DNA from: Bacteroidales bacterium | GTDB taxonomy: Bacteria > Bacteroidota > Bacteroidia > Bacteroidales > JAIPAP01 | Assembly (NCBI GenBank): GCA_021740045.1 | Contig: JAIPAP010000006.1 | Location: forward strand, 1-56,777 | Length of the DNA: 56,777 bases | Direction of reading: 5' to 3' | Part shown: one piece after another, positions 1-56,777 of the stretch | How positions within the stretch are numbered: position 1 is the stretch's first letter | Layout of the letters: the number at the start of each line of letters is the position of its first letter | The notes under the pieces: model-generated | Seen by the model: the letters and a program-made list of their open reading frames with translations, nothing else | Told to the model about the DNA's origin: nothing | The model's database searches: none | Made by a program: the position numbers and the translations under genes

Positions 1-45
1 GCCGCGCTCCCCCGGCCCCCTTCGCCTCCATTTGCTTAAATCCCT

Positions 46-99
46 TGTCTTTCCGAGCGGAGCGAGGAATCTCCTAGATGTTTATCGGACACCAATGTT
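46..99 (+). repeat. REP-like palindromic unit (TGTCTTTCCGAGCGGAGCGAGGAATCT) plus a 36-bp segment repeated at 2869-2904
   Basis: 64-99 GAGGAATCTCCTAGATGTTTATCGGACACCAATGTT vs 2869-2904 GAGGAATCTCCTGCATGTTCACGGGACACCAGTGTT, 30/36 identical by hand alignment. Confidence 0.55.
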
Positions 100-178
100 T
101 AAAAATCAATGCTTTTCAAAAATTTCTTGTTATTATCATCAAAAATGCTTATCTTTTCGAGCACTAATAAAAGGTGTT

Positions 179-1306
179 ATGGAAGATAGAATCATAAACA
201 TAGGAACATTTTCCTATTCGAGAGCGCAATTGTTAAAAGCGCGGCTGGAGGCCGAGGGTATTGATTGTTTTCTGGCCAATGTAACCCGTATCCGTTCCGA
301 TGTTCCAGGCGGGGTGAATCTTTTGATCAACGAAAAGGATTCGGAAAAAGCCCTGGAGCTCATAGATGTATTTAAAAATGCGGCGGGCAGTGAAAAAGAA
401 GGATCACTCCGCAAGCTTAAACAAGTTAGAAAGATTATGGTGCCGGTGGATTTTTCGGAACATTCGAAAAATGCCGCCCTTTTCGCCCTTGGTATTGCTG
501 CCCCATTAAAAGCAGAAATACGGATTGTACATGCCTATTACAATCCGGCAACTCATGCCGAGCCATTTGATGGCACTTACAATTATGAGATAACCATCGA
601 TAAATACGTTAAAGAGCTCGAAACTAATGCCCGTAAAAGGCTTGATGAGATGAAGGATTTTTTGCGATCTGAAGCCAGGAAATATAATTATACGGGCTTA
701 CGGGTCTCAACCAGGCTTGTTAATGGTTTTGAGGTTAGCTCTATATTACAAATGAGTGAAGAGTATAAGCCGGGTATAATTGTTCTGGGTACAAGGGGTA
801 AGAACGGAAAATTAAAAACGCTGGTGGGCAGCGTTACTACCAGGGTTATTGATAAGGCCGGTGTTCCTGTTTTGGTAGTGCCCGAAGGAGCCCGTTTTAA
901 AGAGGTGGGTCAAGCCAACAGGGTTATGTATGCCACCGATTTTGATGATTATGATTTCAGGGCTTTGCGCAGGTTGATGAGCTTTGTTCGTCCTTTTGGC
1001 ATGCAGGTATATTGTGTGCATATTTGTTGCCAAGCTACATCCCCGTATGATAGGGCCAAAATGAATGAACTGGAAAATCATTTTAAAAATGAGGTGGATG
1101 ATGTGGAGGTGTTTTTCGATATTATTGAAAGTGACAATGTGATTGATGGCTTTAACCAATACATCCATGCCAAAGACATCGATTTGGTCTCCATTACCGT
1201 TCATAAACGTAATCTTATTGAGAAATGGCTAAATCCTGACATCACTAAAAAGTTACTTTTTAACACCAACAAGCCTATTTTAATTTTTCATGCGAGCGGA
1301 GGCTGA
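179..1306 (+). CDS. Universal stress protein (two Usp domains) with short N-terminal DUF2007-like domain
   Basis: KIMVPVDFSEHS, IIVLGTRG...LVGSVTTRVI...VPVLVVP and a second Usp domain (VMYATDF...PILIF). N-terminal AQLLKARLEAEGIDCF motif. Start moved from TTG 32 to ATG 179. Confidence 0.85.
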   Translation: MEDRIINIGTFSYSRAQLLKARLEAEGIDCFLANVTRIRSDVPGGVNLLINEKDSEKALELIDVFKNAAGSEKEGSLRKLKQVRKIMVPVDFSEHSKNAALFALGIAAPLKAEIRIVHAYYNPATHAEPFDGTYNYEITIDKYVKELETNARKRLDEMKDFLRSEARKYNYTGLRVSTRLVNGFEVSSILQMSEEYKPGIIVLGTRGKNGKLKTLVGSVTTRVIDKAGVPVLVVPEGARFKEVGQANRVMYATDFDDYDFRALRRLMSFVRPFGMQVYCVHICCQATSPYDRAKMNELENHFKNEVDDVEVFFDIIESDNVIDGFNQYIHAKDIDLVSITVHKRNLIEKWLNPDITKKLLFNTNKPILIFHASGG

Positions 1307-1400
1307 TTCCGGTTGGGAATAATAATGCAGGTATTGCCAACTCAAAGTCGGGTATGAGTATGGTTCTCTTATTACTGATGGCATGAATAGAAAGGCTTCT

Positions 1401-1763
1401 TTACAATGTAGGATAAAACGCGTGCTCGATGTGTTTTAGCTTTTCTTGTGTAGGGGTGAGGATAATGGAAATAATATCGAAACGGGCTTCTTTTCTGATT
1501 TCGTTCCATACCAAATATTGATTGGCTGCTCTTACCAGGAAACGCTGTTTGGTTTTATTTACCCACATTTCCGGTTCACCCATAAGATTCGAGCGCCGGG
1601 TTTTCACCTCAACAATTACGATGTATTCATCATTTTCGGCAATGATATCGATCTCGTTTTTACCAAAGCGCCAGTTGGTGGCCCTTATCGTATATCCTTT
1701 GCCTTTCAAATGGCCCAGGGCAAGCTCCTCACCCCGGTCACCCAATTCATTATGTTCTGCCAT
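1401..1763 (-). CDS. yraN: YraN family (UPF0102) putative endonuclease
   Basis: HNELGDRGEELA...NWRFGKNEIDIIA...VEVKTR...RFDIISI...HIEHAF signature. Confidence 0.9.
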   Translation of the reverse strand: MAEHNELGDRGEELALGHLKGKGYTIRATNWRFGKNEIDIIAENDEYIVIVEVKTRRSNLMGEPEMWVNKTKQRFLVRAANQYLVWNEIRKEARFDIISIILTPTQEKLKHIEHAFYPTL

Positions 1764-2794
1764 CAGTTTACCAGGTATTTGAAAACCAAATTATAAAGAA
1801 TTACAATAAAAAGAAAGAGAAAAAGCACAAAAAGCGCTGTGCCCAGGATTTTTTTCCATTGATTTCGCTGAACCACTTGTTTTTCGGGTTCCTGGAAATG
1901 GATCTTCACCTCTTCATCCACCGAAAGATCAACCCGCCTTCCCATAATGATGGGTTGATTCACATCAAGATGACCGGCCGGAAACCCAAAACAAACAGGG
2001 TAATCGTACTCTTCTACAGCCCCGGCAATGATCTCCGCGGCCGATTTACCAAAAGGGATCGCATTATCATTCATCTTGGTCATTCCTCCCACGATCAAAC
2101 CTGCCAGGTTGCTTAGCTTGCCCGAGCGTTTCAGTTGCTGCATCATCCGGTCCAAATGATAGAGATACTCATCCACTTCTTCAATAAACAGGATTTTACC
2201 TTGCGGGTTTATATCCGATTGGGTTCCCGTAAGATTATAAAGAATGGAAAGGTTACCGCCCACAATCAACCCGCTTGCATTCCCCTTCCGATTCAGCGCA
2301 TTTGCCTGTAGCGTATATAATGGCTGTTCATTTCCAAATAAAATGGCTTTCATGTTTTGAATATCTGGAGATTGAGCCGCATCTTCAGTAAAATTAAAGG
2401 CCATAGGAGCATGCAGGGTTTCAATTCCTAAAACCTGGTTAATATGGGCATGCATTACGGTAATATCGCTAAAGCCAATGATCCATTTGGGTGAATTCGA
2501 AAAACGGCTAAAATTCAACCGATCGATAATCCTCACGGTGCCGTAGCCGCCACGGGCACATAAAATGGCTTTGACGCTTTCATCATCGAGCATTTGCTGA
2601 AAATCGGAAAAGCGGTCCTCATCGGTGCCCGAAAACTGATGGTGTTCATTAAGCAAATTGTTGCCCAGCACTACTTCCAGCCCCCAGCTTTTTAAAGTTG
2701 CTACTGCCGCTTCAATTTCCTTCAGGCTTATCTTTTTTGCCGGGGCCACTATCGCTATTTTATCGCCTTGTTTTAGTGATGGAGGTGTTATCAT
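1763..2794 (-). CDS. LD-carboxypeptidase (peptidase S66) with C-terminal hydrophobic tail
   Basis: CARGGYG, IGFSDIT (catalytic Ser), GGNLS, ILFIEEV (Glu), FPAGH (His). Ends in a TM-like stretch. Confidence 0.9.
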   Translation of the reverse strand: MITPPSLKQGDKIAIVAPAKKISLKEIEAAVATLKSWGLEVVLGNNLLNEHHQFSGTDEDRFSDFQQMLDDESVKAILCARGGYGTVRIIDRLNFSRFSNSPKWIIGFSDITVMHAHINQVLGIETLHAPMAFNFTEDAAQSPDIQNMKAILFGNEQPLYTLQANALNRKGNASGLIVGGNLSILYNLTGTQSDINPQGKILFIEEVDEYLYHLDRMMQQLKRSGKLSNLAGLIVGGMTKMNDNAIPFGKSAAEIIAGAVEEYDYPVCFGFPAGHLDVNQPIIMGRRVDLSVDEEVKIHFQEPEKQVVQRNQWKKILGTALFVLFLFLFIVILYNLVFKYLVN

Positions 2795-2868
2795 TGAATT
2801 AGTTTTTTTCTTGAAAGGATAAAATTAAGGGTTTTTAGTGAATCATCTCTTTTTGCATAAATCCGAGA

Positions 2869-2904
2869 GAGGAATCTCCTGCATGTTCACGGGACACCAG
2901 TGTT
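2869..2904 (+). repeat. Second copy of the 36-bp intergenic repeat (see 64-99)
   Basis: Direct sequence similarity to 64-99. Confidence 0.55.
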
Positions 2905-2974
2905 CCTTAATAAAACTAAAGACAAAAAAGGCTGTTGAACAAAACCTCCTTTTTTGATCGATAATTCAATTCAT

Positions 2975-2982
2975 TATCTTTG
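2975..2982 (+). promoter_or_regulatory. Bacteroidota sigma-ABfr -7 element for metG
   Basis: TATCTTTG matches TAnnTTTG; TTTG at 2953-2956 is a candidate -33 element. Confidence 0.65.
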
Positions 2983-3013
2983 CCCCTCATTTTGAAAAAG
3001 GAAAGGATTTGTC

Positions 3014-5071
3014 ATGGCTGAGAAGAAGAATTACAAGCGCTATACAGTTACGGCCGCATTGCCTTATGCTAACGGTCCATTACATATTGGTCATCTTGCA
3101 GGAGTATATATTCCGGCCGATATTTATGCCCGTTACCTCCGCTCAAAAGGCGAAGAAGTGGCCTTTATTTGCGGATCGGATGAGCATGGAGTGCCTATTA
3201 CCATCAAAGCCCGTAATGAAGGGAAGTCGCCGCAGGAAGTTGTGGATGAATATCATGAGATCAATAAGAAATCCTTCGAGGAATTGGGCATTACTTTCGA
3301 TATCTATTCCCGAACCTCCAATGCCATTCATCATATTACTTCTGCTGAATTCTTTAAGAAGCTGTATGACGAGGGAAAATTCATCGAACGGGAAAACGAA
3401 CAATACTTTGACGAAGAAAATAACCAATTCCTTGCCGACCGCTATATAACCGGAACCTGTCCCAACTGTGGCTATGAGAAAGCCTATGGCGATCAGTGTG
3501 AGAGCTGTGGCACTTCATTAAGCCCCAATGAATTGATCAATCCCACCTCAGCCATTAGTGGGAACAAACCTGTTTTACGAAAGACCAAGCATTGGTACCT
3601 GCCGCTCGATAAGTACGAACCCTGGTTAAAAAAATGGATTCTTGAAGACCATAAAGATGACTGGAAACCCAATGTTTATGGCCAATGCAAATCATGGCTC
3701 GACAAAGGGCTGCAAGCCCGGGCAGTGACCCGCGATTTGAACTGGGGCGTGAAAGTGCCGCTGGAAGAAGCCGAGGGAAAAGTGCTTTATGTATGGTTTG
3801 ATGCTCCTATCGGATACATTTCGGCTACCAAGGAATGGGCTACCGATAACGACAAGGATTGGAAACTTTATTGGAAAGACGAAGAAACCAAACTGGTGCA
3901 TTTTATCGGGAAGGACAACATAGTTTTTCATTGTATAATTTTCCCTGCTATGCTTAAGGCTGATGGTTCATATATTCTTCCTGATAATGTTCCGGCCAAT
4001 GAATTTCTGAATCTCGAAAACGATAAAATCTCAACATCGCGCGGATGGGCTGTTTGGCTTAATGAATACCTTGAAAAGTTTCCGGGTAAGCAGGATGTGC
4101 TACGTTACGTACTTTGTGCTAATGCTCCTGAAACCAAGGACAATAACTTTACCTGGAAAGACTACCAGGACCGGAACAACAATGAGTTGTTGGCGATATT
4201 GGGCAATTTTGTCAACCGGACCCTGGTACTCACCCAAAAATATTTCGATGGAAAGGTTCCTGGAGTAGGTGAATTAACCACCGAAGATAAAGCTGCTTTA
4301 GATGAAATGAAAGCCTATCCCGGCAAGATTGCCAAAAGCATGGAGAATTACCGTTTCAGGGAAGCCTTGAATGAAATGATGAACCTGGCCCGCCTGGGCA
4401 ATAAATACCTCACCGATCATGAGCCCTGGAAAAAAATAAAAACTGATGAGGAGCGGGTTAAAACCATCCTGAATATATCGCTGCAAATTGCTGCTAACCT
4501 GTCGATAGTGGCAGAGCCATTTATCCCGTTTACGGCCGAAAAGATGGTCAGGATGTTGAATATAGAGCAGAAATATTGGGAGGAAGCCGGATCGGCATCT
4601 TTGCTGGAAACCGGTCATCAGCTTAATAAAGCGGAATTCCTGTTCAATAAGGTTGAAGATGAAACCGTAGAAAATCAGAAACAGAAACTGATCGAAGAAT
4701 ATGAAAAGCGGCTGCAAAGGGAAAGCAAGGTGGCACCTGCAAAGGATCCTATAAAATTCGATGATTTCAGCAAGCTCGATATCCGTTCGGCCACCATTCT
4801 GGAGGCCGAGAAAGTTCCCAAGACCAAAAAGCTGATCAAAATGACAGTGGATACAGGTGTTGATAAACGTACTATTGTTTCGGGTATAGCGGAATATTTC
4901 AAGCCGGAGGATGTTATCGGTAAGCAAGTAAGTGTCCTGATCAACCTGGAACCCAGAAAGATCAAGGGTATCGAATCCAAAGGCATGATCCTGATGGCCG
5001 AAGATAATGATGGCAGCCTGCATTTCGTTAAGCCTGAGGATGAGATAACCAATGGCTCTGAGGTGAAGTAG
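3014..5071 (+). CDS. metG: Methionine--tRNA ligase
   Basis: [13 protein letters not shown] (HIGH), Zn knuckle CPNC...[19 protein letters not shown] (KMSKS-like), C-terminal tRNA-binding OB domain. Confidence 0.98.
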
Positions 5072-5090
5072 TCATTTGTGCCAAATTTTA

Positions 5091-5098
5091 TAGTTTTG
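5091..5098 (+). promoter_or_regulatory. -7 promoter element for the tRNA fragment/GIY-YIG/tRNA unit
   Basis: TAGTTTTG (TAnnTTTG), 11 nt upstream of the first tRNA fragment. Confidence 0.6.
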
Positions 5099-5109
5099 CA
5101 GGTTGAAAG

Positions 5110-5169
5110 GGCCCCGTAGTTCAACGGATACCTGCCTGCCGGCAGGCAGGGAATAGAGGTTTCCTAAAC
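5110..5169 (+). pseudogene. 5' half of tRNA-Arg(CCT) with a 20-bp palindrome inserted at the end of the D-loop
   Basis: 5110-5130 plus 5151-5169 are identical to 5418-5457; the insert 5131-5150 is CCTGCCTGCCGGCAGGCAGG. Confidence 0.9.
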
Positions 5170-5178
5170 ATTGGATAG

Positions 5179-5427
5179 ATGTATTGGGTTTATGCTATAC
5201 AAAGTGAGATCGATGGCAGAATTTATGTTGGAATAAGTCAAAACGTAGACTTGAGGGTAAACCAGCATAATAAAGGACATACGCGTTCAACTAAAGGATA
5301 TAGACCATGGGGGTTGGTTTATACAGAACAAGTAGGAGAGAGTATGATGGCGGCCCGGAAAAGGGAAAAGTATTATAAATCTGGTATAGGCAGGGAAAAA
5401 ATAAAACAATTGAGTAAGGCCCCGTAG
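5179..5427 (+). CDS. Small stand-alone GIY-YIG nuclease family protein
   Basis: WVYAIQS...RIYVG...RVNQHNKG...STKGYRPW.LVYTE...ARKREKYYKSG.GRE. The TAG stop is tRNA nt 8-10. Confidence 0.9.
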   Translation: MYWVYAIQSEIDGRIYVGISQNVDLRVNQHNKGHTRSTKGYRPWGLVYTEQVGESMMAARKREKYYKSGIGREKIKQLSKAP

Positions 5428-5489
5428 TTCAACGGATAGAATAGAGGTTTCCTAAACCTTAGATACAGGTTCGATTCCTGTCGGGGCTA
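5418..5489 (+). tRNA. tRNA-Arg, anticodon CCT
   Basis: Acceptor stem GGCCCCG/CGGGGCT, D-arm GTTC/GAAT, anticodon arm GAGGT-TTCCTAA-ACCTT, T-arm CAGG-TTCGATT-CCTG. CCA not encoded. Confidence 0.95.
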
Positions 5490-5498
5490 CAAAGGGTG

Positions 5499-5528
5499 AA
5501 GAGAGCTAATTGCTCTCTTTTCTTTTTT
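5499..5528 (+). terminator. Intrinsic terminator after tRNA-Arg
   Basis: AAGAGAGC-TAATT-GCTCTCTT followed by a T tract. Confidence 0.8.
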
Positions 5529-5546
5529 CCAGCACCCTGAACTTGC

Positions 5547-5652
5547 GGTTTCCAAAACCTTAGATACAGGTTCCCTGCCTGCGTGACTGCAGTCAGGCAG
5601 GGATTCCTGTCGGGGCTACGAAGGGTGAAGAGAGCTAATTGCTCTCTTTTTT
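5547..5652 (+). pseudogene. 3' half of tRNA-Arg plus duplicated terminator, with a 28-bp palindrome inserted in the T-loop
   Basis: Matches the intact tRNA from the anticodon arm through the terminator, except the anticodon (CCA for CCT), one change after the discriminator, and the insert 5574-5601 CCTGCCTGCGTGACTGCAGTCAGGCAGG between TTC and GATT. Confidence 0.88.
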
Positions 5653-5812
5653 ATGCCCAGACCACATGATCTGGGAATTATAAGATGTTTGCTTATTGCT
5701 TCAGGTAACAGCGGGCCGGATGTCACCAAGCTCCATACGCCATGCTCTTTGCTTCAAGGGGCGCCTTTCTGCCCTGCAAGCCAGTTAAATTAAAAGCCTA
5801 CATTGGGTACCC

Positions 5813-6460
5813 TTAAAAAAACTCCTCCGTTCTGATATAAAATGGGTCGATGTCATAGTCTTCAAGGTATGCGGCCATTTCTTCTATCATCTGCGAATTA
5901 CCACACAAATAATAAATCGCGTTTTCATCGGGCTGCATATGGGTTTTAAAATAATCGGTGATCCTTCCCTGGTATTGACTGCCGTTTTCGCGCGTGGTAC
6001 AAAAGATCAATCTTTCAGGATCAAAAGCATCATGATCATATGCCTCCGATGTGTACCGTGTACCATGTAAAAGTTGATAATTGAGGTTTGGTTTGCTCTT
6101 CACAAAACTTCGAAAGGGAGCAATACCGGTACCGGTGGCCATAAAGATCAGCTTTTTTTCCTGCAGCTTTTCAATGTTCATCACAAAAAACCCATACGGG
6201 CCTTCAACATGAGCAATGTCACCTTCTTTTAACCGGCTAAGTTTTTCGCTTATATTACCCTTTTCCACGCGCCTGACCAGGATTTCCAGGTAGGGGTCCT
6301 CCTCACCTGAATAAATCGAATATTCCCGGCTATCGTTCCCGAGGCCCACAACGATGTATTGTCCGGCATGAAAAGCCATATCATGGCGCTCGAGGCGGAG
6401 CACAAAGGTGTTATCGGTTAAAAAACGTTTATTCAACACTTTACTGTTGTATGATCTCAT
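5813..6460 (-). CDS. FAD/NAD(P)-binding oxidoreductase, ferredoxin-NADP reductase family
   Basis: REYSIYS (RxYS), EGPYGFF, ATGTGIAPF, YLCGN, C-terminal EEFF. Confidence 0.88.
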   Translation of the reverse strand: MRSYNSKVLNKRFLTDNTFVLRLERHDMAFHAGQYIVVGLGNDSREYSIYSGEEDPYLEILVRRVEKGNISEKLSRLKEGDIAHVEGPYGFFVMNIEKLQEKKLIFMATGTGIAPFRSFVKSKPNLNYQLLHGTRYTSEAYDHDAFDPERLIFCTTRENGSQYQGRITDYFKTHMQPDENAIYYLCGNSQMIEEMAAYLEDYDIDPFYIRTEEFF

Positions 6461-7344
6461 GGGTTTACGGTTTTTTTCACATTCACATGTTTTTCGGCAT
6501 GATAGGATGAGCGTACCAGGGGACCGCTTTCCACATGACCTATTCCACGTTTCAATCCCTCCTCGCGATAAAAGTCATAAACTTCCGGGCGCACATATTC
6601 CTTTACCTGCTCAAGGTGGGAGTCGGGTTGGAGATATTGCCCTATGGTCAGGACATCACAGCCTGCTTCTGCCAAGTCATCCATAAGTTCAAGCACTTCA
6701 CCGGTAGTTTCGCCCAAACCAACCATAATGCCCGATTTGGCCACAAGCCCCGACTCCGAAACAATACGGATCACCTTAAGGCTTCGATCGTAGCGCGCCA
6801 GGTTACGAATTTTTGGCGTTAAGCGTCGCACCGTTTCCATATTGTGTGAGATCACTTCCGGTTGGGCATCGATTATTTTTTGAAGGTGTTCCCTTTTCCC
6901 ATTCATATCAGGAATAAGAACCTCCATGGTAGTTTCCGGGTTCAATTCCTTGATCATCCCGATGGTCTTTGCCCAGAATGCAGCTCCACCATCTTTAAGA
7001 TCATCACGGGCGACAGAGGTAACCACAGCATGTTTAAGCTGCAATTTTCGGATGGTCTCAGCCAACCGCCTTGGCTCCTTCCAGTCAACTGCTCCCGGAA
7101 GTTCATTCAACACCCCGCAAAAGCGGCAGTTGCGCGTACATTTTTCCCCTAATATCATAAACGACGCGGTGCCTGCACTCCAACATTCCCCCCGGTTGGG
7201 ACAATTTCCGCTGGTACATATGGTGTGAAGATCATGCTCTTCGATGAGCCTTTTTACTTTCGAATATTCTTTTCCATGTGGCAACGGCGCCTTCAGCCAG
7301 TCGGGTAACCTGCGTTTTTTCTTAGTTTCCACATCTTTATTCAT
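6457..7344 (-). CDS. lipA: Lipoyl synthase
   Basis: CTSGNCPNRGEC (CX4CX5C), CTRNCRFC radical SAM motif, GPLVRSSYHA. Confidence 0.97.
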   Translation of the reverse strand: MNKDVETKKKRRLPDWLKAPLPHGKEYSKVKRLIEEHDLHTICTSGNCPNRGECWSAGTASFMILGEKCTRNCRFCGVLNELPGAVDWKEPRRLAETIRKLQLKHAVVTSVARDDLKDGGAAFWAKTIGMIKELNPETTMEVLIPDMNGKREHLQKIIDAQPEVISHNMETVRRLTPKIRNLARYDRSLKVIRIVSESGLVAKSGIMVGLGETTGEVLELMDDLAEAGCDVLTIGQYLQPDSHLEQVKEYVRPEVYDFYREEGLKRGIGHVESGPLVRSSYHAEKHVNVKKTVNP

Positions 7345-7512
7345 ATATCTCCTCCTATTATTTTAATTTGGAACAAATCTAAATAATAAGGTTTAGATAG
7401 GGAAATGGTGTGCAAGAATGTATATGAATTATTATGAACGATCATTTGTAAAACTGCTCGAGACTGTTGAAAAATATTTCATTCGTCTCTTGAAAGTAAT
7501 GATTTCATTAAC

Positions 7513-7534
7513 TATTTTTGTCTTAAATTGACAA
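7513..7534 (+). promoter_or_regulatory. -7 promoter overlapped by an inverted repeat (putative operator of the HTH regulator)
   Basis: TATTTTTG at 7513-7520; TTGTC-N7-GACAA at 7518-7534. Confidence 0.55.
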
Positions 7535-7553
7535 GTATTAATTTACCTGAATA

Positions 7554-7880
7554 ATGAAGCAAACATTTGGTGAACATATAAGGCAACTGAGACTTTCAAA
7601 GGGCTGGACGCTAACTAAACTGGCAGCACAATTAGATATGGATTCGGCCAACTTAAGTAAAATAGAAAATGGAAAACGGGAATTTGACCAAAAACGGATA
7701 GCAAAACTAGCTAATGCATTTGACTTGGATGTTAACGAACTAACGGAAGAATTCTTAAGTGATCAATTTGCGAAAGCAATTTATGCATCGAAATCAAGCT
7801 TAAATAGTTTAAAATTGGCTGAGGAGAAAGTCAGGTATCTCCAACAGAAGAATGCCAAACAAAGCAGTATAAACTTGTAG
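7554..7880 (+). CDS. XRE-family HTH regulator (putative R-M controller)
   Basis: FGEHIRQLRLSKGWTLTKLAAQLDMDSANLSKIENGKR; first gene of the R-M operon. Confidence 0.85.
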   Translation: MKQTFGEHIRQLRLSKGWTLTKLAAQLDMDSANLSKIENGKREFDQKRIAKLANAFDLDVNELTEEFLSDQFAKAIYASKSSLNSLKLAEEKVRYLQQKNAKQSSINL

Positions 7881-7888
7881 TTATTCTC

Positions 7889-9331
7889 ATGTATACAGCA
7901 AACAATATATCAAAAGTAAATGAAGACCTCATATTAGAATATTTGAAGGTGCCATCCGATGTCCAGAGAATTAAATTAAAGGACAGGTATGATCATAAAT
8001 TCAGGATTAATAAATCATTAAACAGGTCCTTAATCTCATTTCAAGCGAATAAGTCCGAGCCACTATATCGTTGGTTTAAGTTCAAGGAAGGTTTTTCCAG
8101 CGCCTTTGTAAATACTATCCTGGCTGAATTCTCAAATCCACAAAAGCAACAGGTTATACTTGACCCTTTTGCAGGTATTGGCACAACCCTTACAACCAGC
8201 CTTATAAGTGGACATAGAGCAATCGGAATAGAATTGTTAAAACCGGCAATTTTGGCTGCCAAAGCCAGAATCGCCAGCCACCAAGTCAAACAACCGGAAC
8301 TGAATCAATTAATCATTGATATTGAAACTCTGGATTTTTATGATCACGCAGTTGAAGACAAGTATTTTTTCAAACATATTACCATAACAAAAGGAGCATT
8401 CTTAAAGGAAACGGAAATTGCTATTGCCAACGTGAATAAATATCTATCAACGCTGCGAGCAGATAGTACTATCCGTCAATTGGCTGAATTTGCGATGACA
8501 TCAGTTTTGGAAGACATATCCTTTACAAGAAAAGACGGACAATACTTGCGTTGGGATTACAGGGCTGATAGAAATCTGAAGTCAAAATTCAGTAAGGGAG
8601 AAATCCATGAGTTAAAGCAAAAATTATTGGAAAAGTTGTATTTGATAAGAGAAGATATATTCGCATCAAAACAAATTGATATTCAGGATTATTATGAACT
8701 CTACAACGCTAGTTCATTGGAAAAAATTCATGATCTTGAAGACGAATCCGTTGATCTTGTGATTACCTCACCTCCCTATTGTAACAGATATGACTATACG
8801 AGAACATATGCTTTGGAACTAGCCTATAATGGAGTTGATGACCAGGAGATTAAAAAATTAAGACAAACGCTCTTGTCTGCAACTGTTGAAAATAAGAGCA
8901 AGTACAATATTCTAAAAGAAATCTACACAAAATATGGTAAGCAAAGCACTTTTGACGAAATTGTAGGTTCTTTCCGCAAGCAAGCTGCACTGAATGAATC
9001 CATTGCAGGTCTCTATTATCACAGGAATAAATTAAACAACAAGAATATTCCTTACATGGTTAGCAATTACTTTTTTGAAATGAATTTTATTATATGGGAA
9101 CTTGAGCGTGTATTAAAAAAAGGTGGTAAAGTTGTAATGGTCAATGATAATGTTAGGTACAATGGATCTGAAATCCCTGTAGATTTAATCTTATCGGAGT
9201 TTGCAGCTGATGCGGGATTATATACGGATGTCATTTGGATACTTGAAAAAGGTAAAGGAAATAGTAGTCAGCAAATGGGCGCTCATGGCAGGAAGGAAAC
9301 TAGAAAATGTGTATATGTTTGGTCAAAATAA
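7889..9331 (+). CDS. DNA amino-methyltransferase, probably N4-cytosine, alpha motif order
   Basis: ILDPFAGIGTT (motif I) precedes VITSPPY (motif IV). Confidence 0.88.
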   Translation: MYTANNISKVNEDLILEYLKVPSDVQRIKLKDRYDHKFRINKSLNRSLISFQANKSEPLYRWFKFKEGFSSAFVNTILAEFSNPQKQQVILDPFAGIGTTLTTSLISGHRAIGIELLKPAILAAKARIASHQVKQPELNQLIIDIETLDFYDHAVEDKYFFKHITITKGAFLKETEIAIANVNKYLSTLRADSTIRQLAEFAMTSVLEDISFTRKDGQYLRWDYRADRNLKSKFSKGEIHELKQKLLEKLYLIREDIFASKQIDIQDYYELYNASSLEKIHDLEDESVDLVITSPPYCNRYDYTRTYALELAYNGVDDQEIKKLRQTLLSATVENKSKYNILKEIYTKYGKQSTFDEIVGSFRKQAALNESIAGLYYHRNKLNNKNIPYMVSNYFFEMNFIIWELERVLKKGGKVVMVNDNVRYNGSEIPVDLILSEFAADAGLYTDVIWILEKGKGNSSQQMGAHGRKETRKCVYVWSK

Positions 9332-9337
9332 ATAGCT

Positions 9338-10294
9338 ATGAATAACTATACTGAGAACCTGAGAAAGTTAAAATCACTGTTAATAGTCACCTCTCTTCAA
9401 AAACGCCGCGATGTAGAAGCATTTAATAAAATCAAGAAAATAGACATTGAGCTAAAATGGCAACCCTTATCAAATTTGCTGATAGAAAATGATGTTTGGG
9501 ATTATGTCGTGAAGACCAGACAATATGAACCTAAGTATGTGTTTTGCCACCCTGATATTATTATAGCAGATAAATCAACCAGTTTATATTACCGGGGACT
9601 TTGTGGGTTGTCAATGAAAGCAGCAAAAGATTATTTTGGAGCTATTGAAAAAATAGAATCCGGTAATAAGCAGGCCAGGCTAGGCAAAGAGAAAGCACTA
9701 AGAATAGCCCGCATATACAATATGTTTATCTGCTCAATTATCAAAGGGTCATATAAGTGGACACTAGAAAATGGAAAAAGGACCTTAATTGCAACGCTTG
9801 GAATTACCTTGGATGGGATAATGAGGAACCGGGTAGGTGCCTTAGCAGAAGAACGTATAAGAACCATGGTATTTGAATGGTTGATAGAAAAGGGATTAAT
9901 AATGGATGAAATCACTGAGATTGATTCAAATGAATTTGAGCTTAAAGATGATATTATCATGAGGTTTTCATCGGAACCGGACATATATTTTACAAGGAAG
10001 TCCGGTTCAGGTGAAGAATTACTTGCACTTATAGAAATCAAAGGAGGGATTGATCCTGCTGGAGCACTTGAAAGATATGGAGCCGCAACAAAGTCCTTTC
10101 AGCAAGCATTAAAAGAGAATCCCCGGTGCAAGAACTTTTTTCTAACAGCTGTTTTTACCCAAGAGCTCTTAAGCCGAATTAAAGGTGACCGCCTTGTCGA
10201 AAAATACTATGATATCGTCAAGATTCTGGAGGACCCTAAAGTGAAAGATGATTTTTTTGACGAGTTATTTCACTATACGTTGAGATTGATCTAA
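9338..10294 (+). CDS. Type II restriction endonuclease, XcyI-like family
   Basis: FSSEPDI...IEIKGGIDP..ALER.G.A.KS PD-(D/E)xK core resembling the XcyI family; directly follows the MTase. Confidence 0.7.
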   Translation: MNNYTENLRKLKSLLIVTSLQKRRDVEAFNKIKKIDIELKWQPLSNLLIENDVWDYVVKTRQYEPKYVFCHPDIIIADKSTSLYYRGLCGLSMKAAKDYFGAIEKIESGNKQARLGKEKALRIARIYNMFICSIIKGSYKWTLENGKRTLIATLGITLDGIMRNRVGALAEERIRTMVFEWLIEKGLIMDEITEIDSNEFELKDDIIMRFSSEPDIYFTRKSGSGEELLALIEIKGGIDPAGALERYGAATKSFQQALKENPRCKNFFLTAVFTQELLSRIKGDRLVEKYYDIVKILEDPKVKDDFFDELFHYTLRLI

Positions 10295-10566
10295 CGTCCC
10301 TCAACCCTAAAGCAAGAGTATAACATATATAAGCTGATTTAGCGTAATATATCCTTTCTTATTTACATAAGTTCTAAATTGTTACATATCGGCAATAAAC
10401 AGCTTGAATTTCAATAAAAGTATTTTTACTTTTATAAGTTACTAACGATGGCTGTCCATATTCTGCAAATTTAACTGGGAAGGTGTTGATTGAACACAAA
10501 ATATACTAGTTTTCAAAGGGTTAAATCTAACTAATAATCCGAATAATACATAAAACCAATTAAATT

Positions 10567-13500
10567 ATGAGAACCTTTACATTTTCCTTGGCATTATTGC
10601 TCTCCACAGCAATTTCGGTGCACTGTCAAGAAAAAGCACCGGTAAAATCAAATGAATTAAACCCCTCCAGCCAAACACTTGTAGAGGGGGATTCTTCCAG
10701 GCAGCTTCTTTTACAAAAAAACACAAATAGTTGCGCCAATCAAAACACTGACCGCTTCGGGCATTTCGAATATATTTATTGCGGTGGAGCCGAGCCTGTT
10801 TATACCATCTATTTTTGGGGGATAGCTCTTGATAGCCTGGAATTGGGTTACGGCGATGAGGCGGCTATTTTTGACGGCAATAAACAAGTGGGCACCAAAT
10901 ATTTTGATTCTTCGCCGCAACCGGGCTCCTTTGATTGGGATATGATAGCTTGTTCACAACTTCAAAATGAGCCCGGTTATACTCCCGGCAATCCTTTCAC
11001 CCTTAAATGTTGGGCTGATGATGAGCAAATCGAATCGGAGAACTATGTGCTTACCTTCCATGATCCATACGGAGATGCCTGGACGGAGCCGGTTTTCCCT
11101 GAGGGCGACGGAGTTTATAGCATAATTACCGTTGAATGGACATCTTTAGTTACGGTTAACGGCATCATTTACGCGGCCGATAACGAGGAACCGCTTTCGA
11201 ATGTGGATGTTACCATTACGGGAACTTCTTTCTCAGCGATTACCGATGAAGATGGTTATTATGAAATCGATAGCATACCGGCAGGGGTTTATGATATGGT
11301 AGCATCTGCCCAGGGTTTTCAAACGGAGACCCAATCGGATGTTGAACTTGAAGAAGGACAGCAGGTCACTGTGGATTTCTTTTTGGAAGCCAGTGAGGTT
11401 GCTCCTTTCCTTATCGATGCTCAACCAGGACCTGGTTACATAGTCCTCACCTGGGAAGGGATAAACAGCAATAGTGAGCGAACCGGGCACTTCGATTTTT
11501 ATCAATGTGATACCGGCCCCAGTTGGACACAATTCATTCAGCAAGCTCAAATTAATAATGAAGATATGGTTGCCGGTGATGAGGTAGCAGTCTATGATGG
11601 AGATCTGTTGGTAGGGGCATTTACATTGTCCCAGGTTTGCTCACCCGAAAATGTCTTTGAAAATGATTTTCCGGCATGCTCGGATGTTGGCAATGGTGAT
11701 GGGTATACCGTTGGAAATCCGGTATCCTATGTGGCCTGGGATGAGAGTACAGGTATCGAGATCAGTGATTGTACCTTTGAGTTTTTAGATCCCTATGGCG
11801 ATGCCTGGACAGAGCCTACCTTCCCGCCCGGTGAATCGCCATACAGTATAATGACGTTTCAGTTTTACAGCGATTATGAACCATCGTATAACATTTACCG
11901 CGACGATGAGCTGATCGGAGAGGGCTTTGCCGGTAATCATTATACGGATTTCGACGCCAATCAGGGTACCGAATATTGTTATTGTGTCACCCAGATCATG
12001 CCTGACGGGGATGAATCCGATCCGTCCAATATCCGTTGTGCAAGTCCCACGGGTGTATTCAATGCTCCCTTGCTGAGAAAAGCTGAACCGGGGGTGGAAA
12101 GTGTTGAGTTAAGCTGGGAGCCTATTGGTTCAGCCTTCTATGGAGATTACTTCCAATTTCAAGGTGTTGGAGGGCCGGTATGGACAAATTATATCAGCAT
12201 GGCCACTGTGAATAATCAAGACATGCTCCCCGAGGATGAAATTGCCATTTTTGATGGGGATGTGATTTGTGCTGCCTATATCTTAGAGCGTATTTGTACA
12301 CCTGATAACATGTATGAGAATGACCTCCATGCATTTATGATGGGTCCGGGCGGAGACACCTTATATCATCCCGGAAATCCGGTAATTTACAAAGCATGGG
12401 ATAAAAGTGAGGGAACCGAAATTGAGGATTTCGAGGTAAATTACCTCGACCCTAACGGAGATGCCTGGACGGAACCTTTCTTCCCGGAAGGCGACGGCGA
12501 ATATTCCATTATTGAACTGAACTTTTCATTTGATCCATGGAGTTTTAATGTTTATGAACAAAGCGGAAACCTCCTGGAAGAAAACGTCATTGGCCATAGT
12601 TACACCGTCGAGGATGTAACTCCAGGCAGCGATGAGTGTTATTACATTACCCAAATTCTCGAAAACGGAGAGGAATCCGATCCTTCCAATATGCTTTGTG
12701 AAGTTGCCCTCCCAAAGCAACATTATGAATTGGCAGAAGGGTATCAATTTATTTCCAGCCGCTACATTCCTGACGACCCTGATATGTTGGATGTTTTGGA
12801 AGATATCCTGGATGAACACCTTGATTTTGTGCGTAACAGTAACGGTAACATGGTTCAGAAAGTTGGCCCCGAGTGGATTAACGGCATAGGCGACTGGATT
12901 ACCGAAGAAGGATATCTGGTCAAAATGAACCTGCCCAATGACTTAAGCATAGAAGGACAGGTGATGAACCCATTTAAGACCATAACGCTTGATCCGGGTT
13001 ATGAATTCATAAGTTATTTGCCCGATAGTGCAGTAAACGCTCTTACGGCTTTTGAAAACATACTTGATGAACAACTTGACTTTATCAGGAACAGCAATGG
13101 CGAAATGCTGCAAAAAATCGGAGATGATTGGATTAACAATATTGGAGATGCAGCACCCGGTGAAGGGTATCTTGTTAGGATGGAACAGGCGCATCAGTTA
13201 GTTTATTCCGGCAATGGCATTTGTCCCGATGTTTTCACCTTCCCTGAACAAGGTGTAACCTATGAAGCCGAAGTTATTAATGGCCAATGCTGGATAGCTG
13301 AAAACGCCAATTCCGGTGAATTCCTTTCATCGGGTGAACCGATGACCGATAATGATACCATTGAAAAGTATTGCCTGAAAGGCCTGCCCTATAATTGTGA
13401 TAAATACGGTGGCTTGTATACGTGGGATGAGGCTATGCAATACAATGCCGATACTATCAATTATGGTATTTGTCCGGAGGGCTGGTATGTTGCAACCGAT

Positions 13501-14487
13501 CATGAGTGGAAAGTGCTGGAAGGAAGCGTTGATAGCCAATATGGAGTTGGTGATCCGCAGTGGGAAAACATTGGCTCCCGAGGTTATGATGCCGGCTTTA
13601 TGTTGAAAGAAGAAGTTGGATGGTATAGTAATGGAAATGGCAAAAATTTGTATGACTTTGCTATGCGCCCCGCCAGTTGGACTTTATCTCCAGATTGGGT
13701 AGGTATGAGTACATGGTTTTGGAATGCCAATGAAACAAATGATCAGGAAGCATGGTACAGATATGCTACATATGATGAACCTGGAGTGAGCCGAAATCCC
13801 GATGGAGATAAAACCATTGGATTAAGTGTTCGATGTGTTCACAGGGACGTGCCTGCCAACAATACTTTACATCAGTCTAAACAGAAACCTGAAGAATCAT
13901 TTTTACAGGGCGGTAATCCCGCCGATGCGGTGTTTATGATCTATCTTCAGCCGGCTGTCGGAATCCATAAAGGAGACCGAATTGCAGCCTTCGATGGAGA
14001 TAAAATGGTTGGATTAGCTACCATCCAATCAAACGATTGGCGTGAGAATCAGTTACCTGTTTTTAGCACATTGGCTAAAGGCGCAGGTTATAAGCCCGGG
14101 AATTCAATACAGTTAAAGCGGGTAACTGAAGAAGGCCTTGATGAAATGGAATTTGACCTTGTGGCCTATTATGATGCCTATACCAGCAGGACATTTCCTG
14201 AAGGTGATGGTTTATATGGCATTGCTAAGGTTTCAACAGGATTGGAAAACAATGAGGCTTATATTTCTATTTATCCAAATCCGGCCAATAACAAAGTGAA
14301 TATTAAAGCAAGCTCCGATATAAGAAGTATAGAGATTTATCAGCAGGATGGAAAACTGCTCAGGGTCATTAATAACATTGCCCAAACAGCATTTATTATT
14401 GATCTCTCCCGCTTTGACCCGGGGACATACATCCTTGAGATCAGGACCAATAACAAATTTAACCGGGAGAAACTGGTCGTCCGGTAA
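10567..14487 (+). CDS. Large secreted modular protein: repeated unnamed domain X, carboxypeptidase-regulatory-like, Fn3-like, tandem domain Y, FISUMP domain, T9SS type A CTD
   Basis: Signal peptide; GQCWIAEN...YGGLYTW...GICPEGW...SVRCV (FISUMP); C-terminal IYPNPA...GTYILEI...KLVVR. Confidence 0.85.
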   Translation: MRTFTFSLALLLSTAISVHCQEKAPVKSNELNPSSQTLVEGDSSRQLLLQKNTNSCANQNTDRFGHFEYIYCGGAEPVYTIYFWGIALDSLELGYGDEAAIFDGNKQVGTKYFDSSPQPGSFDWDMIACSQLQNEPGYTPGNPFTLKCWADDEQIESENYVLTFHDPYGDAWTEPVFPEGDGVYSIITVEWTSLVTVNGIIYAADNEEPLSNVDVTITGTSFSAITDEDGYYEIDSIPAGVYDMVASAQGFQTETQSDVELEEGQQVTVDFFLEASEVAPFLIDAQPGPGYIVLTWEGINSNSERTGHFDFYQCDTGPSWTQFIQQAQINNEDMVAGDEVAVYDGDLLVGAFTLSQVCSPENVFENDFPACSDVGNGDGYTVGNPVSYVAWDESTGIEISDCTFEFLDPYGDAWTEPTFPPGESPYSIMTFQFYSDYEPSYNIYRDDELIGEGFAGNHYTDFDANQGTEYCYCVTQIMPDGDESDPSNIRCASPTGVFNAPLLRKAEPGVESVELSWEPIGSAFYGDYFQFQGVGGPVWTNYISMATVNNQDMLPEDEIAIFDGDVICAAYILERICTPDNMYENDLHAFMMGPGGDTLYHPGNPVIYKAWDKSEGTEIEDFEVNYLDPNGDAWTEPFFPEGDGEYSIIELNFSFDPWSFNVYEQSGNLLEENVIGHSYTVEDVTPGSDECYYITQILENGEESDPSNMLCEVALPKQHYELAEGYQFISSRYIPDDPDMLDVLEDILDEHLDFVRNSNGNMVQKVGPEWINGIGDWITEEGYLVKMNLPNDLSIEGQVMNPFKTITLDPGYEFISYLPDSAVNALTAFENILDEQLDFIRNSNGEMLQKIGDDWINNIGDAAPGEGYLVRMEQAHQLVYSGNGICPDVFTFPEQGVTYEAEVINGQCWIAENANSGEFLSSGEPMTDNDTIEKYCLKGLPYNCDKYGGLYTWDEAMQYNADTINYGICPEGWYVATDHEWKVLEGSVDSQYGVGDPQWENIGSRGYDAGFMLKEEVGWYSNGNGKNLYDFAMRPASWTLSPDWVGMSTWFWNANETNDQEAWYRYATYDEPGVSRNPDGDKTIGLSVRCVHRDVPANNTLHQSKQKPEESFLQGGNPADAVFMIYLQPAVGIHKGDRIAAFDGDKMVGLATIQSNDWRENQLPVFSTLAKGAGYKPGNSIQLKRVTEEGLDEMEFDLVAYYDAYTSRTFPEGDGLYGIAKVSTGLENNEAYISIYPNPANNKVNIKASSDIRSIEIYQQDGKLLRVINNIAQTAFIIDLSRFDPGTYILEIRTNNKFNREKLVVR

Positions 14488-14513
14488 AACACGGGATGAG
14501 TATTTGAGGGAAT

Positions 14514-14548
14514 GCAGGCTGCCTTTTTATAAGGTAGCCTGTTTTTTT
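14514..14548 (+). terminator. Intrinsic terminator
   Basis: CAGGCTGCCTT-loop-AAGGTAGCCTG followed by T7. Confidence 0.8.
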
Positions 14549-14859
14549 GTAAAAGTGATAACTATCAAGTGTTATATAACTGGAAAATCTAAATTTAAGG
14601 GTCGATATAAATAACTCATCAAAATTTACGCCGTATTAAAAATTGACAAAGCAAGTAAAAATGATTTAAAATATCATATGGTAAATGCATTCATATTTTA
14701 ATAATAATAACAACCATACTGTGATTTTATAGTATAATTCTCATTTAATGTCAGCGTAATACACTACATCAAATATGCTAATTCCACTAAAAATATATAC
14801 CAATACAATTCCTAATTTAGAAAAATCAACATATTAAAACAATGACATATAAAAGATGT

Positions 14860-14867
14860 TAAATTTG
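14860..14867 (+). promoter_or_regulatory. -7 promoter element for the 14904-20974 operon
   Basis: TAAATTTG matches TAnnTTTG. Confidence 0.55.
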
Positions 14868-14903
14868 TTATTATTGAATATTGAATAATAAAAACCTCAA
14901 ACT

Positions 14904-16565
14904 ATGAAAAAATTTACTAAATCAACAGTGTTTTTAGTGTTGTTGTTTATCAGCAATTTTCTTATTGCACAAACGGTACCAAATCTAATTGACTACCAGG
15001 GTAAACTCTCTGATAGTGACGGAAACCCTTTAGATGAACAAGTTTCGATCACTTTTTCAATATATCCGGTTTCCAGTGGCGGCAGTGCTTTATGGAGCGA
15101 AACCCAGGAACAGGTCTATGTATCGGAAGGTGTTTTTCATGTTTTGCTTGGATCGCAAAACCCGTTCCCTGCTGATTTGTTTGACCAATCTTCGCTTTGG
15201 CTCGGGATTAATGTAAATAATGATGGTGAGATGACTCCCCGCAGCCGCATTGCCAGTGTGCCATTTGCCATGAAGTCGGCATCTTCGGTACCTGATGAGG
15301 ACTGGAGCATTGAGGGTGATTATATGTACTCGGCCGATAAACTGGTGGGTATAGGTACTTCTTCGCCTGCTACCAAGCTTGAAGTATCGAAAAGCGGCGA
15401 AAATTTTATGCGGATCACCTCAACCAGTAATGAACGGGCAGGTCTTGAGCTTATCCGTCCAGGAGCTGCCAATTATCGTGATTGGCGGATCTTTAATGAC
15501 GGCGGTAACCTTTATTTTAATGTTGATAATGATGAATTTATCGAAGATGATGGCACTAACTTGCTTTATATGGATTACCTGAGCCATCAGATAGGAGTGG
15601 GAACACAAGACCCTACTGCTAAATTTGAAGTTGATGGTGGAATAAAAGCTACATCCTTCACCGGCGATGCTTCAGGCTTAACCAATCTCCCCTGGCAGCT
15701 CAATGGAGATAATGTATATCGGGAAGAAGGATTTGTTGGAATCGGTACCAATGATCCCGATACCCACTTGGATATAATAAGCTCCAACTCCTCTACTTGG
15801 ATTAAGTTAGACGCTGCTAATGATGCTGGCTCGGGGATCGTATTTGCTCAAGCCGGACTTCAGTGGTGGAAATTAAAAAATTATACCGTAGGTCAGGCTA
15901 ACCGTATGCAGTTTGAAATAGCAGGTATGCCGGTTGTCGATATCGGTATTATTGAAAGCGTTGGAATGAATTTATACAAATTAGACGGTGCTAAAACCAT
16001 ATCCCTGCAAACTACCGAAAACAATCAGGATGGTTCTTCCATAAAATTATATAAATCCAATGGCGATTTGTCTCTCGAATTAGATGCCGAATATGGCGGA
16101 GTAGGGGGCGATTCACGGATAATAACCGATGTTCTTAAAATAACCGGCGGCAGCGACCTGGCCGAACCCTTTAACACAAAAGATGAAAACATTGAAAAAG
16201 GCATGGTATTATCTATTGATCCTGAAAGCCCCGGACAGCTTATGCTTTCCGATAAATCCTATGATAAATGCGTGGCAGGTATTGCCAGCGGAGCCGGCGG
16301 CATTAATGCAGGAATGATCATGGGACAGAAAGAGTCCATTGCCAACGGGGATGTTCCTGTAGCCCTTACCGGGAGGGTTTATTGTTGGGTTGATGCTACG
16401 GAAAATCCCGTAAATCCAGGTGATTTGTTAACTACTTCCGATACTCCGGGCCATGCAATGAAAGTAAATGATCATACCAAAGCTCATGGAGCCATTATCG
16501 GTAAGGCAATGACTTCATTGGACAAAGGAACTGGTCTGGTGCTGGTATTGGTTGCTCTTCAATAA
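14904..16565 (+). CDS. Secreted fibre-like protein with GIGTxxP repeats and a C-terminal intramolecular-chaperone-like (peptidase G2-like) domain
   Basis: Signal peptide; VPNLIDYQGKL N-domain; three VG(I/V)GTxxP repeats; ITGGSDLAEPF...VALTGRV...PGDLLTTS...GAIIGKAM. Confidence 0.65.
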   Translation: MKKFTKSTVFLVLLFISNFLIAQTVPNLIDYQGKLSDSDGNPLDEQVSITFSIYPVSSGGSALWSETQEQVYVSEGVFHVLLGSQNPFPADLFDQSSLWLGINVNNDGEMTPRSRIASVPFAMKSASSVPDEDWSIEGDYMYSADKLVGIGTSSPATKLEVSKSGENFMRITSTSNERAGLELIRPGAANYRDWRIFNDGGNLYFNVDNDEFIEDDGTNLLYMDYLSHQIGVGTQDPTAKFEVDGGIKATSFTGDASGLTNLPWQLNGDNVYREEGFVGIGTNDPDTHLDIISSNSSTWIKLDAANDAGSGIVFAQAGLQWWKLKNYTVGQANRMQFEIAGMPVVDIGIIESVGMNLYKLDGAKTISLQTTENNQDGSSIKLYKSNGDLSLELDAEYGGVGGDSRIITDVLKITGGSDLAEPFNTKDENIEKGMVLSIDPESPGQLMLSDKSYDKCVAGIASGAGGINAGMIMGQKESIANGDVPVALTGRVYCWVDATENPVNPGDLLTTSDTPGHAMKVNDHTKAHGAIIGKAMTSLDKGTGLVLVLVALQ

Positions 16566-16575
16566 ACAGGAGGTT

Positions 16576-19512
16576 ATGATGAATAAAAGTAAATTTCAAA
16601 AATATTTCTTTAGCTTATTATCCTTTTTGTTTCTGATAAGCATCGCGATTGTTGCTCAGGAAAGCACAACCGAAAGCTCACCTATATTGGAAAAAGATGG
16701 GCAACCGGTGGATGGCAAGGTGGCCTTCAAGTTTGCCATTGTCAGTAATTCAACCACGTTATGGTCGAATGATGGTAGCAGTGTTAATGGTAATGAGCCG
16801 GAAAAATCCCTGAAAATATCGATTGAAAAAGGAAAATACGATATAGAGCTCGGCATACCACCAATGAAACCGCTCTACTATGATCTTGTAGCGAAATACC
16901 CCAATCCGGTTTTGAAAACATGGATTGATATGGGAGAGGGCTTTATAGCCTGTCCTGATCGGAAAGTTTCTTTATCAGAGATAAGTGAATTGGATGAAAC
17001 CAAATATCCAGCTGTTCGAAATGGTGAAGAGAAAAATAATAGCGATATGGCTTATCACGCTCCTCCGCTTATTCGTGATCCGGAGATGATCAAGGCGAAA
17101 ATTGAGAAGAAAAAACATAAAGAAAAGAATAAAAGCTATCCCAAAAGCCCGGCAGACCGGTTTAAGTACCGCTATCTGCAGCGGGCCGGCGAAGATGGAA
17201 AGATACCACGCGGAGCGCTTTTAAAAGCCAAAAAACACATTGACGAAATGTGGGACAACAGGCAGCGTGATGCCGGTCTTTGGGATTGGGAATGGTTAGG
17301 ACCGGGTAATATCGGGGGAAGGATCAGAGCCATAATGATCCATCCCGATAATCCGGATAAGATGTGGATCGGTGGCGCTTCAGGAGGGATATGGAAAACC
17401 GCAAATGGAGGCAGTTATTGGCAGCCGGTGAATGATTTTCTTCCCAGCTTGAACATCACGTCCTTTGCAATGGATCCCAATGATTATGATGTAATGTACG
17501 CCTCCACGGGAGAAGGTTTTGGTAACTCATGGCCGGATGTGCCCGGGGCCGGTATTTTTAAAAGCACTAATGGAGGCCTTTCCTGGTATCAATTACCCGA
17601 AACCAATGTGGATTCATTCAATTGGGTGACCCGTTTGGCCCATCATCCTGAAAATTCCGATATTGTATATGCTACAGGTCGTGTTGGCAGCCCAGGTAAT
17701 TGGGATGGAAAAGTATATAAAACCACCGATGGGGGTGATACCTGGAATACCATTTTGAACACCCCTTCTTTTGCCACTGATGTTAAACTAAAACCCGCCG
17801 ATCCTTCAATAGTTTTTGTGGGAACCACAAATGGATTGTGGATTTCCAATAACAGTGGACAGGATTGGGACGAAGTAACAACCGGTGGTGTTGATAAATT
17901 ACCGGCAAATTCCGGACGTTGCGAAATTGGTGTATGCGAAAGTTATGCCAGTAGAGTTTATGCTTCTTTGGAAAGAAACGGAGGCGAAATATGGCGCTCG
18001 AATGATTCAGGTGATGAATGGGACCTTAGAAACTCCGGAACCAACTACATGGTAGGTTCTTCCAACCAGGGATGGTACGATAATGCCATCTGGGTAAGCC
18101 CTGTAAACAGTAGCCTTGTTGTTGTGGGGGGAATCGATCTATACAGAAGCACCGATGGTGGAAGCAATTTAACCAAGATCAGCGATTGGAGAGACTATCA
18201 CAATGGAGGTGCTTCTAATTCAGCTCATGCCGACCATCATATAATTTTGGAGCATCCCGATTATGACGGAGATTTTAATAATACCGTGTATTTTGGAAAT
18301 GATGGCGGTATTCAAATGGCCAGTAATGTTGGTACCGTATCCCAAAATTCGGGTTGGACCAACCTGGCCAATAACTTGGGTATTACCCAATTCTATGCCG
18401 GTGGAGCGTCTCCTGACGGTGGTATTATTGTGGGTGGCGCCCAGGATAACAGCTATATGATCTATACCTCCGGCGGTGGCACGGGAAATTGGGTGCAACC
18501 TAATACAGGAGATGGTGGCTATAGTTCGGTCAATTATAACAATACCGATATAATGTTTTCATCAACCCAAAGGCTTGATGTTAAAAAAAGCACCGATGGG
18601 GGTGCCAATTGGTCGGCCTCGAATAATGGATTATTGGATACGGATAATTGTGCTGCCTTTATAGCTCCCGTTTCAATGGACCCTAACGATCCCACCACTT
18701 TAGTTGGCGGAGGATGTAGCATTTGGCGCACCACCAATTCTGCCACAAATTGGAGTTCTATAAGAGGATCGTTAGGAGGAAATATTGTTTGTACGGCAGT
18801 CGATATTGCCGACGGCAATTCCTCAAAGATATGGATCGGATATTCCAATGGCCATTTGGCTTATTCTGATGATGCCGGTAGCAGTTGGACCCGTGTTGAT
18901 AATAACGGCGACGATCCATTACCTAATCGTTGGATTACAGATATAGCCATTAACGCCAATAATCATGATGAGCTCTTTGTAACCTTTGCCGGATACAATG
19001 ATGATAATGTATGGCTCACTAATGATGGAGGCGATAGCTGGCTTCAATCAACCGGAGAGCCTCCGCATGATCTTCCGGAATTACAGGTTAACACAGTTCG
19101 CTATCATCCGGCAAATAGTAACTGGATTTACATAGGAACCGATCTGGGAATATTTGCCTCGGAGAACAAAGGTTATACATGGAGTACTACTCCCCGGTAT
19201 GAGGATAATGAAGGACCGGTTAATGTAGAGGTAGATGAACTCTTTTGGGCCGGGGATGAATTGATTGCCGCAACTTACGGAAGGGGAATGTTTAAAAGCA
19301 GGCCTTTGGATTATATTTATGTCGATAAGGATGCTCCTCCCGGAGGCGATGGTAGTTGGGGAAATCCCTACGATAATGTTACCGATGCAGCAAATGCTGC
19401 CGGTCATGGATCAAATATCTATATTTATGATGGTACCTATTCCGAATCACCGTTGATCTTTTACAAGAGAGGTCTGATTAATGTAGTTAATGGTGCGGTG
19501 GTTATCGAATAG
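16576..19512 (+). CDS. Secreted BNR/Asp-box beta-propeller protein (VPS10/glycosyl-hydrolase-like)
   Basis: LGPGNIGGRIRA, many (S/T)xDGGxxW Asp-boxes, HADHH, AATYGRGMF. Start taken at ATG 16576 after AGGAGG. Confidence 0.8.
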   Translation: MMNKSKFQKYFFSLLSFLFLISIAIVAQESTTESSPILEKDGQPVDGKVAFKFAIVSNSTTLWSNDGSSVNGNEPEKSLKISIEKGKYDIELGIPPMKPLYYDLVAKYPNPVLKTWIDMGEGFIACPDRKVSLSEISELDETKYPAVRNGEEKNNSDMAYHAPPLIRDPEMIKAKIEKKKHKEKNKSYPKSPADRFKYRYLQRAGEDGKIPRGALLKAKKHIDEMWDNRQRDAGLWDWEWLGPGNIGGRIRAIMIHPDNPDKMWIGGASGGIWKTANGGSYWQPVNDFLPSLNITSFAMDPNDYDVMYASTGEGFGNSWPDVPGAGIFKSTNGGLSWYQLPETNVDSFNWVTRLAHHPENSDIVYATGRVGSPGNWDGKVYKTTDGGDTWNTILNTPSFATDVKLKPADPSIVFVGTTNGLWISNNSGQDWDEVTTGGVDKLPANSGRCEIGVCESYASRVYASLERNGGEIWRSNDSGDEWDLRNSGTNYMVGSSNQGWYDNAIWVSPVNSSLVVVGGIDLYRSTDGGSNLTKISDWRDYHNGGASNSAHADHHIILEHPDYDGDFNNTVYFGNDGGIQMASNVGTVSQNSGWTNLANNLGITQFYAGGASPDGGIIVGGAQDNSYMIYTSGGGTGNWVQPNTGDGGYSSVNYNNTDIMFSSTQRLDVKKSTDGGANWSASNNGLLDTDNCAAFIAPVSMDPNDPTTLVGGGCSIWRTTNSATNWSSIRGSLGGNIVCTAVDIADGNSSKIWIGYSNGHLAYSDDAGSSWTRVDNNGDDPLPNRWITDIAINANNHDELFVTFAGYNDDNVWLTNDGGDSWLQSTGEPPHDLPELQVNTVRYHPANSNWIYIGTDLGIFASENKGYTWSTTPRYEDNEGPVNVEVDELFWAGDELIAATYGRGMFKSRPLDYIYVDKDAPPGGDGSWGNPYDNVTDAANAAGHGSNIYIYDGTYSESPLIFYKRGLINVVNGAVVIE

Positions 19513-19561
19513 GATTTCCGCTCAATATCAAGAGCGTGTAAGAATTAAAAATGCAAAGTAA

Positions 19562-20974
19562 ATGGAACATATATTAAAATATACTACTGCAGTATTTATG
19601 GGATTACTCCTGGCCCTGCCGGTTTTTGCCCAACCCCCGTCAAGCAATAGCTACCAGTTGGATCAATATGGCGTGCTTGGTGGAAATCCGAATGAAGCGG
19701 GAAACCCATCTTCAAATTCATACATTTTGCCCGAATCTGCCAATGGCGGGATTTCGGGAGAGCAAATGAATAGTGGAACCTTTGTGGTTGATCCGGGATT
19801 TGTTATACCCGGATTCGGTCCCGTTCAATTCACCCAGGTGATCACCCTTGATCAGGGCTACCGCTTTGTTTCATCTTACATTATACCCGAAAATCCGGAT
19901 ATGCTTAATGTATTGAATGATAACCTGAATGAGAACCTCGATTTTGTGAGGAATACCGAAGGCAACCTGTTAAGAAAGATAGGATCGGATTGGGTTAATG
20001 GTATTGGTGACTGGGTCACCACCGAAGGCTATTTATTTAAGATGAATGACACGGATGAACTCTCCGTTACCGGTGAACGTATCGAACCAACAACCCCCAT
20101 TACCGTGAATTTCGGTTACCAGTTTGTGAGTTACCTGCCCGGCCAGCCTATGGATGCTATGGTGGCCTTTGAAAGTGTGATAGCTGAAAACCTCGATTTC
20201 ATCAGGAATCAGGAGGGCAACATGATACGGAAAATCGGAAATGAATGGGTGAATGGTATTGGAGAAACCATGCCCGGCGAATTTTATTTATTCAAGCTGC
20301 TAAATGAAGATGAGCTGATCTATCCGGAGGCGCTAAAAAATGAGGCGGTTGCCTATACCGGTGACCCAGTTTCCAAACCTGTTATAAAAGGAAATGCAGC
20401 CGATCCGGTATACAGTATTTACCTGATCCTCGGTAACAACATCCGGGAAGGCGACCGGATAGCCGCTTTCGATGGTGATAAACGGGTAGGAGAAATTAAA
20501 ATTAACTCCGGGGACTGGCAGTATAATGCCATGCCGGTCTTCAGCACGCTGGAATCCGGGAAAGGATTTGAAGCTGGAAATGACATAAAACTCAAGCGCA
20601 AAGCGGATGACCTGTGGGAAGAACTGAACTTTGATATGAAGTCCATAAGCGATGCATATGATGCTAAGGTTTATCCCGAAGGAGATGGTGTTTATAGTGT
20701 GGCTAAAATTTCAGGATTGAAATCGGCAACCGTTGAATCCAAACTTGTTGTCAGCATAAAGCCTAATCCCGCGGTGGATGAAGTTAAAATCCAGGCCTCA
20801 TCTACTATTAAGGCCATTACTCTTTATCACCAGCAAGGTGCTGTATTGGAACGTTTTCAAGGGCTTAATTCCGGGGAGTTCAAGTTGAATATTTCAACCT
20901 ATCCGGCAGGGCTATATATAACGGAAATCAGGACAAGTAAGGGTGTTGTTCGCGAAAAGCTGATTATACAATAA
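19562..20974 (+). CDS. T9SS type A CTD protein with N-terminal SSNSY repeat module, tandem domain Y and degenerate domain X
   Basis: Signal peptide; IKPNPA...GLYITEI...KLIIQ CTD. Confidence 0.8.
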   Translation: MEHILKYTTAVFMGLLLALPVFAQPPSSNSYQLDQYGVLGGNPNEAGNPSSNSYILPESANGGISGEQMNSGTFVVDPGFVIPGFGPVQFTQVITLDQGYRFVSSYIIPENPDMLNVLNDNLNENLDFVRNTEGNLLRKIGSDWVNGIGDWVTTEGYLFKMNDTDELSVTGERIEPTTPITVNFGYQFVSYLPGQPMDAMVAFESVIAENLDFIRNQEGNMIRKIGNEWVNGIGETMPGEFYLFKLLNEDELIYPEALKNEAVAYTGDPVSKPVIKGNAADPVYSIYLILGNNIREGDRIAAFDGDKRVGEIKINSGDWQYNAMPVFSTLESGKGFEAGNDIKLKRKADDLWEELNFDMKSISDAYDAKVYPEGDGVYSVAKISGLKSATVESKLVVSIKPNPAVDEVKIQASSTIKAITLYHQQGAVLERFQGLNSGEFKLNISTYPAGLYITEIRTSKGVVREKLIIQ

Positions 20975-20991
20975 TCATTATTTGCTCGTTT

Positions 20992-21033
20992 ACAGCAGGT
21001 AGTCAAAAAAGAAGGGCTGCCTGCTGTTTTTTT
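20992..21033 (+). terminator. Intrinsic terminator between convergent genes
   Basis: ACAGCAGGTAGTC...GGCTGCCTGCTGT followed by a T tract. Confidence 0.75.
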
Positions 21034-21036
21034 GTC

Positions 21037-23226
21037 CTATTCCAGATCGGTCTCCGTATACGGCAACAGTAAGTTTACTTTAGTTCCCGAAGGATTGCCA
21101 TCATCATCTTTTAAATCTTCGTAAGCCAGGCTGATCTTCTTATTCCATTCGTTGCGAAGCAGCTCAATGCGTTCACTAATGACCTGCACCCCCAGGGAAT
21201 GATGCCCTGTGGTTTCGCGTTGTTTGTCCTGAAAAGCTTTTTCACGACCAACGCCATTATCGGAAATCTCGCATTTCATCAATCCGTTATTCAACAAAAA
21301 ATTCACTTCCAGCAATCCGTCTTTTTCAGTATCCTTAAAGGCATGCTTAATGGAATTTTCCACAAAGGGTTGTATCATCATGGGAGGGATGCCGATAAAA
21401 TCGGGTTCATCTACATTATGGTGAATATGATGCTCTATTTTTTTACTAAAACGTAGCTTTTCCAGTTCAATATAAAGTTCCAGCAATTTGATCTCATCCG
21501 AAAGCGGTACAAATGATTTACGCGAATTTTCAAGGATCAATCGCATCAGGTTCGAAAAATTCGACAAGTATTCCTGGGCTTTTTCCGGTTCGTTATTCCT
21601 GATATAGCTCTGTACCGATACAAGGGAGTTGAATATAAAATGTGGGTTCATTTGTGACCGCAACAAGCGTTGTTCAATCTCCACCTTTTGCCGTGCCAGC
21701 TTATCCTGAAGGTTTTTTTGTTTTAACTTGAAACGGTTGAATAACAGGTAACCGGCAATCAGGAACAAAGCAAAGATTACAACCGTCAATATGATCATTA
21801 TCCGTTGTTGCCTGATGGCTGCTTGCTGCTTACTTATCTCCAGCTCCTTGATCTTTTGTTGGTTTTTGAGCTGGGCGATGGTCTGTTCTTTTTTTTCGGT
21901 TTCATATTTGGTTTGCAATTCATTGATCTTTTCCTGACTCTCGGCCGAAAACAATGAATCCTGTACATCCTTATAGCGTTTAAAGTATGTCAGTGATTTT
22001 TTATAGTCTCCCGTTCTTGCATAAAAATCCGACAGAATGGAATAAACATTCATATCCAGTTCGGGAGAATTCACCCCTTTGGCCAGCCCGAGTGCTTTAA
22101 AAATATGCGGACGGGCTTCCTGCAAACGATTTTCAAGCATATGGATCTCGGCAATGTGGCTGCTGCGCATGCTGGTGGCATAGTTGTTTCCTGCAGCCCT
22201 GCTGATGGCAATAGCCTTATTCAGATAGTCCAGTGATTTTCCATATTCTTTGCGCTCTTTATGGAGCAGGCCCAGGTTGGCATACGCTCGGCCGGTACTG
22301 CTTTTAAGCCCCAGCTCATCATAAATGGCGATGGCTTTATTGTAGTAATATACCGCCGAATCGAGCTTATCGGAGTTTTTGTAATTTATCCCCAGGTTTA
22401 AAGCGGCATGACCGGATAAACGGTCCAATTGGTGATCGTGCGAATATTGATAGGCACGGGTGAGAAATTCGCCGGATTTGTCGTATTTCTTGAGCTTTAA
22501 ATAAAGCGAACCAATGTTCAACAAGGAGCTGGCATAGCTGCGGTCTTTTCGTGTGTCGAGTTTCTCCTTGATTTTCATGGATTGCAATTGTGCTTCTATG
22601 GCTTTTTCATAGATCCCCATTTTATAATAAGCCAGGCTGATATTATTAAGCACCGATGCGATTTTTGTGCTGTCGCCTTGTTCCTTTTTCGCTTCCAGCG
22701 CAACTTTGTAATGGAAGAGAGCTGAGTCTGGTTTGTTGAGACTTAAGAAAGCACTCCCTTTTTCATTTTCGGCAAAGGAGATCATCTTCAGGTTATTGAT
22801 GGATTTGCCTACTTTATAAGCTAACGTATGATATCGTAAGGTGGAATCGTGCATTCCTTTTAGCTGATAAGCCAGGGCATAGCCGGTATAGAGCTTACCA
22901 TGGTAGATCTTTTTCCCGGCATTTTCCAAGTAGTTACTCGCTATCCGGTAATTTGCTACTGCTGAATCGGGTCGGTTTAGTTCCAGGTAACATTCTCCTT
23001 TCAGGAAATAGAACATGAAATTTTGTTGCCCCGAAAATGTATTTTTCTTGCCTTCCAGCCAGGCCAGTTCATGCAAAACACTGTCAGGGTGATAATAAAG
23101 GGAATCTTCCAGCTTTAGAAAGGTTGTGTCAACTGGAACATCGTCACCTACCCCATAAATACCAGTGGGCCATGTGAAAATGATGATAAACATGAGCATG
23201 AAACACCCCTTTATCCATTTCATCAT
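21037..23226 (-). CDS. TPR-repeat sensor histidine kinase, LytS/YehU family
   Basis: Periplasmic TPRs, TM helix, LRSQMNPHFIFNSL, PPMMIQPFVENSIKH, DNGVG. Confidence 0.92.
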   Translation of the reverse strand: MMKWIKGCFMLMFIIIFTWPTGIYGVGDDVPVDTTFLKLEDSLYYHPDSVLHELAWLEGKKNTFSGQQNFMFYFLKGECYLELNRPDSAVANYRIASNYLENAGKKIYHGKLYTGYALAYQLKGMHDSTLRYHTLAYKVGKSINNLKMISFAENEKGSAFLSLNKPDSALFHYKVALEAKKEQGDSTKIASVLNNISLAYYKMGIYEKAIEAQLQSMKIKEKLDTRKDRSYASSLLNIGSLYLKLKKYDKSGEFLTRAYQYSHDHQLDRLSGHAALNLGINYKNSDKLDSAVYYYNKAIAIYDELGLKSSTGRAYANLGLLHKERKEYGKSLDYLNKAIAISRAAGNNYATSMRSSHIAEIHMLENRLQEARPHIFKALGLAKGVNSPELDMNVYSILSDFYARTGDYKKSLTYFKRYKDVQDSLFSAESQEKINELQTKYETEKKEQTIAQLKNQQKIKELEISKQQAAIRQQRIMIILTVVIFALFLIAGYLLFNRFKLKQKNLQDKLARQKVEIEQRLLRSQMNPHFIFNSLVSVQSYIRNNEPEKAQEYLSNFSNLMRLILENSRKSFVPLSDEIKLLELYIELEKLRFSKKIEHHIHHNVDEPDFIGIPPMMIQPFVENSIKHAFKDTEKDGLLEVNFLLNNGLMKCEISDNGVGREKAFQDKQRETTGHHSLGVQVISERIELLRNEWNKKISLAYEDLKDDDGNPSGTKVNLLLPYTETDLE

Positions 23227-23257
23227 TGATCAAATTTTGGTATAAAATTACGAAAAC

Positions 23258-23292
23258 AAAAAAGACTGCCTTGGAAACAGGACAGTCTTTTT
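23258..23292 (-). terminator. Intrinsic terminator downstream of 23314-24504
   Basis: AAAAAGACTG...CAGTCTTTTT inverted repeat with A/T tracts on both sides. Confidence 0.65.
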
Positions 23293-23313
23293 ACTTTTTC
23301 AATGGTGCCACTA

Positions 23314-24504
23314 TTATTTAAAAGAATCGGGCATCGGGAAATTTACTTTTGTTTTTTGTGCTTTTTCTAGGCTTTCTACCGGATAAACAAGTTCATCATT
23401 TGCTTCCATTTTGATCAGGTAGCCTTCACCCGGCTCCATATCGCCTATGTTGTTTACCCAGTTAGGACCGATCTTTTGCAGCATAGCCCCATCCGAATCG
23501 CGCATAAAGATGAGGTTATCCTGTATGCTTTCGGTTGCGTCCAGCGCATCCATTGGCGATTGCGGTAGATAACTTATAAACATGTAACCGGTATTAACAG
23601 GTATGGGTGTAGTGGGGTCCATCACCGAACCGGAGAAGCTCACCATATCATCTTCAAGCATTTTGAAAAGATATCCTTCAGTAGTATTCCAATTGCCGAT
23701 ATTATTTACCCAGTTGGGGCCTATTTTGGTGAGCATGCTTCCATCCGAATCCCTGACAAAATCAAGCGTTTCATCATTCATCAAGTCTTCCAGCAAGACC
23801 ATTAAATCGGGGTTGTCGGGTATCATGTGTGTGGAGGCAAACTGATATCCATTTTGCAGTTGTATTTCTTGCCCGGCCGATTCCATCCAAAGATCATCTA
23901 CATAAAGTTTGGTTCCTGCGGTGGGGTTTTCCGTGGCTGAAGTTAGGGCTATTATATTCAAGGTGTCGGGTTGTTCGTTTGAAAAATAGGTAATGGGCGC
24001 CGAAAATTCTGTCCAATTTCCTGTGTTTTCTCCCGTCATAAAGACTCCTGCACCAATGGTATCAACATTATTCTGCTCATCGCGGCGAAACAGAAAAGCA
24101 CCGATTACACACTCCTCATTGTTTTGCGGATCATATTGAAAATATCCCTTTAAGGAAGAGGGGCGATCAGTATAAGGCACTCCACCTTCTATGGTAAACT
24201 CCCCTGTTTGTGTATCCACCGAAAAATCACCCAATGTCATAAAGCCGGGAACCGTTCCAATTGCATAAACATCTTTATTCTGAAGTTTTGCCGAATAATT
24301 TCCTGAATGTACTATTGAGGATTCTTTGGTAACAACCGATACATTGAAAAAAGAAATTTCTTCATTGGGGGTATCCCAGTTTTCAGGATTTTCATAATTC
24401 CCAAAATTTTCCCAGCTTTCCATTCCGTCATTAGGAATATCTTGTGCTAAAAGGCTTGCGCTAAAGAAAAATGCTGTTATGGTTAATAAGTAAATCTTTT
24501 TCAT
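23314..24504 (-). CDS. Secreted protein: PCMD-like jelly-roll domain plus C-terminal tandem domain Y, no T9SS CTD
   Basis: QDIPNDGMESW...GNYSAKL...RPSSLKGYFQY...WTEFSAPI...LYVDDL, then the domain Y pair. Confidence 0.7.
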   Translation of the reverse strand: MKKIYLLTITAFFFSASLLAQDIPNDGMESWENFGNYENPENWDTPNEEISFFNVSVVTKESSIVHSGNYSAKLQNKDVYAIGTVPGFMTLGDFSVDTQTGEFTIEGGVPYTDRPSSLKGYFQYDPQNNEECVIGAFLFRRDEQNNVDTIGAGVFMTGENTGNWTEFSAPITYFSNEQPDTLNIIALTSATENPTAGTKLYVDDLWMESAGQEIQLQNGYQFASTHMIPDNPDLMVLLEDLMNDETLDFVRDSDGSMLTKIGPNWVNNIGNWNTTEGYLFKMLEDDMVSFSGSVMDPTTPIPVNTGYMFISYLPQSPMDALDATESIQDNLIFMRDSDGAMLQKIGPNWVNNIGDMEPGEGYLIKMEANDELVYPVESLEKAQKTKVNFPMPDSFK

Positions 24505-24764
24505 TGTTTTACAGGTTTTTGAATTAAGAAATTGAAACTGAACCTTAAAGGTAATAAATAATAACGATGAGTTACTTTCTTTTGTTTAACTTTTTTATTA
24601 ATTTTAAAGCATCATTTGGTTACCGAATTTCGCGCAAGAGATTACTGGTTGAATACTAAACACATATTACTATCCGAAGTCCAATGCCCAATCAAGCGGG
24701 TAATAAGATGATTACCGCGGCAACCGATGATCTGAAAAATATTAACCATGATAAAACAAACGCC

Positions 24765-27700
24765 ATGAAACCTTTAACCACCATTTTAGTAGTTTTGGCA
24801 TTACTGAGTGCCACCGTAACCCATGTGTTTTCAGAAAGTAGAATGTTAACAAATACCGGGTCAATAAGTGGAGTAGTTACCCATTCTTTGACCTCGGAAC
24901 TTGTTGAAGATGCTGTTGTCCAGATTTATGCCGGTGATGAGTATTGTTATTTTGTTCCCCAGATATTGGATAATGAGCTTAAATCAGGGATGTCCAATAT
25001 TGAATGTGCAACAGCACTGCCGATGGAACCGGGAGTTGTTACAGGCATAGTTACCGATTCCATCACTTCCGATCCCATTCCCGGGGCACTTGTTGGTATT
25101 GTCGGAGCAGGATTTGCTGTATCAACGGATGAAAACGGAGAATATGTCATAGAAGATAGCCCAATTGGTATTTTCGATTTTTGGGCTGAAGCGGATGGTT
25201 ATGAACCCGGCTTAGTACCCGAAGTCGAAGTAGAGGCGGGAGACACTACCATTGTTGATTTCGAATTATCTCCAATTCCTCCTGAATTGATCAGTGCAAA
25301 TCCGGGAATGCATTCGGTTACATTAAGCTGGGAGGCTATAGGAGCCAATGGTGGAGATTATTTTCCAGTAGTAGGATGCAACTGTGCTTGCAATATTTGG
25401 ACGATATATTTTTACCAGGCTACAATTAATGGAATTGACATGGTGGAAGGAGATGAGATTGCCATATTCGATGGCGCACTTATGGTGGGTTCTATGGATT
25501 TGGAGAGCATATGCACCCCTGAAAACCAGTTTGAGAATGATTTGATAGCATGGGATGAATTGAACAGCGGGGATGGCTATACACCGGGAAACGCTGCTAC
25601 ATTTAAAGCCTGGGATCAGAGTACTGCAACTCCAGTTGGAGCCTATAACATTTCCTTTTCCAATCCCTATGGCGATGCCTGGATGGAAGCAACTTTTCCA
25701 TTTGGAGACGGGGAATACAGCATAGTGGGGCTGGATTTTGTAAGCGACAATTATCCCCAGTTTAATATTTATTACGAAGATGGTACATTGGTGGACGGTC
25801 CGGTTGAGGGAACCATATACACAGATAACGGCCTGGAGCCGGGTGAAGAATACTGCTATTACGTGACCCAAATGTTGGAAAATGGAGAAGAATCTTATCC
25901 TTCCAATGTACTTTGCGCCACCCCTACTACTTACCCAGCATACCTGTACGGCTACGTTTACAATATAGAAACCAACGAACCTATTTCAGGAGCGATAGTA
26001 GATATTGGCTTTGGTTTAACAGATACCACTGACCAAAACGGTAATTTTGATTTCGGAAGCATTCCTGCGGGTATGTATAGTCTTATGGTTACCAAATTTG
26101 GATATATATCACCTGAGTTGCCAATGTACTTTCAGATAGATGGAGGAGAGACAGTGGAAATTTACATACCTATGATGCTTATCGGCCCTGGATTAGTTAC
26201 CGTAGAGCCCTCTTCGAATGGTATTGAACTACTTTGGGAACCAATTCCGGGAAGCGACCGCGCTGACCACATTTTGGATATCGCTTTTACCACACTTTCT
26301 TATGAACCCACCTTTAACATTTATTCACTTGATCAGGGGCTTGTTGCCGAAGGTGTTACCGGCAACAGCTACATCGATTCTCTCGATGTTGTTCCCGGTG
26401 TGGAATATTGCTACTTCGTTACCCAACTATTACCCGACGGACAGGAATCGGATTCCTCCAATGTAATGTGTGCCGTATTGCCTCAGTATGGTGAAATTAC
26501 CGGTTACGTAATGGATTCTATTACCGGTGAACCGCTGGAGGGTCTAACGGTTACTTTGGAAGAGGGAGGCTATACAAGCGTTACCGGTGCGGATGGTTCA
26601 TTTTCATTTGAAGACCTCGAACCGGGTACTTATGAGGTATGTACCGGTGGCGGCTGTTATTTTTACGAATGTCAAACCGTTGAATTGGAAGCAGGGGAGA
26701 CCGTTGAAGTTATATTCAACCTGGTTCCCATTCCCATCCCCGGGATAGAAGCTATTGTCACCGGTTGGGACCTCAGCATTGAGATCGATATAGAAATTCC
26801 TGAATACATCAATGAGACCCTTGAAGGCTTTTACATTTACCGTGATGGTGAATTGATCACCGAAGAACCTGTGGGTGACATGTTTTACATTGAAGAGCAT
26901 CCGGCAGGAGAATTCACTTACACTGCAACCGCAATCTTCGATAATAGCGAATCATGTCCATCCGATGAGGTAATCGTGAATGTTGAACCGGTTCTCTACG
27001 GTGAAATCTCCCATCAGGCAAACGGTGAACCCATCGGGGGAGCTATGGTCACTTGTAACGGCGACACTACCCTTACGGATGAAAACGGCGAATATCACTT
27101 AAGCGCCGGATATGGAACCCACACCTGTAAAGTTGAATACGAAGGTTGTAATACCGTTGAAGAGGAGATTTCATTCAACGATCATTTTGAGTGGAACGTA
27201 GGCATGACTGAACCGGTAATGCAGGTTGAACCCGATGAACTCTATTTTGAAGCGCCCTGTGTTCCCGGCCCGGAACCCTTGTATATATCGAATGAAGGCA
27301 ACGGCCCGCTGTATTGGTCCATATCCGTGATTTATGAAGAGGAGGAAGGATGGCTGATGGTGCCTGGGGGCAATAGTCAAGTAGGACCTGGCGAAACGGA
27401 AACACTTTTGATATACGCTACTATTGAGGGCCTGGAAAACCAGACTTATCACGCACAGCTCATCATCCACCCCTATCCCAATGTTGGAGCCGATACGGTT
27501 GATGTTACCCTGGATATCACGATAGGTTTGGATGAATTGCCGGGCGAGCGGATCAACCTTTATCCAAATCCCACCAATGGAAAACTCAATGTTGAAGTAA
27601 GCCGGGAAATAAAACGGTTCAGCTTAATTTCCGCTATCGGGCAAAAAATAAGAGAAGTTTCCATGAATGAAACGGATAAAAAAGTAATGGATGTTTCTGC

Positions 27701-27779
27701 CTATGAGCCTGGCATTTATATAATTAAGTTTTTCACCGAAGAAGAGGTGATCATAAGCAGAAAGGTAATTATTGAATAA
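24765..27779 (+). CDS. Secreted modular protein: carboxypeptidase-regulatory-like repeats, Fn3-like domains, domain X, T9SS type A CTD
   Basis: Signal peptide from ATG 24765 (MKPLTTILVVL); LYPNPTNG...GIYIIKF...KVIIE. Confidence 0.82.
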   Translation: MKPLTTILVVLALLSATVTHVFSESRMLTNTGSISGVVTHSLTSELVEDAVVQIYAGDEYCYFVPQILDNELKSGMSNIECATALPMEPGVVTGIVTDSITSDPIPGALVGIVGAGFAVSTDENGEYVIEDSPIGIFDFWAEADGYEPGLVPEVEVEAGDTTIVDFELSPIPPELISANPGMHSVTLSWEAIGANGGDYFPVVGCNCACNIWTIYFYQATINGIDMVEGDEIAIFDGALMVGSMDLESICTPENQFENDLIAWDELNSGDGYTPGNAATFKAWDQSTATPVGAYNISFSNPYGDAWMEATFPFGDGEYSIVGLDFVSDNYPQFNIYYEDGTLVDGPVEGTIYTDNGLEPGEEYCYYVTQMLENGEESYPSNVLCATPTTYPAYLYGYVYNIETNEPISGAIVDIGFGLTDTTDQNGNFDFGSIPAGMYSLMVTKFGYISPELPMYFQIDGGETVEIYIPMMLIGPGLVTVEPSSNGIELLWEPIPGSDRADHILDIAFTTLSYEPTFNIYSLDQGLVAEGVTGNSYIDSLDVVPGVEYCYFVTQLLPDGQESDSSNVMCAVLPQYGEITGYVMDSITGEPLEGLTVTLEEGGYTSVTGADGSFSFEDLEPGTYEVCTGGGCYFYECQTVELEAGETVEVIFNLVPIPIPGIEAIVTGWDLSIEIDIEIPEYINETLEGFYIYRDGELITEEPVGDMFYIEEHPAGEFTYTATAIFDNSESCPSDEVIVNVEPVLYGEISHQANGEPIGGAMVTCNGDTTLTDENGEYHLSAGYGTHTCKVEYEGCNTVEEEISFNDHFEWNVGMTEPVMQVEPDELYFEAPCVPGPEPLYISNEGNGPLYWSISVIYEEEEGWLMVPGGNSQVGPGETETLLIYATIEGLENQTYHAQLIIHPYPNVGADTVDVTLDITIGLDELPGERINLYPNPTNGKLNVEVSREIKRFSLISAIGQKIREVSMNETDKKVMDVSAYEPGIYIIKFFTEEEVIISRKVIIE

Positions 27780-27871
27780 TGATAAAACACAAATGCCTGT
27801 CCGGTGCAGCAGAGAGGCTTTTGTAATTTATAAGGCTAATATGACACTGCCAAATATGAAAAAACAAACCG

Positions 27872-30109
27872 ATGAAACATAAAGCAATGAAAACCTTAAT
27901 TAAACTTGTTCTTACCCCGCTTTTATTTTACCTGTTTTATACGGGCGCTATTGCTCAAAAACAGGCTAAATTCAGCCCGGCTAACGAACACGGCATCATA
28001 ACCGGGACCATAACCGATTCGGCAACCTCTGAACCTATATTGGGCGTGATAGTTTCCGTTGAAGGAACAGCCTTATCGGATATGTCCGGCAGTGACGGAA
28101 TCTATGCCATCGGGCAAGTGAAGCCCGGCACTCATACTGTTACCGCCACAGCCGATGATTATTACACCCGGACCAAAACAGGTGTGGTTGTTGAAGAAGG
28201 TCTGAACACCTCGGTAAACTTTATTATGACACCTGAAGTGCTTGCCCCCGAGTTACTCAGTGCCGAACCCATATTTGGTCAGGTTACACTTACCTGGGAG
28301 CCAATAGGCGGTTCCAATCGTACAGGATATTGGATTGTTTATGGCGATTGCAGCGATCCCTGTTGGACCATATTCATAAGCCAGGCCGCCATAAATGGTC
28401 AGGATATGATTGCCGGTGATGAAGTGGGGGTATTTGATGGTGAGGTTTTGGTAGGGGCTTTTACACTGGATCAAATCTGCACCGCCGAAAATCAGTTTGA
28501 AAATGACTTGATCGCCTGGAGCACTTTGCAGAATGGTGATGGATATACACCTGAGCATCCCGTAACCTTCAAGGCCTATGATGAGCAAACCAATACGATT
28601 TACGAATACGCCCAGGCTACCTATTATGATCCCTATGGTGATGCCTGGGCGGAACCGGTATTTCCCGAAGGAGAAGCTCAATACAGCATCGTCGGGTTGC
28701 AGTTTAGCGATCCCTACACACCTACCTTTAATGTTTATTCCATTGATGAAGGACTTATTGCCGGAGGATTGACGGGAATTTCTTATACCGATACCCTTGA
28801 AAACCCACAGGGGCAATACTGTTATTATGTGACCCAAATGCTGCCCAATTGTGAGGAGTCTTACCGGTCGAATATTGAATGTGCATGGTTTTACCCGCCA
28901 ACCGGATCTATTCAGGGCACAGTAAGCATTGCCGAAAACTATAATCCTGTACCTGATGCTGTAGTAACGATTGAAGGCACCGGCATATCAGCTATTACCG
29001 GTGAAGACGGAACATATGCTTTCGAGGATGTCGAGGCCGGGACGTATGATATTTCGGTTGAAATTTTTGGCTATGAAAACCAAATACAGTCAGGCGTAGA
29101 AGTATTGGAAAACGAGACTACCACAGCGGATTTTACACTGCTTCCAATGGGACCAACTATGCTCAACCTTGAACCCGGCCCCGACTATGTTACCCTCACC
29201 TGGGAACCCATCACAGGAAGTGACCGCATCTACCATTTTCAGTTTGAAGGCGGATATGGCGGTGATCCGGTTTGGACCGTATTTCTATCCGGGATTACCC
29301 ACAACGGGCAAAACATGGGCATAGGTGATGAAGTAGCTGTTTTTGACGGGGGTATAATGGTGGGTGCAACTACGCTTATCCGTGCGCCCGATTCCCTGAA
29401 CACTTTTGAAAATGATATGCTCGTATACAGCACCCTAATGAGCGGAGATGGTTTTACCCCAGGCAATCCGGTTTCCTTCAAAGGATGGCTGGAGGCCGAG
29501 CAAATGGAAGTGGAGGACTTTGAAGCTAATTATCTTAACTGGTACGGCGATGCCTGGGATGAACCGGTGTTTCCCCAGTTTGACGGCGAATACAGCATAA
29601 TCGACCTTGCCTTTAATTCACAACCTTACGAACCGGGCTTTAATGTTTATAAACTTGATGAAGGCTTGATAGCTGAACAGGTTATGGGCAATACATATGT
29701 CGACTCCATCAACTATAACCCCGGGGAAGAGTATTGCTGCTATGTTACTCAACTTTTACCCAATGGTCAGGAATCCGATTCCTCGAATATTTTATGCGTT
29801 ACTACTCGTGCAGATTTCCAATTGGTAGAAATTTCAGGAGATGAATTAACAATGATCCCTGATGAGTTAAAAAAGATGACAATTAATATCTACCCCAATC
29901 CTGCCGGCAATGAAGTGCATATTGAAACCGGCAGGAGAATGGAGTATTTCAGCATATACACAACAGCCGGTCATAAAATCAACGAGGTTGCAATGAATGG
30001 CAAATCCCATAAAACATTAAATGTATCAGACCTCAAACCTGGAATTTACTTGTTGAAGTTTTATAGCAGGGAGGGGTTGGTATTGAATAGGAAGTTACTT
30101 ATTATGTAA
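27872..30109 (+). CDS. Secreted modular paralogue: 2x (carboxypeptidase-regulatory-like + Fn3 containing domain X), T9SS type A CTD
   Basis: Signal peptide; IYPNPAG...GIYLLKF...KLLIM. Start may be 27887. Confidence 0.82.
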   Translation: MKHKAMKTLIKLVLTPLLFYLFYTGAIAQKQAKFSPANEHGIITGTITDSATSEPILGVIVSVEGTALSDMSGSDGIYAIGQVKPGTHTVTATADDYYTRTKTGVVVEEGLNTSVNFIMTPEVLAPELLSAEPIFGQVTLTWEPIGGSNRTGYWIVYGDCSDPCWTIFISQAAINGQDMIAGDEVGVFDGEVLVGAFTLDQICTAENQFENDLIAWSTLQNGDGYTPEHPVTFKAYDEQTNTIYEYAQATYYDPYGDAWAEPVFPEGEAQYSIVGLQFSDPYTPTFNVYSIDEGLIAGGLTGISYTDTLENPQGQYCYYVTQMLPNCEESYRSNIECAWFYPPTGSIQGTVSIAENYNPVPDAVVTIEGTGISAITGEDGTYAFEDVEAGTYDISVEIFGYENQIQSGVEVLENETTTADFTLLPMGPTMLNLEPGPDYVTLTWEPITGSDRIYHFQFEGGYGGDPVWTVFLSGITHNGQNMGIGDEVAVFDGGIMVGATTLIRAPDSLNTFENDMLVYSTLMSGDGFTPGNPVSFKGWLEAEQMEVEDFEANYLNWYGDAWDEPVFPQFDGEYSIIDLAFNSQPYEPGFNVYKLDEGLIAEQVMGNTYVDSINYNPGEEYCCYVTQLLPNGQESDSSNILCVTTRADFQLVEISGDELTMIPDELKKMTINIYPNPAGNEVHIETGRRMEYFSIYTTAGHKINEVAMNGKSHKTLNVSDLKPGIYLLKFYSREGLVLNRKLLIM

Positions 30110-30124
30110 GGCAGGATCCATATT

Positions 30125-30155
30125 AACTTTCTGAGAAAGTTTCACATTGTGAAAC
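30125..30155. promoter_or_regulatory. Two overlapping perfect palindromes upstream of higBA (putative operator)
   Basis: AACTTTCT-G-AGAAAGTT (30125-30141) and GTTTCACA-T-TGTGAAAC (30139-30155). Confidence 0.55.
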
Positions 30156-30182
30156 AATCCGTATATTTTTATCGTTAAGGAT

Positions 30183-30515
30183 ATGAGAGTGCACTTGATC
30201 AAGAAACAAACAATTGAGGATTATATTATTAAAAATGCACGAAGTAAAGCATCGTTTGAGACTTGGTACTCAATTTTGTATAGAGCCGATTGGAATTTAC
30301 CCAAAGATATAATTGCAACATTTAACAGTGCTGACATTCTTGGAAAAGGTTCTAATCGTGTAGTATTTAATATTGGTGGTAACAATTATAGACTGATTTG
30401 CCGCTACTATTTTGGAAAAACAAGAGTTCATTTGTTCGTAAAATGGATAGGTACTCATGCAGAGTATACAGCGCTTTGTAATAAAGGAAATCAATACACA
30501 GTGCAATTATATTAG
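30183..30515 (+). CDS. higB: Type II TA toxin, HigB family
   Basis: F.SADIL...RVVFNIGGNNYRLI...FVKWIGTHAEY. Confidence 0.92.
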   Translation: MRVHLIKKQTIEDYIIKNARSKASFETWYSILYRADWNLPKDIIATFNSADILGKGSNRVVFNIGGNNYRLICRYYFGKTRVHLFVKWIGTHAEYTALCNKGNQYTVQLY

Positions 30516-30529
30516 TGAAATGAAGAGAA

Positions 30530-30943
30530 ATGAGTGAAACAAAAACCCTAAAGTATACTGTAATCAAAAGCAAGGACCAATATAACCGGTATTGCGAAAT
30601 ACTGGAAGAATTGGTGACAGTTTACGGTGAACAAGACCAGGAAGAAATAGAGCTGTTATCGTTGCTCATTGATAAATGGGATGAAGAACATAATTCGTTT
30701 TATGATAAGGATCCTATTTCCTTGCTTAAAGCCTTAATGGATGAACATAAGCTCAAGTCAAAAGACCTGATTAACATTTTAGACCTTTCAAAAGCTACGG
30801 TTTCTAAAATTTTAAATTACCACAAGGGCTTATCAAAATCGACAATTCGAAAGCTATCGGAATACTTCAATGTTTCCCAGGAAGCGTTTAATCGCCCTTA
30901 TAAATTGAAAAATGAAGTAAATAGGAAACATGGAGACATTTAG
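30530..30943 (+). CDS. higA: Type II TA antitoxin, HigA family (HTH)
   Basis: IKSKDQY...IELLSLLIDKWDEEH...DPISLLKALM...VSKILN; lies downstream of the toxin. Confidence 0.9.
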   Translation: MSETKTLKYTVIKSKDQYNRYCEILEELVTVYGEQDQEEIELLSLLIDKWDEEHNSFYDKDPISLLKALMDEHKLKSKDLINILDLSKATVSKILNYHKGLSKSTIRKLSEYFNVSQEAFNRPYKLKNEVNRKHGDI

Positions 30944-30945
30944 TT

Positions 30946-31310
30946 AGCACGCGATGCAATCGCGCGCCAGCGGGCGGGTTTCATAATAATAAGAATTGAG
31001 CAATTGTATGGGTAAGTGTTGTTACACTTCAGCCCAATATTCTTGCAAAGACGAGTATTGGCGCGGGTTTCAGGCGGGTTGTGCTAAGGATTAGTAATTG
31101 TTCTAAAGCATCGTGATGCAGGAATTTAACGCGTGCCCGGTAAAGCTCATCGTTTGGAACGAGGTTTTTGCCAGGGCTTTAGCTGGAGCGGATTTGTAAT
31201 CCGCTCCTTTTGGCTGCAACAAGGGTTTGAAGCCGTTGGAATTGTGTATAATGTCGGGCGCGGATTTGAAATCCGCGCCAGCAGGGAACGCGCTGCAAAC
31301 GCTCGCCAGC
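30946..31310. repeat. Cluster of about 26-bp REP-like palindromes ending in GCCAGC or starting GCTGG
   Basis: Copies at 30946-30971, 31182-31207 (opposite orientation), 31257-31282 and 31285-31310. Confidence 0.8.
31059..31163 (+). repeat. 104-105 nt hairpin element, copy A
   Basis: TGGCGCGGGTTTCAGGC...TGCAGGAATTTAACGCGTGCCC...TCGTTTGGAACGAG. Confidence 0.8.
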
Positions 31311-31409
31311 CGGTGGGTTGCGAGGCGCTCTTGAAACGTTATCGGTTAACATCAAAACAAATCATACCATAACCTTCCCACTTCGCAACCCACTTTTCTG
31401 CTTAACCGC

Positions 31410-33236
31410 CTACTCCTTAAAAATCAACTGCTGATTTTTGTCGTCATTCCAGGCATTCATCATCTTCCTGAAATCGGGGTATTGCGCAGGCGAGATTTGG
31501 CCGGCCTCGATTTCAATGGATCGTTCCATATAAATTTTGCCGTTTTCCTCTTCAATCTTAATTTCAAGTTTCCCAAAGCTGGTTTCCATTTCCAACTCCT
31601 TGCCCGGGGTAACCAATGTCCAGCCTTCCGGGATTTCAATTTCCAGTTCATATTCTTCTTCCATCGGTTGCGGCACCTCGAGAGGAACTTCGCGCTCAGC
31701 CGCCATGCCTTCCATATGCCAGGAAGCAACGCCTTTCCGGAATGAAGGCACGCCCAGGAATAGATAATTGGCCTGCTGTCTCATGATGCCCTTCAGCTCA
31801 AAATCAAATTGCACCCCGGTTTCATCCTGATCCATTGTTAAAATCCGGACATCCTTAACATGTTTTTTGGATAAACCATTTAAATATCCATACCATGCTT
31901 CATTGTTATCCACCAATTTAAAATATGGATTATGTGCCCCTTCCAATTCCACAGTAGAAAAGCCGCTTATATTCCGGTCTTCATCGATGCGCAGGCTTAC
32001 CTCCATGCTTAGTTCATTTTCCGGTTCATTCACATCATGCGAACGCATGGCCTTGCCGGGCTTCAGGTCGACCAGGCGGTGACCAAACAGATCATAAGCC
32101 AGGTTTTGATCGGTGGATTTTTCAGAATACAGATAAAGATCTTTATCATCATCTTCCGGGAGATGAACAATCACTTCTTTCATGCTTGAAAGGTTACCCA
32201 ATCCCTTATCATAAAACCGGTTATTGAATACGGCACAAGGCAAGGCTTCAATCCCGGCTTCTTCATACATTTTCGAGAGCAGGACGGCCTTTTCCACCTG
32301 CGTACCTCCATTGCTTTTCCAAACCTCATTTGGGGTGCGGGCACGGAAACCTATGTGATGCATGGGTATGTTGTAATCCTCCATTTCATCCGCTACCATG
32401 TGATGAAGCTTAATCGTCAGGTCCCATTCATCCTTGGCATCTGCCTTTGCCTTTTCAACGGCTGTTTTGATCTGATCATCCAGTTCGGCTTTAAATGCCT
32501 GCTGACCGGTGAGGAAAACATACTCGGCTTCCAGGTTTTGAGCCGTGGAAAACATGATGCGCGGGAGATGTAGCCCATCTTCCGGCTGATGAGCCGCCCT
32601 TGAACGGGCTGCCAGGTCAGTTACAGTCCAGGTGTATACATCCATGCCGTCTTGGGTGGTTTTGTCCGGTTCTCCGGCAAAGTTGTAATGCACATGCCTA
32701 AGGTTTTTTCCTGTGGGTACCTTAACGATCACCTTCACCTCATCCACCGGCGAGGATTCCGAAAGCACTTCATTGCCGATCATAAAGGGCATGAAGTCTT
32801 TATTGCTATGCAACACATAATCAAGTTCAATGGTCGCGCCAACTTCCAGGCCGGTGTGGGTCACAACCATTTCCCGCAAATGATTGTAAGCCGGAATGCC
32901 GTCGGCCCAGCGGGGTAATACCTCATTAAAGGCATTTTCGGGCGAGGGCCTTTTCGTGCCATCGGCCATGGTGGTTACCGACTTGTTGATTTCCACTTCC
33001 TGGTATTCGGGATTATATACGATAAAGGGTTCGCCATAAAGCCGGTTAAAAGCGAAATGAGTTTTGATCTCCAGCTTTTTGTAATAATGAAAATCAAAAC
33101 TGCCGTCTTCATGCAGGGTATACTCCTTGATGATTTTATGAAAACGGGCGTCAGGTTCTTTGTTTGCCTGCACGGTTAGCATTCCAAAAGCCAGGCTGAT
33201 CAACAGAAATATATATCTTTTCTTCATGATGCGCAT
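31410..33236 (-). CDS. DUF3857 + transglutaminase-like protein, apparently lacking the catalytic Cys
   Basis: GLEVGATIELDY DUF3857 motif; GGTQVEKA where the neighbour has GVCKDKA. Confidence 0.75.
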   Translation of the reverse strand: MRIMKKRYIFLLISLAFGMLTVQANKEPDARFHKIIKEYTLHEDGSFDFHYYKKLEIKTHFAFNRLYGEPFIVYNPEYQEVEINKSVTTMADGTKRPSPENAFNEVLPRWADGIPAYNHLREMVVTHTGLEVGATIELDYVLHSNKDFMPFMIGNEVLSESSPVDEVKVIVKVPTGKNLRHVHYNFAGEPDKTTQDGMDVYTWTVTDLAARSRAAHQPEDGLHLPRIMFSTAQNLEAEYVFLTGQQAFKAELDDQIKTAVEKAKADAKDEWDLTIKLHHMVADEMEDYNIPMHHIGFRARTPNEVWKSNGGTQVEKAVLLSKMYEEAGIEALPCAVFNNRFYDKGLGNLSSMKEVIVHLPEDDDKDLYLYSEKSTDQNLAYDLFGHRLVDLKPGKAMRSHDVNEPENELSMEVSLRIDEDRNISGFSTVELEGAHNPYFKLVDNNEAWYGYLNGLSKKHVKDVRILTMDQDETGVQFDFELKGIMRQQANYLFLGVPSFRKGVASWHMEGMAAEREVPLEVPQPMEEEYELEIEIPEGWTLVTPGKELEMETSFGKLEIKIEEENGKIYMERSIEIEAGQISPAQYPDFRKMMNAWNDDKNQQLIFKE

Positions 33237-33251
33237 TTTTAACAGTTTAAC

Positions 33252-35204
33252 TTATTTTTTCAGGATGACAGGATTTTCGGCAAATTCTTTTTGCTTGGCT
33301 ACAGCTTCGCGGAACGAGGGCCAGTCTTCGGGCTTATAAACCCGTTTTTTGAAGCTCAGGTTTTGCTCCATGATGAGTTTGTCACCGTTCAGGCGGTAAC
33401 TTACCTCATAATCAGCGCCGCTGCCTTCTCCTTTTCCATTTTCAGGGTGATAAACAATATGCTCATAACCGGGCAGTTCGATGGTTTCCTTTAACTCAGC
33501 CAGGCGGGAACAACGGTCGCGGAAGGCATATTTACGCTCTTTTATATTGGTGGAGAAGTACAGATGTGACATCCCCCTGCTGAATAGCTTTTTGGCAACC
33601 AGCGGGGTAAAGATCAACTCGTCATCCGTGATGGTGGCATAATCCGGGATGCTGTACTTCATGGTGATCTCAATGGGGCCCTCCATGTATTCATACGGAT
33701 TGCCGTAATCCATTTTTTTAATTTCTGCATTAGGTGCTACCCGCAGCAGTTGCGCCTTCAGGTTCTTTTCCCATTGCTGCCGGAAACCGGAGGTAAACAT
33801 ACGGCGGATGGCAGCATCCGATTGACCTTCGGCAGTGAGGGTGAAGCTTCCTTTCAGGGTTCCGTCTTTTTCAATTTCCGATTCACCGGTTATTCTGAAA
33901 TAATGATCTTCGGGTGGTGATATAGGGGTTTTTGCCAAGTCATGCCCCTCCGGGAGGCCGGGCAGATAATTCTGCTGCTGCTCGGCACTCGACCATAACT
34001 CCCTAAGGAAAGGCACCCAGGTTGGGTCGAGCAGATGGAGCTTGCCATCGGAAAGGCGCACCAGGGTGACGCTATGGTTAAACTGATCGGCCGGGATGTC
34101 CTCGATGCGGGAACCGGCCATGGTCATAGCCGCATACGACTCGAAGCCGGCGGCCCGTAGCATGGTGATGAGCATACCGGCTTTATCCTTACAAACTCCA
34201 CAACGGTCGCGGAAAATGGTTTCGCCTTTGTGAAGGGTATAACCTTCGCCTTCGCCCATGGAAAGCCCCGAATAACGGATGTTATCGGCTACCCAATGGG
34301 TAAGGATGGAAACCGAATCCATTTCGGTGTCGGCGTCTTCCAGTAATTCATCCACTTTGGCCTTGATCTCCGGGGTCCATTCAAAGCTGCCGTAATCTTC
34401 ATTAACGCCGTAAAACCAGCGCGATTTAGCTTCCCAATCGGGACTGGTGGTAAGCAGCAGTTTGGGAGCGACATTGGAAGTGGCTACCATGCGTGGCTCC
34501 CGGTCAAAAGGTGTGATATCCTTTTTGGAAAAGCTATAGATCATATGCTCATCGCCATCAACCCTCACCTTCGATTGTACTTCACCATGGTAGAATTGAT
34601 ACTGCAGAAACTTGTCTTTAGGAATGCGCACTTCATAAACCTTTTCCTTAACCGGATTGGAGTTCCAGAATTCGACAATGTCGTAATAATGGCCCCGCAT
34701 GGGTGGGATGTAGCGTTCATCATCATCCTGCTGCAAAAGGGCATAGGTAAAACCTTTGCGGAAAAGAAAAACCTCCACGGCATCGCCCGGTTCCAGGCGG
34801 CCCACTTCCAGCAACTTTTCGCGGGCGCCCCAATAGATCATTCGCGCCGGAGCCGGGTAGTCTTTCACCTTGCTGGTATCCACCACTTCAGTACTGCCGT
34901 CTTTGCGGTGTATCACGATCTTTTTAATATCCACATAAGCCGAAAGCGGGTCATAACCGAACTCAATGGCATTTACATCCAGCGCTCCCTTTGGGGTGAG
35001 CACCTTATAAAGCCTGTGCATGTTTACGTAACTCAGGCCGCTTTCCTGCACATCGGCATGGGTGCTGTCGAACACTACCAGCAGGTCCTGGTTGGGATAG
35101 TCGTTAGCGCAGCCTGCCTTTTTGATCAAATCTTTGACCGGATCAGCTTTCGCAAGCTGAAAGCTGAGGAGTAAACCGAGTAGTATAAAAACAATTCTTC
35201 TCAT
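33252..35204 (-). CDS. DUF3857 + transglutaminase-like protein with intact Cys-His-Asp
   Basis: WVADNIRY, GVCKDKA, FNHSV, LLDPT. Confidence 0.85.
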   Translation of the reverse strand: MRRIVFILLGLLLSFQLAKADPVKDLIKKAGCANDYPNQDLLVVFDSTHADVQESGLSYVNMHRLYKVLTPKGALDVNAIEFGYDPLSAYVDIKKIVIHRKDGSTEVVDTSKVKDYPAPARMIYWGAREKLLEVGRLEPGDAVEVFLFRKGFTYALLQQDDDERYIPPMRGHYYDIVEFWNSNPVKEKVYEVRIPKDKFLQYQFYHGEVQSKVRVDGDEHMIYSFSKKDITPFDREPRMVATSNVAPKLLLTTSPDWEAKSRWFYGVNEDYGSFEWTPEIKAKVDELLEDADTEMDSVSILTHWVADNIRYSGLSMGEGEGYTLHKGETIFRDRCGVCKDKAGMLITMLRAAGFESYAAMTMAGSRIEDIPADQFNHSVTLVRLSDGKLHLLDPTWVPFLRELWSSAEQQQNYLPGLPEGHDLAKTPISPPEDHYFRITGESEIEKDGTLKGSFTLTAEGQSDAAIRRMFTSGFRQQWEKNLKAQLLRVAPNAEIKKMDYGNPYEYMEGPIEITMKYSIPDYATITDDELIFTPLVAKKLFSRGMSHLYFSTNIKERKYAFRDRCSRLAELKETIELPGYEHIVYHPENGKGEGSGADYEVSYRLNGDKLIMEQNLSFKKRVYKPEDWPSFREAVAKQKEFAENPVILKK

Positions 35205-35307
35205 GGTTATTTATTTGATTGATTAATTTGATTTTTCCGGGGTAAATATAGGGATTTTGTGGATTTTTGAATGATGAGTTTCTACGACTTTTTTCTTTGC
35301 AGTTAGT

Positions 35308-35411
35308 TGGTGCGCGATTCAGGCGGCTTGCAAATGGTTTTGTAAATGTTCCAAGGCCTTGTCTTGCAGTGGCCTAACGCGTACCTGGTTAACTCTCCCG
35401 TTTTGAACGAG
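35308..35411 (+). repeat. 104-105 nt hairpin element, copy B
   Basis: TGGTGCGCGATTCAGGC...TGCAGTGGCCTAACGCGTACC...CCGTTTTGAACGAG. Confidence 0.8.
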
Positions 35412-35750
35412 ATTTTCTTAAAGCTTTTTAAAAGCGCCATAATTAGCTTTATACACATTAGCTTCGGTTTTATCTCCTCCATTTTCAAATATGATTTCTT
35501 GCTTATACTCTGATATAGAACATTCTTGCTTTACATAGGAGCTTTTATATAATAATTTCATCAAAATTTGCATCTTATGATGATCTGTATTAAATTTACA
35601 ACGGATATAACATTTTTTTGAAGGTGAAACTTTGCTATTTATACTATACCCTGCCACTGCTTTACTATTATAAAAAAGGTTGAATTGCCCTGATAACAAC
35701 TAAATTTATAATAACATAATCATACTAATGAGTAACCAATTCTAATAATT

Positions 35751-38700
35751 ATGAAAAGAGCAGTACTAATTATTGCCGCATTTTTTGCCTGTACCTTTAT
35801 TTTCGGGCAAAACAGCAACCCTAAAGAAAACGGCCGTGCCAGCCAAACCATTGAATTGGAAATCGGCTACCGTTTTGTATCCTCCCACATCCTGCCGGAT
35901 GATCCTGATATGCTGGTGGTGCTGGAAGAAGTGCTGGGCGATAATGTAGAATTTATCCGCAATGCCCAGGGTGAGATCATCCAAAAGGTTGGCCCCAACT
36001 GGATCAACGGCATAGGTGATTGGAATACAACTGAAGGCTATTTATTCAAGATGACCGGAGCCGAAACCCTCACCCTGAATGGCGATGTAATCGACCCTGC
36101 CACTCCGATACCCGTGCAGGCCGGATACCGGTTTGTAAGCTACCTGCCTGCGGAGCCATTGGATGCCATGGAAGCTTTTGAAAGCATAATTGGTGATGAC
36201 CTTGAGTTTATACGCAATATGTATGGCAATGTGATAAACAAGATAGGCCCCAACTGGATCAACGGCATAGGCGAAGCCCAGCCCGGGGAGTTTTACCTGG
36301 TAAAAATGCTGGGTGATGGTGAATTAATTTATCCCGGCCAAAGCCAGCCCGAATGCCCCTCCACCTTCACCGACCCCCGCGACGGGCAGGAATATGAGGG
36401 GGTACTAATCGGCGACCAATGCTGGATGGCCGAAAACCTGAATATAGGCACTATGATTCCAGGCGAAGATGATATGCAGGACAACGGAACCATTGAAAAA
36501 TACTGCTATGATGACGATGAAGCCAACTGCTATGAATACGGCGGCCTTTATCAATGGGATGAAATAATGCAATATACCACCCAGCAGGGGACGCAAGGTA
36601 TTTGTCCGCCTGGCTGGCATATTCCAACCGATGAAGAATGGATGATGCTGGAAGGTACTGTGGATAGCCAGTACGGCTATCCTGATCCCGAATGGGAACA
36701 AACCGGATTACGTGGTTTCGATGCCGGATACAACTTGAAAAGCACCAGCGGATGGGAGGGCAACGGTAACGGTTCCGATGCCTTTGGCTTTGCAGGCTTG
36801 CCGGCGGGCTTCAAGAATTTTAATGGATTTTTCTACTATCTTGGCTACAGCAGTACCTGGTGGTCTTCATCCCAGGCTAATAATTCGAGTGCTTGGGGCC
36901 GCTCTCTCCTTTACTATGATGAGCAGGTAAATCGCGGCACTAACACTAAGGATTTTGGTTTCTCCATACGTTGCCTAAAACATGAGCCCGGCCAAAACTT
37001 ACCCCCAGGCTATCCCTTTAATCCATCGCCTGAAGATGGCGCTTCCGGTCAATCCATTATTACCACACTTTCCTGGGAATGCACCGATCCCGACCAAGAC
37101 CCGATTACCTATGATGTGTATTTTGGAATGAATGAAGACCCCCAGCAGGTTGCCACAGCAATAACCGAAACTATCTATGATCCCGGTACCTTGGAATACA
37201 GCACCACCTATTACTGGAAAATCGTTGCCCATGATGATCAGGGCAACACTACCGAAGGTCTGGTATGGAGTTTTACCACTGAAGAAGAACCTCCTGAATG
37301 CCCGGCCTCCTTCACTGACCCCCGCGACGGGCAGGAATATGAAGCGGTGTTAATTAGTACCCAATGCTGGATGGCCGAAAACCTGAATATTGGGGAGATG
37401 ATTCCCGGTGCAGATGACATGCAGGACAACGGAACCATTGAAAAATACTGCTATGATGACGATGAAGCCAACTGCGACGAATACGGCGGTCTTTACCAAT
37501 GGGATGAAATGATGCAATACACCACCCAGCAGGGAACACAGGGCATTTGCCCGCCCGGATGGCATATTCCTATCGACCAGGAATGGATGATACTTGAAGG
37601 TGCAGTAGATAGCCAGTATGGTTACCCCGATCCCGAATGGGAACAAACCGGATGGCGCGGTTATGATGCGGGTTACAACCTGAAAAGCACTAACGGTTGG
37701 TATAACGACGGCAACGGTTCCGATGCCTTTGGTTATACAGCCATGCCGGCGGGCTACCGGAATGCCAATAATTCATTCTATTTTCTTGGCTACGGCAGTA
37801 ACTGGTGGTCATCATCTGTAGGTGGTGATTCTACGAGCGCCTGGGGCCGTTCCCTTTTTTACGATAATGAGCAGGTGTACCGCTACGATAACGATAAGAA
37901 TTTCGCTTTCTCCATGCGTTGCCTGAAGTATGAGACCGGCCAAAACCAACCCCCGGCCGAGCCCTCCAATCCATCACCTGAAGATGGCGCTTCCGCTCAA
38001 TCCATTATTACCCCACTTTCCTGGGAATGCACCGATCCGGACCAAGACCCGATTACCTATGATGTGTATTTTGGAATGAATGGAAACCCTCAGCAGGTTG
38101 CCACCGGATTAACCGAAACCACTTATGTTCCGGGGACTTTGGAATTTAACACCACTTATTACTGGAAAATCATAGCCCATGATGACCATGCCAACACTAC
38201 TGAAGGTCCGGTGTGGAGTTTTACCACAGAAGAAGCACCCGAGTGCCCGGAAACCTATACAGATCCCCGCGATGGACAGGAATACGAAGCGGTGTTAATT
38301 GGTAATCAATGCTGGATGGCCGAAAACCTGAATATTGGCTCTATGATCCCAGGAGTAGATGACATGCAGGATAACGATACCCTTGAAAAATATTGTTATA
38401 ATGATGACCCTGTGAATTGTGATACCCTAGGTGGCCTTTACCAGTGGGATGAAATGATGCAATACACCACCCAGCAGGGGACACAAGGCATTTGCCCGCC
38501 CGGATGGCATATCCCTACAGACGTTGAGTGGATGATGCTGGAAGGTATGGTAGATAGCCAGTACGGTTATCCTGATCCCGAATGGGAAACACAAGGTTGG
38601 CGAGGTTTTGATGCTGGTTATAAACTAAAAAGCACTAGCGGTTGGTATGCCAACGGTAACGGCTCCGATGCCTTTGGCTTTGCGGCCTTGCCGGCGGGAG

Positions 38701-39824
38701 AACGGACAATCAGTAGCACGTTTTACGGTATTGGTCAATGGGGTTATTGGTGGTCCTCATCAGAAAATAGTCCCTGGACTTCCTGGATCAGGTTCATGGG
38801 TTCCAGTAGCGAACAGGTATACCGCCAGTATAATTCTAATGATGGCGGGTTATCTATACGTTGCCTAAAACATGAGCCCGGCCAAAACTTACCCCCGGTC
38901 TATCCCTTTAATCCATTGCCTGAAGATGGCGCTTCCGGTCAATCCATTATTACCACACTTTTCTGGGAATGCACCGATCCGGAGCAGGACCCGCTTACTT
39001 ATGATGTGTATTTTGGAATGAATGAAGACCCCCAGCAGGTTGCCACAGCAATAACCGAAACTATCTATGGTCCCGATACCTTGGAATACAGCACCACCTA
39101 TTACTGGAGAATCGTTGCCCATGATGACCAGGGAAACACTACTGAAGGACCGGTATGGAGTTTTACTACAGCAGAAGAAACCACTAGCTGCCCTGCTACC
39201 TTCACCGACCCCCGCGACGGGCAGGAGTATGAAGCCGTTCAAATTGGAGACCAATGCTGGATGGCCGAAAACCTGAATATTGGGGCGATGATTCCCAGTG
39301 TAGATCAAATGCAGGATAACGGTACCCTTGAAAAATATTGTTATGATGATGACCCTGTGAATTGTGATACCCTGGGTGGCCTTTACCTGTGGGGTGAAAT
39401 GATGCAATACACCATTCAGCAGGGAACCCAGGGCATTTGCCCCGAAGGATGGCATATCCCCTCTGATGAAGAATGGATGATGCTGGAAGGCACTGTAGAT
39501 AGCCAGTATGGCTACCCCGATCCCGAATGGGAATATACTGGAAGCCGCGGCTACGATGCCGGCTACAACCTGAAAAGCACCAGCGGTTGGGAAGATAACG
39601 GCAACGGCTCCGATGCCTTTGGTTTTACGGGCTTGCCAGCAGGCCACCTGGATTCCGGTGGCTGGTTCTACGATCTTGGCTACTACGGCTTCTGGTGGTC
39701 CTCATCGGAGAGTGATGGTTCTTACGCCTGGTACCGCTACTTGCTTTACCACAAAGAAAAAGTGGGCCGCTATGCTTGCAGCAAGGATTACAGTTTTTAC
39801 GTGCGTTGCCTAAAGAACGATTAA
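35751..39824 (+). CDS. Secreted protein: tandem domain Y + four FISUMP (Fib_succ_major) domains separated by three Fn3-like domains; putative DGR target
   Basis: 4x TDPRDGQEY...QCWMAENLN...GGLYxW...GICPxGWHIP...WWSSS...RCLK. Protein ends at the last FISUMP domain. Confidence 0.9.
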   Translation: MKRAVLIIAAFFACTFIFGQNSNPKENGRASQTIELEIGYRFVSSHILPDDPDMLVVLEEVLGDNVEFIRNAQGEIIQKVGPNWINGIGDWNTTEGYLFKMTGAETLTLNGDVIDPATPIPVQAGYRFVSYLPAEPLDAMEAFESIIGDDLEFIRNMYGNVINKIGPNWINGIGEAQPGEFYLVKMLGDGELIYPGQSQPECPSTFTDPRDGQEYEGVLIGDQCWMAENLNIGTMIPGEDDMQDNGTIEKYCYDDDEANCYEYGGLYQWDEIMQYTTQQGTQGICPPGWHIPTDEEWMMLEGTVDSQYGYPDPEWEQTGLRGFDAGYNLKSTSGWEGNGNGSDAFGFAGLPAGFKNFNGFFYYLGYSSTWWSSSQANNSSAWGRSLLYYDEQVNRGTNTKDFGFSIRCLKHEPGQNLPPGYPFNPSPEDGASGQSIITTLSWECTDPDQDPITYDVYFGMNEDPQQVATAITETIYDPGTLEYSTTYYWKIVAHDDQGNTTEGLVWSFTTEEEPPECPASFTDPRDGQEYEAVLISTQCWMAENLNIGEMIPGADDMQDNGTIEKYCYDDDEANCDEYGGLYQWDEMMQYTTQQGTQGICPPGWHIPIDQEWMILEGAVDSQYGYPDPEWEQTGWRGYDAGYNLKSTNGWYNDGNGSDAFGYTAMPAGYRNANNSFYFLGYGSNWWSSSVGGDSTSAWGRSLFYDNEQVYRYDNDKNFAFSMRCLKYETGQNQPPAEPSNPSPEDGASAQSIITPLSWECTDPDQDPITYDVYFGMNGNPQQVATGLTETTYVPGTLEFNTTYYWKIIAHDDHANTTEGPVWSFTTEEAPECPETYTDPRDGQEYEAVLIGNQCWMAENLNIGSMIPGVDDMQDNDTLEKYCYNDDPVNCDTLGGLYQWDEMMQYTTQQGTQGICPPGWHIPTDVEWMMLEGMVDSQYGYPDPEWETQGWRGFDAGYKLKSTSGWYANGNGSDAFGFAALPAGERTISSTFYGIGQWGYWWSSSENSPWTSWIRFMGSSSEQVYRQYNSNDGGLSIRCLKHEPGQNLPPVYPFNPLPEDGASGQSIITTLFWECTDPEQDPLTYDVYFGMNEDPQQVATAITETIYGPDTLEYSTTYYWRIVAHDDQGNTTEGPVWSFTTAEETTSCPATFTDPRDGQEYEAVQIGDQCWMAENLNIGAMIPSVDQMQDNGTLEKYCYDDDPVNCDTLGGLYLWGEMMQYTIQQGTQGICPEGWHIPSDEEWMMLEGTVDSQYGYPDPEWEYTGSRGYDAGYNLKSTSGWEDNGNGSDAFGFTGLPAGHLDSGGWFYDLGYYGFWWSSSESDGSYAWYRYLLYHKEKVGRYACSKDYSFYVRCLKND
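36348..39824 (+). repeat. Intragenic tandem repeat, 945-bp period
   Basis: DPRDG codons start at 36372, 37317, 38262 and 39207. Confidence 0.9.
39645..39824 (+). other. Putative DGR variable region (VR)
   Basis: 42 of the last 59 sense codons end in C/T. Variable positions are mostly NNY codons between fixed W/R/S/C scaffold codons, as expected from an AAY-rich template. Confidence 0.65.
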
Positions 39825-39862
39825 TTGACAACCTGCCAGCCGGCTGGTTTGAATATTTGACC

Positions 39863-39900
39863 ATTAAAATCCCGCCTGTGGCGGGATTTTAATTTTTTTT
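39863..39900 (+). terminator. Hairpin / intrinsic terminator after the FISUMP gene
   Basis: ATTAAAATCCCGCC-TGT-GGCGGGATTTTAAT followed by a T tract. Confidence 0.8.
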
Positions 39901-40060
39901 ATGCAGGTAAAAGAAATACTGGAAAACGAAGATCAGAAAAATATTTACCTATATAAAACTGGATTATTCTGGCGGGTATATGAATATTCGGCGTTTCATT
40001 TTTTACGCATATTAGCGTATTCAAGCTGATAATAAGGTATTATAGAGTGGTACGTAGGAC
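39901..40060 (+). pseudogene. Frameshifted, truncated remnant of a MutS-N-terminal-like (MSL-type) DGR accessory gene
   Basis: MQVKEILENEDQKNIYLYKTGLFWRVYEYSAFHF, then after a 1-nt shift in the T6 run (39999-40004) THISVFKLIIRYYRVV. Not in the ORF track. End approximate. Confidence 0.6.
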
Positions 40061-40106
40061 GCCTGAGACAATCCCTCGGCAATCAGTATTTTGCAGAACA
40101 GTGAGC

Positions 40107-40210
40107 TGGAGCACGTTTCAGGCGGAGTGCATTTGGTTTCCTCAATGCGCTGGCTCGTTGGATTGCAGGGACTTAACGCGTACCCATAAAATTCCCTCGT
40201 TTTGAACGAG
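40107..40210 (+). repeat. 104-105 nt hairpin element, copy C
   Basis: TGGAGCACGTTTCAGGC...TGCAGGGACTTAACGCGTACCC...CTCGTTTTGAACGAG. Confidence 0.8.
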
Positions 40211-40295
40211 ATGGAAAAATTGTTTACCAACATTAGGATTGGTTTTTTTACCAATGGGCCGTGTGTTATCTCGCTAAAAGCGAGTGAAATCAATC

Positions 40296-40321
40296 GGCAC
40301 GCGTTGCAAACGCGCGCCAGC
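40296..40321 (-). repeat. REP-like palindrome
   Basis: Minus strand GCTGGCGCGCGTTTGCAACGCGTGCC. Confidence 0.8.
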
Positions 40322-40456
40322 CAACGGGTTGTGGAGTTCTGAAGAAAAATTAGTAATTGATAGAGATGCCGGAGAAGCGTATTTTATTCAGGATATAGAA
40401 TGCACAATGAAAATCCTTATCCGTAAGCTTAACGCAGAACAGTTCGATGGCGCGCG

Positions 40457-42320
40457 GTGTGCCGTGAGTAAAGCGTTCTTTACATAACTGCAAATAAGAT
40501 GGTGGAGCGGGCCCACCGGAGTCTCTCTGCAGGGAGCGGCTTCAAACAACTGTTTTAATGCATGGGAAGTGATTCTTGTGTGTTGAGCGAAAACAGAAAA
40601 GGCTGAACGATTATCAGTCATGTGCGGATAAAAGAGATGAACGAAAGTGAACCTTTGATGAAGCATCGAGAAATCTAAACTATCTGCCAAAACCACGATT
40701 TCGCGCGGTTAGTGGGATAAGCATAGCGGGAACCTGTTTACTGGCTATGTGGTAGACGTTGTTAAGAAGGCATGACTTTTATCCAGGCTTGTTTGCGGAA
40801 CACGGGAAGCCTCTTGCTGATGCAAAAAGGAAAGTACAAGCGTAAAAGCAAGGCAATTACTAATGCAGCAAGAGGTGGCGGATGAACTCGTAGTAGCGAA
40901 GAAGCTTCTGTAACGGAAGTGGAGCGAAGGGGTTCAATCATACAGTTTTCAACTTATAAACAACTCATCAGATGAGAAGGATTTTTAACGAGAAAACAAA
41001 ACCCTTACCCATCAGTAAGGAAATGGTGTGGAAGGCTTACAAGAAAGTCAGATCGAACAAAGGAAGTGCAGGAGTTGACAATGAGAGCATCCAAAAGTTC
41101 GAGGAGAACCTCTCGGACAACCTGTATAAACTTTGGAACCGGCTGGCTTCAGGGAGCTATTTCCCACCGGCAGTCAAAGAACAGGAGATTAACAAGGATA
41201 ACGGGAAGAAAAGAAAGCTCGGCATCCCGACAGTCTCCGACAGGATTGCCCAACAGGTGATAAAGGAATACCTGGAACCAAGACTGGAAAAGGAATTCCA
41301 TGAATCATCCTATGGGTATCGACCATTCAGGAATGCGCATCAAGCCTTGACAAAAGTCAGGGAAAATGCCCGCAAATATGCCTGGGTAATCGACCTTGAC
41401 ATAACGGCCTTCTTTGATCATGTCGATCACAAGAAGCTGTTAACCGCCCTTGAATGGCACGCCAAGGAGAAATGGGTCAACATGTATGTAAAGAGATGGT
41501 TAGAAGCGCCAATAGCCAAGGCTAATGGTGAATTAGAAGAAAAGAAAGGCAGAGGCACTCCACAAGGCGGTGTTATCAGTCCTTTACTGGCTAACCTATA
41601 CCTTCATTATACATTTGACAAATGGATGGCCAAGCACTTTCCAACCATTACCTTTGTACGCTATGCAGATGACATCGTCATTCATTGCGTAAGTGAAAAA
41701 CAATCGCTGTATGTTCTGGGAAAACTCAAACAAAGGCTGTCAGATTGCAATTTAACCATACACCCGGAAAAGACTCATGTGGTTTACTGCAAGGCTAGTA
41801 AGCGAAAACCAGTTCTAACAGGGAAAAGGGTAAAATTCGATTTTCTCGGTTTCAGTTTTCGCCCTGAAAGCAAGTGGTCAAAACATGGGGATATGTCCCT
41901 GGGGTATGACTGCAAGATAAGCCAGAAATCGTATTCGAAGATCGTTAAGGAAATTAAACGCACTCGTTTCGACAGATGGGCCAAATCGTGGCAGGAGATT
42001 GCAGATTTACTGAACAGCAAAATACGGGGATGGGTCCAATACTATGATGGATTCCGTTCCCGTGCAATGTCGAAAGTTTTCCACCGACTGCACAACCGAC
42101 TGATAAAATGGATTATGAACCGGTACAAAAGGTTTAGAGGCAAGAAACGGAAAGCGATAGCTTACCTAAAGTTTATCTATCGCCGTTATCCTTATTTGTT
42201 CTACCACTGGAGTATCGGTTACCATTTGGTATAGTTTGTATGATAGGAGCCGTATGACGGGAGACTGTCACGTACGGTTCTGTGAGAGGCATGGGGTGAA
42301 ACTCCCTGTGCCTACTCGAC
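40457..42320 (+). mobile_element. Group II intron (IIB, bacterial class D / RmInt1-like), 1864 nt
   Basis: 5' GTGTG; domain V GAGCCGTATGACGGGAGACTGTCACGTACGGTTC at 42247-42280; domain VI ending CCTACTCGAC; EBS1 40702-40707 and EBS2 40664-40669 complementary to the 5' exon; removal restores a repeat copy. Confidence 0.93.
40972..42234 (+). CDS. ltrA: Group II intron reverse transcriptase/maturase without endonuclease domain
   Basis: NKGSAGVD...NLYKLWNRLASGSYFPP, LGIPTVSDRIAQ, GTPQGGVISPLLAN, RYADD, FDFLGF, X domain IRGWVQYY. Confidence 0.95.
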   Translation: MRRIFNEKTKPLPISKEMVWKAYKKVRSNKGSAGVDNESIQKFEENLSDNLYKLWNRLASGSYFPPAVKEQEINKDNGKKRKLGIPTVSDRIAQQVIKEYLEPRLEKEFHESSYGYRPFRNAHQALTKVRENARKYAWVIDLDITAFFDHVDHKKLLTALEWHAKEKWVNMYVKRWLEAPIAKANGELEEKKGRGTPQGGVISPLLANLYLHYTFDKWMAKHFPTITFVRYADDIVIHCVSEKQSLYVLGKLKQRLSDCNLTIHPEKTHVVYCKASKRKPVLTGKRVKFDFLGFSFRPESKWSKHGDMSLGYDCKISQKSYSKIVKEIKRTRFDRWAKSWQEIADLLNSKIRGWVQYYDGFRSRAMSKVFHRLHNRLIKWIMNRYKRFRGKKRKAIAYLKFIYRRYPYLFYHWSIGYHLV

Positions 42321-42415
42321 TTTCAGGCTAATTGCAATTCATTTCTTCAATGTACTGGCCTTATCAAATGCAGGTGCTTAACGCGTGCCCAATAAAACCC
42401 CTCGTTTGTAAAGAG
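42321..42415 (+). repeat. 104-105 nt hairpin element, copy D (3' part; its first 9 nt are 40448-40456)
   Basis: TGGCGCGCG|TTTCAGGC...TGCAGGTGCTTAACGCGTGCCC...CTCGTTTGTAAAGAG; 9+95 = 104 nt. Confidence 0.85.
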
Positions 42416-42579
42416 ATTTTAAATCCACTTGCCAGAGGCTGGATAGATAGAACAATTGCACAAGGTTTGCAAACCTTTCCCAGGTCTAAAGGTGCAGCTT
42501 CACGGTTGGAAACCCTATACCTGCATTAAAATAGTATTCAAAAGTTTTCAACACCGCCGTTTCTTTATACGATCCCTTA

Positions 42580-42587
42580 TATTTTTG
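42580..42587 (+). promoter_or_regulatory. -7 promoter element for the SNF2 gene
   Basis: TATTTTTG matches TAnnTTTG. Confidence 0.55.
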
Positions 42588-42604
42588 TAGAAAGAAAGAA
42601 TATT

Positions 42605-45600
42605 ATGGCTCAATCATTCCATAATTCACAGGTAAAGACCAAATTATCGATGATGCTGGAATTCATTGATTTTGGCTCGCATGCCCGGGGTGCGCATTTA
42701 TTCGAAAAAGGACATGTAAAATCCTGGCGGGTGAATAATGAAAACGTTACAATAGAAGTGGATGTGCTCGCTTCGGCATCCAATAAAACCTACAAGGTGG
42801 AGCTTACCTTTAATAATTTGCTTAAAAGTACTTGTTCATGTCCCTACAACTGGGGACTATGTAAACATACGGCAGCGGCAGCCTACAAGTTACTGCAACA
42901 TGTTCATAACAAGAATACACCCATATTTGCCCTGGACCAGTCGAATACCGTAGTAGTAATTCCCTTGCTTACCGAGGAATGGATATCGGGTAACACACCA
43001 CCTCGCTTAAAAGGTGAAGTTAAACGGCTTGAAGAAAATGCCGGTTTTGAACTACAGAAGATCGAACAAGGCGAAATTGTGGTAAAACTGCAAAGCGGAA
43101 GACATTCTTATCCGGTAAGTTTCAAGGTGGAAAAACAGGACACATCCGTCATTACATCCTGCAAATGCAAGGAAGGACGTTTTCCGCTTTGCAAACATAA
43201 GCTGGCAGCATTTCGCTACCTCCATACAAATAAGGGTGAAGACGCCCTGGAACAATCCCTGAACTGGTATTATGAGAAAAAGGCCATTATCGACGATTTG
43301 GGGCTTTCGGAAGAGGTTGTTAATAAATATTCAAAGCTTTTTAAGTTTTACTTTGAAAACCGCGACATTTACCTAATGCAGACTCACGGTTCTCTGCTAT
43401 TGAAACATGAGCTTGATATAATACCCCAAGCCAAGGTGATCCCTGAGCAAGTGGAACCCCCGGTAATGGATGATTTTCAGGAGCTGGGGTTGGCCTATGT
43501 GCTTAAATTCAAATATGTTGATCATCCTGTTCCCGATTTGGAAGTGATTCCGGCTTTTGGAAAAATGAACAAGAATAAAGACCGCATAAAAAGCCATTTT
43601 GAAAGAATTGAAAACCCGCTTGAAAACACGGTATTCTTAGAATTGGCCAGGGCAAAGGATTATGATATCATCAGGGAAGCCGGAAAGCTCTACAAAGTTA
43701 TGGCAAAAATTCAGTATTTTGATTATTACGAAGACCCCTATGAATATATCAATATGCTGAGGGTGCTCAATATCCTCAATCCTTTGTTAAATAGATTATC
43801 CGGTAGTTTGACCTATATTTTCGAGGATGACGGTCTGGACATGAAGCTTAAGGATTGCCGGCATGTTTATATTTCGGAAGACCCCATGAAGGCTAAAATT
43901 AAACAAACGTCCAATGAGCTTCTGCAGGAACTTCATATCACTTATTATCAAAAGGATAAAAAGCATGATTTAAGCCCGGAGGATACTGCTTATTTTTGGT
44001 TGTTGAAAAAGGGCCAAATCATCTTTCCCTGGCATAATGCCGGCACCCTTTACCTGTATTCCCTCTCGGATACCGGGCATTCCGGAAAGCTCAGGTTTTT
44101 GAGCGAGCACTATAATGCTGTATTTGAGCGGTTTGTTCAGTTTTTTCATGATAAGGTTGAAATGGAGTTGGCCGATGCCAATAAGGAGTCGCATCAGGAT
44201 GTTGAACCCGACAGGAAAATCTACATCAAGGAACAAAGCGGCTATATTATGTTCTTTCCGGTATTAGCCTATGACGAAAAAGAAATCAGTGCAGTTCATC
44301 CTTCCGAAGGATACCTTTTTCACCAAAAAGATGAGCAGGTCATTAAGTATGAACGCAAGCCGGAGCTCGAAACGGATTTCTTAAACTTGTTCAAAAACAC
44401 CCATTCTGCCTTTGACCAACAGCAGCAAGACAACTACTATTACTTATCACCCGAACAGATGCTGGAGGACAACTGGTTTATTGACTTTTATGAACAATGC
44501 AAATCCCATGAGATCGAAGTATATGGATTCAAGGATTTGAAATCCATTAAATATTACCCGGCCCATCCCAGTGTAAGTTATTCCATAAAATCGGGTGAAG
44601 ATTGGTTTGATATGGAAATGCAGGTGGATTACGACAATCACCCGGTTTCACTGAAAGACCTTCGGAAAGCAGTGATCAACAAAGAGAAAATGGTACCCAT
44701 AGGCAATGGTATGTATGGAATGCTCCCGGAGGATTTTGTCAGAAAGTTCGAAACCGCCTTGAAATTCGGGGAAATTGATGAGGATAAGGTCTCTTTCCAA
44801 AAATCGCAGTTTTCCATTATTCACTCCCTGCTCGATCAGCAATCGGATGGGCAAATTGCCGAGGAACTGGCTGAAAAAATGCAGTTGCTCAAATCGTTTA
44901 ATGAGATCACTGCCATAAATCCCCCTTCAAAACTCAAAGCTGAATTGCGTGATTACCAGAAAGCGGGTTTGTCATGGCTGGCTTTCCTGGCTAAGTACAA
45001 TTTTGGCGGTTGCCTGGCCGATGATATGGGCCTGGGCAAAACAGTGCAAATGCTGGCCTTTTTCCTCCACTTGAAAGAACAACAACCACGCAAAAAATAC
45101 ACGCACCTGGTGGTTTGCCCTACAACCCTGTTGTTCAACTGGGAAAACGAGATTGCCAAATTTGCTCCCCAACTGAAAACCGATGTGCATTGGGGAAATA
45201 CCCGGAATTTTGAAAAAAAGGAATGGAGGAAAAAAGACGTTATCCTCACCACTTACGGCACCATGGTAAACGACATTGAACAACTGCATGAATTTCGTTT
45301 TACCACGGTTGTATTCGATGAATCGCAGGCCATGAAAAACCCATCTTCATTGCGGTTTAAAGCGGCTTTATTGATTCAAGCCGATTACCGCTTTTCGCTC
45401 ACCGGCACACCCATCGAAAACAATACCATTGAGCTTTTCTCGCAAATGCATGTGCTCAACAAAGGGCTGTTAGGGAATTTCAACTTTTTCCGAAAAACTT
45501 ACGGCAAAAACATGAACGGGGACGGGAGCACACATTTGCGGGCCGAACTGCGTAAGATGGTATATCCGTTTATTCTGAGGCGAACCAAAGAAAAGGTAGC

Positions 45601-46333
45601 CTCCGAGTTGCCCGAAAAATCGGAAATGGAGCTTTATTGCGAAATGGGCGATCACCAGCGACAAATATATGATGTTTTCAGAGCTAAATACAAAAATCAG
45701 TTAATCAGTAAGATTGAAGAAGAAGGCATGAATAAAGCCCGATTTAATGTGCTGGACGGTATCCTGAAACTAAGGCAAATCTGCGATTCCCCGTCGCTGG
45801 TCAATACCGATGAATACTATGGTGATGAATCGGTAAAGGCTGAAGAATTAATCCGGCATATCATGGAGAAAACCACCAATCATAAAGTGCTCGTTTTTTC
45901 GCAGTTCGTTAAGATGCTTGACCTGATCCGGACCCGGTTGGAAAGTGAAGGCATTACATACACCTCACTTGATGGCAGCACCCGTGACCGGCAGGAACGG
46001 GTTGAATATTTTCAAAATTCCGATGAATGCCGTGTTTTTCTCATCAGCTTGAAAGCAGGTGGATATGGCCTGAATTTAACAGCTGCCGATTACGTATACC
46101 TGGTCGATCCCTGGTGGAACCCGGCCGTGGAAACCCAGGCCATCGACCGCACACACCGGATTGGACAAGACAAAAAAGTTTTTGCCTACCGGATGATCTG
46201 CAAAAATACCATTGAGGAAAAAATCCTCAACTTGCAGAAGAGGAAGAGAAGCCTTGCTGAGGATATCATTACCGAAGAAAGTAGTTTTGTGAAAAACCTT
46301 ACCAAGAAGGATATTGAGCATTTGTTTAGCTAA
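42605..46333 (+). CDS. SWIM zinc-finger SNF2 family helicase
   Basis: Two SWIM motifs (CSC...CKH, CKC...CKH); LADDMGLGKT, DESQ, LTGTPIENN, QAIDRTHRIGQ. Confidence 0.93.
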   Translation: MAQSFHNSQVKTKLSMMLEFIDFGSHARGAHLFEKGHVKSWRVNNENVTIEVDVLASASNKTYKVELTFNNLLKSTCSCPYNWGLCKHTAAAAYKLLQHVHNKNTPIFALDQSNTVVVIPLLTEEWISGNTPPRLKGEVKRLEENAGFELQKIEQGEIVVKLQSGRHSYPVSFKVEKQDTSVITSCKCKEGRFPLCKHKLAAFRYLHTNKGEDALEQSLNWYYEKKAIIDDLGLSEEVVNKYSKLFKFYFENRDIYLMQTHGSLLLKHELDIIPQAKVIPEQVEPPVMDDFQELGLAYVLKFKYVDHPVPDLEVIPAFGKMNKNKDRIKSHFERIENPLENTVFLELARAKDYDIIREAGKLYKVMAKIQYFDYYEDPYEYINMLRVLNILNPLLNRLSGSLTYIFEDDGLDMKLKDCRHVYISEDPMKAKIKQTSNELLQELHITYYQKDKKHDLSPEDTAYFWLLKKGQIIFPWHNAGTLYLYSLSDTGHSGKLRFLSEHYNAVFERFVQFFHDKVEMELADANKESHQDVEPDRKIYIKEQSGYIMFFPVLAYDEKEISAVHPSEGYLFHQKDEQVIKYERKPELETDFLNLFKNTHSAFDQQQQDNYYYLSPEQMLEDNWFIDFYEQCKSHEIEVYGFKDLKSIKYYPAHPSVSYSIKSGEDWFDMEMQVDYDNHPVSLKDLRKAVINKEKMVPIGNGMYGMLPEDFVRKFETALKFGEIDEDKVSFQKSQFSIIHSLLDQQSDGQIAEELAEKMQLLKSFNEITAINPPSKLKAELRDYQKAGLSWLAFLAKYNFGGCLADDMGLGKTVQMLAFFLHLKEQQPRKKYTHLVVCPTTLLFNWENEIAKFAPQLKTDVHWGNTRNFEKKEWRKKDVILTTYGTMVNDIEQLHEFRFTTVVFDESQAMKNPSSLRFKAALLIQADYRFSLTGTPIENNTIELFSQMHVLNKGLLGNFNFFRKTYGKNMNGDGSTHLRAELRKMVYPFILRRTKEKVASELPEKSEMELYCEMGDHQRQIYDVFRAKYKNQLISKIEEEGMNKARFNVLDGILKLRQICDSPSLVNTDEYYGDESVKAEELIRHIMEKTTNHKVLVFSQFVKMLDLIRTRLESEGITYTSLDGSTRDRQERVEYFQNSDECRVFLISLKAGGYGLNLTAADYVYLVDPWWNPAVETQAIDRTHRIGQDKKVFAYRMICKNTIEEKILNLQKRKRSLAEDIITEESSFVKNLTKKDIEHLFS

Positions 46334-46394
46334 GTGAACTTTACCCATCAATTTATGTTTCCCCCATGTATAAAAATCCATAAAAAAAAGTGAT

Positions 46395-46616
46395 ATGAAA
46401 AAGAACATGGGAACAATTGATAAGGTTATTCGCCTTTTGATAGTGGTAGCTGTGGCTGCATTGTATTTCACCAATGTAATTTCCGGCACACCTGCAATCA
46501 TTCTCGGTGTGGTTGCCCTGATCATGTTGATCACCTCCCTGACCGGTTTTTGCGGACTGTATTCGATATTTGGTATCAGTACCTGCAAAGTTAAACCACA
46601 GGAAAAGGAAGGATAG
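46395..46616 (+). CDS. DUF2892 (YgaP-like) small membrane protein
   Basis: MKKNMGTIDKVIR...two TM segments...GFCGLYSIFGISTC. Confidence 0.88.
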   Translation: MKKNMGTIDKVIRLLIVVAVAALYFTNVISGTPAIILGVVALIMLITSLTGFCGLYSIFGISTCKVKPQEKEG

Positions 46617-46728
46617 CAAGTTATTAGTTGGAAATTTTGACCAATAAACTTTAGAGACGTTCGAAGAGACTGGGGAATGAAGATATGAGATGTGAATGTT
46701 GAGTGGGAATTTTACTTATGCTCTGCAA

Positions 46729-46845
46729 TCCATGCTCCATGCTCCATGCTCCATGCTCTTTATTAAAGCTGGAAAATTTATTGTCGCACTGACCAGTTCT
46801 GGTTCTATTTTCTATTTTCTACCATCTACCATCTATCTTCTTCCT
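46729..46845. repeat. Heptamer short tandem repeats
   Basis: (TCCATGC)4 at 46729-46756; six TCT-initiated heptamers (TCTATTT x2, TCTACCA x2, TCTATCT, TCTTCCT) at 46804-46845. Confidence 0.75.
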
Positions 46846-47612
46846 CAAAACCCATACACCATAAAACCACCATCCACTGGCAGGCATTGTCCGGTTATGT
46901 AAGCAGCAGCAGGCATGCAAAGAAATGAAACTGCAGCAGCAACATCTTCGGGATTTCCAATCTTGCGCAAGGGTGTGCGGCCGATTACGGCATCGTAATA
47001 TTTCTCATCATTCAATACACCTTCTGTAAGCGGGGTTTTGATGTACCAGGGAGCGACTGCATTAACCCTTATTCCGGCTTCGCCCCATTCCAGGGCCAGG
47101 TTCTTGGTCATTTGTATCATGGCTGCTTTGGTCATGGCATAAATAGCGCCGGTTCGCATGGCGGTTAAGCCCGAAACTGAAGAAACATTTACAACAGATC
47201 CTTTTTTAGCTTTTAATAACAAAGGATAACATTTAACGGATAGCTCAAATGCTGAGGTTAAATTTGTTTGTAAAATGTGCTGATATTCGTTACCGGAGTA
47301 TTCAACAGCCTTTTTACGGATGTTGGTGCCCACATTGTTGATGAGTATGTCCAGCATTCCCCATTTTTCGGTAACATCATCGAGAAGATTTAGGCGCTCT
47401 TCTTTCCGGCTCACATCGGCCGCCATACCCAAAGCTTTATAACCATTATCCGCTAGTTCGTTTATGATATGGTCTACTTCCTGTTTGGTGCGTGAAACTA
47501 TGTAGATTTCAGCTCCCAGTGAAGCAAACTCATGGGCAATTGCCTTGCCAATTCCTTTAGTTCCCCCTGTGATCAATGCCTTTTTTCCTCGAAGGTTCCA
47601 TCTGTTGTCCAT
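46845..47612 (-). CDS. SDR oxidoreductase, tropinone-reductase-like
   Basis: TGGTKGIG, NNVG, YAMTK, VNAVAPWYI. Confidence 0.9.
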   Translation of the reverse strand: MDNRWNLRGKKALITGGTKGIGKAIAHEFASLGAEIYIVSRTKQEVDHIINELADNGYKALGMAADVSRKEERLNLLDDVTEKWGMLDILINNVGTNIRKKAVEYSGNEYQHILQTNLTSAFELSVKCYPLLLKAKKGSVVNVSSVSGLTAMRTGAIYAMTKAAMIQMTKNLALEWGEAGIRVNAVAPWYIKTPLTEGVLNDEKYYDAVIGRTPLRKIGNPEDVAAAVSFLCMPAAAYITGQCLPVDGGFMVYGF

Positions 47613-47625
47613 AGCTTTTTTAAAT

Positions 47626-49047
47626 TTAACACACTCGTCCCAGTTTGAGCATATTGGTTTGTCCTTGTTCTTCTATGGGCGTGCTGGCGATGTTAATGAT
47701 CAAATCGCCTTCTGCAACATGGCCCTCTTTACACAGCCTGTATTTAATATCCTCAATGGTATGGTCGGTGCTGATGAATTTATCATAATAAAACCCTTTA
47801 ACACCCCAAACCAGGTTTAAGGTGCTTAGCAGTCCATGATTATTGGTAAATACATAAATACTGGCTTTAGGGCGCTGGCTGGAAACTTTAATAGCTGAGT
47901 AACCCGAGTGCGTCATTGCCGCTATGGCTTTGGCCTGCACCTGGTGGGCCATTTCGCAGGCTGCATAAAGAATAGAATCTGATATAAAACGCTCTTCGCG
48001 GTGCCTGGGAATATTATGTTTGTAATAAATGTCTTCAAATGATTCCACATGGCTAATGATCTTTTGCATGGTCTCCACCACCTGCACCGGATATTCTCCC
48101 ACACTGGTTTCACCGCTTAGCATCAGGGCATCGGCACCGTCCATAACCGAATTGGCTACATCATTCACTTCGGCACGCGTGGGGCGTATGTTGGTCATCA
48201 TACCTTCCATCATCTGGGTGGCTACAATTATGGGCTTGGATTCCTGCAGGCATTTTTTGATCAATTGCTTTTGAATAAGCGGAACTTGCTGCAAGGGAAT
48301 TTCAACACCCAAGTCGCCACGGGCAACCATTAAACCGTCGGCTTCCTTAATGATATTATCGATATCGTCAAGCGCTTCGGGCTTTTCAATTTTAGCCATA
48401 ATCCAGGGTTTCTGATTAACATGATACTGGGCTATCCGGTGGCGCAACTCGATTAAATCGGTAGCTGAACGAACAAACGAAAGACCAATCCATTGCACCC
48501 GTTGGTTGACAATAAATTCTACATCTTTAAGGTCTTTTTCCGTAAGACTTGGCAGGGAAAGGCTGGTGTTGGGGAGATTCACCCCTTTTTTCGACGACAA
48601 AACCCCGCCTTGTTCAATACGCGCTTTTACCAGGTTGACCTTATCAGTGGAAAGTACTTTCAACAGCATTTTGCCATCATCAAGCAGGACATCCTCACCG
48701 GGGTTTACATCTTTGGCAAAAGATTCGTAATTGATGGAGATCTTTTTTTCATCACCGGTAAGCTCCTCGGTGGTAATATCTATTTCATTGCCTTTTGTTA
48801 AAAAAATGCGGTTGTTTTTTACCTGCCCGATCCTGATCTTTGGCCCCTGAAGATCAGCCAGAACAGGGATATGTGTTTTGAGTTCCTTGTTAACACAGTG
48901 AATGCTCTCAATGTTTTGGGCATGTTGTTCGTACGATCCATGCGAAAAGTTGATACGGAAAACATCGGTCCCTGCCTTTACCATCTCCCTTATTAATTCT
49001 TTTGATGACGAAGCCGGTCCCAGCGTTGCAACGATTTTGGTTTTCAT
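47626..49047 (-). CDS. pyk: Pyruvate kinase
   Basis: TKIVATLGPAS, RINFSHG, DLQGPKIR, AKIEK, MVARGDLG, MLSGET. Confidence 0.98.
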   Translation of the reverse strand: MKTKIVATLGPASSSKELIREMVKAGTDVFRINFSHGSYEQHAQNIESIHCVNKELKTHIPVLADLQGPKIRIGQVKNNRIFLTKGNEIDITTEELTGDEKKISINYESFAKDVNPGEDVLLDDGKMLLKVLSTDKVNLVKARIEQGGVLSSKKGVNLPNTSLSLPSLTEKDLKDVEFIVNQRVQWIGLSFVRSATDLIELRHRIAQYHVNQKPWIMAKIEKPEALDDIDNIIKEADGLMVARGDLGVEIPLQQVPLIQKQLIKKCLQESKPIIVATQMMEGMMTNIRPTRAEVNDVANSVMDGADALMLSGETSVGEYPVQVVETMQKIISHVESFEDIYYKHNIPRHREERFISDSILYAACEMAHQVQAKAIAAMTHSGYSAIKVSSQRPKASIYVFTNNHGLLSTLNLVWGVKGFYYDKFISTDHTIEDIKYRLCKEGHVAEGDLIINIASTPIEEQGQTNMLKLGRVC

Positions 49048-49152
49048 AATGCTTTATTTTCTCCCCAATTATCCTGACACAAAAATAGTACTCCTCAACA
49101 AAGATAATCAGGCCTTGCTCCAATTTAACATAAGTATAAACAATAGCTTAAC

Positions 49153-49614
49153 TTAATTGATCAATTTGTTGTTAATCAGATGCATTTCGATGTCAGCGAT
49201 GATATGATTGATATTTTTTACCTTATCAAAAGGGATCTCGCTAGCCGTAAGGACATGCTGGATGCTCCTGATAGCTTTTAGGGAGGTTTCTATTTCATGA
49301 TCCTCGGAAGGACCGTTTACAAAGATGATGTAATCATATTGCCATAGCGAAACGATCAATCGCCCATAGGCATTAAAGTTTCCTATCATGGAATAAACAA
49401 ACCAGGCATCGGGCGTCCGGTAATGATAAAAGGAATAATTCAGGGCCGGCTGATTAGCTGATTGTTGAAAAAGAAAGTCGGTAGTTTTTCGAAGGTCGAA
49501 TTCGAGTACTTTGTTTAAGAAAAAGGCAATGCGGTAATCCTTAAGGTGGGATGAAACTCCCAGGATGCGGTAATCTTCCGAATAATCAACTTCCAGTTTT
49601 AATTTCTTGGCCAT
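49153..49614 (-). CDS. Conserved Bacteroidota protein (IPExxxVDY-like family)
   Basis: LGVSSHLKDYRIAFFLNKVL motif; lies between rnc and pyk as is usual in this phylum. Start moved to ATG 49614. Confidence 0.7.
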   Translation of the reverse strand: MAKKLKLEVDYSEDYRILGVSSHLKDYRIAFFLNKVLEFDLRKTTDFLFQQSANQPALNYSFYHYRTPDAWFVYSMIGNFNAYGRLIVSLWQYDYIIFVNGPSEDHEIETSLKAIRSIQHVLTASEIPFDKVKNINHIIADIEMHLINNKLIN

Positions 49615-49672
49615 ACCTCGCAATCACTTTATGGCGAAGGTAATGAATTTGCCGGAGGGGGTCATCATTCAA

Positions 49673-50407
49673 TTATTGGTTGCCTATTTCCAATTTTTCA
49701 CAAGCTTTTTCAGCGGCATTTTGTTCGGCTTTTTTAATAGAGAAGTCTTGTCCGCGGCATACCGGGGAGTTATTAATGTATAGTTCCACCACATATTGCT
49801 TTTTAAAACCTGAACCTACCTCTTTGATCACCTTGAATTCAACCTCTTTTTTCTCCCTTTGACTCCATTCGATCAGTTTACTTTTAAAATTGAAGTCTTT
49901 ATTGATCAGCTCATCAATGTTAAAGTGAAGCTGGAGAATTTGGTTAACAATGACCTTTTGGGCAAACTCATAGCCTTTGTCGAGGTATAGAGCGCCTATA
50001 AATGCTTCGAAGGCATCGCCTTCCATGTAGCGATTTACAATATGATTATCATTACCGGCTTCAATAAACTGATCGAAACCTAAGCGGCGGGCCAGGTTAT
50101 TCAATTGGGCACGGCTCACGATCTTAGCCCTGGTTTGGGTTAAAAAGCCTTCATCTTCGAATGGATAGCGGCGAAAAAGATAATCGGCAATAACGGCACT
50201 CAGTACAGCATCGCCCAGGTACTCAAGACGTTCATTGCTAATACGTACTCCGTTATATAATTCCTGGGCTGCTGACTTGTGCCTGAATGCGAGCTTATAC
50301 AAAAAAATATTTCCGGGGTAATACCCAAAAATATTTTTTATAGCATTATAAAGGCTCTTATGGTTTGAAAAATATGCTTTTAGTGGTTTTATTCCTGCAA
50401 TACCCAA
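49673..50407 (-). CDS. rnc: Ribonuclease III
   Basis: NERLEYLGDAVL, DAFEAFIGALYLD, C-terminal dsRBD. Confidence 0.97.
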   Translation of the reverse strand: MGIAGIKPLKAYFSNHKSLYNAIKNIFGYYPGNIFLYKLAFRHKSAAQELYNGVRISNERLEYLGDAVLSAVIADYLFRRYPFEDEGFLTQTRAKIVSRAQLNNLARRLGFDQFIEAGNDNHIVNRYMEGDAFEAFIGALYLDKGYEFAQKVIVNQILQLHFNIDELINKDFNFKSKLIEWSQREKKEVEFKVIKEVGSGFKKQYVVELYINNSPVCRGQDFSIKKAEQNAAEKACEKLEIGNQ

Positions 50408-50409
50408 GA

Positions 50410-51663
50410 TTACGCTTTATATTTTTTAAAGATAATGGAGGCGTTATGTCCACCAAACCCGAAAGTATTTGTTAATGCAGTATTGATCGTGCGTTCAACG
50501 GCATTATAAAATGTAAAATTCAACTTATTATCGATTTCCGGATCATCGGTAAAGTGGTTGATGGTAGGCGGAACAACATCATTGGTCACAGCTAGAATGG
50601 TGGCAATAGCTTCTGCTGAGCCGGCTGCACCAAGCAAATGGCCGGTCATCGATTTGGTTGAATTGATATTGATGGTGTACGCATGATCTTTAAAAAGCTC
50701 AACTATGGCTTTGGGTTCAGCAATATCGCCTAAGGGTGTTGATGTGCCGTGGGTATTGATGTGATCAATATCCTCGGGATTCAGACCTGCATCTTTCAAG
50801 GCCGAACGCATCGACAATACAGCGCCTTTCCCCTCGGGGTGGGGTGAGGTCATATGATAGGCATCGGCCGACAGACCACCGCCTGCGACTTCGGCATAGA
50901 TTGTGGCCCCACGCTTTTTGGCATGTTCCAGCTCTTCAAAAACTACAGCACCAGCTCCTTCTCCGAGCACAAAACCGTCACGATCTTTATCAAAAGGCCT
51001 GGATGCCGTTTTCGGGTCATCGTTACGGGTTGATATTGCATGCATGGCATTAAAACCTCCGATACCAGCTTCATTTACGGCTGCCTCCGAACCCCCGCTT
51101 ACGAAAATGTCGCCTTTCCCTAAACGGATGAGGTTGAAGGCATCAACCAGTGAATTCGCTGCTGAAGAGCAAGCCGATACCGTTGCATAATTGGGACCCA
51201 TAAATCCGTGCTTGATAGATATGTGACCCGCTGTGATATCGGCAATCATTTTTGGGATGAAAAATGGATTAAACCGGGGTGTGCCATCGCCATTGGCGTA
51301 TGATACCACCTCGTCAAAAAAGGTTTTTAATCCACCTATCCCCGAGGCCCAGATCACGCCGGCGCGCTCGGGATCAATGGAATTGATATCGATCCCTGCA
51401 TTGGCGATGGCTTCATCAGCTGATACCATACCGAATTGCGCATAGCGGTCATATTTCCGGGCTTCTTTTCGGTCAAAATAAGCCTTCGGATCGAAATTCT
51501 TTACCTCGCAGGCAAATTGGGTCTTGAACTTTGATGTGTCAAAAAGGGTAATTTTGTCACAACCATTGGCGCCCTTTACCAGACCTTCCCAATATTCGTT
51601 AACATTATTACCTAATGGTGTAACAGCACCAAGTCCTGTAACAACAACTCGTTTTAAACTCAT
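50410..51663 (-). CDS. fabF: Beta-ketoacyl-ACP synthase II
   Basis: VVVTGLG, SACSS, HGTSTPLGD, KSMTGHLLGAAG, FGFGGHN. Confidence 0.97.
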   Translation of the reverse strand: MSLKRVVVTGLGAVTPLGNNVNEYWEGLVKGANGCDKITLFDTSKFKTQFACEVKNFDPKAYFDRKEARKYDRYAQFGMVSADEAIANAGIDINSIDPERAGVIWASGIGGLKTFFDEVVSYANGDGTPRFNPFFIPKMIADITAGHISIKHGFMGPNYATVSACSSAANSLVDAFNLIRLGKGDIFVSGGSEAAVNEAGIGGFNAMHAISTRNDDPKTASRPFDKDRDGFVLGEGAGAVVFEELEHAKKRGATIYAEVAGGGLSADAYHMTSPHPEGKGAVLSMRSALKDAGLNPEDIDHINTHGTSTPLGDIAEPKAIVELFKDHAYTININSTKSMTGHLLGAAGSAEAIATILAVTNDVVPPTINHFTDDPEIDNKLNFTFYNAVERTINTALTNTFGFGGHNASIIFKKYKA

Positions 51664-51680
51664 CGAGTTTCCGTGGTTTT

Positions 51681-51917
51681 TTATTTGGTGTTGTTTTTAA
51701 TGTATTCGATAGCTTCTCCTACAGTACTGATTTTTTCAGCTTGATCATCGGGGATTGCAATGTTGAAATCCTTTTCAAATTCCATGATCATCTCAACGGT
51801 GTCAAGAGAATCTGCTCCTAAATCATTGGTAAAGCTTGCTTCCGGCTTTACTTCGCTTTCATCTACTCCAAGTTTATCTACGATAATCGCTTTTACTCTT
51901 TCTTCAATATCTGCCAT
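51681..51917 (-). CDS. acpP: Acyl carrier protein
   Basis: [11 protein letters not shown]. Confidence 0.98.
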
Positions 51918-52205
51918 GATTCAATGGTTTTTGGTTAAACAGGGTGCAAAGAAATAACATTAAAAAATTAAAAACAAAAAAAACTATTAATTTTTGGGTC
52001 CCCCTCCTATAACAAACATAAATACAGCGCGTTAAATGATTATTTGTACAGGAAAACCGGTAAAATTCCAGCCTTGGAAACTTCACATTTTCAAACGGTT
52101 GAGATTTCGTAGTATTGTAGGAAATTTAAACTTTTGATAAAACGTTTAAAAGCCTTGAAAATGGCGTAAATGCCTATTTTTGTATTCATAATGAAAACAA
52201 CACGT

Positions 52206-52787
52206 ATGATCAACATCGCCATATTTGCATCGGGCAACGGAACAAATACTGAACAGATTATTCGGTATTTCCGGGAGCATAATGAAATTCATGTAAACTT
52301 TGTTTTAAGTAATAAACCAAGGGCTTATGTGCTAGAACGGGCCCGCCGGCTGGGTGTCGACACCTTTGTATTCGATCGTCGTCAGTTTTATTATACCAAT
52401 GAGGTAATTAATGCGCTTGCCGGTCATACTATCGATTTTATTGTTTTGGCCGGTTTTTTATGGCTGATTCCCGGAGAATTGATCAAGGCCTATAAGAACC
52501 GGATGCTTAATATTCATCCGGCGCTATTGCCAAAATACGGCGGCAAGGGGATGTATGGAAAAAAAGTGCATGAAGCCGTAAAAAATTCCGGTGATACGGA
52601 AACCGGTATAAGCATACATTATGTTAATGAAAAATATGACGAAGGCCAGGTGATTTTCCAAGCCCGGTGCCCGGTTCAACCTGATGATACCCCTGATGAT
52701 ATTGCCGCGAAAGTCCATCAATTGGAATACGAATATTACCCAAAGGTGATAGAGCGGGAGGTGAAAAAAATAAAAGACCGTCACTGA
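52206..52787 (+). CDS. purN: Phosphoribosylglycinamide formyltransferase
   Basis: IAIFASGNGTN, VLAGF, NIHPALLP, YDEG. Promoter TATTTTTG at 52175-52182 favours a start at 52191 or 52206. Confidence 0.95.
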   Translation: MINIAIFASGNGTNTEQIIRYFREHNEIHVNFVLSNKPRAYVLERARRLGVDTFVFDRRQFYYTNEVINALAGHTIDFIVLAGFLWLIPGELIKAYKNRMLNIHPALLPKYGGKGMYGKKVHEAVKNSGDTETGISIHYVNEKYDEGQVIFQARCPVQPDDTPDDIAAKVHQLEYEYYPKVIEREVKKIKDRH

Positions 52788-53053
52788 AAAGACGGCCCTT
52801 TACAATTTTTCTAAGCAGCCTCATTTACGATTCGTGCTATTCCTTAATCACCTTCAATGCCTCGTGGGTGGCTTCGATTATACGCTCATTTGATATTTTT
52901 TGCCCACGGCCCGTTTCATCCATAGTTGAGGGACAATCCTTCCCTGGGTGTAAATGCGCCGAACTTCTTCGGCAAAGTTTTTTCCATATTAAGATTGATC
53001 CTAAGCGAGTGCTTTTCGAATAAATCTATATTTGCCAGCAAAATGCAGGATAA

Positions 53054-53857
53054 ATGCAAGCCGTATTCGATCAGATAGCCCAATATTATGATCATGTATT
53101 TTCATTTACCCAAACCGGATGGCTGCAGCGCAAACAGGTGTGGGATTATTTAGAAGCGTTGTTTGACAGCGGAACAGCATTAAAAATACTTGAATTCGGA
53201 GGAGGCACCGGAGAAGATGCCATTTTCCTGGCTCGGAAGGGACACCGGATATTGAGCACGGATGTTTCGGAAGGCATGCTGGATGTTGCCAGACAAAAAC
53301 TGGAAGAAACACAGGGAGATCTGGATATTGAATTTCAACTGGCTGATATCAATCATATAGATACTACGAAGCTACCGAAAGATAATGATTTGATCCTGGT
53401 TAACTTTGGGGTGTTCAATAATGTTTCTCCCGGGGATATGGAAATTTTATCTGATAAGCTAAACCATCTTCTAAAACAAGGAGGGCACCTTATTGCCACG
53501 GTTATGCCACCTTACTGCCTGTGGGAAACCCTGTTTTTTCTGTTGCGACTGGAAATTAGGAAATCGATAAGGCGATGGATTAAAAATCCGGCTTATATCA
53601 ATATTGGCTCCAAGGTTATTCCTACCTGGTACTATACGCCCACGAGGTTTTATATTTATTTTGAACCTCATTTTATAAAGGAAGCTTTAAAACCTGTAGG
53701 TTTTTTCATTCCGCCGTCTTATATGGAACCCTACTTGGGAGAAAGGAAAAAATTTCTTCATAAAATGGAGCTATGCGAAAAACAAATAGGCAATAAGAAA
53801 TGGGCCGCTACCAGGGCTGACTATTACCTGATCCATCTTATCAAAGGAGTAAATTAA
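53054..53857 (+). CDS. Class I SAM-dependent methyltransferase
   Basis: ILEFGGGTGEDA...TDVSEGML; promoter TATATTTG at 53027-53034. Confidence 0.85.
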   Translation: MQAVFDQIAQYYDHVFSFTQTGWLQRKQVWDYLEALFDSGTALKILEFGGGTGEDAIFLARKGHRILSTDVSEGMLDVARQKLEETQGDLDIEFQLADINHIDTTKLPKDNDLILVNFGVFNNVSPGDMEILSDKLNHLLKQGGHLIATVMPPYCLWETLFFLLRLEIRKSIRRWIKNPAYINIGSKVIPTWYYTPTRFYIYFEPHFIKEALKPVGFFIPPSYMEPYLGERKKFLHKMELCEKQIGNKKWAATRADYYLIHLIKGVN

Positions 53858-54651
53858 CCCAGTTGATCTTTGATCGCTTTCAGATAATCGTTAAATGCTT
53901 TCCAGTATCTGTCACTGTACTCATAATCGGGCCACAGGGCCTTGGCGCCGTGCACCCCTTCAAAATCGGTTGGTATATATTGCTGTTTGATTTTTGAGCC
54001 TACATTATTAATCAGCTTATATACATCGTCGGCTTCTTTTTGACTGGAGGTAACAAAAACAGGTTTTTTCAGTTCTGCGATCACCGGTTCCAGCTTGAGC
54101 CAATCGCCAAAATATTCGCCGGGACTAAAGGCTGCCACTGCTTTCACTTCTTCCATTTCGGCGGCGATTTTTAATGCGAGGGAAGCAGAGTAGGAGCTTC
54201 CGACTAAAATAATGGGCGTATCATAATGGCTGCTGATATACTGAACGGCTGCTTTTATATCTTTTTCGGCATCGAGATAGGAAGTTTTATAATTTTTTCG
54301 TTGCGCACGGGCATGGGTTTCATTAATATGTCCTTTCAGGGAACCACCGGAGCGTTGGTCAAGGGCGAGGCATGTAAATCCTTTTTTGACAAGCTTTTGT
54401 GCAATTTTAGCATATTCCATTTTGTTATAACCGGCCTGGTGGCAGAGTATCATCACCGGATTATTCTTACTGTTTTCATATAGGTGTGCTGTAATCAGTA
54501 AGTTATCATTCGACTTGAAAGTTATTCGTTCGGGTGTGATCTCCTTGCTTGTTTTCTCAGGCCTTTCCTGTTCCTGCTTTTTCCTGAAATCACAACTGTG
54601 GATTAAAATAAAAGTGCTCACAAGCAATAACCCCCAAAAATATTGTCGCAT
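53854..54651 (-). CDS. Alpha/beta hydrolase, probable lipoprotein
   Basis: Signal ending IHSC; GSSYSA nucleophile elbow; HG near the C-terminus. Start moved to ATG 54651. Confidence 0.8.
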   Translation of the reverse strand: MRQYFWGLLLVSTFILIHSCDFRKKQEQERPEKTSKEITPERITFKSNDNLLITAHLYENSKNNPVMILCHQAGYNKMEYAKIAQKLVKKGFTCLALDQRSGGSLKGHINETHARAQRKNYKTSYLDAEKDIKAAVQYISSHYDTPIILVGSSYSASLALKIAAEMEEVKAVAAFSPGEYFGDWLKLEPVIAELKKPVFVTSSQKEADDVYKLINNVGSKIKQQYIPTDFEGVHGAKALWPDYEYSDRYWKAFNDYLKAIKDQLG

Positions 54652-54809
54652 AATTTTACCCCTTTCATTATTATTTATTTCCACCCAACCGTTCATGGAT
54701 TTGGAAATGCTTTGGCAATCAGGCTACCTAATATGTACTAAGTGGTATTCATATAACTGATTGCTGATATTCAGGGTGCAATATAGTGAAAATTTGTGAA
54801 AAACAGCTA

Positions 54810-55511
54810 TTAAATCATATTTCTCTTGCTTATTATGGTAAAGAGAGAATCGACAATATCATCCTGCGGAATGGTGCAGCAATTATACATTACATCATAA
54901 ATAGGGGGTTCAACGTCTTCACAACAAAAGCTTTCAATGATCTTTTCGCGTTTGCGGTCAATATCCAGGATGTATTTGATAGCTTCGTCATGCGATATTT
55001 CATGTTTTTTGCTGATGTATTGGGCGCGCCATTCAACCGAGCCTTCAAGCCTGATGTGAAAGGAATTTTTAATATCACGGGTAATTCCTACACCTCCTCT
55101 ACCGACAATGATAATATGACCCTCAATGGCAATGGACTTCACCACTTCGGAAATAGTTCTTTTGATGGTGCGGTCACTTTTATAATATTTGGAATAAAGT
55201 GATGAAAGCACATGATCAATGGCGTTGCGCTCCTTGGCATCCATCACTTCTTTAACACGGTTTGGGTGCAGGTTGAGTTCTTTAGCCGATTGATCGATGA
55301 TCTCTTTATTCAAGTGTTTCCAGGTTTTTTTTCGACCTTTTTCATGGACAACCGCATTTATACGGTCGATCAGCTTTTTGGCGATGTCGTTTCCCGAGCA
55401 CCCCAATTGCCTCGAAATGGTAATGACCGGTCCGGGCGGTCCCGGTTTCGGTTTAGGCGCTTCTTGCTCGTTAAAACGCTCCATCATGTATTTAAGCAAA
55501 AGATCGGTCAT
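54810..55511 (-). CDS. Cytidylate kinase-like family protein
   Basis: VITISRQLGCSG, IIVGRGG, IDRKR. Start at ATG 55511 after AAGGAGGT. Confidence 0.85.
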   Translation of the reverse strand: MTDLLLKYMMERFNEQEAPKPKPGPPGPVITISRQLGCSGNDIAKKLIDRINAVVHEKGRKKTWKHLNKEIIDQSAKELNLHPNRVKEVMDAKERNAIDHVLSSLYSKYYKSDRTIKRTISEVVKSIAIEGHIIIVGRGGVGITRDIKNSFHIRLEGSVEWRAQYISKKHEISHDEAIKYILDIDRKREKIIESFCCEDVEPPIYDVMYNCCTIPQDDIVDSLFTIISKRNMI

Positions 55512-55600
55512 TGGCACCTCCTTTTTAAAAATCTGCCTCAAACAAGGTTTTGAACCCGTTAGTTTGAGGCAGATTTATAAAAATAAAATTAATACCAAAT

Positions 55601-56777
55601 TTATTGAATTCCAAGTCTTTTTTTCAAAGATTCGGTTTGTTTTTCAAACCCTGGTTTACCAAGCAAGGCAAACATATTTTTCTTATAAGCTTCCACCCCG
55701 GGTTGATTAAAGGGGTTAACCTCGAGTATATATCCACTAATTGCACAGGCCATTTCGTAGAAATAAATCAACTGACCGAGTGTTTCTTCGGTGAGCCTTG
55801 GAATGATGATTCGTATATTGGGCACTTCTCCATCGATATGAGCCAGCATAGTGCCCTCTTCGGCCATTTTATTTACGTGCTGTATTTTTTTTCCGGCCAG
55901 GTAATTCAGGCCATCAAGGTTATCTTTGTCCTTAGGGATTTTCAGATTTTTACGGGTTTCATCAACGGTAAGCACCGTTTCAAAAAGCAACCGCAATCCG
56001 TCCTGTATATATTGCCCCATGGAGTGTAAATCGGTGGTATTGTTTACCCCGGCGGGAAAAATCCCCTTATGGTCTTTGCCTTCACTTTCACCGTATAGTT
56101 GTTTCCACCATTCGGTGAAGTAAAACAGGCTTGGGATATAATTCACCATAACCTCTATGGGCTTTCCTTTGCGATAAATGGCATTGCGAATTGCAGCATA
56201 AAGTGCCGCCGGGTTTTTGTTGATCTCCGGGGTGGAAGCAAGGTGTTGTTGCATTTCAACCGCTCCTCCTATCAGCTTACGAATATCGAAACCGGCTATG
56301 GCTATAGGCACCAGTCCAACGGGTGTTAATACCGAATATCTTCCGCCCACATCATCGGGAACAATATAACTCTGGTATCCTTCATCATCGGCCAGCTTTC
56401 TCAAGGCTCCCTTCGATTTGTCGGTAATGGCAATGATGCGGTTTTTAGCCTCCTCCTTGCCGTATTTATCTTCCAGGTGGTTACGGAGGATTCGAAAAGC
56501 TATTGCCGGTTCGGTGGTGGTACCCGATTTGGAGATCACTGTTAAGGAATAATCCTTATCATTAAGCACTTCCAGTAAATCGGCCAAATAATCTTCGCTG
56601 ATATTGTTACCGGCAAATATCACATAGGGTGCTTTACGGTCTTCCTTTTTGAGAAACTCGCTAAAGGAATGTTGCAACGCCTCGATTACCGCACGTGCTC
56701 CCAGGTATGAGCCACCTATCCCGATAACTACATGTATTTCGGAATTTTCCGCAATGTTTCTTGCGGTTTCTTCTATG
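55601..56777 (-). CDS. pgi: Glucose-6-phosphate isomerase (5' end outside the window)
   Basis: [11 protein letters not shown] upstream of the tracked ORF start, [35 protein letters not shown]. Confidence 0.97.

Follow-up and report, generated by a model that had tools for sequence, protein, structure and literature searches.

A compact unit of a GIY-YIG nuclease gene and a palindrome at a bacterial tRNA-Arg gene: a candidate selfish cassette

At the tRNA-Arg(CCT) gene of a Bacteroidales genome we find a compact unit that brings along two components, the gene of a minimal GIY-YIG nuclease with one domain and a palindrome with a conserved stem. We suggest, as the reading to which we give somewhat better than even chances, that this unit is a selfish cassette which hijacks the promoter of a tRNA gene, encodes an Ssn-like nuclease guided by its hairpin, and spreads by nuclease-stimulated recombination between tRNA repeats; the mechanism is what we infer. 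The locus lies in the window, that is the whole stretch of DNA analysed (contig JAIPAP010000006.1, 56,777 nucleotides), and the source genome is a draft of 161 contigs and ~3.9 Mb.

The features of the locus are collected in Table 1. An earlier reading made from the sequence alone (the sequence-only reading) had described a 5′ tRNA piece, an 82-aa GIY-YIG ORF, an intact tRNA-Arg(CCT) with its terminator, and a 3′ tRNA piece with a second terminator, and all these parts are present at the positions it gave. We could also confirm that the nuclease ATG follows tRNA nt 40 (5169) after a gap of 9 nt and that the stop codon TAG (5425–5427) is nt 8–10 of the intact tRNA. Weak homology of the 5′ piece continues to about nt 52, and the ATG aligns with tRNA nt 50–52. 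Among the 36 tRNAs listed for the whole genome, the intact tRNA-Arg(CCT) has no second copy. The second terminator is not reported by the sigma-70/terminator scan, yet it is a 98% copy of the first. The tRNA pieces that are split by precisely inserted palindromes are the most diagnostic feature of the locus, and the 3′ leftover with its T-loop palindrome and duplicated terminator resembles what is left of a second unit, of the downstream type, which lacks its nuclease gene. A group I intron in the anticodon loop of tRNA-Arg(CCU) was rejected, as the Rfam search (E ≤ 1) over 4900–5900 gave only the tRNA and a chance miRNA match.

Table 1 Features of the locus, with positions in the window
Feature	Position	Strand	Evidence
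metG (methionyl-tRNA synthetase), adjacent upstream gene that identifies the native site	3014..5071	+	Pfam tRNA-synt_1g, E 1.1e-160; metG-tRNA-Arg(CCT) synteny in relatives G011 and G024
−7-like promoter motif of the native tRNA gene (TAnnTTTG type), putative	5091..5098	+	Sole + strand match in 3100–7400
Displaced 5′ tRNA piece, nt 1–21	5110..5130	+	100% copy of 5418–5438
Perfect 20-bp palindrome between D-loop A21 and G22	5131..5150	.	Arms 10+10, 100% complementary
Continuation of the displaced 5′ piece, from nt 22 to ~49, well supported up to nt 40 (5169)	5151..5178	+	blastn, nt 22–48 (5151–5177), 92.6%
82-aa single-domain GIY-YIG nuclease gene	5179..5427	+	PF01541, E 4.7e-14
Intact tRNA-Arg(CCT)	5418..5490	+	ARAGORN; Rfam, 66.9 bits
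Terminator hairpin, copy 1	5498..5520	+	Sigma-70/terminator scan
Displaced 3′ tRNA piece, nt 29–55, anticodon CCA in place of the CCT of the intact tRNA	5547..5573	+	89–96% copy (repeat search, blastn)
28-bp palindrome with the same stem as the 20-mer, between T-loop C and G (standard 56|57)	5574..5601	.	Inverted-repeat search
Displaced 3′ tRNA piece, nt 56–73, and terminator copy 2	5602..5650	+	98% copy of 5473–5521

The sequence-only reading had also placed a promoter before the 5′ piece. A single motif of the type TAnnTTTG, which we take to be the Bacteroidota-type −7-like promoter consensus, does stand there, although the number of matches in the region is no higher than expected by chance; similar motifs precede the 5′ tRNA pieces at many related loci. 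The sigma-70 promoter model, which is unsuited to this phylum, yielded a single weak site that lies within the ORF and is no better than chance. As the motif scan of 3100–7400 revealed no promoter-like motif between the 5′ piece and the intact tRNA, the suggested co-transcription of the nuclease gene with the tRNA from the native tRNA promoter is plausible. In that case, maturation of the tRNA 5′ end might remove the last codons of the ORF, as had been proposed.

Integrating elements classically enter tRNA genes and leave direct repeats of the tRNA 3′ parts behind. Given this, and given the fragmented draft, the duplications could be scars of integrase insertion and excision (duplicated att sites) or an assembly artefact, which we regard as very improbable. 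No integrase is encoded in 1–14000, in agreement with the earlier description of a compact unit, and Pfam gave no recombinase in the 10 ORFs of at least 100 aa taken as likely genes (of 19 listed) in 1–14487. An integrase-borne island in the tRNA gene was rejected for the same reason, as no tyrosine or serine recombinase gene lies nearby. In addition, the 5′ part of the tRNA is duplicated as well, precise palindromes lie within the pieces, and dozens of unrelated assemblies show this layout too. Contigs of two sequencing runs, one possibly the source of this DNA and one from a further sample of that study, bridge 4800–5464 and 5452–5767/5900 with zero differences, so that the further sample reproduces both junction-bearing stretches; at the repeat junction 5452–5464 no single contig crosses with 31 nt on both sides.

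The encoded protein matches the GIY-YIG family PF01541 with residues 1–68 of its 82 aa (52.9 bits against a cut-off of 22.6). The residues Y5, Y16, G18, R26, H30, N31, and E63 are invariant in 30 homologs; presumably these are the GIY and YIG tyrosines, the arginine, the histidine/asparagine, and the metal-binding glutamate of the active site. The AF2 model (pLDDT 94.3) has the GIY-YIG fold, a three-stranded sheet with flanking helices, and Foldseek pairs it with UPF0213 and Slx1 (probability 1.00, TM 0.56–0.69). Judged from the invariant catalytic residues and the confidently predicted fold the nuclease looks active. Among solved structures a single-sequence search gave no match, and a profile search matched UPF0213 and Slx1. 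The UPF0213 proteins EF2693 and BH0048 (PDB 1YWL and 1ZG2) are the best solved relatives in sequence and in fold (profile E 3.9e-10 and 2e-9, top Foldseek match) and are likewise single-domain proteins of the same size; their entry titles refer to no tRNA or palindrome context. That UPF0213 provides the closest solved relatives by sequence counts against an Ssn-like nuclease.

The association of half-tRNA, nuclease gene, and tRNA, which the sequence-only reading had proposed to look for in relatives, is widespread. Homologs (E ≤ 1e-8) are present in 100 of 401 genomes of the order, often in tandem at a spacing of 337–401 nt. We analysed 74 loci, comprising this locus, four further loci, the best 29 of the order-wide matches and the next 40 as listed, with ~70 weaker matches left out. 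An intact tRNA lies within 330 nt at 58 of these 74 loci and a tRNA or a tRNA piece at 68, and all nearby tRNAs (65/65) have the orientation of the nuclease gene; a tRNA would be expected nearby by chance in ∼1% of the cases, estimated as 36 tRNAs × ~1 kb / 3.9 Mb. Six of the 74 loci gave no tRNA piece in the automated test, which counts against a mobile cassette. In a set of 90 gene copies, the gene ends within the following tRNA in 16 cases, precedes a tRNA by at most 150 nt in 14, and lies at most 150 nt downstream of one in 28. The tRNA pieces are of local origin: 75 of 96 are 100% identical to the adjacent tRNA, and their mean identity is 99.0% to the local tRNA versus 86.4% to tRNAs of other genomes, a figure that is biased upward because similarity to the local tRNA was how the pieces were detected. 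Outside cellular genomes, tblastn (E ≤ 1e-6) revealed no homolog in 50,697 phage records and none in a plasmid collection. Each of three matches in IMG/VR is situated at the end of a contig or close to it; one has a tRNA-Arg(ACG) as its neighbour and one has the palindrome. These probably represent host DNA that flanks prophage calls, and we do not take them as evidence of carriage by phages. The literature, apart from subscription papers and PDF supplements, yielded no description of a cassette of GIY-YIG gene and palindrome in the tRNA genes of bacteria.

What the sequence-only reading had overlooked is the palindrome. It had interpreted the locus as a minimal unit consisting of the nuclease gene; the compact, integrase-free unit tied to tRNA genes stands, whereas a nuclease-only unit does not, as the conserved palindrome is its integral second part. 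The stem consists of the arm CCTGCCTG and its complement. The palindromes end 28 nt before the nuclease ATG and start 146 nt after its stop codon, and related loci are arranged alike. Folded as DNA the 28-bp palindrome stacks on the T stem (−19.1 kcal/mol, z −5.16). Of 34 related loci, 11 have the identical 20-mer at the corresponding point of the D-loop; these come from 11 genomes of 10 families, and their nucleases are 44–58% identical to this protein. Near-identical copies are found in a Woesebacteria MAG and others. The palindrome is conserved far more than the nuclease protein. Moreover, the hairpin type corresponds to the nuclease clade: on the protein tree, a quick tree of 87 columns in which related rows share labels, the hairpin classes cluster with 22 changes versus 36.4 in shuffles (0 of 200 shuffles as low), and the tRNA-Leu type is confined to one clade (98% support). 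Since the sequence-conserved palindrome is an integral part of the unit, the likely mechanism shifts to hairpin-guided cleavage as in the Ssn system. Break-induced duplication, as had been proposed, is one possible route for the spread.

The closest known systems are Ssn/SRM and SegB, and the descriptions of neither cover this architecture. The Ssn enzymes (family cd10448) are described as 94-aa single-domain GIY-YIG proteins that bind hairpin repeats flanking their own genes and cut only single-stranded DNA, for example SsnA with the NTS repeats in Neisseria meningitidis (Chenal et al. 2025, PMC11893778), and the authors remark on the IS-like hairpin–gene–hairpin layout. As in the Ssn system, the present protein is a single GIY-YIG domain of 80–100 aa, inverted repeats of 20–50 nt flank the gene, and nuclease and hairpin appear to co-vary. 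On the other hand, the hairpin sequence is unrelated to the Ssn hairpins, and the published SRM search motif has 0 matches in 4000–7000 or near the other small GIY-YIG genes of the genome and 7 genome-wide, which counts against an Ssn-like nuclease. Unlike in the Ssn system, the hairpins are placed precisely within duplicated pieces of a tRNA gene, and the nuclease gene is fused to the tRNA transcription unit; the main text of the Ssn paper (PMC11893778) makes no mention of tRNA, and its readable supplementary spreadsheets do so, among the passages listed, only in gene descriptions.

A different enzyme would be at work if the protein were a free-standing homing endonuclease of the SegB kind, which cuts the double-stranded DNA of tRNA genes at a D- or T-loop sequence, so that repair of the double-strand break copies the gene; the palindromes would then be 'immunity plugs' which destroy leftover sites or break up the homology that would allow deletion of the gene. 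We consider this unlikely, about half as credible as hairpin-guided spread. SegB is a protein of ~220 aa with a DNA-binding part, whereas the 82-aa protein consists of the catalytic domain only; a C-terminal DNA-binding domain is absent, and the protein scores 17.7 bits with TIGR01453 against a cut-off of 56.05. In T-even phages, SegB cuts tRNA genes at a T-loop motif and drives recombination-dependent tandem amplification (PMC2330249; PMC13096335), its site being a 27-bp double-stranded one with recognition of a T-stem–loop motif (PMC2330249), its cleavage motif being RAWTSGAAC and a C-terminally truncated form being inactive (PMC13096335). The two are alike in that both GIY-YIG genes lie amid tRNA genes and that the T-loop targeted by SegB is here among the two places of insertion; the T-loop palindrome falls exactly inside the reverse complement of the SegB motif (GTTC|GATT), and the amplification of nuclease and tRNA resembles the tandem units common at these loci. 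A homing endonuclease also leads one to expect a gene-less allele. Such an empty metG–tRNA-Arg site, which had been suggested as worth seeking, is present in the relative G024, in which metG is followed by a plain tRNA-Arg(CCT), and the relative G011 has only the 3′ hairpin piece at this position; both are distant relatives from the same order and not strains. Presence/absence polymorphism was not seen in the two runs that contain the locus, which counts against a mobile cassette, and a joined form without the cassette was absent from the contigs of four runs, contigs being prone to drop rare variants. What speaks against a SegB-like enzyme, besides the missing domain, is that both putative sites persist in the intact tRNA copy, which would remain cleavable, and that a palindrome serving only as a plug would have no need to stay the same 20-mer in 10 families or to follow the clade of the nuclease. 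SegB itself is phage-borne and comes without a palindrome and without a split or regenerated tRNA.

The conservation of the unit could also reflect a service to the host, an explanation we hold to be improbable. The GIY-YIG protein and hairpin-bearing tRNA decoys would in this case guard tRNA genes from integrating elements or tune tRNA transcription and processing, or the hairpins would stabilise the nuclease mRNA. The catalytic residues are under purifying selection, the module can be counted as obligately co-transcribed with an essential tRNA (as predicted from the lack of an internal promoter-like motif), and the hairpin, located 5′ to the ORF in units of the upstream type and at its 3′ end in those of the downstream type, is positioned as would suit an mRNA end-protector; domestication is raised for Neisseria by the Ssn authors (PMC11893778). 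Against this, the cassette is distributed patchily, even among members of one genus; it varies in copy number and in its tandem arrays and is seated at tRNA genes of many isotypes, and solo hairpin pieces outnumber nuclease genes in this genome. A hairpin that acts only as an RNA structure would tolerate compensatory changes, whereas the stem sequence is fixed. Furthermore, at locus L043 the palindrome is lengthened by mirrored tRNA flank, which is a fold-back event at the DNA level.

For the hairpin-guided selfish cassette that we prefer, the following course of events can be envisaged. The cassette would have inserted itself downstream of metG, in the tRNA-Arg(CCT) gene of which we find no other copy, and thereby the native promoter and the first 40–52 nt of the tRNA, bearing the 20-bp palindrome at the junction of D-loop and D-stem, would have been displaced upstream. 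The nuclease ORF would then run into a regenerated full copy of the tRNA from which it takes its stop codon, and the native tRNA promoter would now drive the whole unit. By analogy to Ssn, the nuclease may bind its hairpin in single-stranded DNA, as it arises during replication, transcription of a busy tRNA gene, or DNA uptake, and nick close to it. The host could then copy the unit by recombination, or by restart of replication, between the tRNA repeats; tandem arrays would result, and tRNA genes whose D or T arms are similar would be invaded. Selection would retain only products with one intact tRNA. The unit could probably not be silenced without loss of the tRNA because it would be transcribed from the tRNA's own promoter. 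It counts against this scheme that a hydrolytic nuclease is by itself unable to insert a 20-bp palindrome.

More tentatively, and with the odds rather against it, the cassette could represent a new class of mobile elements without transposase or integrase, in which a hairpin-guided GIY-YIG nuclease and a 20-bp palindrome are aimed at the single-stranded cloverleaf loops of tRNA genes. Universally conserved tRNA sequence would serve as portable homology arms that allow the element to cross phyla (Bacteroidota, Ignavibacteriota, and Patescibacteria), the unit would be unsilenceable as the 5′ leader of an essential tRNA, and the palindrome would be separately mobile into D- and T-loops.

If the selfish cassette is real, the tRNA genes of many environmental bacteria host an unrecognised and very small selfish element, and this would explain odd tRNA pseudogene pieces, 'tRNAs' with 20-nt inserts in the D-loop, and tandem arrays that confuse annotation and break assemblies. 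The newly described hairpin-specific single-strand nucleases would gain a natural role as drivers of a mobile cassette, and many new pairs of nuclease and hairpin with fixed, simple recognition sequences would become available as tools for single-stranded DNA. The unit would also be a clean model of a parasite that ties its own expression to an essential gene.

A further likeness exists to IS200/IS605 and REP/RAYT elements, a comparison that rests on general knowledge and on the Discussion of the Ssn paper (PMC11893778). These too are small elements whose cis sites are DNA hairpins read in single-stranded form. They use HUH tyrosine transposases with covalent intermediates, unlike a GIY-YIG hydrolase, which is incapable of strand transfer, and therefore the spread of the present unit must rely on host recombination. 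In these families non-autonomous hairpin copies outnumber the enzyme gene; in the genome studied here, hairpin-bearing tRNA pieces without an adjoining nuclease gene are found on the contigs C51, C61, C123, C133, and C147, and further ones in the relatives G005 and G011.

The cassette seen at tRNA-Arg(CCT) in the window recurs in the order, as homologs of the window protein (E<=1e-8) are found in 100 of 401 sampled genomes and in 78 of 236 genera, often in tandem with copies spaced 337–401 nt. We examined 74 loci, namely the window's own, four from another search and the best 29 and next 40 listed places of an order-wide search, about 70 weaker matches lying outside this set. An intact tRNA gene is situated at most 330 nt away in 58 of these loci, a tRNA-like piece (a displaced partial copy) is present in 60, and one or the other lies within 330 nt in 68. 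By our estimate (36 tRNAs, 3.9 Mb) about 1% would be expected for a random gene, and all 65 nearby tRNAs are co-oriented with the nuclease gene. The association of homologous GIY-YIG genes with tRNA genes and their duplicates, as expected from the sequence-only reading, is borne out. Six of the 74 loci gave neither tRNA nor piece in the automated test; in one of these (L059) a T-arm piece of tRNA-Leu is visible by eye.

Two layouts occur. In the upstream type a 5′ piece with a D-loop hairpin is followed by the nuclease gene and the intact tRNA, mainly at tRNA-Arg genes (ACG, CCT, CCG, TCG). In the downstream type the intact tRNA precedes the nuclease gene and a 3′ piece with a T-arm hairpin, at Leu, Asn, Val, Met, His, Pro, Asp and Ala genes as well as at Arg CCT. 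Among 90 gene copies, 16 end inside the next tRNA, seven of them at nt 8–10 like the window's. A further 14 are situated upstream of a tRNA and 28 downstream, in both cases at a distance of at most 150 nt. The remaining 32 lack an intact tRNA at this distance, and many of them are inner units of tandem arrays or stand at contig ends. An empty orthologous metG–tRNA site, anticipated before, does exist: in the related genome G024 metG is followed by a plain tRNA-Arg(CCT), and in G011 by the tRNA and a hairpin-split 3′ piece only. At four tRNA-Leu loci (L028, L052, L053, L059) the downstream-type ORF extends across the T-arm piece and has its stop codon within the hairpin, so that the C-termini of these proteins have a ..GLSTDR tail in common, encoded by tRNA and hairpin DNA; L060 behaves likewise, with the tail ..LSADR.

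Features of the window locus and hairpin-split tRNA pieces elsewhere in the same genome (C, contig)
Feature	Position	Strand	Remarks
metG	3014-5071		Pfam tRNA-synt_1g, E 1.1e-160; left boundary of 5072-5650 region
-7-like promoter motif	5091-5098	+	match to presumed Bacteroidota consensus
5′ tRNA-Arg(CCT) piece, nt 1-21	5110-5130		100% identity with intact gene
Perfect 20-bp palindrome	5131-5150
GIY-YIG ORF, 82 aa	5179-5427		PF01541, E 4.7e-14
Intact tRNA-Arg(CCT)	5418-5490		Rfam 66.9 bits
Terminator	5498-5520
3′ tRNA piece, nt 29-55	5547-5573		anticodon CCA
28-bp palindrome	5574-5601		same stem as 20-bp palindrome
tRNA nt 56-73 and second terminator	5602-5650		98% copy
Oxidoreductase gene	right of 5072-5650 region	-
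Hairpin-split pieces	C61:30419-30507
Hairpin-split pieces	C147:27380-27900
Hairpin-split pieces	C123:9959-10060
Hairpin-split pieces	C133:32250-32400
Hairpin-split pieces	C107:1-480 with C152:9500-9952 and C11:7600-7938

In the window an upstream-type unit is accompanied by a downstream-type leftover devoid of a nuclease, and the same double layout is present in G379 (L051). The shorter palindrome is inserted exactly between A21 and G22 of the D-loop, the longer one exactly between C and G of the T-loop TTCGATT. Past the shorter palindrome tRNA nt 22–40 match the intact gene exactly, and weaker homology reaches about nt 52, so that the start codon at 5179 aligns with nt 50–52; the TAG stop of the ORF is nt 8–10 of the intact tRNA. 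The sequence-only reading had the parts of this locus right and omitted both palindromes. It had also stated that no integrase is present, and indeed recombinase genes are absent from 1–14487 as judged by Pfam on ten ORFs of at least 100 aa taken as the likely genes (of 19 listed), a result which speaks against integrase scars. Scars or an artefact are in our opinion very improbable explanations. The arrangement is not peculiar to one assembly, as contigs of two runs, one maybe the source of the window DNA and the other a second sample of the same study, reproduce 4800–5464 and 5452–5767/5900 without differences; the 13 nt that the two stretches share, in the repeated anticodon region, are spanned by just one contig of 41 nt. 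The second gene upstream of metG (1401–1763, minus strand) is small, UPF0102/NERD-like and nuclease-related, and is probably unrelated to the cassette. Downstream (7554–10294) Pfam reveals a restriction–modification module with an HTH controller-like gene, an N6/N4 DNA methylase and an XcyI/BsoBI-like endonuclease.

The -7-like motif is the sole plus-strand match within 3100–7400 to what we take to be the Bacteroidota consensus, and the stretch from the 5′ piece to the intact tRNA contains no promoter-like motif of this kind. Because of this and of the overlap between ORF and tRNA, we infer that the one tRNA-Arg(CCT) found in the genome (a 97% complete draft) must be transcribed through the nuclease gene, which would make the cassette hard to silence. 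RNase P cleavage at the tRNA 5′ end would take off the stop codon of the ORF, in line with the loss of its last codons that the sequence-only reading had pointed out. That the cassette serves the host is improbable in our view.

In 11 of 34 loci, which belong to 11 genomes of 10 families, the D-loop carries the identical 20-mer at the position known from the window (13 copies in all); the proteins encoded there are merely 44–58% identical to the window's. Variants with 1–3 nt changes were found at other places, among them a Woesebacteria MAG; longer palindromes retain the stem and differ in the loop. The tRNA pieces follow the local gene: of 96 ungapped pieces, 75 match the adjacent gene at 100%. 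For the 62 pieces with comparators the mean identity, biased upward as pieces were found through similarity to the local tRNA, is 99.0% to the local tRNA versus 86.4% to tRNAs of other genomes, and local identity equals or exceeds the best non-local one in 59. Other hairpin types accompany other nuclease clades, CTGTCTACCGACAGG being the type at tRNA-Leu, and TCCCGA..TCGGGA and TCCGCC..GGCGGA those at other loci. On a quick tree of 76 proteins with few columns, in which related rows share labels, the hairpin label changes 22 times against 36.4 with shuffled labels, and none of 200 shuffles reached so low a count; the Leu type falls within one clade, which has 98% support. Since the 20-mer is conserved beyond the protein, the pieces match the local tRNA and the hairpin tracks the clade, ORF and hairpin are the invading parts and the tRNA pieces local duplications. 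In addition, the stem is fixed letter for letter though structure alone permits compensatory change, which argues for sequence-specific recognition of the stem by a protein. In L043 (G202:C47, 1762–1799) the stem is lengthened to 17 bp and the tRNA flank is mirrored on the opposite side, which looks like a DNA-level fold-back duplication centred on the hairpin. At window position 5472, a contig of another organism (run X3, freshwater metagenome, different study), having followed the tRNA as far as the T-loop C, passes into a CCCGCCCG-type hairpin; the insertion point is that of the window's 3′ piece.

The nuclease consists of the catalytic domain alone. Its AlphaFold model is confident (pLDDT 94.3), and profile search and fold comparison match it to UPF0213 proteins and the structure-specific nuclease Slx1, whereas a group-I-intron endonuclease model scored far under the cut-off. 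In 30 homologs eleven residues never vary, among them both motif tyrosines, G18, R26, H30, N31 and E63. The Ssn paper (PMC11893778) describes GIY-YIG proteins of 94 aa with a single domain, encoded by genes that have hairpin repeats on their flanks. These proteins bind the hairpin solely when the DNA is single-stranded, with cleavage immediately upstream of the hairpin; the authors remark on the IS-like hairpin–gene–hairpin layout, and the main text does not mention tRNA. The window unit, too, is a single-domain GIY-YIG gene with hairpins. SegB of T-even phages recognises a tRNA T-stem–loop motif in duplex DNA (PMC2330249) and promotes a tandem amplification of segB together with a tRNA which depends on recombination; the SegB survey is confined to phage genomes (PMC13096335). 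A SegB-like homing endonuclease with the palindromes as immunity plugs is conceivable and rather doubtful: it accounts for the T-loop hairpin, which splits the reverse complement of the SegB motif, but not for the missing DNA-binding domain of the window protein, for the intact tRNA that is still cleavable or for the constancy of the hairpin sequence.

On balance we lean towards an Ssn-like mechanism, with less confidence in its details than in the whole. The nuclease would bind its own extruded palindrome and nick adjacent single-stranded tRNA-gene DNA, and recombination or replication restart between repeated tRNA segments would copy the unit, placing it in tandem or in tRNA genes whose arms are similar; survival would be limited to products retaining one intact tRNA. 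Every insertion point falls in a cloverleaf loop of the tRNA, as would suit a single-strand process directed by structure. Against the Ssn-like mechanism stand the absence from the window cassette of SRM, the published hairpin repeat motif of Ssn nucleases, and the precise insertion of a 20-bp palindrome, which is beyond what a hydrolase alone explains. We regard the cassette as probable nuclease-driven selfish DNA, already known as a kind; our literature search found no description of a GIY-YIG gene with a palindrome in bacterial tRNA genes.

The genome holding the window has at least seven further tRNA loci with hairpin-split pieces (Arg CCG, Met, Leu, Gly CCC, Gly GCC and Asn, the latter at two contig ends) and just four or five small GIY-YIG genes. 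Thus, solo pieces outnumber nuclease genes, much as non-autonomous elements would outnumber their autonomous partners. At tRNA-Arg(CCG) (C51:8035–8387, L111) a 5′ piece with a D-loop palindrome precedes the intact tRNA, and a full-length second copy carries a 20-nt D-loop insert (97-nt 'tRNA-???' in ARAGORN; Rfam 52.2 bits); a nuclease gene is absent beside this locus. The Met piece has a CCCGCCCG-type hairpin in the D-loop, the Leu GAG/CAG pieces have double hairpins with A/T-rich loops, and both Gly pieces have T-loop double hairpins. The Asn pieces, with a hairpin of the TCCCGAT..ATCGGGA type, adjoin paralogous GIY-YIG genes, 31% identical to the window's, at contig ends. Finally, a repeat of ∼70 nt that is not tRNA-derived and has no Rfam match at E<=0.01 is conserved on four contigs (C46:28440–28520, C6:44640–44720, C28:6470–6550, C5:44690–44770; L107–L110), with three of its copies close to a contig end; in it a hairpin of the same stem type tops a longer imperfect hairpin.

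Follow-up and report, generated by a model that had tools for sequence, protein, structure and literature searches.

In the genome of a Bacteroidales bacterium (assembly GCA_021740045.1), an intact tRNA-Arg(CCT) gene is accompanied by a partial copy of itself on either side and by a small GIY-YIG nuclease gene, and each partial copy is interrupted in a loop by a palindrome. What are these palindromes, how did they come to lie in the tRNA copies, and does the adjacent nuclease have anything to do with them? The locus lies in a window of 56,777 nucleotides (the whole stretch of DNA that was analyzed, from contig JAIPAP010000006.1), for which an original prediction had proposed a tiny non-autonomous element that targets hairpin loops, perhaps mobilized by the GIY-YIG protein. 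We give about an even chance to the reading that the 20-bp palindrome, here called H, is a putative cognate hairpin of the adjacent nuclease within a selfish cassette nested at the tRNA gene.

Related Palindromes Interrupt Both Partial Copies of tRNA-Arg(CCT)

The locus is arranged on the plus strand in the order tRNA promoter, hairpin-interrupted 5' tRNA piece, GIY-YIG gene and intact tRNA. The -7 promoter consensus of Bacteroidota is TAnnTTTG, and a match to it, TAGTTTTG, lies at positions 5091–5098, 12 nt before the 5' tRNA fragment, where it is the likely promoter of the whole unit. It is the only plus-strand match from the end of metG to the intact tRNA; as such matches occur at chance level (4 found in 4.4 kb vs 3.9 expected), only its position carries weight. 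The 5' partial copy (5110–5169) consists of positions 1–21 of the intact gene (5110–5130, 21/21 identical) and positions 22–40 (5151–5169, 19/19 identical, ending in the anticodon loop), both halves giving 100% identity in BLAST, and is split by H, the perfect 20-bp palindrome CCTGCCTGCCGGCAGGCAGG (5131–5150), of which identical 20-mers exist in many other genomes. An alignment of the three tRNA copies places the insertion point, GGATA^GAAT, at the 3' end of the D-loop. The 3' partial copy (5547–5619, plus strand) consists of positions 29–55 (5547–5573, 96.3% identity over 27 nt, the one mismatch giving the anticodon CCA instead of CCT) and positions 56–73 (5602–5619), and is split in the T-loop, at TTC^GATT, by the 28-mer CCTGCCTGCGTGACTGCAGTCAGGCAGG (5574–5601). 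Alignment and folding identify this 28-mer, here called H', as an H-family member: its 8-bp outer arms are those of H, and its 12-nt center is itself a 12-bp palindrome, TGACTGCAGTCA; as a whole it is imperfect, with a palindromic fraction of 0.71.

At neither insertion site were bases gained by duplication or lost, and GA directly follows both. The intact tRNA-Arg(CCT) (5418–5490, plus strand), identified by ARAGORN and scoring 66.9 bits with the Rfam tRNA model, is free of inserts and is the sole gene with this anticodon found in the assembly. The alignment thus confirms what had been predicted, namely two precise insertions, at the end of the D-loop and in the T-loop, each just before GA, with no duplication or loss of target and with an insert-free intact tRNA; the description of a perfect 20-bp palindrome and a 28-bp form holding an internal palindrome also holds. 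As single-stranded DNA the two palindromes fold with energies of -8.0 and -8.6 kcal/mol, and the 3' fragment including its insert with -19.1 kcal/mol (z -5.2). Within the window, the pattern CCTGCC-N4-24-GGCAGG has 4 matches at 3 distinct places against 0.04 expected, a number reached by none of 100 shuffles. An Rfam search of the locus and 12 related loci of the genome returned tRNA and no other family.

H ends 28 nt before the start codon of the nuclease gene, and H' starts 147 nt after its stop codon. An intrinsic-terminator-like hairpin followed by a T run (5498–5530, plus strand) was called by the terminator scan between the intact tRNA and the 3' fragment; a second copy of this hairpin with its T run (5627–5655, plus strand), read from the sequence, was not called by the scan. 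Behind the 3' fragment, the clade profile at full sensitivity detected no remnant of a nuclease gene in positions 5621–5830.

The region shows 0 differences from the contigs of the probable source run. In contigs from four runs, no junction bypasses a palindrome or the cassette, so no filled/empty polymorphism is seen at this locus, although contigs cannot prove such alleles absent. An assembly artefact was ruled out because independent assemblies share the architecture and the source-run contigs match the window, and an archaeal-type tRNA intron or split tRNA because the fragments are truncated copies found alongside an intact gene.

The Adjacent Gene Encodes a Single GIY-YIG Domain

The gene between the 5' tRNA piece and the intact tRNA (5179–5427, plus strand) is the sole ORF there, with no integrase or recombinase gene. 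Its 82-aa product matches the GIY-YIG domain (Pfam PF01541, E 4.7e-14) over residues 1–68. It amounts to the catalytic domain alone and has no additional domain for binding a long DNA target. The catalytic residues are retained, and Y5, Y16, G18, R26, H30 and E63 are invariant among 17 relatives. The best relatives of solved structure are weak matches (E 0.012 to 0.5), namely UPF0213 BH0048 (E 0.012) and SLX1, and the NCBIfam model for group I intron endonucleases gives 17.7 bits, below its cut-off of 56. The TAG stop codon coincides with bases 8–10 of the intact tRNA.

The Layout Recurs beside tRNA Genes in Several Phyla

We fetched 52 protein relatives of the nuclease, from Bacteroidota, Ignavibacteriota, Planctomycetota, candidate-phyla-radiation (CPR) groups, Bdellovibrionota and Pseudomonadota. 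A tRNA was present in 49 of the 52 loci, and in 43 it lay downstream on the same strand. In 37 of these 43 the tRNA overlaps the stop codon or lies no more than 100 nt from it. Upstream of the ORF, 38 of the 52 loci contain a 5' piece of the tRNA in question. The tRNA piece is interrupted and then resumes in 18 relatives (one of them with a mere 2-nt gap), and most of the remaining pieces run directly into a GC-rich hairpin. By regular expression, an H-type hairpin was found within 200 nt upstream of the nuclease in 20 of the 52, and some GC-rich hairpin lay inside the upstream tRNA piece in about 40. H-type hairpins on both sides of the nuclease gene occurred at a single locus (1/52).

A second sample, of 47 GIY-YIG ORFs at 40 loci in the order to which this genome belongs, repeated the layout at tRNA-Arg genes with the anticodons ACG, CCT, CCG and TCG. 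It also contained a mirror form, in which tRNA, terminator and nuclease are followed by a 3' piece with a T-loop hairpin; inserts at the same T-loop site as H' are found in genome G005, in a freshwater contig (loose end at 5472) and in nuclease units located downstream of a tRNA. The sequences flanking H match the local tRNA on both sides, whereas the 20-mer between them is identical whatever the family or tRNA species.

Three types of hairpin were distinguished beside these nucleases, a CCTGCC type, a CCCGCCCG type in Flavobacteriaceae, and paired CCGCC-N3-GGCGG hairpins at tRNA-Glu in CPR groups. Hairpin type mapped onto the nuclease tree with 11 label changes, against a mean of 22.3 after shuffling, and none of 200 shuffles was as low. 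The hairpin family therefore follows the nuclease clade. A second GIY-YIG clade in the same genome (C107/C152) lies among tRNA-Asn pseudo-copies that bear different hairpins. In two other families (genomes G060 and G024) the orthologous locus is empty, metG being followed directly by the promoter and tRNA-Arg(CCT). A layout that recurs in this way beside tRNA genes in many phyla looks like an undescribed minimal mobile cassette.

H Is a Dispersed and Apparently Mobile Hairpin Family

The pattern CCTGCCTG...CAGGCAGG defines a dispersed hairpin family with 15 copies in this genome. It is found in 60 of 401 genomes of the order, at 1–15 copies per genome, whereas the reversed control pattern is found in 1 of 401. 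Among paralogous repeat sites of this genome, one is empty and six are filled, with a clean 20–21-bp difference and no target duplication, and nested H copies exist as well. H is therefore apparently mobile, in agreement with the tiny mobile element originally proposed, for which a genome-wide motif count and the reconstruction of empty sites had been suggested as checks; these gave the 15 copies and the filled/empty pair. Identical copies also occur in unrelated, non-tRNA contexts, and variants of H differ by single-sided transitions, with no compensatory pairs and no one strand indicated.

The targeting of hairpin loops, the second part of that proposal, found no such backing. Empty sites rebuilt for 30 stand-alone H copies of other genomes had a predicted loop context in 16 cases (53%), compared with 48% of 1149 controls (p 0.58), and a stricter test for complementarity of the flanks gave 0/15 for the copies in this genome.

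This genome also holds other hairpin families, including one of the form TCCCGA-N-TCGGGA with 80 copies, and many of its tRNA pseudo-copy arrays contain hairpins with no nuclease gene nearby. AT-rich inserts likewise occupy the D- and T-loops of tRNA pseudo-copies.

H Is Linked Locally to the Nuclease and Genome-wide Also to Y1 Transposases

Members of the nuclease clade (E<=1e-12) are present in 42 of the 60 genomes with H and in 105 of the 341 without it, an odds ratio of 5.2 in which related genomes are counted and are not independent; 18 of the 60 have no clade member at this threshold. Y1 transposases, however, occur in 51 of the 60 and in 187 of the 341 (odds ratio 4.7), so at the level of genomes the link between H and the nuclease is no more specific than that between H and Y1. 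Of the proposed association with the GIY-YIG protein, the local part stands, given the hairpins ahead of these genes reported above for the 52 relatives; the stand-alone copies do not extend it, since a GIY-YIG gene adjoins 1 of 30 in other genomes (up to 3 kb fetched, about 1.5 kb on each side), and the genome-level ratio is matched by that of Y1.

These numbers bear on an alternative that we consider unlikely, in which H is an independent palindrome of the REP or MITE kind that is moved by another enzyme (for example, a REP-associated Y1 transposase) and gathers in dead pieces of tRNA because these tolerate inserts, its adjacency to GIY-YIG genes being secondary. H does resemble REP elements and their RAYT (Y1) partners in being a short, GC-rich, dispersed palindrome inserted without target duplication, and REP/RAYT-type systems exist in this genome and its relatives, the Y1 genes of this genome having REP-like hairpins of their own. 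Such an origin would suit the 29 stand-alone copies with no GIY-YIG neighbor, the presence of Y1 in 17 of the 18 nuclease-free genomes with H, the additional hairpin families and the AT-rich inserts in pseudo-copy loops. However, at 14 Y1 loci (4 in this genome and 10 in five H-rich genomes) no H-type hairpin adjoins the transposase gene; several of these loci have hairpins of other sequence families, and the gene that H does adjoin is the GIY-YIG gene. This counts against RAYT as the mobilizer of H. Among nuclease-bearing genomes, moreover, Y1 adds nothing (odds ratio 0.88), and among the Y1-free genomes with H, 8 of 9 carry the nuclease clade. Chance accumulation in insert-tolerant tRNA pieces would also leave unexplained why the same 20-mer takes the same place in the nuclease leader at different tRNA species in several phyla, and why a change of nuclease clade brings a change of hairpin family. 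H differs from a MITE in that the whole element is one palindrome, and neither the two insertions in the window nor the filled/empty site shows a target duplication.

A Model for a Nuclease Cassette Nested at a tRNA Gene

In the reading that we prefer, H would be the ssDNA hairpin site of the 82-aa nuclease, as in the nuclease/hairpin-repeat pairs of the Ssn system discussed below. Nuclease, hairpin and duplicated tRNA piece would make up a minimal selfish cassette of ~300 bp, wedged between the promoter and the sole tRNA-Arg(CCT) in the order promoter, tRNA 1–21, H, tRNA 22–40, GIY-YIG gene and intact tRNA. If such a unit enters or multiplies by recombining with the tRNA gene, direct repeats should result, and the partial tRNA copies would be these repeats; the arrangements that survive would be only those that keep a functional, hairpin-free tRNA copy. 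H' would mark the 3' partial copy as belonging to a mirror-image unit downstream of the tRNA, which elsewhere includes a nuclease gene and here is present without one. The nuclease may bind H and nick ssDNA beside it, within the tRNA homology arm; the resulting break could lead to recombination, tandem amplification and transfer, and the same enzyme may spread the stand-alone copies. Several observations given above and below speak against this reading, namely the stand-alone copies with no GIY-YIG neighbor, the H-bearing genomes that lack a clade member, the equally strong link with Y1, the rarity of two-sided hairpins, the difference between H and the Ssn repeat in sequence, the single-sided changes in H variants and the hairpin-bearing tRNA pseudo-copy arrays far from any nuclease gene. 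It had been suggested that the palindromes inactivate redundant tRNA copies. The order of events was probably the reverse, as the partial copies resemble homology arms or direct repeats belonging to the cassette and are probably not redundant genes that were disabled later.

It is tempting to extend this model to an undescribed class of elements of ~300 bp that crosses phyla, each consisting of a GIY-YIG gene, a piece of tRNA and the element's own hairpin in a loop of that piece, with nicking of the folded hairpin in ssDNA leading to recombination with intact tRNAs, although we regard this generalization as doubtful. Such an element would place itself between a tRNA and its promoter, form tandem copies and excise without a scar; the universal conservation of tRNA sequences would let it cross between genomes, and its 20-bp hairpin could also spread alone.

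A role at the level of RNA seems improbable to us. H would then be a leader stem-loop that stabilizes or regulates the nuclease mRNA, or that keeps the tRNA piece from misfolding with the co-transcribed tRNA. Its position is compatible with such a role, since H is part of the transcribed tRNA piece and always precedes the ORF by 13–110 nt. The only -7-like motif precedes the fragment, and no other follows before the intact tRNA, so one transcript probably includes both the nuclease gene and the tRNA; with the end of the ORF lying inside the tRNA, expression and RNA processing are likely to be coupled. In contrast, compensatory changes are absent from the variants of H, H' sits behind a terminator in a 3' piece, identical copies of H lie in unrelated contexts away from tRNAs, the filled/empty difference is an event at the level of DNA, and no Rfam family matches.

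Most improbable is that H serves as a homology breaker, splitting a 40-bp direct repeat into 21 and 19 bp so that the cassette is deleted less often, or as a shield against a nuclease that targets the tRNA gene (homing-endonuclease immunity): the insert is found in every non-functional tRNA piece beside these genes and never in the functional copy, and tandem arrays are evidence that the repeats recombine, but homology breaking leaves the conserved sequence of H and its stand-alone copies unexplained, and the 82-aa protein has no DNA-binding domain of the homing-endonuclease type. Immunity as the main role was rejected on the basis of genome G023, in which the promoter and the 5' part are duplicated ahead of the intact copy too; this copy shares the upstream context of the fragment, so the intact gene would stay a target if the enzyme recognized the tRNA gene.

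Relation to Known Systems

The cassette model can be set beside known tRNA-associated or hairpin-associated systems. Integrase-borne islands and prophages at tRNA genes are likewise bounded by a partial and a complete tRNA copy (PMC9897764). They differ in that the insert described here is ~300 bp long and carries the nuclease gene only, with no integrase. In most of the loci sampled here the duplicated part of the tRNA is the 5' part, and a hairpin interrupts the partial copy.

SegB, a site-specific endonuclease encoded by a phage gene in the tRNA cluster of phage T4, is likewise the product of a free-standing GIY-YIG gene among tRNA genes, and its nuclease-driven inheritance, together with the segmental amplification of tRNA loci reported in a 2026 abstract, resembles the tandem arrays seen here (PMC2330249, PMC13096335). 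The abstracts on SegB mention neither a hairpin repeat nor partial tRNA copies (PMC2330249, PMC13096335). Homing GIY-YIG enzymes generally possess a separate DNA-binding domain, in contrast to the present 82-aa protein (PMC3664794).

The closest known system is that of the Ssn nucleases with their NTS/SRM hairpin repeats, 94-aa enzymes of a single GIY-YIG domain that bind to hairpin repeats located on the flanks of their own genes and cleave ssDNA just upstream of these repeats (Chenal et al., 2025, PMC11893778). Both systems combine a small single-domain protein (82 aa here, 94 aa in SsnA) with a hairpin repeat of 20–50 nt that adjoins the gene and is also scattered over the genome (PMC11893778). 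The present nuclease is a candidate member of the Ssn family, and activity on ssDNA is predicted for it by analogy. There are also differences: the sequence of H does not match the printed NTS consensus, H has few copies per genome compared with hundreds of Ssn repeats, and the hairpin is one-sided here, whereas two-sided arrangements are common for Ssn (PMC11893778). Furthermore, the present gene is nested at a tRNA gene and accompanied by a partial tRNA copy that a hairpin interrupts, and the term "tRNA" has 0 occurrences in the main text of the Ssn paper (PMC11893778). The genome table of that paper lists homologues of ssnA (cd10448) in Allomuricauda, Muricauda, Croceivirga lutea and Melioribacter roseus, with the SRM motif not enriched (PMC11893778). 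The genera marked there include ones in which the present nuclease clade occurs, an indirect hint that the protein may belong to that family, and cd10448 homologues without SRM enrichment would fit a different cognate hairpin in those groups.

If the model is correct, the recently defined Ssn-type nucleases would gain a second concrete setting, that of a selfish cassette nested at tRNA genes. The small GIY-YIG genes next to tRNAs in Bacteroidota, Ignavibacteriota and CPR groups, a large class so far unexplained, would be accounted for, as would many tRNA gene fragments and odd tRNA calls in annotation. The model would also offer new nuclease/hairpin pairs of defined specificity that could be used for work with ssDNA. 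It also raises the question of the route by which a 20-bp palindrome is copied into new sites without target duplication. As a separate observation, the TCCCGA-N-TCGGGA family of this genome looks closer to NTS than H does.

Architecture of the tRNA-Arg(CCT) Locus

Downstream of metG (3014-5071, identified by Pfam), the locus opens with a TAGTTTTG motif (5091-5098), which we take to be a -7-like promoter motif. It is followed by a 5' copy of tRNA-Arg(CCT), in which positions 1-21 (5110-5130) and 22-40 (5151-5169) are separated at the 3' end of the D-loop by H, a perfect 20-bp palindrome (5131-5150), and then by an 82-codon GIY-YIG ORF (5179-5427), the intact tRNA-Arg(CCT) (5418-5490) and a terminator (5498-5530). 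Beyond the terminator lies a 3' copy of the same tRNA, positions 29-55 (5547-5573) and 56-73 (5602-5619), interrupted in the T-loop by the 28-bp palindrome H' (5574-5601) and followed by a second terminator copy 3' of 5619; all genes, tRNA copies and signals are on the + strand. The original observation that palindromes had been inserted precisely into both tRNA fragments was confirmed, as the H and H' inserts are exact with no bases gained or lost, and H-type palindromes occur in the window far more often than chance predicts (4 matches versus 0.04 expected).

The ORF overlaps the intact tRNA (5418-5427) and ends in a TAG stop codon made of tRNA bases 8-10. This tRNA is the only one with a CCT anticodon in the assembly. 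No second motif of the presumed -7-like consensus occurs between the 5' fragment and the intact gene, and therefore the sole tRNA-Arg(CCT) is probably transcribed through the cassette formed by the 5' piece, H and the nuclease gene.

The Unit Recurs at tRNA Genes in Other Lineages

Our collection holds no close relative of the window's genome (G000), and all 60 relatives searched belong to other families of the order. The unit was present in three other families. In G023, a promoter is followed by tRNA-Arg(CCT) 1-21, an H copy with a single mismatch, tRNA 22-41, a GIY-YIG gene of 81 aa, another copy of the promoter and, last, the intact tRNA. In G009, a pair of tandem units (each tRNA-Arg(ACG) 1-22, H, tRNA 23-33, nuclease gene) precedes the intact tRNA, and in G049 H occurs in two tandem 5' fragments, of which one also has a nested insert. 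Among 14 loci examined for an empty counterpart, the metG end was found in six and a tRNA right behind metG in two of these six. These two (G060 and G024, from other families of the order) carry metG, then a promoter motif and an uninterrupted tRNA-Arg(CCT), with fragment, hairpin and nuclease gene all absent. The comparison shows the cassette to be an insertion.

Three nucleases of such units were aligned and used to scan a species-level genome collection, which gave 52 nuclease loci, spanning Bacteroidota, Ignavibacteriota, Planctomycetota (Scalindua), CPR phyla, Omnitrophota, Bdellovibrionota and Pseudomonadota. A tRNA gene is present in 49 of the 52 and lies downstream on the same strand in 43, in 37 of which it is within 100 nt of the stop codon or overlaps it. 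The 5' piece of the matching tRNA directly precedes the ORF at 38 of the 52 loci, and tRNA pieces are interrupted and then resume at 18 (one with a trivial 2-nt gap). By reading, GC-rich hairpins lie in or directly 3' of the tRNA piece at ~40/52 loci; a regular expression assigned 20/52 to the H type. Flavobacteriaceae loci carry a CCCGCCCG-type hairpin instead of H, and in CPR and related loci a tRNA-Glu piece holds two small CCGCC-N3-GGCGG hairpins in its anticodon loop. An ORF running into the tRNA gene is frequent, with a negative gap in ~20 of the 37 adjacent loci; where it ends inside the tRNA, as in the window, RNase P cleavage of a co-transcript would yield a message without a stop codon.

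In a second sample, drawn from the best match in each of the order's 40 next-ranking genomes (47 ORFs), the unit was repeated at tRNA-Arg ACG, CCT, CCG and TCG. This sample also contained a mirror form, in which the intact tRNA, a terminator and the nuclease gene are followed by units with a T-loop hairpin in a 3' tRNA piece. H' in the window agrees with the mirror form but has no nuclease gene, and a profile search beside its 3' fragment found no nuclease remnant. In G005 the same 3' fragment, likewise carrying a hairpin in its T-loop, stands immediately behind the intact tRNA, and a freshwater-sample contig has a CCCGCCCG-type hairpin right after the T-loop TTC. Tandem arrays are common in the order, with match pairs ~350 bp apart in many genomes.

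Comparison with Ssn Nucleases

The 82-aa protein consists of the GIY-YIG catalytic domain alone, and its usual catalytic positions are invariant across relatives. It scores far under the cut-off of the intron-endonuclease model; its best solved relatives, both weak, are minimal UPF0213 proteins and SLX1. Among described systems the Ssn family comes closest: these 94-aa enzymes with a single GIY-YIG domain bind hairpin repeats that flank the ssn genes and are also scattered through the genome, and they cleave single-stranded DNA immediately upstream of such a hairpin (PMC11893778). Both systems combine a small single-domain GIY-YIG protein with a dispersed hairpin beside its gene. They differ in that the window unit resides at a tRNA gene. 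The words 'tRNA' and 'Bacteroid' do not occur in the main text of the Ssn paper; its genome table lists cd10448 homologues in several genera that share these nuclease loci, with the Ssn motif not enriched (PMC11893778).

By analogy, we rate the window unit as an Ssn-like pair of nuclease and hairpin that resides at a tRNA gene, an arrangement that occurs in many lineages and can be tested at the bench. tRNA fragments arising from integrating elements have been described in general (PMC9897764); a full-text literature search found no published account of small GIY-YIG genes that lie nested at tRNA genes together with tRNA pieces interrupted by hairpins.

Dispersal of H and Its Association with the Nuclease

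With a relaxed pattern, the 3.9-Mb assembly yields 15 members of the H family. tRNA-Arg copies account for four of them, two in the window and two at tRNA-Arg(CCG) on contig C51, where the extra copies beside the intact gene, one a 5' fragment and the other full-length, each have a 20-bp insert at GGATA^GAAT, the site that H occupies in the window. Six occupy a single site of one non-coding repeat, four another repeat and one lies elsewhere. The filled and empty states anticipated for a mobile element exist at the six-copy site: the C16 repeat copy is empty, and the six filled copies differ from it by a clean 20-21 bp with no duplication. This ~400-bp repeat, for which no Rfam match was found, also holds a nested CCTGCC-CTCGCCTGAGGCGAG-GCAGG hairpin and breaks the assembly at the ends of contigs C5, C6, C16, C28, C46, C113 and C136. 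Full-length extra tRNA-Arg copies with H in the D-loop stand in tandem behind the intact gene at C51 8035-8131 and at locus L074 (954-1427); ARAGORN labels such copies tRNA-??? with odd anticodons, a source of spurious tRNA annotation.

In a sample of the order, CCTGCCTGC-N0-14-GCAGGCAGG is present in 60 of 401 genomes, in up to 12 copies, versus one of 401 for the reversed control, and the exact 20-mer was found again in many genera. The proposed targeting of hairpin loops by the element fits the contexts seen in G000 (D-loop, T-loop and two repeat hairpins) but fails in 30 copies sampled from other genomes. The flanks of the 30 loci are mostly not tRNA-like, and only one has a GIY-YIG gene nearby.

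The nuclease clade is found in 42/60 genomes with H versus 105/341 without (odds ratio 5.2), and a Y1 transposase in 51/60 versus 187/341 (odds ratio 4.7), an almost equally strong link that weakens the Ssn-like reading of the pair, the related genomes behind both ratios not being independent. Where the nuclease is present, a transposase makes no further difference; 17 of the 18 H-bearing genomes without the nuclease carry a transposase, and only 1/60 lacks both. Repeat-rich genomes may simply carry all three features. The local picture is unlike the genome-level link, as none of 14 loci examined has H beside a Y1 transposase gene. Hairpin type clusters on the nuclease tree, a pattern that host relatedness could produce. 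Since G000 carries many tRNA pseudo-copy arrays with hairpins or other inserts and no adjoining nuclease gene (Tyr, Val, Arg-TCT, Asp, Met, Asn, Gly, Leu and Ala), the hairpin/tRNA-copy link is wider than this one cassette.

A Possible Route of Insertion

Either single-crossover (Campbell-type) recombination or an unequal exchange of the chromosomal gene with a tRNA segment carried by the element would give this succession of truncated copy, element and full copy. A crossover on the outer side of the hairpin would leave the functional tRNA copy clean, the sole arrangement that selection would permit. At the compared loci H is constant while both its flanks are local tRNA sequence, and H therefore either inserts afresh at each tRNA or is maintained by selection through the exchange. 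By analogy with Ssn, we infer that a nuclease bound to H would cut in the neighbouring tRNA homology arm, where productive exchange must start, and that the same enzyme may have spread the stand-alone H copies.

Other Hairpin and Insert Families

On contig C36 (8740-9260, L004), four tandem 131-bp units upstream of tRNA-Tyr each open with tRNA-Tyr 1-28, their anticodon and T arms being swapped for other hairpins (TCCCGACTAAATCGGGA, GGCTAAAGTTAGCC). Four more TCCCGAT..ATCGGGA hairpins, each in a repeated tRNA-like flank, lie at 2192-2421, just beside tRNA-Val. A second small GIY-YIG clade (97 aa) occurs downstream of tRNA-Asn (C107 1-650 and C152 9400-9952). The tRNA-Asn pseudo-copies on its flanks hold TCCCGAT..ATCGGGA and TCTCGCCTGAGGCGAGA hairpins in the D-loop, anticodon arm and T arm, and this appears to be a distinct nuclease/hairpin pair within G000. 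TCCCGA-N2-9-TCGGGA hairpins number 80 across G000, and their arms resemble the TCCCG/CGGGA core of Neisseria NTS/dRS3 repeats. Their flanks are complementary in 22/79 copies versus 1.9% of random positions, which makes them either nested or longer palindromes.

Partial tRNA-Ala, Leu, Gly-CCC and Gly-GCC copies (C2 9000-9100, C147 27440-27550, C123 9960-10060 and C133 32320-32410) bear AT-rich D- or T-loop inserts of ~66-100 bp that start with GCCGAA (or ACCGAA or GCCCCGAA) and end with TTCGGG, another small family landing in tRNA loops. Y1 transposase genes of the order (L126, L128, L130 and L131) have short hairpins of their own on their flanks, such as AGCAGGGCGTTGCCCTGCT, which occurs on either side, and REP/RAYT-like systems therefore seem common in these genomes.

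Follow-up and report, generated by a model that had tools for sequence, protein, structure and literature searches.

The structured repeats of the window, by which we mean the whole 56,777-nt stretch of DNA that was analysed, are probably repetitive extragenic palindromes (REPs) of the sort that goes with subclass 2.6 of the Bacteroidota REP-associated tyrosine transposases (RAYTs), forming a REP/RAYT system with a long-loop variant. A REP/RAYT 2.6 system has already been described in outline, and the long-loop variant is new. Among the readings offered by the initial annotation, that of a REP-derived mobile unit gains support from two results set out below: a RAYT gene flanked by the repeats, and a long unit that amounts to an expanded short REP.

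Short and long forms of the repeat

All four + strand copies reported initially (A to D, intact or partial) are present where they had been placed (Table 1). They were scored with R1, a covariance model based on 19 intact copies and searched against the 3.9-Mb genome, and nhmmer agrees, with E-values of 1e-25 to 3e-19 that lie far beyond chance. R1 returns 33 matches, spread over 12 contigs and with further copies beyond the window: 23 are long, of which 19 are intact and 4 damaged, and 10 are short. Intact long copies measure 109–110 nt without exception (19/19) and short copies 55 nt, and none of the 33 matches falls within an ORF of 100 aa or more. About 33 copies is a low number for a REP family.

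Table 1. Positions of the repeats, the intron and the RAYT gene (window coordinates, except for the gene on contig C155)
Feature	Position	Strand	Basis
Stem-only short REP (AGCACGCGATGCAATCGCGCGCC then AGC)	30946..30968	-	Fuzzy match to short REP stem; sequence read
Long-loop REP copy A	31057..31166	+	R1, 97.5 bits; alignment A2
Sister-type short REP, GCTGG-AGCGGATT-TGT-AATCCGCT-CC	31182..31207	+	Read directly
Two inverted short REP stems, GGGCGCGGATTTGAAATCCGCGCC-AGC and GGAACGCGCTGCAAACGCTCGCC-AGC	31256..31311	-	Sequence and fuzzy match
Long-loop REP copy B, solo	35306..35414	+	R1, 101.1 bits
Long-loop REP copy C	40105..40213	+	R1, 96.8 bits
Short two-hairpin REP, 55 nt	40267..40321	-	R1, 50.4 bits
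Copy D, 5′ part: foot and 5′ arm GATGGCGCGCG	40446..40456	+	Sequence
Group II intron, 1864 nt, starts GTGTG, ends CGAC	40457..42320	+	Rfam
Predicted EBS1 CGCGCG, domain I stem-loop	40702..40707	+	Pairs with last six 5′-exon bases
Intron-encoded reverse transcriptase/maturase, 420 aa	40972..42234	+	RVT_1, GIIM, TIGR04416
Copy D, 3′ part: loop, apical extension, 3′ arm, spacer, small hairpin	42321..42418	+	R1, 50.9 bits
P0001, HUH/Y1 gene, 187 aa	C155:30074-30637		NCBIfam and Pfam scans

The short unit is a two-hairpin REP on one strand, comprising the foot GCTGG, a 10-bp G+C-rich stem with a short loop, a spacer of ~11 nt and a 6-bp small hairpin (CTCGTT-TGT-AACGAG). In alignment A2, G1 and G4 of the foot are nearly invariant and T3 and G5 invariant, and GCUGG is retained in other genomes. 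The basal stem contains a conserved G.T pair, found in 19/19 intact copies and in 32/34 of the cross-genome alignment. The long unit, which makes up about two thirds of the units in the genome, is this same short REP with 57–58 nt inserted at the apex of the first hairpin; both forms have the foot, stem, spacer and small hairpin in common. The extension occupies a precise position in the loop, with TTT before it and TAAC after it, and prolongs the stem through a 2-nt bulge, AGGC/GCCT, an internal loop and TGCA/TGCA before ending in a variable centre of 32–33 nt. This agrees with the layout first described, with its outer stem GGCGCGCGTT/AACGCGTGCC and second hairpin CTCGTTTTGAACGAG, and with the proposal that the outer stem is a short REP whose loop has been expanded. 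In cmsearch alignments of short copies in related and metagenome loci, 57 model positions collapse to 2. The hairpin of the long copies, at ~85 nt, lies outside the definition of a REP as a 20–40 bp palindrome with a short loop, to which the 10 short copies conform.

Long and short units are arranged in a regular fashion. Each of the 10 short copies has the opposite orientation to its neighbouring long copies, 7 of the 10 lie 52–56 nt after a long copy despite differing spacer sequences, and composite units are duplicated at several loci. In the window, the short REP first noted at 40296–40321 shares the outer stem and proves to be an inverted, full unit with its own small hairpin, standing tail to tail with copy C at 53 nt and 124 nt before copy D. 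An inverted short stem lies 88 nt upstream of copy A, and the sister-type short REP, whose foot is the one common to the family, has the orientation of copy A; the stretch 30946–31311 forms a BIME-like cluster in which copy A and short stems of several REP types are mixed. REPINs are REP doublets, and BIMEs are mosaic clusters. The units here resemble both, as these are named in PMC6006769 and PMC3733652, in their inverted pairs, fixed spacing, mixed-type clusters and duplicated composites. They differ from both in their unequal halves (long plus short), in a sequence-divergent spacer of 52–56 nt, and in numbering tens of copies, not hundreds.

The structure is well supported across copies, with local decay. 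Among the 19 intact genome copies, 90.9% of cells pair in the proposed structure. The cross-genome alignment combines G000 with 11 other loci and contains 34 matches. Pairing extends to 98% of its cells, and both partners vary in 13 of the 24 pairs (59 cells). It gives a covariation score of 0.227, whereas slid controls stay at or below 0.044, and 0/500 shuffles reach any of five measures; the alignment was fitted to the model’s structure and hence favours it. The compensatory T-A pair described for copy B, which lies in the divergent region upstream of a 1357-aa Fib_succ_major gene, is real (column 6/79, UA in 1/19). Folded as single-stranded DNA, copy B has a z of -2.14 relative to shuffles, and two consensus-like copies on other contigs reach -3.3. 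Copies A (z of -0.64) and C (-0.22) fold no better than shuffles; their stems are decayed (GGCGCGGGTT in copy A, which also has TGTG in place of TGCA, and GGAGCACGTT/AACGCGTACC in copy C). The initial annotation had read constant length despite a divergent centre as a sign of selection on structure. The constancy itself is confirmed, extending to the centre (32–33 nt in 19/19 intact copies at 56% mean identity). Selection on structure fits the outer parts, where the basal stem and small hairpin covary strongly across genomes, and not the centre, in which no helix conserved across copies was found.

A RAYT gene flanked by the repeats

A RAYT gene bordered by the repeats, for which the initial annotation had suggested a search, is present in the genome. 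P0001 scores 96.8 bits against NCBIfam NF047646 (REP_Tyr_transpos; cut-off 80) and 31.6 bits against Pfam Y1_Tnp (cut-off 23), and its motifs NHLH, WQ and YIHNNP are the signature tabulated for subclass 2.6 in PMC6006769 (NH[LIV]H, WQ, YIH[QN]NP, in proteins of about 179 aa). H60, H62, W122 and Y143 are invariant in 8 relatives, and a profile of P0001 with 7 relatives matches the structures of TnpA (2ec2, E 6.7e-5) and TnpAREP (4er8, E 1.7e-4), as well as 2f4f and 2xo6. Read along the RAYT strand, a long copy is followed after 77 nt by the RAYT gene, then after 10 nt by an inverted short copy and after another 47 nt by a second long copy. Contig C159 carries a second RAYT, decayed to its N-terminal ~42 aa, after a further long copy, which gives one intact gene and one remnant in total. 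DNA contigs of 4 runs contain no presence/absence joint at any repeat copy, a result that lends mobility no support.

Elsewhere in the Bacteroidota, related RAYT genes are flanked by short REPs only. The same layout, with short REPs, occurs around a RAYT of 69% identity in genome G382 and at the RAYT loci of a Lentimicrobiaceae MAG and of Gillisia limnaea. The long form is absent from 150 other genomes of the order (a set holding no other genome of the source’s family), from 29 related RAYT loci and from 4 metagenome loci.

Subclass 2.6 corresponds, according to Quentin et al. 2018 (PMC6006769), to RAYT group 5 of Bertels et al. 2017, and its foot is GCT[AG]G instead of GTAG. As in the REPtron 2.6 outlined there, the host belongs to the Bacteroidota, the Y1/HUH protein has about 180 aa with the subclass motifs, and the gene is flanked by GTAG-less hairpins with copies also elsewhere in the genome. 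The system described here departs from it in the 57–58-nt apical extension of most units, with its variable centre of fixed length, and in the conserved small hairpin 11 nt downstream, a feature not seen in the part of Table S1 compared. The initial annotation had tied novelty to the lack of a match with a described family. For the short REP type such a match exists, as that part of Table S1 lists subclass 2.6 REPs with foot GCTGG and a CGCG stem. No counterpart exists in Rfam 15, where neither the window copies nor three copy-bearing loci match any described RNA family at the gathering score or permissively (E <= 1). One Table S1 entry, a hairpin of 122 nt, is long and near-perfect, unlike the REP with variable centre seen here. 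Coexistence of different loop lengths within one family recalls the REP loop variants of Di Nocera et al. 2013 (PMC3733652), in which inner loop regions can be self-complementary; the longest inner region mentioned there reaches 27 bp, against 57–58 nt with an unpaired 32–33-nt centre here. A Y1 HUH enzyme, imperfect hairpins presumably recognised on one DNA strand and the match to TnpA structures are also reminiscent of IS200/IS605 elements, whose end hairpins (LE/RE) are bound by TnpA. Unlike in IS200/IS605, the hairpins far outnumber the gene. An IS200/IS605 insertion sequence was rejected: the equivalog NF033573 scores 21.8 bits against a cut-off of 55, and the gene-plus-ends unit is not repeated.

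A group II intron in copy D

Copy D had been given in two parts; the gap between them, 40457–42320, is a group II intron (RF01999, RF00029, TIGR04416). Its Rfam matches lie at 40501–40622 (RF01999, 78.5 bits) and 42245–42320 (RF00029, 64.3 bits), and its reverse transcriptase/maturase scores 418 bits against TIGR04416 (cut-off 300), with family scans matching RT and maturase domains only. The intron is single-copy in the genome, and its insertion separates the 5′ arm from the TTT of the loop. R1 aligns the 3′ part of copy D from 42310 to 42418, the first ~10 bases being intron, and the repeat resumes at 42321. IBS1, the last six bases of the 5′ part of copy D, belongs to the REP 5′ arm and is complementary to the predicted EBS1, whose location was verified in relatives that have a visible 5′ exon. 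In another genome, an intron of 51% identity occupies this same position in a REP and its EBS1 is altered to match, such that the EBS1 difference between the two introns follows the REP stem of each species; no prior description of such tracking was found in the literature searched. A further relative (L074) lies directly after a perfect hairpin.

In Pseudomonas putida, 2 of 9 copies of a group II intron are in REPs (table of PMC1525189), and IIC introns are described at terminators or attC sites (PMC7923331). Like other elements that target REPs or hairpins, the intron here, with its 420-aa RT/maturase, lies inside a REP. Unlike in the known REP-targeting introns, IBS1 is the REP 5′ arm itself. 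It is at the exposed junction of stem and loop that the intron dividing copy D has landed.

Proposed mechanism and alternative readings

The modes of action of E. coli TnpAREP and of IS200/IS605 TnpA are established. By analogy with them, P0001, as the single cognate HUH/Y1 enzyme, would bind the folded hairpins on single-stranded DNA and cut and rejoin next to the foot, spreading and maintaining the units. Many of the units stand as inverted long-plus-short doublets with a fixed gap of 52–56 nt. On this model, the units would be processed and mobilised enzymatically, and the single-stranded DNA recombination site that the initial annotation had also considered would follow from a REP/RAYT system. 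The recognition determinants are likely the parts common to both forms, namely foot, basal stem, spacer and small hairpin. The apical extension most probably has a single origin in the source lineage and was then carried along; it would be tolerated because it is located in the loop, away from the foot.

The initial annotation had also considered an undescribed ncRNA. That the unit acts mainly as RNA is unlikely, be it as a small RNA or as a module that stabilises the 3′-UTR or terminates transcription, in which the transcript would end with the long hairpin and with the small hairpin plus a T-run. Position speaks for such a role, as for 19 of 23 copies the nearest ORF of at least 100 aa lies upstream and on the same strand (12 of these copies sit between convergent ORFs); according to PMC3733652, REPs in general are found mainly downstream of coding regions, with a possible function as RNA elements. 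The other 4 copies, copy B included, are upstream of or divergent from the nearest ORF. A T-run (4 or more T in the 12 nt that follow the small hairpin) is present in 10 of the 19 intact copies and missing in 9. In RNA the conserved G.T pair would be an ordinary G-U pair, and it restricts the fold to one strand. The position downstream of genes and the T-runs, which would both suit an RNA-level role, weigh somewhat against the REP/RAYT reading. Against a main function in RNA stand the lack of any Rfam match even in permissive mode, the RAYT association, which accounts for the family without any RNA function, and the inversion of short relative to long copies, by which the two halves of a doublet cannot both be co-oriented with one gene.

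Two further readings concern the arrays and the extension. That the repeats are attC-like sites of an integron-type cassette array moved by a tyrosine recombinase is very improbable. Same-strand arrays do border accessory genes (4 copies in the window, 5 on C155, 4 on C103), and the units share with attC an imperfect hairpin with bulged bases, conserved outer boxes, a variable centre and GTT/AAC triplets in the arms. In attC, R″ (RYYYAAC) lies on the 5′ side and R′ (GTTRRRY) on the 3′ side. Here, GTT comes first and AAC last on either strand, the reverse of that order, and no integron integrase was found, the best TIGR02249 score being 87.2 bits against a cut-off of 265. Integron attC identity is contradicted on these two defining features; moreover, the genes between copies lie on either strand and a cognate HUH enzyme is present instead. 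We also consider it quite unlikely that the 57–58-nt extension is a tiny mobile insert that repeatedly targeted the tip of the REP hairpin, in parallel with the group II intron 3 nt away and in contrast to one ancestral insertion amplified with the REP. Its exact placement in the loop, the use of the same junction by two diverged group II introns, the IS elements and group II intron associated with REPs in the table of PMC1525189, and centre sub-types that accompany different flanks would all suit such an insert. However, the extension was found nowhere in the genome outside a REP stem and in no other genome searched, and it lacks coding capacity and, apart from the stem-prolonging pairs, terminal repeats. 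Flank-shared sub-types fit amplification of whole composite units equally well. As a separate observation, the fixed length of the centre at 56% identity is not obviously what pure hitch-hiking with the REP would predict.

Architecture of the long-loop REP family

The repeats in the window are repetitive extragenic palindromes (REPs) and belong to a REP/RAYT system whose subclass, 2.6, is known in outline from earlier work. Such systems are well studied in Proteobacteria. All four copies reported in the initial annotation are present at their positions, and searching the entire 3.9-Mb assembly (161 contigs, of which the window is C125) iteratively with nhmmer returned 27 matches at E <= 0.01, 23 of them longer than 75 nt. 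We built a covariance model, R1, from an alignment of 19 intact long copies (A2), using the structure proposed in that annotation. R1 has 33 genomic matches, made up of 19 long copies that are intact (81.5-124.2 bits), four damaged long copies, one being the 3' part of copy D, and ten short copies of 55 nt (34.8-52.9 bits). The proposed pairing layout holds on A2, where 90.9% of cells pair (outer helix 92%, TGCA 87%, small hairpin 91%), and all 19 intact long copies measure 109-110 nt. Copies A and C are decayed and, as single-stranded DNA, do not fold more stably than shuffled sequences (z = -0.64 and -0.22). For copy B, z is -2.14; for a pair of consensus-like copies located on other contigs, it is -3.3. 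Coordinates are collected in the table.

The short unit consists of a GCTGG foot, a CC-closed stem (CGCGCGTT/AACGCGTG) whose G.T pair is present in 19 of 19 long copies, a short loop followed by a spacer of ~11 nt, and a small hairpin, CTCGTT-TGT-AACGAG. The long unit is this short unit with 57-58 nt placed between the loop TTT and TAAC; conversely, in cmsearch alignments of short copies at related and metagenome loci, 57 R1 positions shrink to 2. The extension lengthens the stem through a 2-nt bulge, 3-4 pairs, an internal loop and TGCA/TGCA, with a centre of 32-33 nt at its tip. Between copies, the mean pairwise identity is 0.94 in the 3' arm, 0.86 in the small hairpin, 0.85 in the foot and 5' arm, and 0.56 in the centre. 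The centre is unpaired in RNAalifold, and an all-against-all column-pair scan of columns 28-60 found no helix of at least 3 pairs with at least 75% pairing in it.

Features of the repeat system and neighbouring genes (L numbers are loci; C numbers are contigs of the host genome, G000, unless preceded by another genome)
Feature	Location	Strand	Size or detail
Copy A	window 31057-31166	+	
Copy B	window 35306-35414	+	
Copy C	window 40105-40213	+	
Copy D	window 40446-40456 and 42321-42418	+	split by intron
Short copy in doublet with copy C	window 40267-40321		
Group II intron	window 40457-42320		1864 nt
Predicted EBS1	window 40702-40707		CGCGCG
Small ORF, linker into copy D	window 40284-40487		
BIME-like cluster	window 30946-31311		five units, two stem types
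Sister REP types	window 31182-31282		
HigB-type toxin and HTH genes	window 30183-30943		110 aa; 137 aa
Accessory genes near copies	window 24684-30109; window 35751-39824; L001 11491-13719		
RAYT gene, P0001	C155:30074-30637	minus	187 aa
Small Y1_Tnp protein	C14 (L012 1468-1968)	+	166 aa
Small Y1_Tnp protein	C45 (L013 1396-1857)	-	153 aa
Methyltransferase with Y1_Tnp	C51 (L014 1-2856)	minus	N6_Mtase aa 194-271; Y1_Tnp aa 350-452 (55 bits); Eco57I aa 667-762
Related intron, L069	G308:C11, about 1-1830		

The RAYT gene and REPs of related genomes

A RAYT (REP-associated tyrosine transposase, HUH/Y1) flanked by these repeats, which the initial annotation proposed to look for, is encoded on contig C155. 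Its product, P0001, carries the motifs NHLH, WQ and YIHNNP and scores 96.8 bits against NCBIfam NF047646 (REP-associated tyrosine transposase; cut-off 80), 31.6 bits against Pfam Y1_Tnp and 21.8 bits against the IS200 equivalog, below the cut-off of 55. Although phmmer with P0001 alone found no match in the PDB, a profile of P0001 and seven relatives matches the TnpA structure 2ec2 (E 6.7e-5) and E. coli TnpAREP 4er8 (E 1.7e-4). Read on the RAYT strand, a long copy lies 77 nt upstream of the gene, an inverted short copy 10 nt downstream of it, and a further long copy 47 nt beyond the short one. On contig C159, a second long copy precedes the same leader, to which a RAYT remnant of ~42 aa with a frameshift is attached.

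The remaining three Y1_Tnp matches in the genome are of other kinds. One is an IS200-like HUH domain inserted in frame into a long Eco57I/MmeI-type restriction-modification methyltransferase on C51, whose ORF spans at least 952 aa within locus L014 (open frame 1178 aa). The other two, on C14 and C45, are small proteins with a Y..NQE.HH motif, which resembles subclass 1.2 of Quentin et al. 2018. Hairpins of the GGTGCAGCGCACC type surround the C14 gene and may represent another repeat family.

Of 400 other sampled genomes of the order, 107 contain RAYT homologues (E <= 1e-20), and a contig scan placed homologues in Lentimicrobiaceae, Saprospiraceae, unclassified Bacteroidales/Bacteroidetes MAGs, Gillisia, Ohtaekwangia and Galbibacter. 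At three closely read loci, in genome G382 (69% identity), a Lentimicrobiaceae MAG and Gillisia limnaea, a direct REP lies upstream of the RAYT. An inverted REP lies downstream in the first two; in Gillisia limnaea, REP-like stems stand 3' of the gene. All of these REPs are short forms with species-specific stems. The long form was found only in this genome, the sole member of its GTDB family, among those searched. On 29 related RAYT loci R1 gave 15 matches of 29-60 nt and no long form, and in 150 other genomes of the order it gave three short matches (53-nt forms) in two genomes and no long copy. A metagenome pattern scan returned four loci with short forms or tandem stems only; since this pattern required a set 3' arm and small hairpin, it would overlook long forms that had diverged.

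Covariation was assessed on 34 matches from the host genome and 11 other loci. In this set 98% of cells pair, in an alignment fitted to the model, which favours the structure, and both sides change in 13 of 24 pairs (59 cells). In the small hairpin, C-G, G-C, U-A and A-U all occur at the outermost pair. Five measures were computed, none of which was reached by any of 500 shuffles, and the covariation score was 0.227, as against at most 0.044 with slid partners.

Subclass 2.6 is equated with RAYT group 5 of Bertels et al. and described as mostly found in Bacteroidetes by Quentin et al. 2018 (PMC6006769), whose Table S1 includes among the REPs of this subclass, for example, one that combines a GCTGG foot with a CGCG stem of 8 bp and a loop of 3 nt, as well as one near-perfect hairpin of 122 nt. 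REP loop variants that coexist, their inner regions reaching 27 bp at most, are described by Di Nocera et al. 2013 (PMC3733652). We found no published account of a long-loop REP in Bacteroidota in the literature searched. What is new here is the long-loop derivative, the definition of the second hairpin as part of the REP unit, and the fit of an intron to the REP, in which EBS1 matches the REP arm. Subclass 2.6 thereby gains a concrete, testable repeat architecture of foot, stem, spacer and second hairpin, with covariation across genomes, in which one can ask which REP parts the enzyme needs; in one genome, the long-loop derivative outnumbers the plain form.

A group II intron in copy D and alternative readings of the repeats

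Copy D is interrupted at GGCGCGCG|TTT, where the 5' arm of the REP meets the loop, by a group II intron, and no further copies of the intron were found in the genome. Its predicted EBS1, in a domain I stem-loop, is complementary by alignment to the last six bases of the 5' exon. The same loop position also predicts the exon end in relatives with a visible 5' exon: TGCAAG with CTTGCA (L074), CTTCGC with GCGAAG (L064), TGTGC with GCACA (L062), and TATGTG with CATATA, including one G.U (L066). The L074 intron sits after a perfect hairpin.

The 3' exon is visible at 14 loci, the window included, and begins inside a REP at two of these, the window and L069, which comes from another family of the order and encodes an intron protein 51% identical. 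The L069 3' exon reads TTTGCAATCCGTGCC, 11 nt and a small hairpin, the same REP position as in the window. The 5' exon is lost at the contig end, but that REP predicts an arm ending in CGCGGA, to which the L069 EBS1 loop, TCCGCG, is complementary. Thus, the REP junction that harbours the window intron also harbours a diverged relative, inserted in the same orientation, and where the local REP stem differs EBS1 differs with it. This suggests that introns can use REPs as safe, multi-copy sites for homing and track them as the REP evolves. In Pseudomonas putida, two of nine copies of a group II intron lie in REPs according to a table in Tobes and Pareja 2006 (PMC1525189). DNA sequencing runs X3 and X4, which share only 5-9% of sampled words, contain contigs of ~200 nt near-identical to parts of the intron.

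Several other identities were considered for the repeats. An integron attC was rejected, as there is no IntI (best score 87.2 bits, cut-off 265) and the GTT and AAC boxes stand in the reverse of the order expected from the attC consensus. No known RNA family emerged either: Rfam gave no match on the repeats, neither at gathering score on the window nor in permissive mode on three copy-bearing loci. The small ORF running through the linker into copy D is not kept in paralogous copies, one of which has a stop, and it has no Pfam match. In annotation, the repeats should accordingly be labelled neither as an integron nor as a new RNA gene. The repeats may still possibly act at the RNA level alongside their role in DNA. 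By crude ATG-only ORF calls, 19 of 23 copies share the strand of the nearest ORF of 100 aa or more and lie downstream of it, 12 of these 19 lie between convergent ORFs, and a T-run follows the small hairpin in 10 of the 19 intact copies, although four of the 23, copy B among them, are not placed in this way. No RNA run was listed for window 39000-43000. According to Di Nocera et al. 2013 (PMC3733652), REPs are mostly found downstream of genes.

It is improbable, in our estimate, that the REP tip is a dedicated landing pad. The 57-58-nt extension would then be a separate non-autonomous element homing to the REP loop, 3 nt from the point at which group II introns home by EBS1/REP arm pairing, and the fixed-length (32-33 nt), fast-diverging centre on its conserved stem would be a functional specificity segment, like the variable part of attC or a guide, rather than a passenger. 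An HMM of the inner 54 columns had no match with a meaningful E-value in the genome outside the long copies, short-word BLAST of the centres gave only chance matches of 14-16 nt, and comparison by eye revealed no likeness between the extension and the intron ends.

Composite arrays and neighbouring genes of the REPs

All ten short copies of the REP are inverted with respect to neighbouring long copies, and seven lie 52-56 nt past a long copy, tail to tail, with spacers that differ in sequence; one such doublet, formed with copy C, is in the window. A composite of long copy, 53 nt, inverted short copy, ~125 nt and long copy is found both in the window (C to D) and on C34. It recurs on C155 from the inverted short copy onward, where the upstream long copy was not found. 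Contig C103 carries a ~620-bp mosaic in tandem repeats, and such mosaic composites are also scattered over C35, C87 and C142. The window further holds a BIME-like cluster. Sister REP types with a GCTGG foot and GGATT stems (GCTGGAGCGGATTTGTAATCCGCTCC, GGGCGCGGATTTGAAATCCGCGCCAGC) occur in the window, on C103, C35 and other contigs; a second RAYT of subclass 2.6 that would go with them was not found in the genome.

Logan contigs of four DNA runs, compared with window 30000-43500, break at repeats; no joint in them spans the intron, and none at the copies is a clean case of presence/absence. One contig of run X1 connects the end of a short REP (like 40331) with the start of a long copy (like 31059), 39 other letters lying in between, and is another locus with short REP, linker and long REP.

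Directly upstream of the copy A cluster, a HigB-type toxin gene (PF09907) is followed by an HTH (Cro/C1-type) gene, likely forming a toxin-antitoxin pair. Accessory genes near the copies include two T9SS-tail proteins with CarboxypepD_reg repeats, and Fib_succ_major-domain proteins of 1357 aa (window) and 742 aa (beside the RAYT locus). The RAYT locus itself is surrounded by three MacB/FtsX-type permease paralogues.

Follow-up and report, generated by a model that had tools for sequence, protein, structure and literature searches.

Does a surface-protein gene that ends like a DGR target, with no DGR machinery beside it, still belong to a working DGR, to one that was lost, or to none? This question was raised by a window of 56,777 nucleotides (the whole stretch of DNA analysed; contig JAIPAP010000006.1 of the Bacteroidales bacterium assembly GCA_021740045.1), for which an earlier note made from the letters alone had proposed either a remote target diversified in trans or the survivor of a decayed DGR.

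The target gene (35751-39824, + strand) encodes a secreted or surface protein of 1357 aa, as judged from its ORF translation and profile matches, with a hydrophobic signal-like N-terminal segment and FN3/Ig-like spacers between four FISUMP (CLec-type) domains. According to the profile matches, these domains lie on the + strand at 36351-36986 (domain 1 or D1, aa 201-412), 37296-37934 (domain 2, aa 516-728), 38241-38876 (domain 3 or D3, aa 831-1042) and 39186-39821 (the terminal domain D4, aa 1146-1357). The fourfold architecture read from the letters was confirmed with two profiles, both matching in four stretches: TIGR02145 reached 567 bits against a cut-off of 41.65, and PF09603 reached 446 bits against one of 33.9. 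The gene also ends exactly at a FISUMP domain, as had been claimed, the RCLK motif of D4 being followed by two residues and then by the end. A T9SS tail was absent from the 1357-aa protein. The divergence among the four domains is judged to be old from their third codon positions, which are only ~58% identical. No ortholog above 64% identity was found, which precludes a close comparison of the locus.

Two cassettes from order-level relatives, G024:C115 (L031) and G011:C167 (L032), served as references and were joined by a metagenome locus, L056. In both G024 and G011 a 151-aa gene stands between a target gene ending in a FISUMP domain and bAvd-TR-RT, bAvd and RVT_1 being found downstream. Of the mismatches between the TR (template repeat) and the variable repeat (VR), 32 of 34 (G024) and 23 of 25 (G011) fall at template adenines, and on these sequence features both cassettes are regarded as true DGRs. 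Self-comparison revealed an adenine-specific TR/VR pair in 6 of 15 loci of the accessory family (L041, L042, L044, L045, L048 and L052). The best of the 79 closest metagenomic relatives of D4 was L056 (63% aa identity), which is a DGR VR with 27 of 28 mismatches at TR adenines and with bAvd and RT adjoining; the other 78 were without DGR parts within 5 kb.

VRs of the Fib_succ_major/DUF1566 type are a known class of DGR targets, and MSL accessory genes co-occur with avd (PMC5758913). As described there by Wu et al. 2018, target class 'd' comprises DUF1566/DUF823/Fib_succ_major proteins with CLec2 VRs, Legionella LdtA being an example. The window resembles this class as described in PMC5758913 in that a surface protein has its VR-equivalent at the extreme C-terminus, within a FISUMP/CLec-type domain, and in that the scaffold codons align with true VRs and TRs; the intact cassettes of its relatives also have a small accessory gene ahead of avd, as in class 'd' DGRs with MSL and Avd. 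Unlike the DGRs of that description, it has no TR, avd or DGR RT, its accessory gene is cut to ~41 codons, and its target carries four FISUMP domains instead of one.

True VRs and TRs align with the last ~190 nt of the target gene, a stretch that closes the ORF and belongs to a CLec-type (FISUMP/DUF1566) domain. The presumed former VR (39630-39821, +) was delimited by codon-for-codon alignment with the VR/TR of the intact G024 and G011 DGRs. NNY codons had been pointed out at this end of the gene; the count itself was correct (42 of the 59 codons of 39645-39821 end in C/T), but it was not significant (binomial p = 0.09). NNY codons make up 841/1357 (62%) of the whole gene, and 12% of all its 59-codon windows contain at least 42 C/T-ending codons. 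A position-specific pattern did emerge, since codons opposite AAY of the related DGR TRs are NNY in 20 of 21 cases in D4 versus 23 of 39 elsewhere in the segment (Fisher p = 0.003). Other FISUMP domains of the genome, both internal ones of this gene and paralogs on other contigs, show NNY at the same 21 positions (D1 and C155a 21/21 each, C22a and C155b 20/21 each), lower scores being found for C60 (17/21), D3 (15/21) and C22b (11/21). Of 56 metagenomic FISUMP domains that have no DGR part within 5 kb, 16 likewise carry the signature; a 57th match, the TR of L056, was set aside. Because internal, paralogous and metagenomic FISUMP domains show it too, the signature does not single out D4 from its paralogs, and the NNY argument in its original form is weak. 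The window differs from the G024 and G011 TRs at 44 of 134 non-A positions and 31 of 57 A positions; adenine-specific mutagenesis of this VR is not directly demonstrable because the cognate TR is missing.

In the 3′ flank of the gene, immediately past its terminator, the first accessory gene of a DGR, that of the 151-aa family, survives as a stump: a 42-codon ORF (39901-40029, +) in which homology ends near 40020. When compared with the whole genome, the 151-aa protein of the G024 cassette matched a single place, 39901-40020 (residues 1-40, 58% identity, E 3.3e-10), the runner-up match having an E value of 0.34. By tblastx the stump and the cassette gene share 64% identity over 36 aa, and in a 17-row alignment the stump agrees at every one of the 11 columns that are invariant over residues 1-41. 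No accessory gene next to a TR, whether avd or msl with avd, was found in the window, residues 1-40 of the 151-aa family being the sole remnant. The region 39561-40005 aligned with the VR, spacer and gene start of G024 as one piece (450 nt, 61.6%, E 4e-36), and the alignment with G011 was likewise one colinear piece, the homology to both cassettes running from the VR into the accessory gene and stopping at about 40020. As in the G024, G011 and L056 cassettes, the gene ends in a FISUMP domain, its VR scaffold is homologous, the spacer carries ATTTGAC-type repeats and a terminator, and the accessory gene begins ~80 nt past the stop. Whereas those three cassettes continue with bAvd, TR and RT, the window breaks at ~40020 into a repeat element bearing a group II intron.

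The 151-aa family is probably of the MSL (MutS-like) type. MSL proteins are small, resemble MutS domain I in fold and are encoded in avd-containing DGRs; this family shares a cassette with bAvd, MutS_I matches 3 of its 17 members weakly (best E 0.042), and its atlas neighbours (score 0.93) carry MutS_I on 24% and 14% of their members. A Foldseek search with an AF2 model of the family (pLDDT 59) gave no matches at E <= 0.001, MutS ranking 5th with E 0.12. Relative to the MSL proteins as described in PMC5758913, the MutS-like nature of the window's accessory family is weakly supported. At 4 of the 15 loci the family is represented by no more than a fragment (residues 14-70, 1-38, 1-57 and 1-42). 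The scan patterns sit in residues 17-34, so that only fragments containing these residues can be found and similar fragment lengths carry little weight.

Both structures that had been described past the stop codon were recovered. The GC palindrome CCAGCCGGCTGG lies 12 nt past the stop (39836-39847) and forms a short hairpin (39830-39849, z = -2.8). G024 and G011 have one after the VR too; among seven intact related cassettes it occurs in 2, and none was found in the same slice of the other 5. It may be a relic of a target-recognition hairpin. The long hairpin (39863-39893; stem of 14 bp, loop of 3 nt), together with the T run behind it, was scored as an intrinsic terminator of the target gene (39863-39901, +), an equivalent hairpin plus T run being present in G024 and G011.

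The remaining DGR parts were sought around the gene and throughout the genome. No TR-type repeat of the target was found in 39300-42700, in agreement with the earlier note. Its statement that no RT is present locally was wrong when taken literally, an RT ORF being located at 40972-42234, but right for a DGR-type RT, as this ORF belongs to a group II intron. The candidacy of this RT, 1.15 kb downstream, as a DGR RT was rejected: it carries RVT_1 plus GIIM and is flanked by group II intron domains from Rfam (D1-D4 at 40501-40622, D5-D6 at 42245-42320; RF01999 78.5 bits and RF00029 64.3 bits, both above gathering). The intron (40457-42320, +) begins with GUGUG at 40457, the exact point where homology to uninterrupted copies of the repeat ends. 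By its RT/maturase, its ribozyme domains and its GUGYG start, the element is classified as a group II intron and no part of a DGR. It is inserted in one copy of a multi-copy repeat element, whose 5′ part (40067-40456) stands in place of the rest of the cassette and whose 3′ continuation lies at 42321-42450.

The sole RVT_1 match in the 3.9-Mb, 97%-complete assembly is that of the intron ORF (41188-41856, with GIIM). An RT of the DGR clade is absent from this assembly, in which the G024 DGR RT weakly matched the intron ORF alone (E 7.5e-6), and bAvd (PF22296) gave nothing over the cut-off, its best score being 34.5 bits on another contig. The genome contains no adenine-biased repeat of 39400-39900; the repeats of this segment are FISUMP-domain paralogs with at most about 75% identity, plus a short match to the terminator hairpin, and the mismatches of the paralogs checked over 39560-39860 are unbiased. 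A non-coding, adenine-biased copy of the gene's 3′ end beside a DGR-type RT, for which a genome-wide search had been suggested, was thus not found. A degenerate VR/TR pattern had no match in metagenome contigs or viral contigs. In the X1 run, a contig of depth 62 (flanking single-copy contigs: 63-67.5) spans the VR and covers 39256-40307 with 0 differences, and a contig of the X2 run covers 39256-40272 with 1 difference, although contigs hide rare variants.

Four readings of these observations were weighed. MAGs often miss mobile elements, and a DGR on an unbinned contig, plasmid or prophage could still be rewriting the VR in trans, its target-side features (open frame, short GC hairpin, terminator) being intact. 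Remote targets are known in DGRs, as described in PMC4891356. This first proposal of the earlier note nevertheless found no support and appears very improbable: no DGR-type RT and no TR-like, adenine-biased repeat was detected in 3.9 Mb at 97% completeness, the degenerate pattern matched nothing, and the VR was identical or nearly so in the contigs of two runs at a depth equal to that of the single-copy flanks. Still harder to credit is an ordinary FISUMP paralog without a DGR history of its own, whose NNY codons would stem from binding loops rich in Tyr, Asn, Asp, Ser and Gly. Such an origin agrees with the non-significant raw NNY count, with the same pattern in internal domains and unrelated paralogs and with the old divergence of the four domains, but it leaves the colinear spacer and the cassette-gene stump unexplained, and the closest relative of D4 is a DGR VR.

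A more serious rival, though an unlikely one, is that duplication or recombination transferred D4, or just its 3′ flank, from the locus of a DGR target, together with the spacer and the accessory gene's first codons. Such a copy would descend from a DGR but would never have been diversified, or have worked as a target, here. In G011 a spacer-plus-stump module beside a second FISUMP gene (near brxA/B/C) is 93% identical to that of the cassette, while the VR parts of these two loci are unrelated; modules of this kind can thus spread as copies, and the gene in the window may have gained its flank with no diversification at this site. The fragments at four accessory-family loci also fit copying, the two downstream contexts examined (L049 and L055) differing from each other, although their similar lengths weigh little given the placement of the scan patterns. 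No intact donor cassette exists in the window's genome, however, and the stump shares no more than 58-64% identity with the cassettes seen, which would make any copying old. Taken together, the evidence makes it likely that D4 is a former DGR target whose cassette was lost and whose VR was left frozen. The survivor of a decayed DGR is thus the proposal that gained support, mainly from evidence new to this analysis, namely the colinear accessory-gene stump and a DGR VR as closest relative. As only the stump of the first accessory gene remains beside the target, D4 now appears frozen.

What the sequences show directly is the stump, its colinearity with intact cassettes, the absence of TR, bAvd and DGR-type RT, and a uniform VR in the contigs of two runs; for the lost-cassette reading we infer both the prior diversification of this very gene copy and the route by which the cassette was lost. 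The last FISUMP domain, of C-type-lectin fold, in a ligand-binding surface protein would have been the VR of a DGR ordered target, msl-like gene, bAvd, TR, RT. In its active phase the RT would have put in random bases wherever the template repeat has an adenine, and with the resulting cDNA taking the place of the gene's final ~190 nt, about 20 codons templated by AAY would have been rewritten in the binding surface. Loss of the cassette could then have come about by deletion or rearrangement at a repeat element, or the gene end plus flank could have been copied away from its cassette. Left over would be the gene, the spacer (with its hairpin and terminator) and ~41 codons from the start of the first accessory gene, the VR now being ordinary frozen coding sequence. 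The kind is already known: target genes stranded after DGR loss were described in Treponema, where VR-bearing genes persist in genomes without RT or TR, which is interpreted as the aftermath of losing the DGR (PMC4891356, 2016). According to that description, the cognate TR is known there from sister isolates and adenine-specific differences are demonstrable, whereas the window has no close relative; unlike the Treponema leftovers described, it has a physical cassette stump that marks the break.

A wider reading, that FISUMP paralog families at large are fossil records of DGR activity, with domains rewritten, then duplicated or detached from cassettes and fixed, is put forward tentatively and is rather doubtful at present. 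A synonymous-site test on the 56 metagenomic domains that lack DGR parts within 5 kb found 219 four-fold degenerate codons ending in C/T at TR-AAY-aligned positions versus 176.9 expected (stratified by amino acid), an excess reached by 29 of 1000 random position sets. Among the four domains of the target protein, codon positions 1 and 2 are 33-36% identical at TR-AAY-aligned codons versus 90% in the remaining domain. Modules of spacer plus accessory-gene stump occur beside other FISUMP genes at 4 of 15 loci, one being the G011 module mentioned above, and this recurrence of detached modules suggests one way in which the ends of diversified genes might part from their cassettes.

The locus thus appears to show the last stage of a DGR: once the hypermutation machinery has been deleted, the binding domain that it diversified lives on in a normal gene, and the break is marked by a stump that can be dated. 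For annotation it carries the warning that an NNY-rich FISUMP end plus a nearby RT does not equal a DGR, and the accessory-gene stump is offered as a marker of former targets. If the wider reading is true, past mutagenesis by retroelements would account for part of the binding-site diversity in the large FISUMP paralog families of Bacteroidota.

The 1357-aa product of the open reading frame at 35751-39824 (+) has a signal-like, hydrophobic segment at its N-terminus. Profile searches detected four FISUMP domains (FISUMP D1-D4; PF09603, 446 bits, and TIGR02145, 567 bits, four stretches each), which are separated by FN3/Ig-like spacers. The gene indeed ends at a FISUMP domain, since the protein terminates two residues past the RCLK motif of the fourth one. 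A T9SS tail is absent from this protein but present in three of its neighbours. The neighbourhood comprises T9SS-tailed surface proteins, a HigB/HTH pair, DUF3857/transglutaminase proteins and housekeeping enzymes, and the region looks like Bacteroidota-type chromosomal DNA. The pair (30183-30943), in which an HTH gene of the Cro/C1 type comes after the gene for a HigB-type toxin, looks like a toxin-antitoxin system. A second FISUMP gene is located at 10567-14487 (1306 aa); this protein also carries CarboxypepD_reg domains and has a T9SS sorting domain at its C-terminus, so that its FISUMP domain is internal.

The earlier note had described the terminal domain as resembling a diversity-generating retroelement (DGR) target with neither a template repeat (TR) nor a reverse transcriptase (RT) nearby. 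The first part held, as no repeat of the last domain was found in 39300-42700; the second did not, as an RT ORF is present at 40972-42234. When 39400-39900 and 39560-39860 were compared with the entire assembly by BLAST at low stringency, only other FISUMP coding domains were returned, at no more than about 75% identity, and the mismatches to these paralogs showed no preference for any of the four bases. An adenine-biased homologous repeat was thus not found in this genome, which is one of the results that the note itself had listed as speaking against a DGR target. A degenerate VR/TR pattern (VR, variable repeat), with N at the codon positions aligned to TR AAY codons and at scaffold adenines, gave 0 matches in metagenome_contigs and 0 in viral_contigs, both of which possibly lack records of this genome.

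In the assembly, which amounts to 3.9 Mb and is 97% complete, RVT_1 matches the RT ORF (420 aa, RVT_1 and GIIM domains) and nothing else. This ORF was rejected as the missing DGR RT on account of its GIIM maturase domain and of the Rfam group II intron domains D1-D4 and D5-D6 that flank it (RF01999, 78.5 bits, and RF00029, 64.3 bits, both above gathering), and it belongs to a complete-looking group II intron at 40457-42320. The 5' GUGUG at 40457 marks the exact end of homology to other copies of an unannotated intergenic repeat family, and the repeat picks up at 42321; elsewhere in the genome, contig C34 has a copy that is not interrupted and runs from 6062 to 5867 and then directly from 5866 to 5792. 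The intron was thus inserted in one repeat copy, and the order at the locus is gene, spacer, stump of an accessory gene, repeat with intron, and SNF2/SWIM helicase gene. This last gene (42605-46333), directly past the interrupted repeat, encodes a 1242-aa protein with SWIM, SNF2 and helicase-C domains. Repeat-family sequence begins at about 40067, and no homology to bAvd, TR, DGR RT or the remainder of the accessory gene was detected 3' of the stump. The family gave 24 BLAST HSPs (one being the self-match) on 10 contigs, with copies in the window at 35300-35413, 40067-40456, 42321-42450 and 31116-31168 and elsewhere in the genome on C34, C155, C57, C103 and others. It has a conserved core of ~110 nt including a CTCGTTTTGAACGAG hairpin, has no Rfam match, and brackets the FISUMP gene in the window as well as FISUMP paralogs on C155.

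A search of 40 order-level relatives was made with window 39300-40100. Two matches extended beyond the stop codon, both adjoining RT genes. In G024:C115 (locus L031, read on the minus strand) an 877-aa PKD and FISUMP target gene ending in a VR is followed by a 151-aa ORF without Pfam family, then by bAvd (PF22296), the TR and the RT. Mismatches between TR and VR fall on template adenines in 32/34 cases in G024:C115 and in 23/25 in G011:C167 (locus L032), and these two loci are therefore true DGRs. The window forms one colinear alignment with both, which takes in the VR scaffold, the spacer, the terminator and, of the 151-aa gene, the first ~36-40 codons (39561-40005 against G024: 61.6% over 450 nt, E 4e-36; gene start: 64% over 36 aa). 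When the 151-aa protein was searched against the window's genome, the sole place recovered was 39901-40020 (residues 1-40, 58% identity, E 3.3e-10), the next match having an E of 0.34. Aligned with 16 members of the family, the 42-codon ORF of the window retains 11/11 invariant columns over residues 1-41 and stops thereafter.

Fifteen loci with the accessory family were found in genome_contigs, all under Bacteroidota-type record titles. Self-comparison revealed an adenine-specific TR/VR pair in 6/15, several others being cut by contig ends. Four of the 15 hold a gene fragment only (residues 14-70, 1-38, 1-57 and 1-42), although the scan patterns lay within residues 17-34 and so biased which fragments could be found. 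Stumps like that of the window are thus recurrent, as the three fragment-only loci that were checked, out of four, are each preceded by a VR-like FISUMP end. Synteny of these loci with the window was ruled out: downstream, L049 has genes for a T9SS protein and a sigma-70 factor, whereas L055 has brxA/B/C.

The assignment of the accessory family itself is a lead. According to Wu et al. (PMC5758913), MSL (MutS-like) accessory genes encode 112-283 aa and co-occur with avd, and one class of DGR targets has DUF1566/DUF823/Fib_succ_major motifs; the 151-aa family resembles MSL, as characterized there, in cassette position and size. No Pfam family exceeded the cut-off for it, MutS_I matched 3/17 members (best E 0.042), and a PDB profile search gave Alba-like matches only, at E 0.035 or weaker. 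In its Atlas neighbours (0.93), MutS_I is present on 24% and 14% of members. The AF2 model was of low confidence (pLDDT 59), and Foldseek returned nothing at E <= 0.001 for it, with MutS at rank 5 (E 0.12). The family might accordingly be called MSL-like.

The stump and the colinearity with the intact cassettes of G024 and G011 favour the suggestion of the earlier note that the gene is the survivor of a decayed DGR. Further support comes from the 79 metagenomic relatives closest to FISUMP D4: DGR parts lie within 5 kb of the best one alone (L056, 63% aa), which has bAvd, an RT sharing 73% identity with the G024 enzyme, and a TR/VR pair in which 27/28 mismatches are at A. The last FISUMP domain is probably derived from a VR, the cassette past accessory codon ~41 having been lost and the domain being now fixed. 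Diversification in trans, the other suggestion of that note, would make the domain a live target of an unseen DGR; this is improbable, given that the only RVT_1 protein in the assembly is assigned to a group II intron and that no adenine-biased repeat was found. The gene end might instead have been copied to the window locus and never diversified there. Such modules of spacer plus stump can evidently be copied, to judge from G011, where the spacer and first accessory codons on C72 (L055 3901-4064) are 93% identical to those of the genome's own cassette (C167 4854-5018) and lie beside a FISUMP gene that differs from the cassette's, adjoins brxA/brxB/brxC and has no partner TR for its VR part. 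This copy keeps the explanation alive, if rather unlikely, next to an orphaned target.

That the terminal domain is an ordinary FISUMP paralog is the least probable explanation, hardly to be expected beside the stump and the colinear alignment. The four domains (36351-39821) are 80-85% identical over their first 152 residues and 37-62% over the last 60. Identity at codon positions 1+2 is 90% for the N-part, 71-79% for VR scaffold codons and 33-36% at the AAY-aligned codons, and at third positions about 51-62% (~58%) in every class. The duplications are old, and the internal domains could therefore also be explained by diversifying evolution of the ordinary kind. The proposed comparison of orthologous loci was made at order level only, there being no close ortholog (best 63% aa in metagenome_contigs; none of the top 120 proteins listed exceeded 64%).

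The count of 42 C/T-ending codons among the 59 at 39645-39821 was reproduced, but this richness proved poor evidence for a DGR: 62% of codons are NNY gene-wide (binomial p = 0.09), and at least 42 is reached by 12% of the gene's 59-codon windows, so that the raw count was discarded. Codon positions were instead defined by the 21 codons reading AAY in the TRs of G024 and G011 (18 in both, 3 in one), with FISUMP D2 and other gapped hits excluded. At these codons FISUMP D4 has 20/21 NNY, against 23/39 at other codons (Fisher p = 0.003). Other FISUMP domains of the genome reach similar values (D1 and C155a 21/21, C22a and C155b 20/21) or lower ones (C60 17/21, D3 15/21, C22b 11/21), and at least 20/21 was observed in 17/57 ungapped hits from the 79 metagenome loci (L056-L134), or 16/56 without the TR of L056. 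Because paralogs and metagenomic domains show the same pattern, the signature is family-wide and cannot alone mark FISUMP D4 as a VR. At four-fold degenerate codons, C/T endings amount to 40/45 at AAY-aligned and 149/251 at other positions in the eight genome domains, which are paralogs and not independent; this pool replaced a five-domain one (28/28) whose members had been picked after the counts were seen. In the 56 metagenomic FISUMP domains, none of which has DGR parts within 5 kb, 219 C/T endings were observed at the aligned four-fold codons versus 176.9 expected when stratified by amino acid, an excess reached in 29/1000 position permutations. These four-fold figures are suggestive only, because the domains are related to one another; the signature may be a mutational trace.

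Downstream of the stop codon, the palindrome CCAGCCGGCTGG was confirmed at 39836-39847 (fold z = -2.8). The hairpin noted at 39863-39893 does have a 14-bp stem; with the T run after the stem it scores as an intrinsic terminator, and it is the terminator of the gene. In phage BPP-1, efficient retrohoming is reported to need a hairpin/cruciform just past the VR (PMC3240598). The palindrome occupies the site of 6-bp and 8-bp GC hairpins in G024 and G011, and a GC hairpin is absent from the same 47-nt slice in 5/7 intact related cassettes; by analogy, the small hairpin is compatible with a retrohoming role without being diagnostic. Short ATTTGAC[A/C]ATTTG-like repeats occur in the spacer between VR and accessory gene, in the window (39848-39862) and in L041, L042, L044 and L052. 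These repeats, common to the window and several intact cassettes, might serve the operon of the cassette as promoter elements.

The contigs of three runs from a single lake-water study were inspected; two runs contain the stretch, and the third (X3) has next to nothing of it. The X1 contig (1052 nt, depth 62.3) matches 39256-40307 with 0 differences and the X2 contig (1017 nt) matches 39256-40272 with one; flanking single-copy contigs in X1 have depths of 63-67.5. As both contigs span it, the junction between stump and repeat is seen in two samples. The VR showed no visible heterogeneity in them, which is weak evidence for a frozen VR because contigs hide rare variants.

DGR targets that persist in genomes lacking both RT and TR have been described in Treponema denticola (PMC4891356), and the window gene would resemble those reported there as a DGR target left without either. 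Orphaned targets are thus a kind already known, to which the window gene probably adds one more case; what deserves to be pursued is the family-wide synonymous NNY trace together with the recurrent, detached spacer-plus-stump modules.
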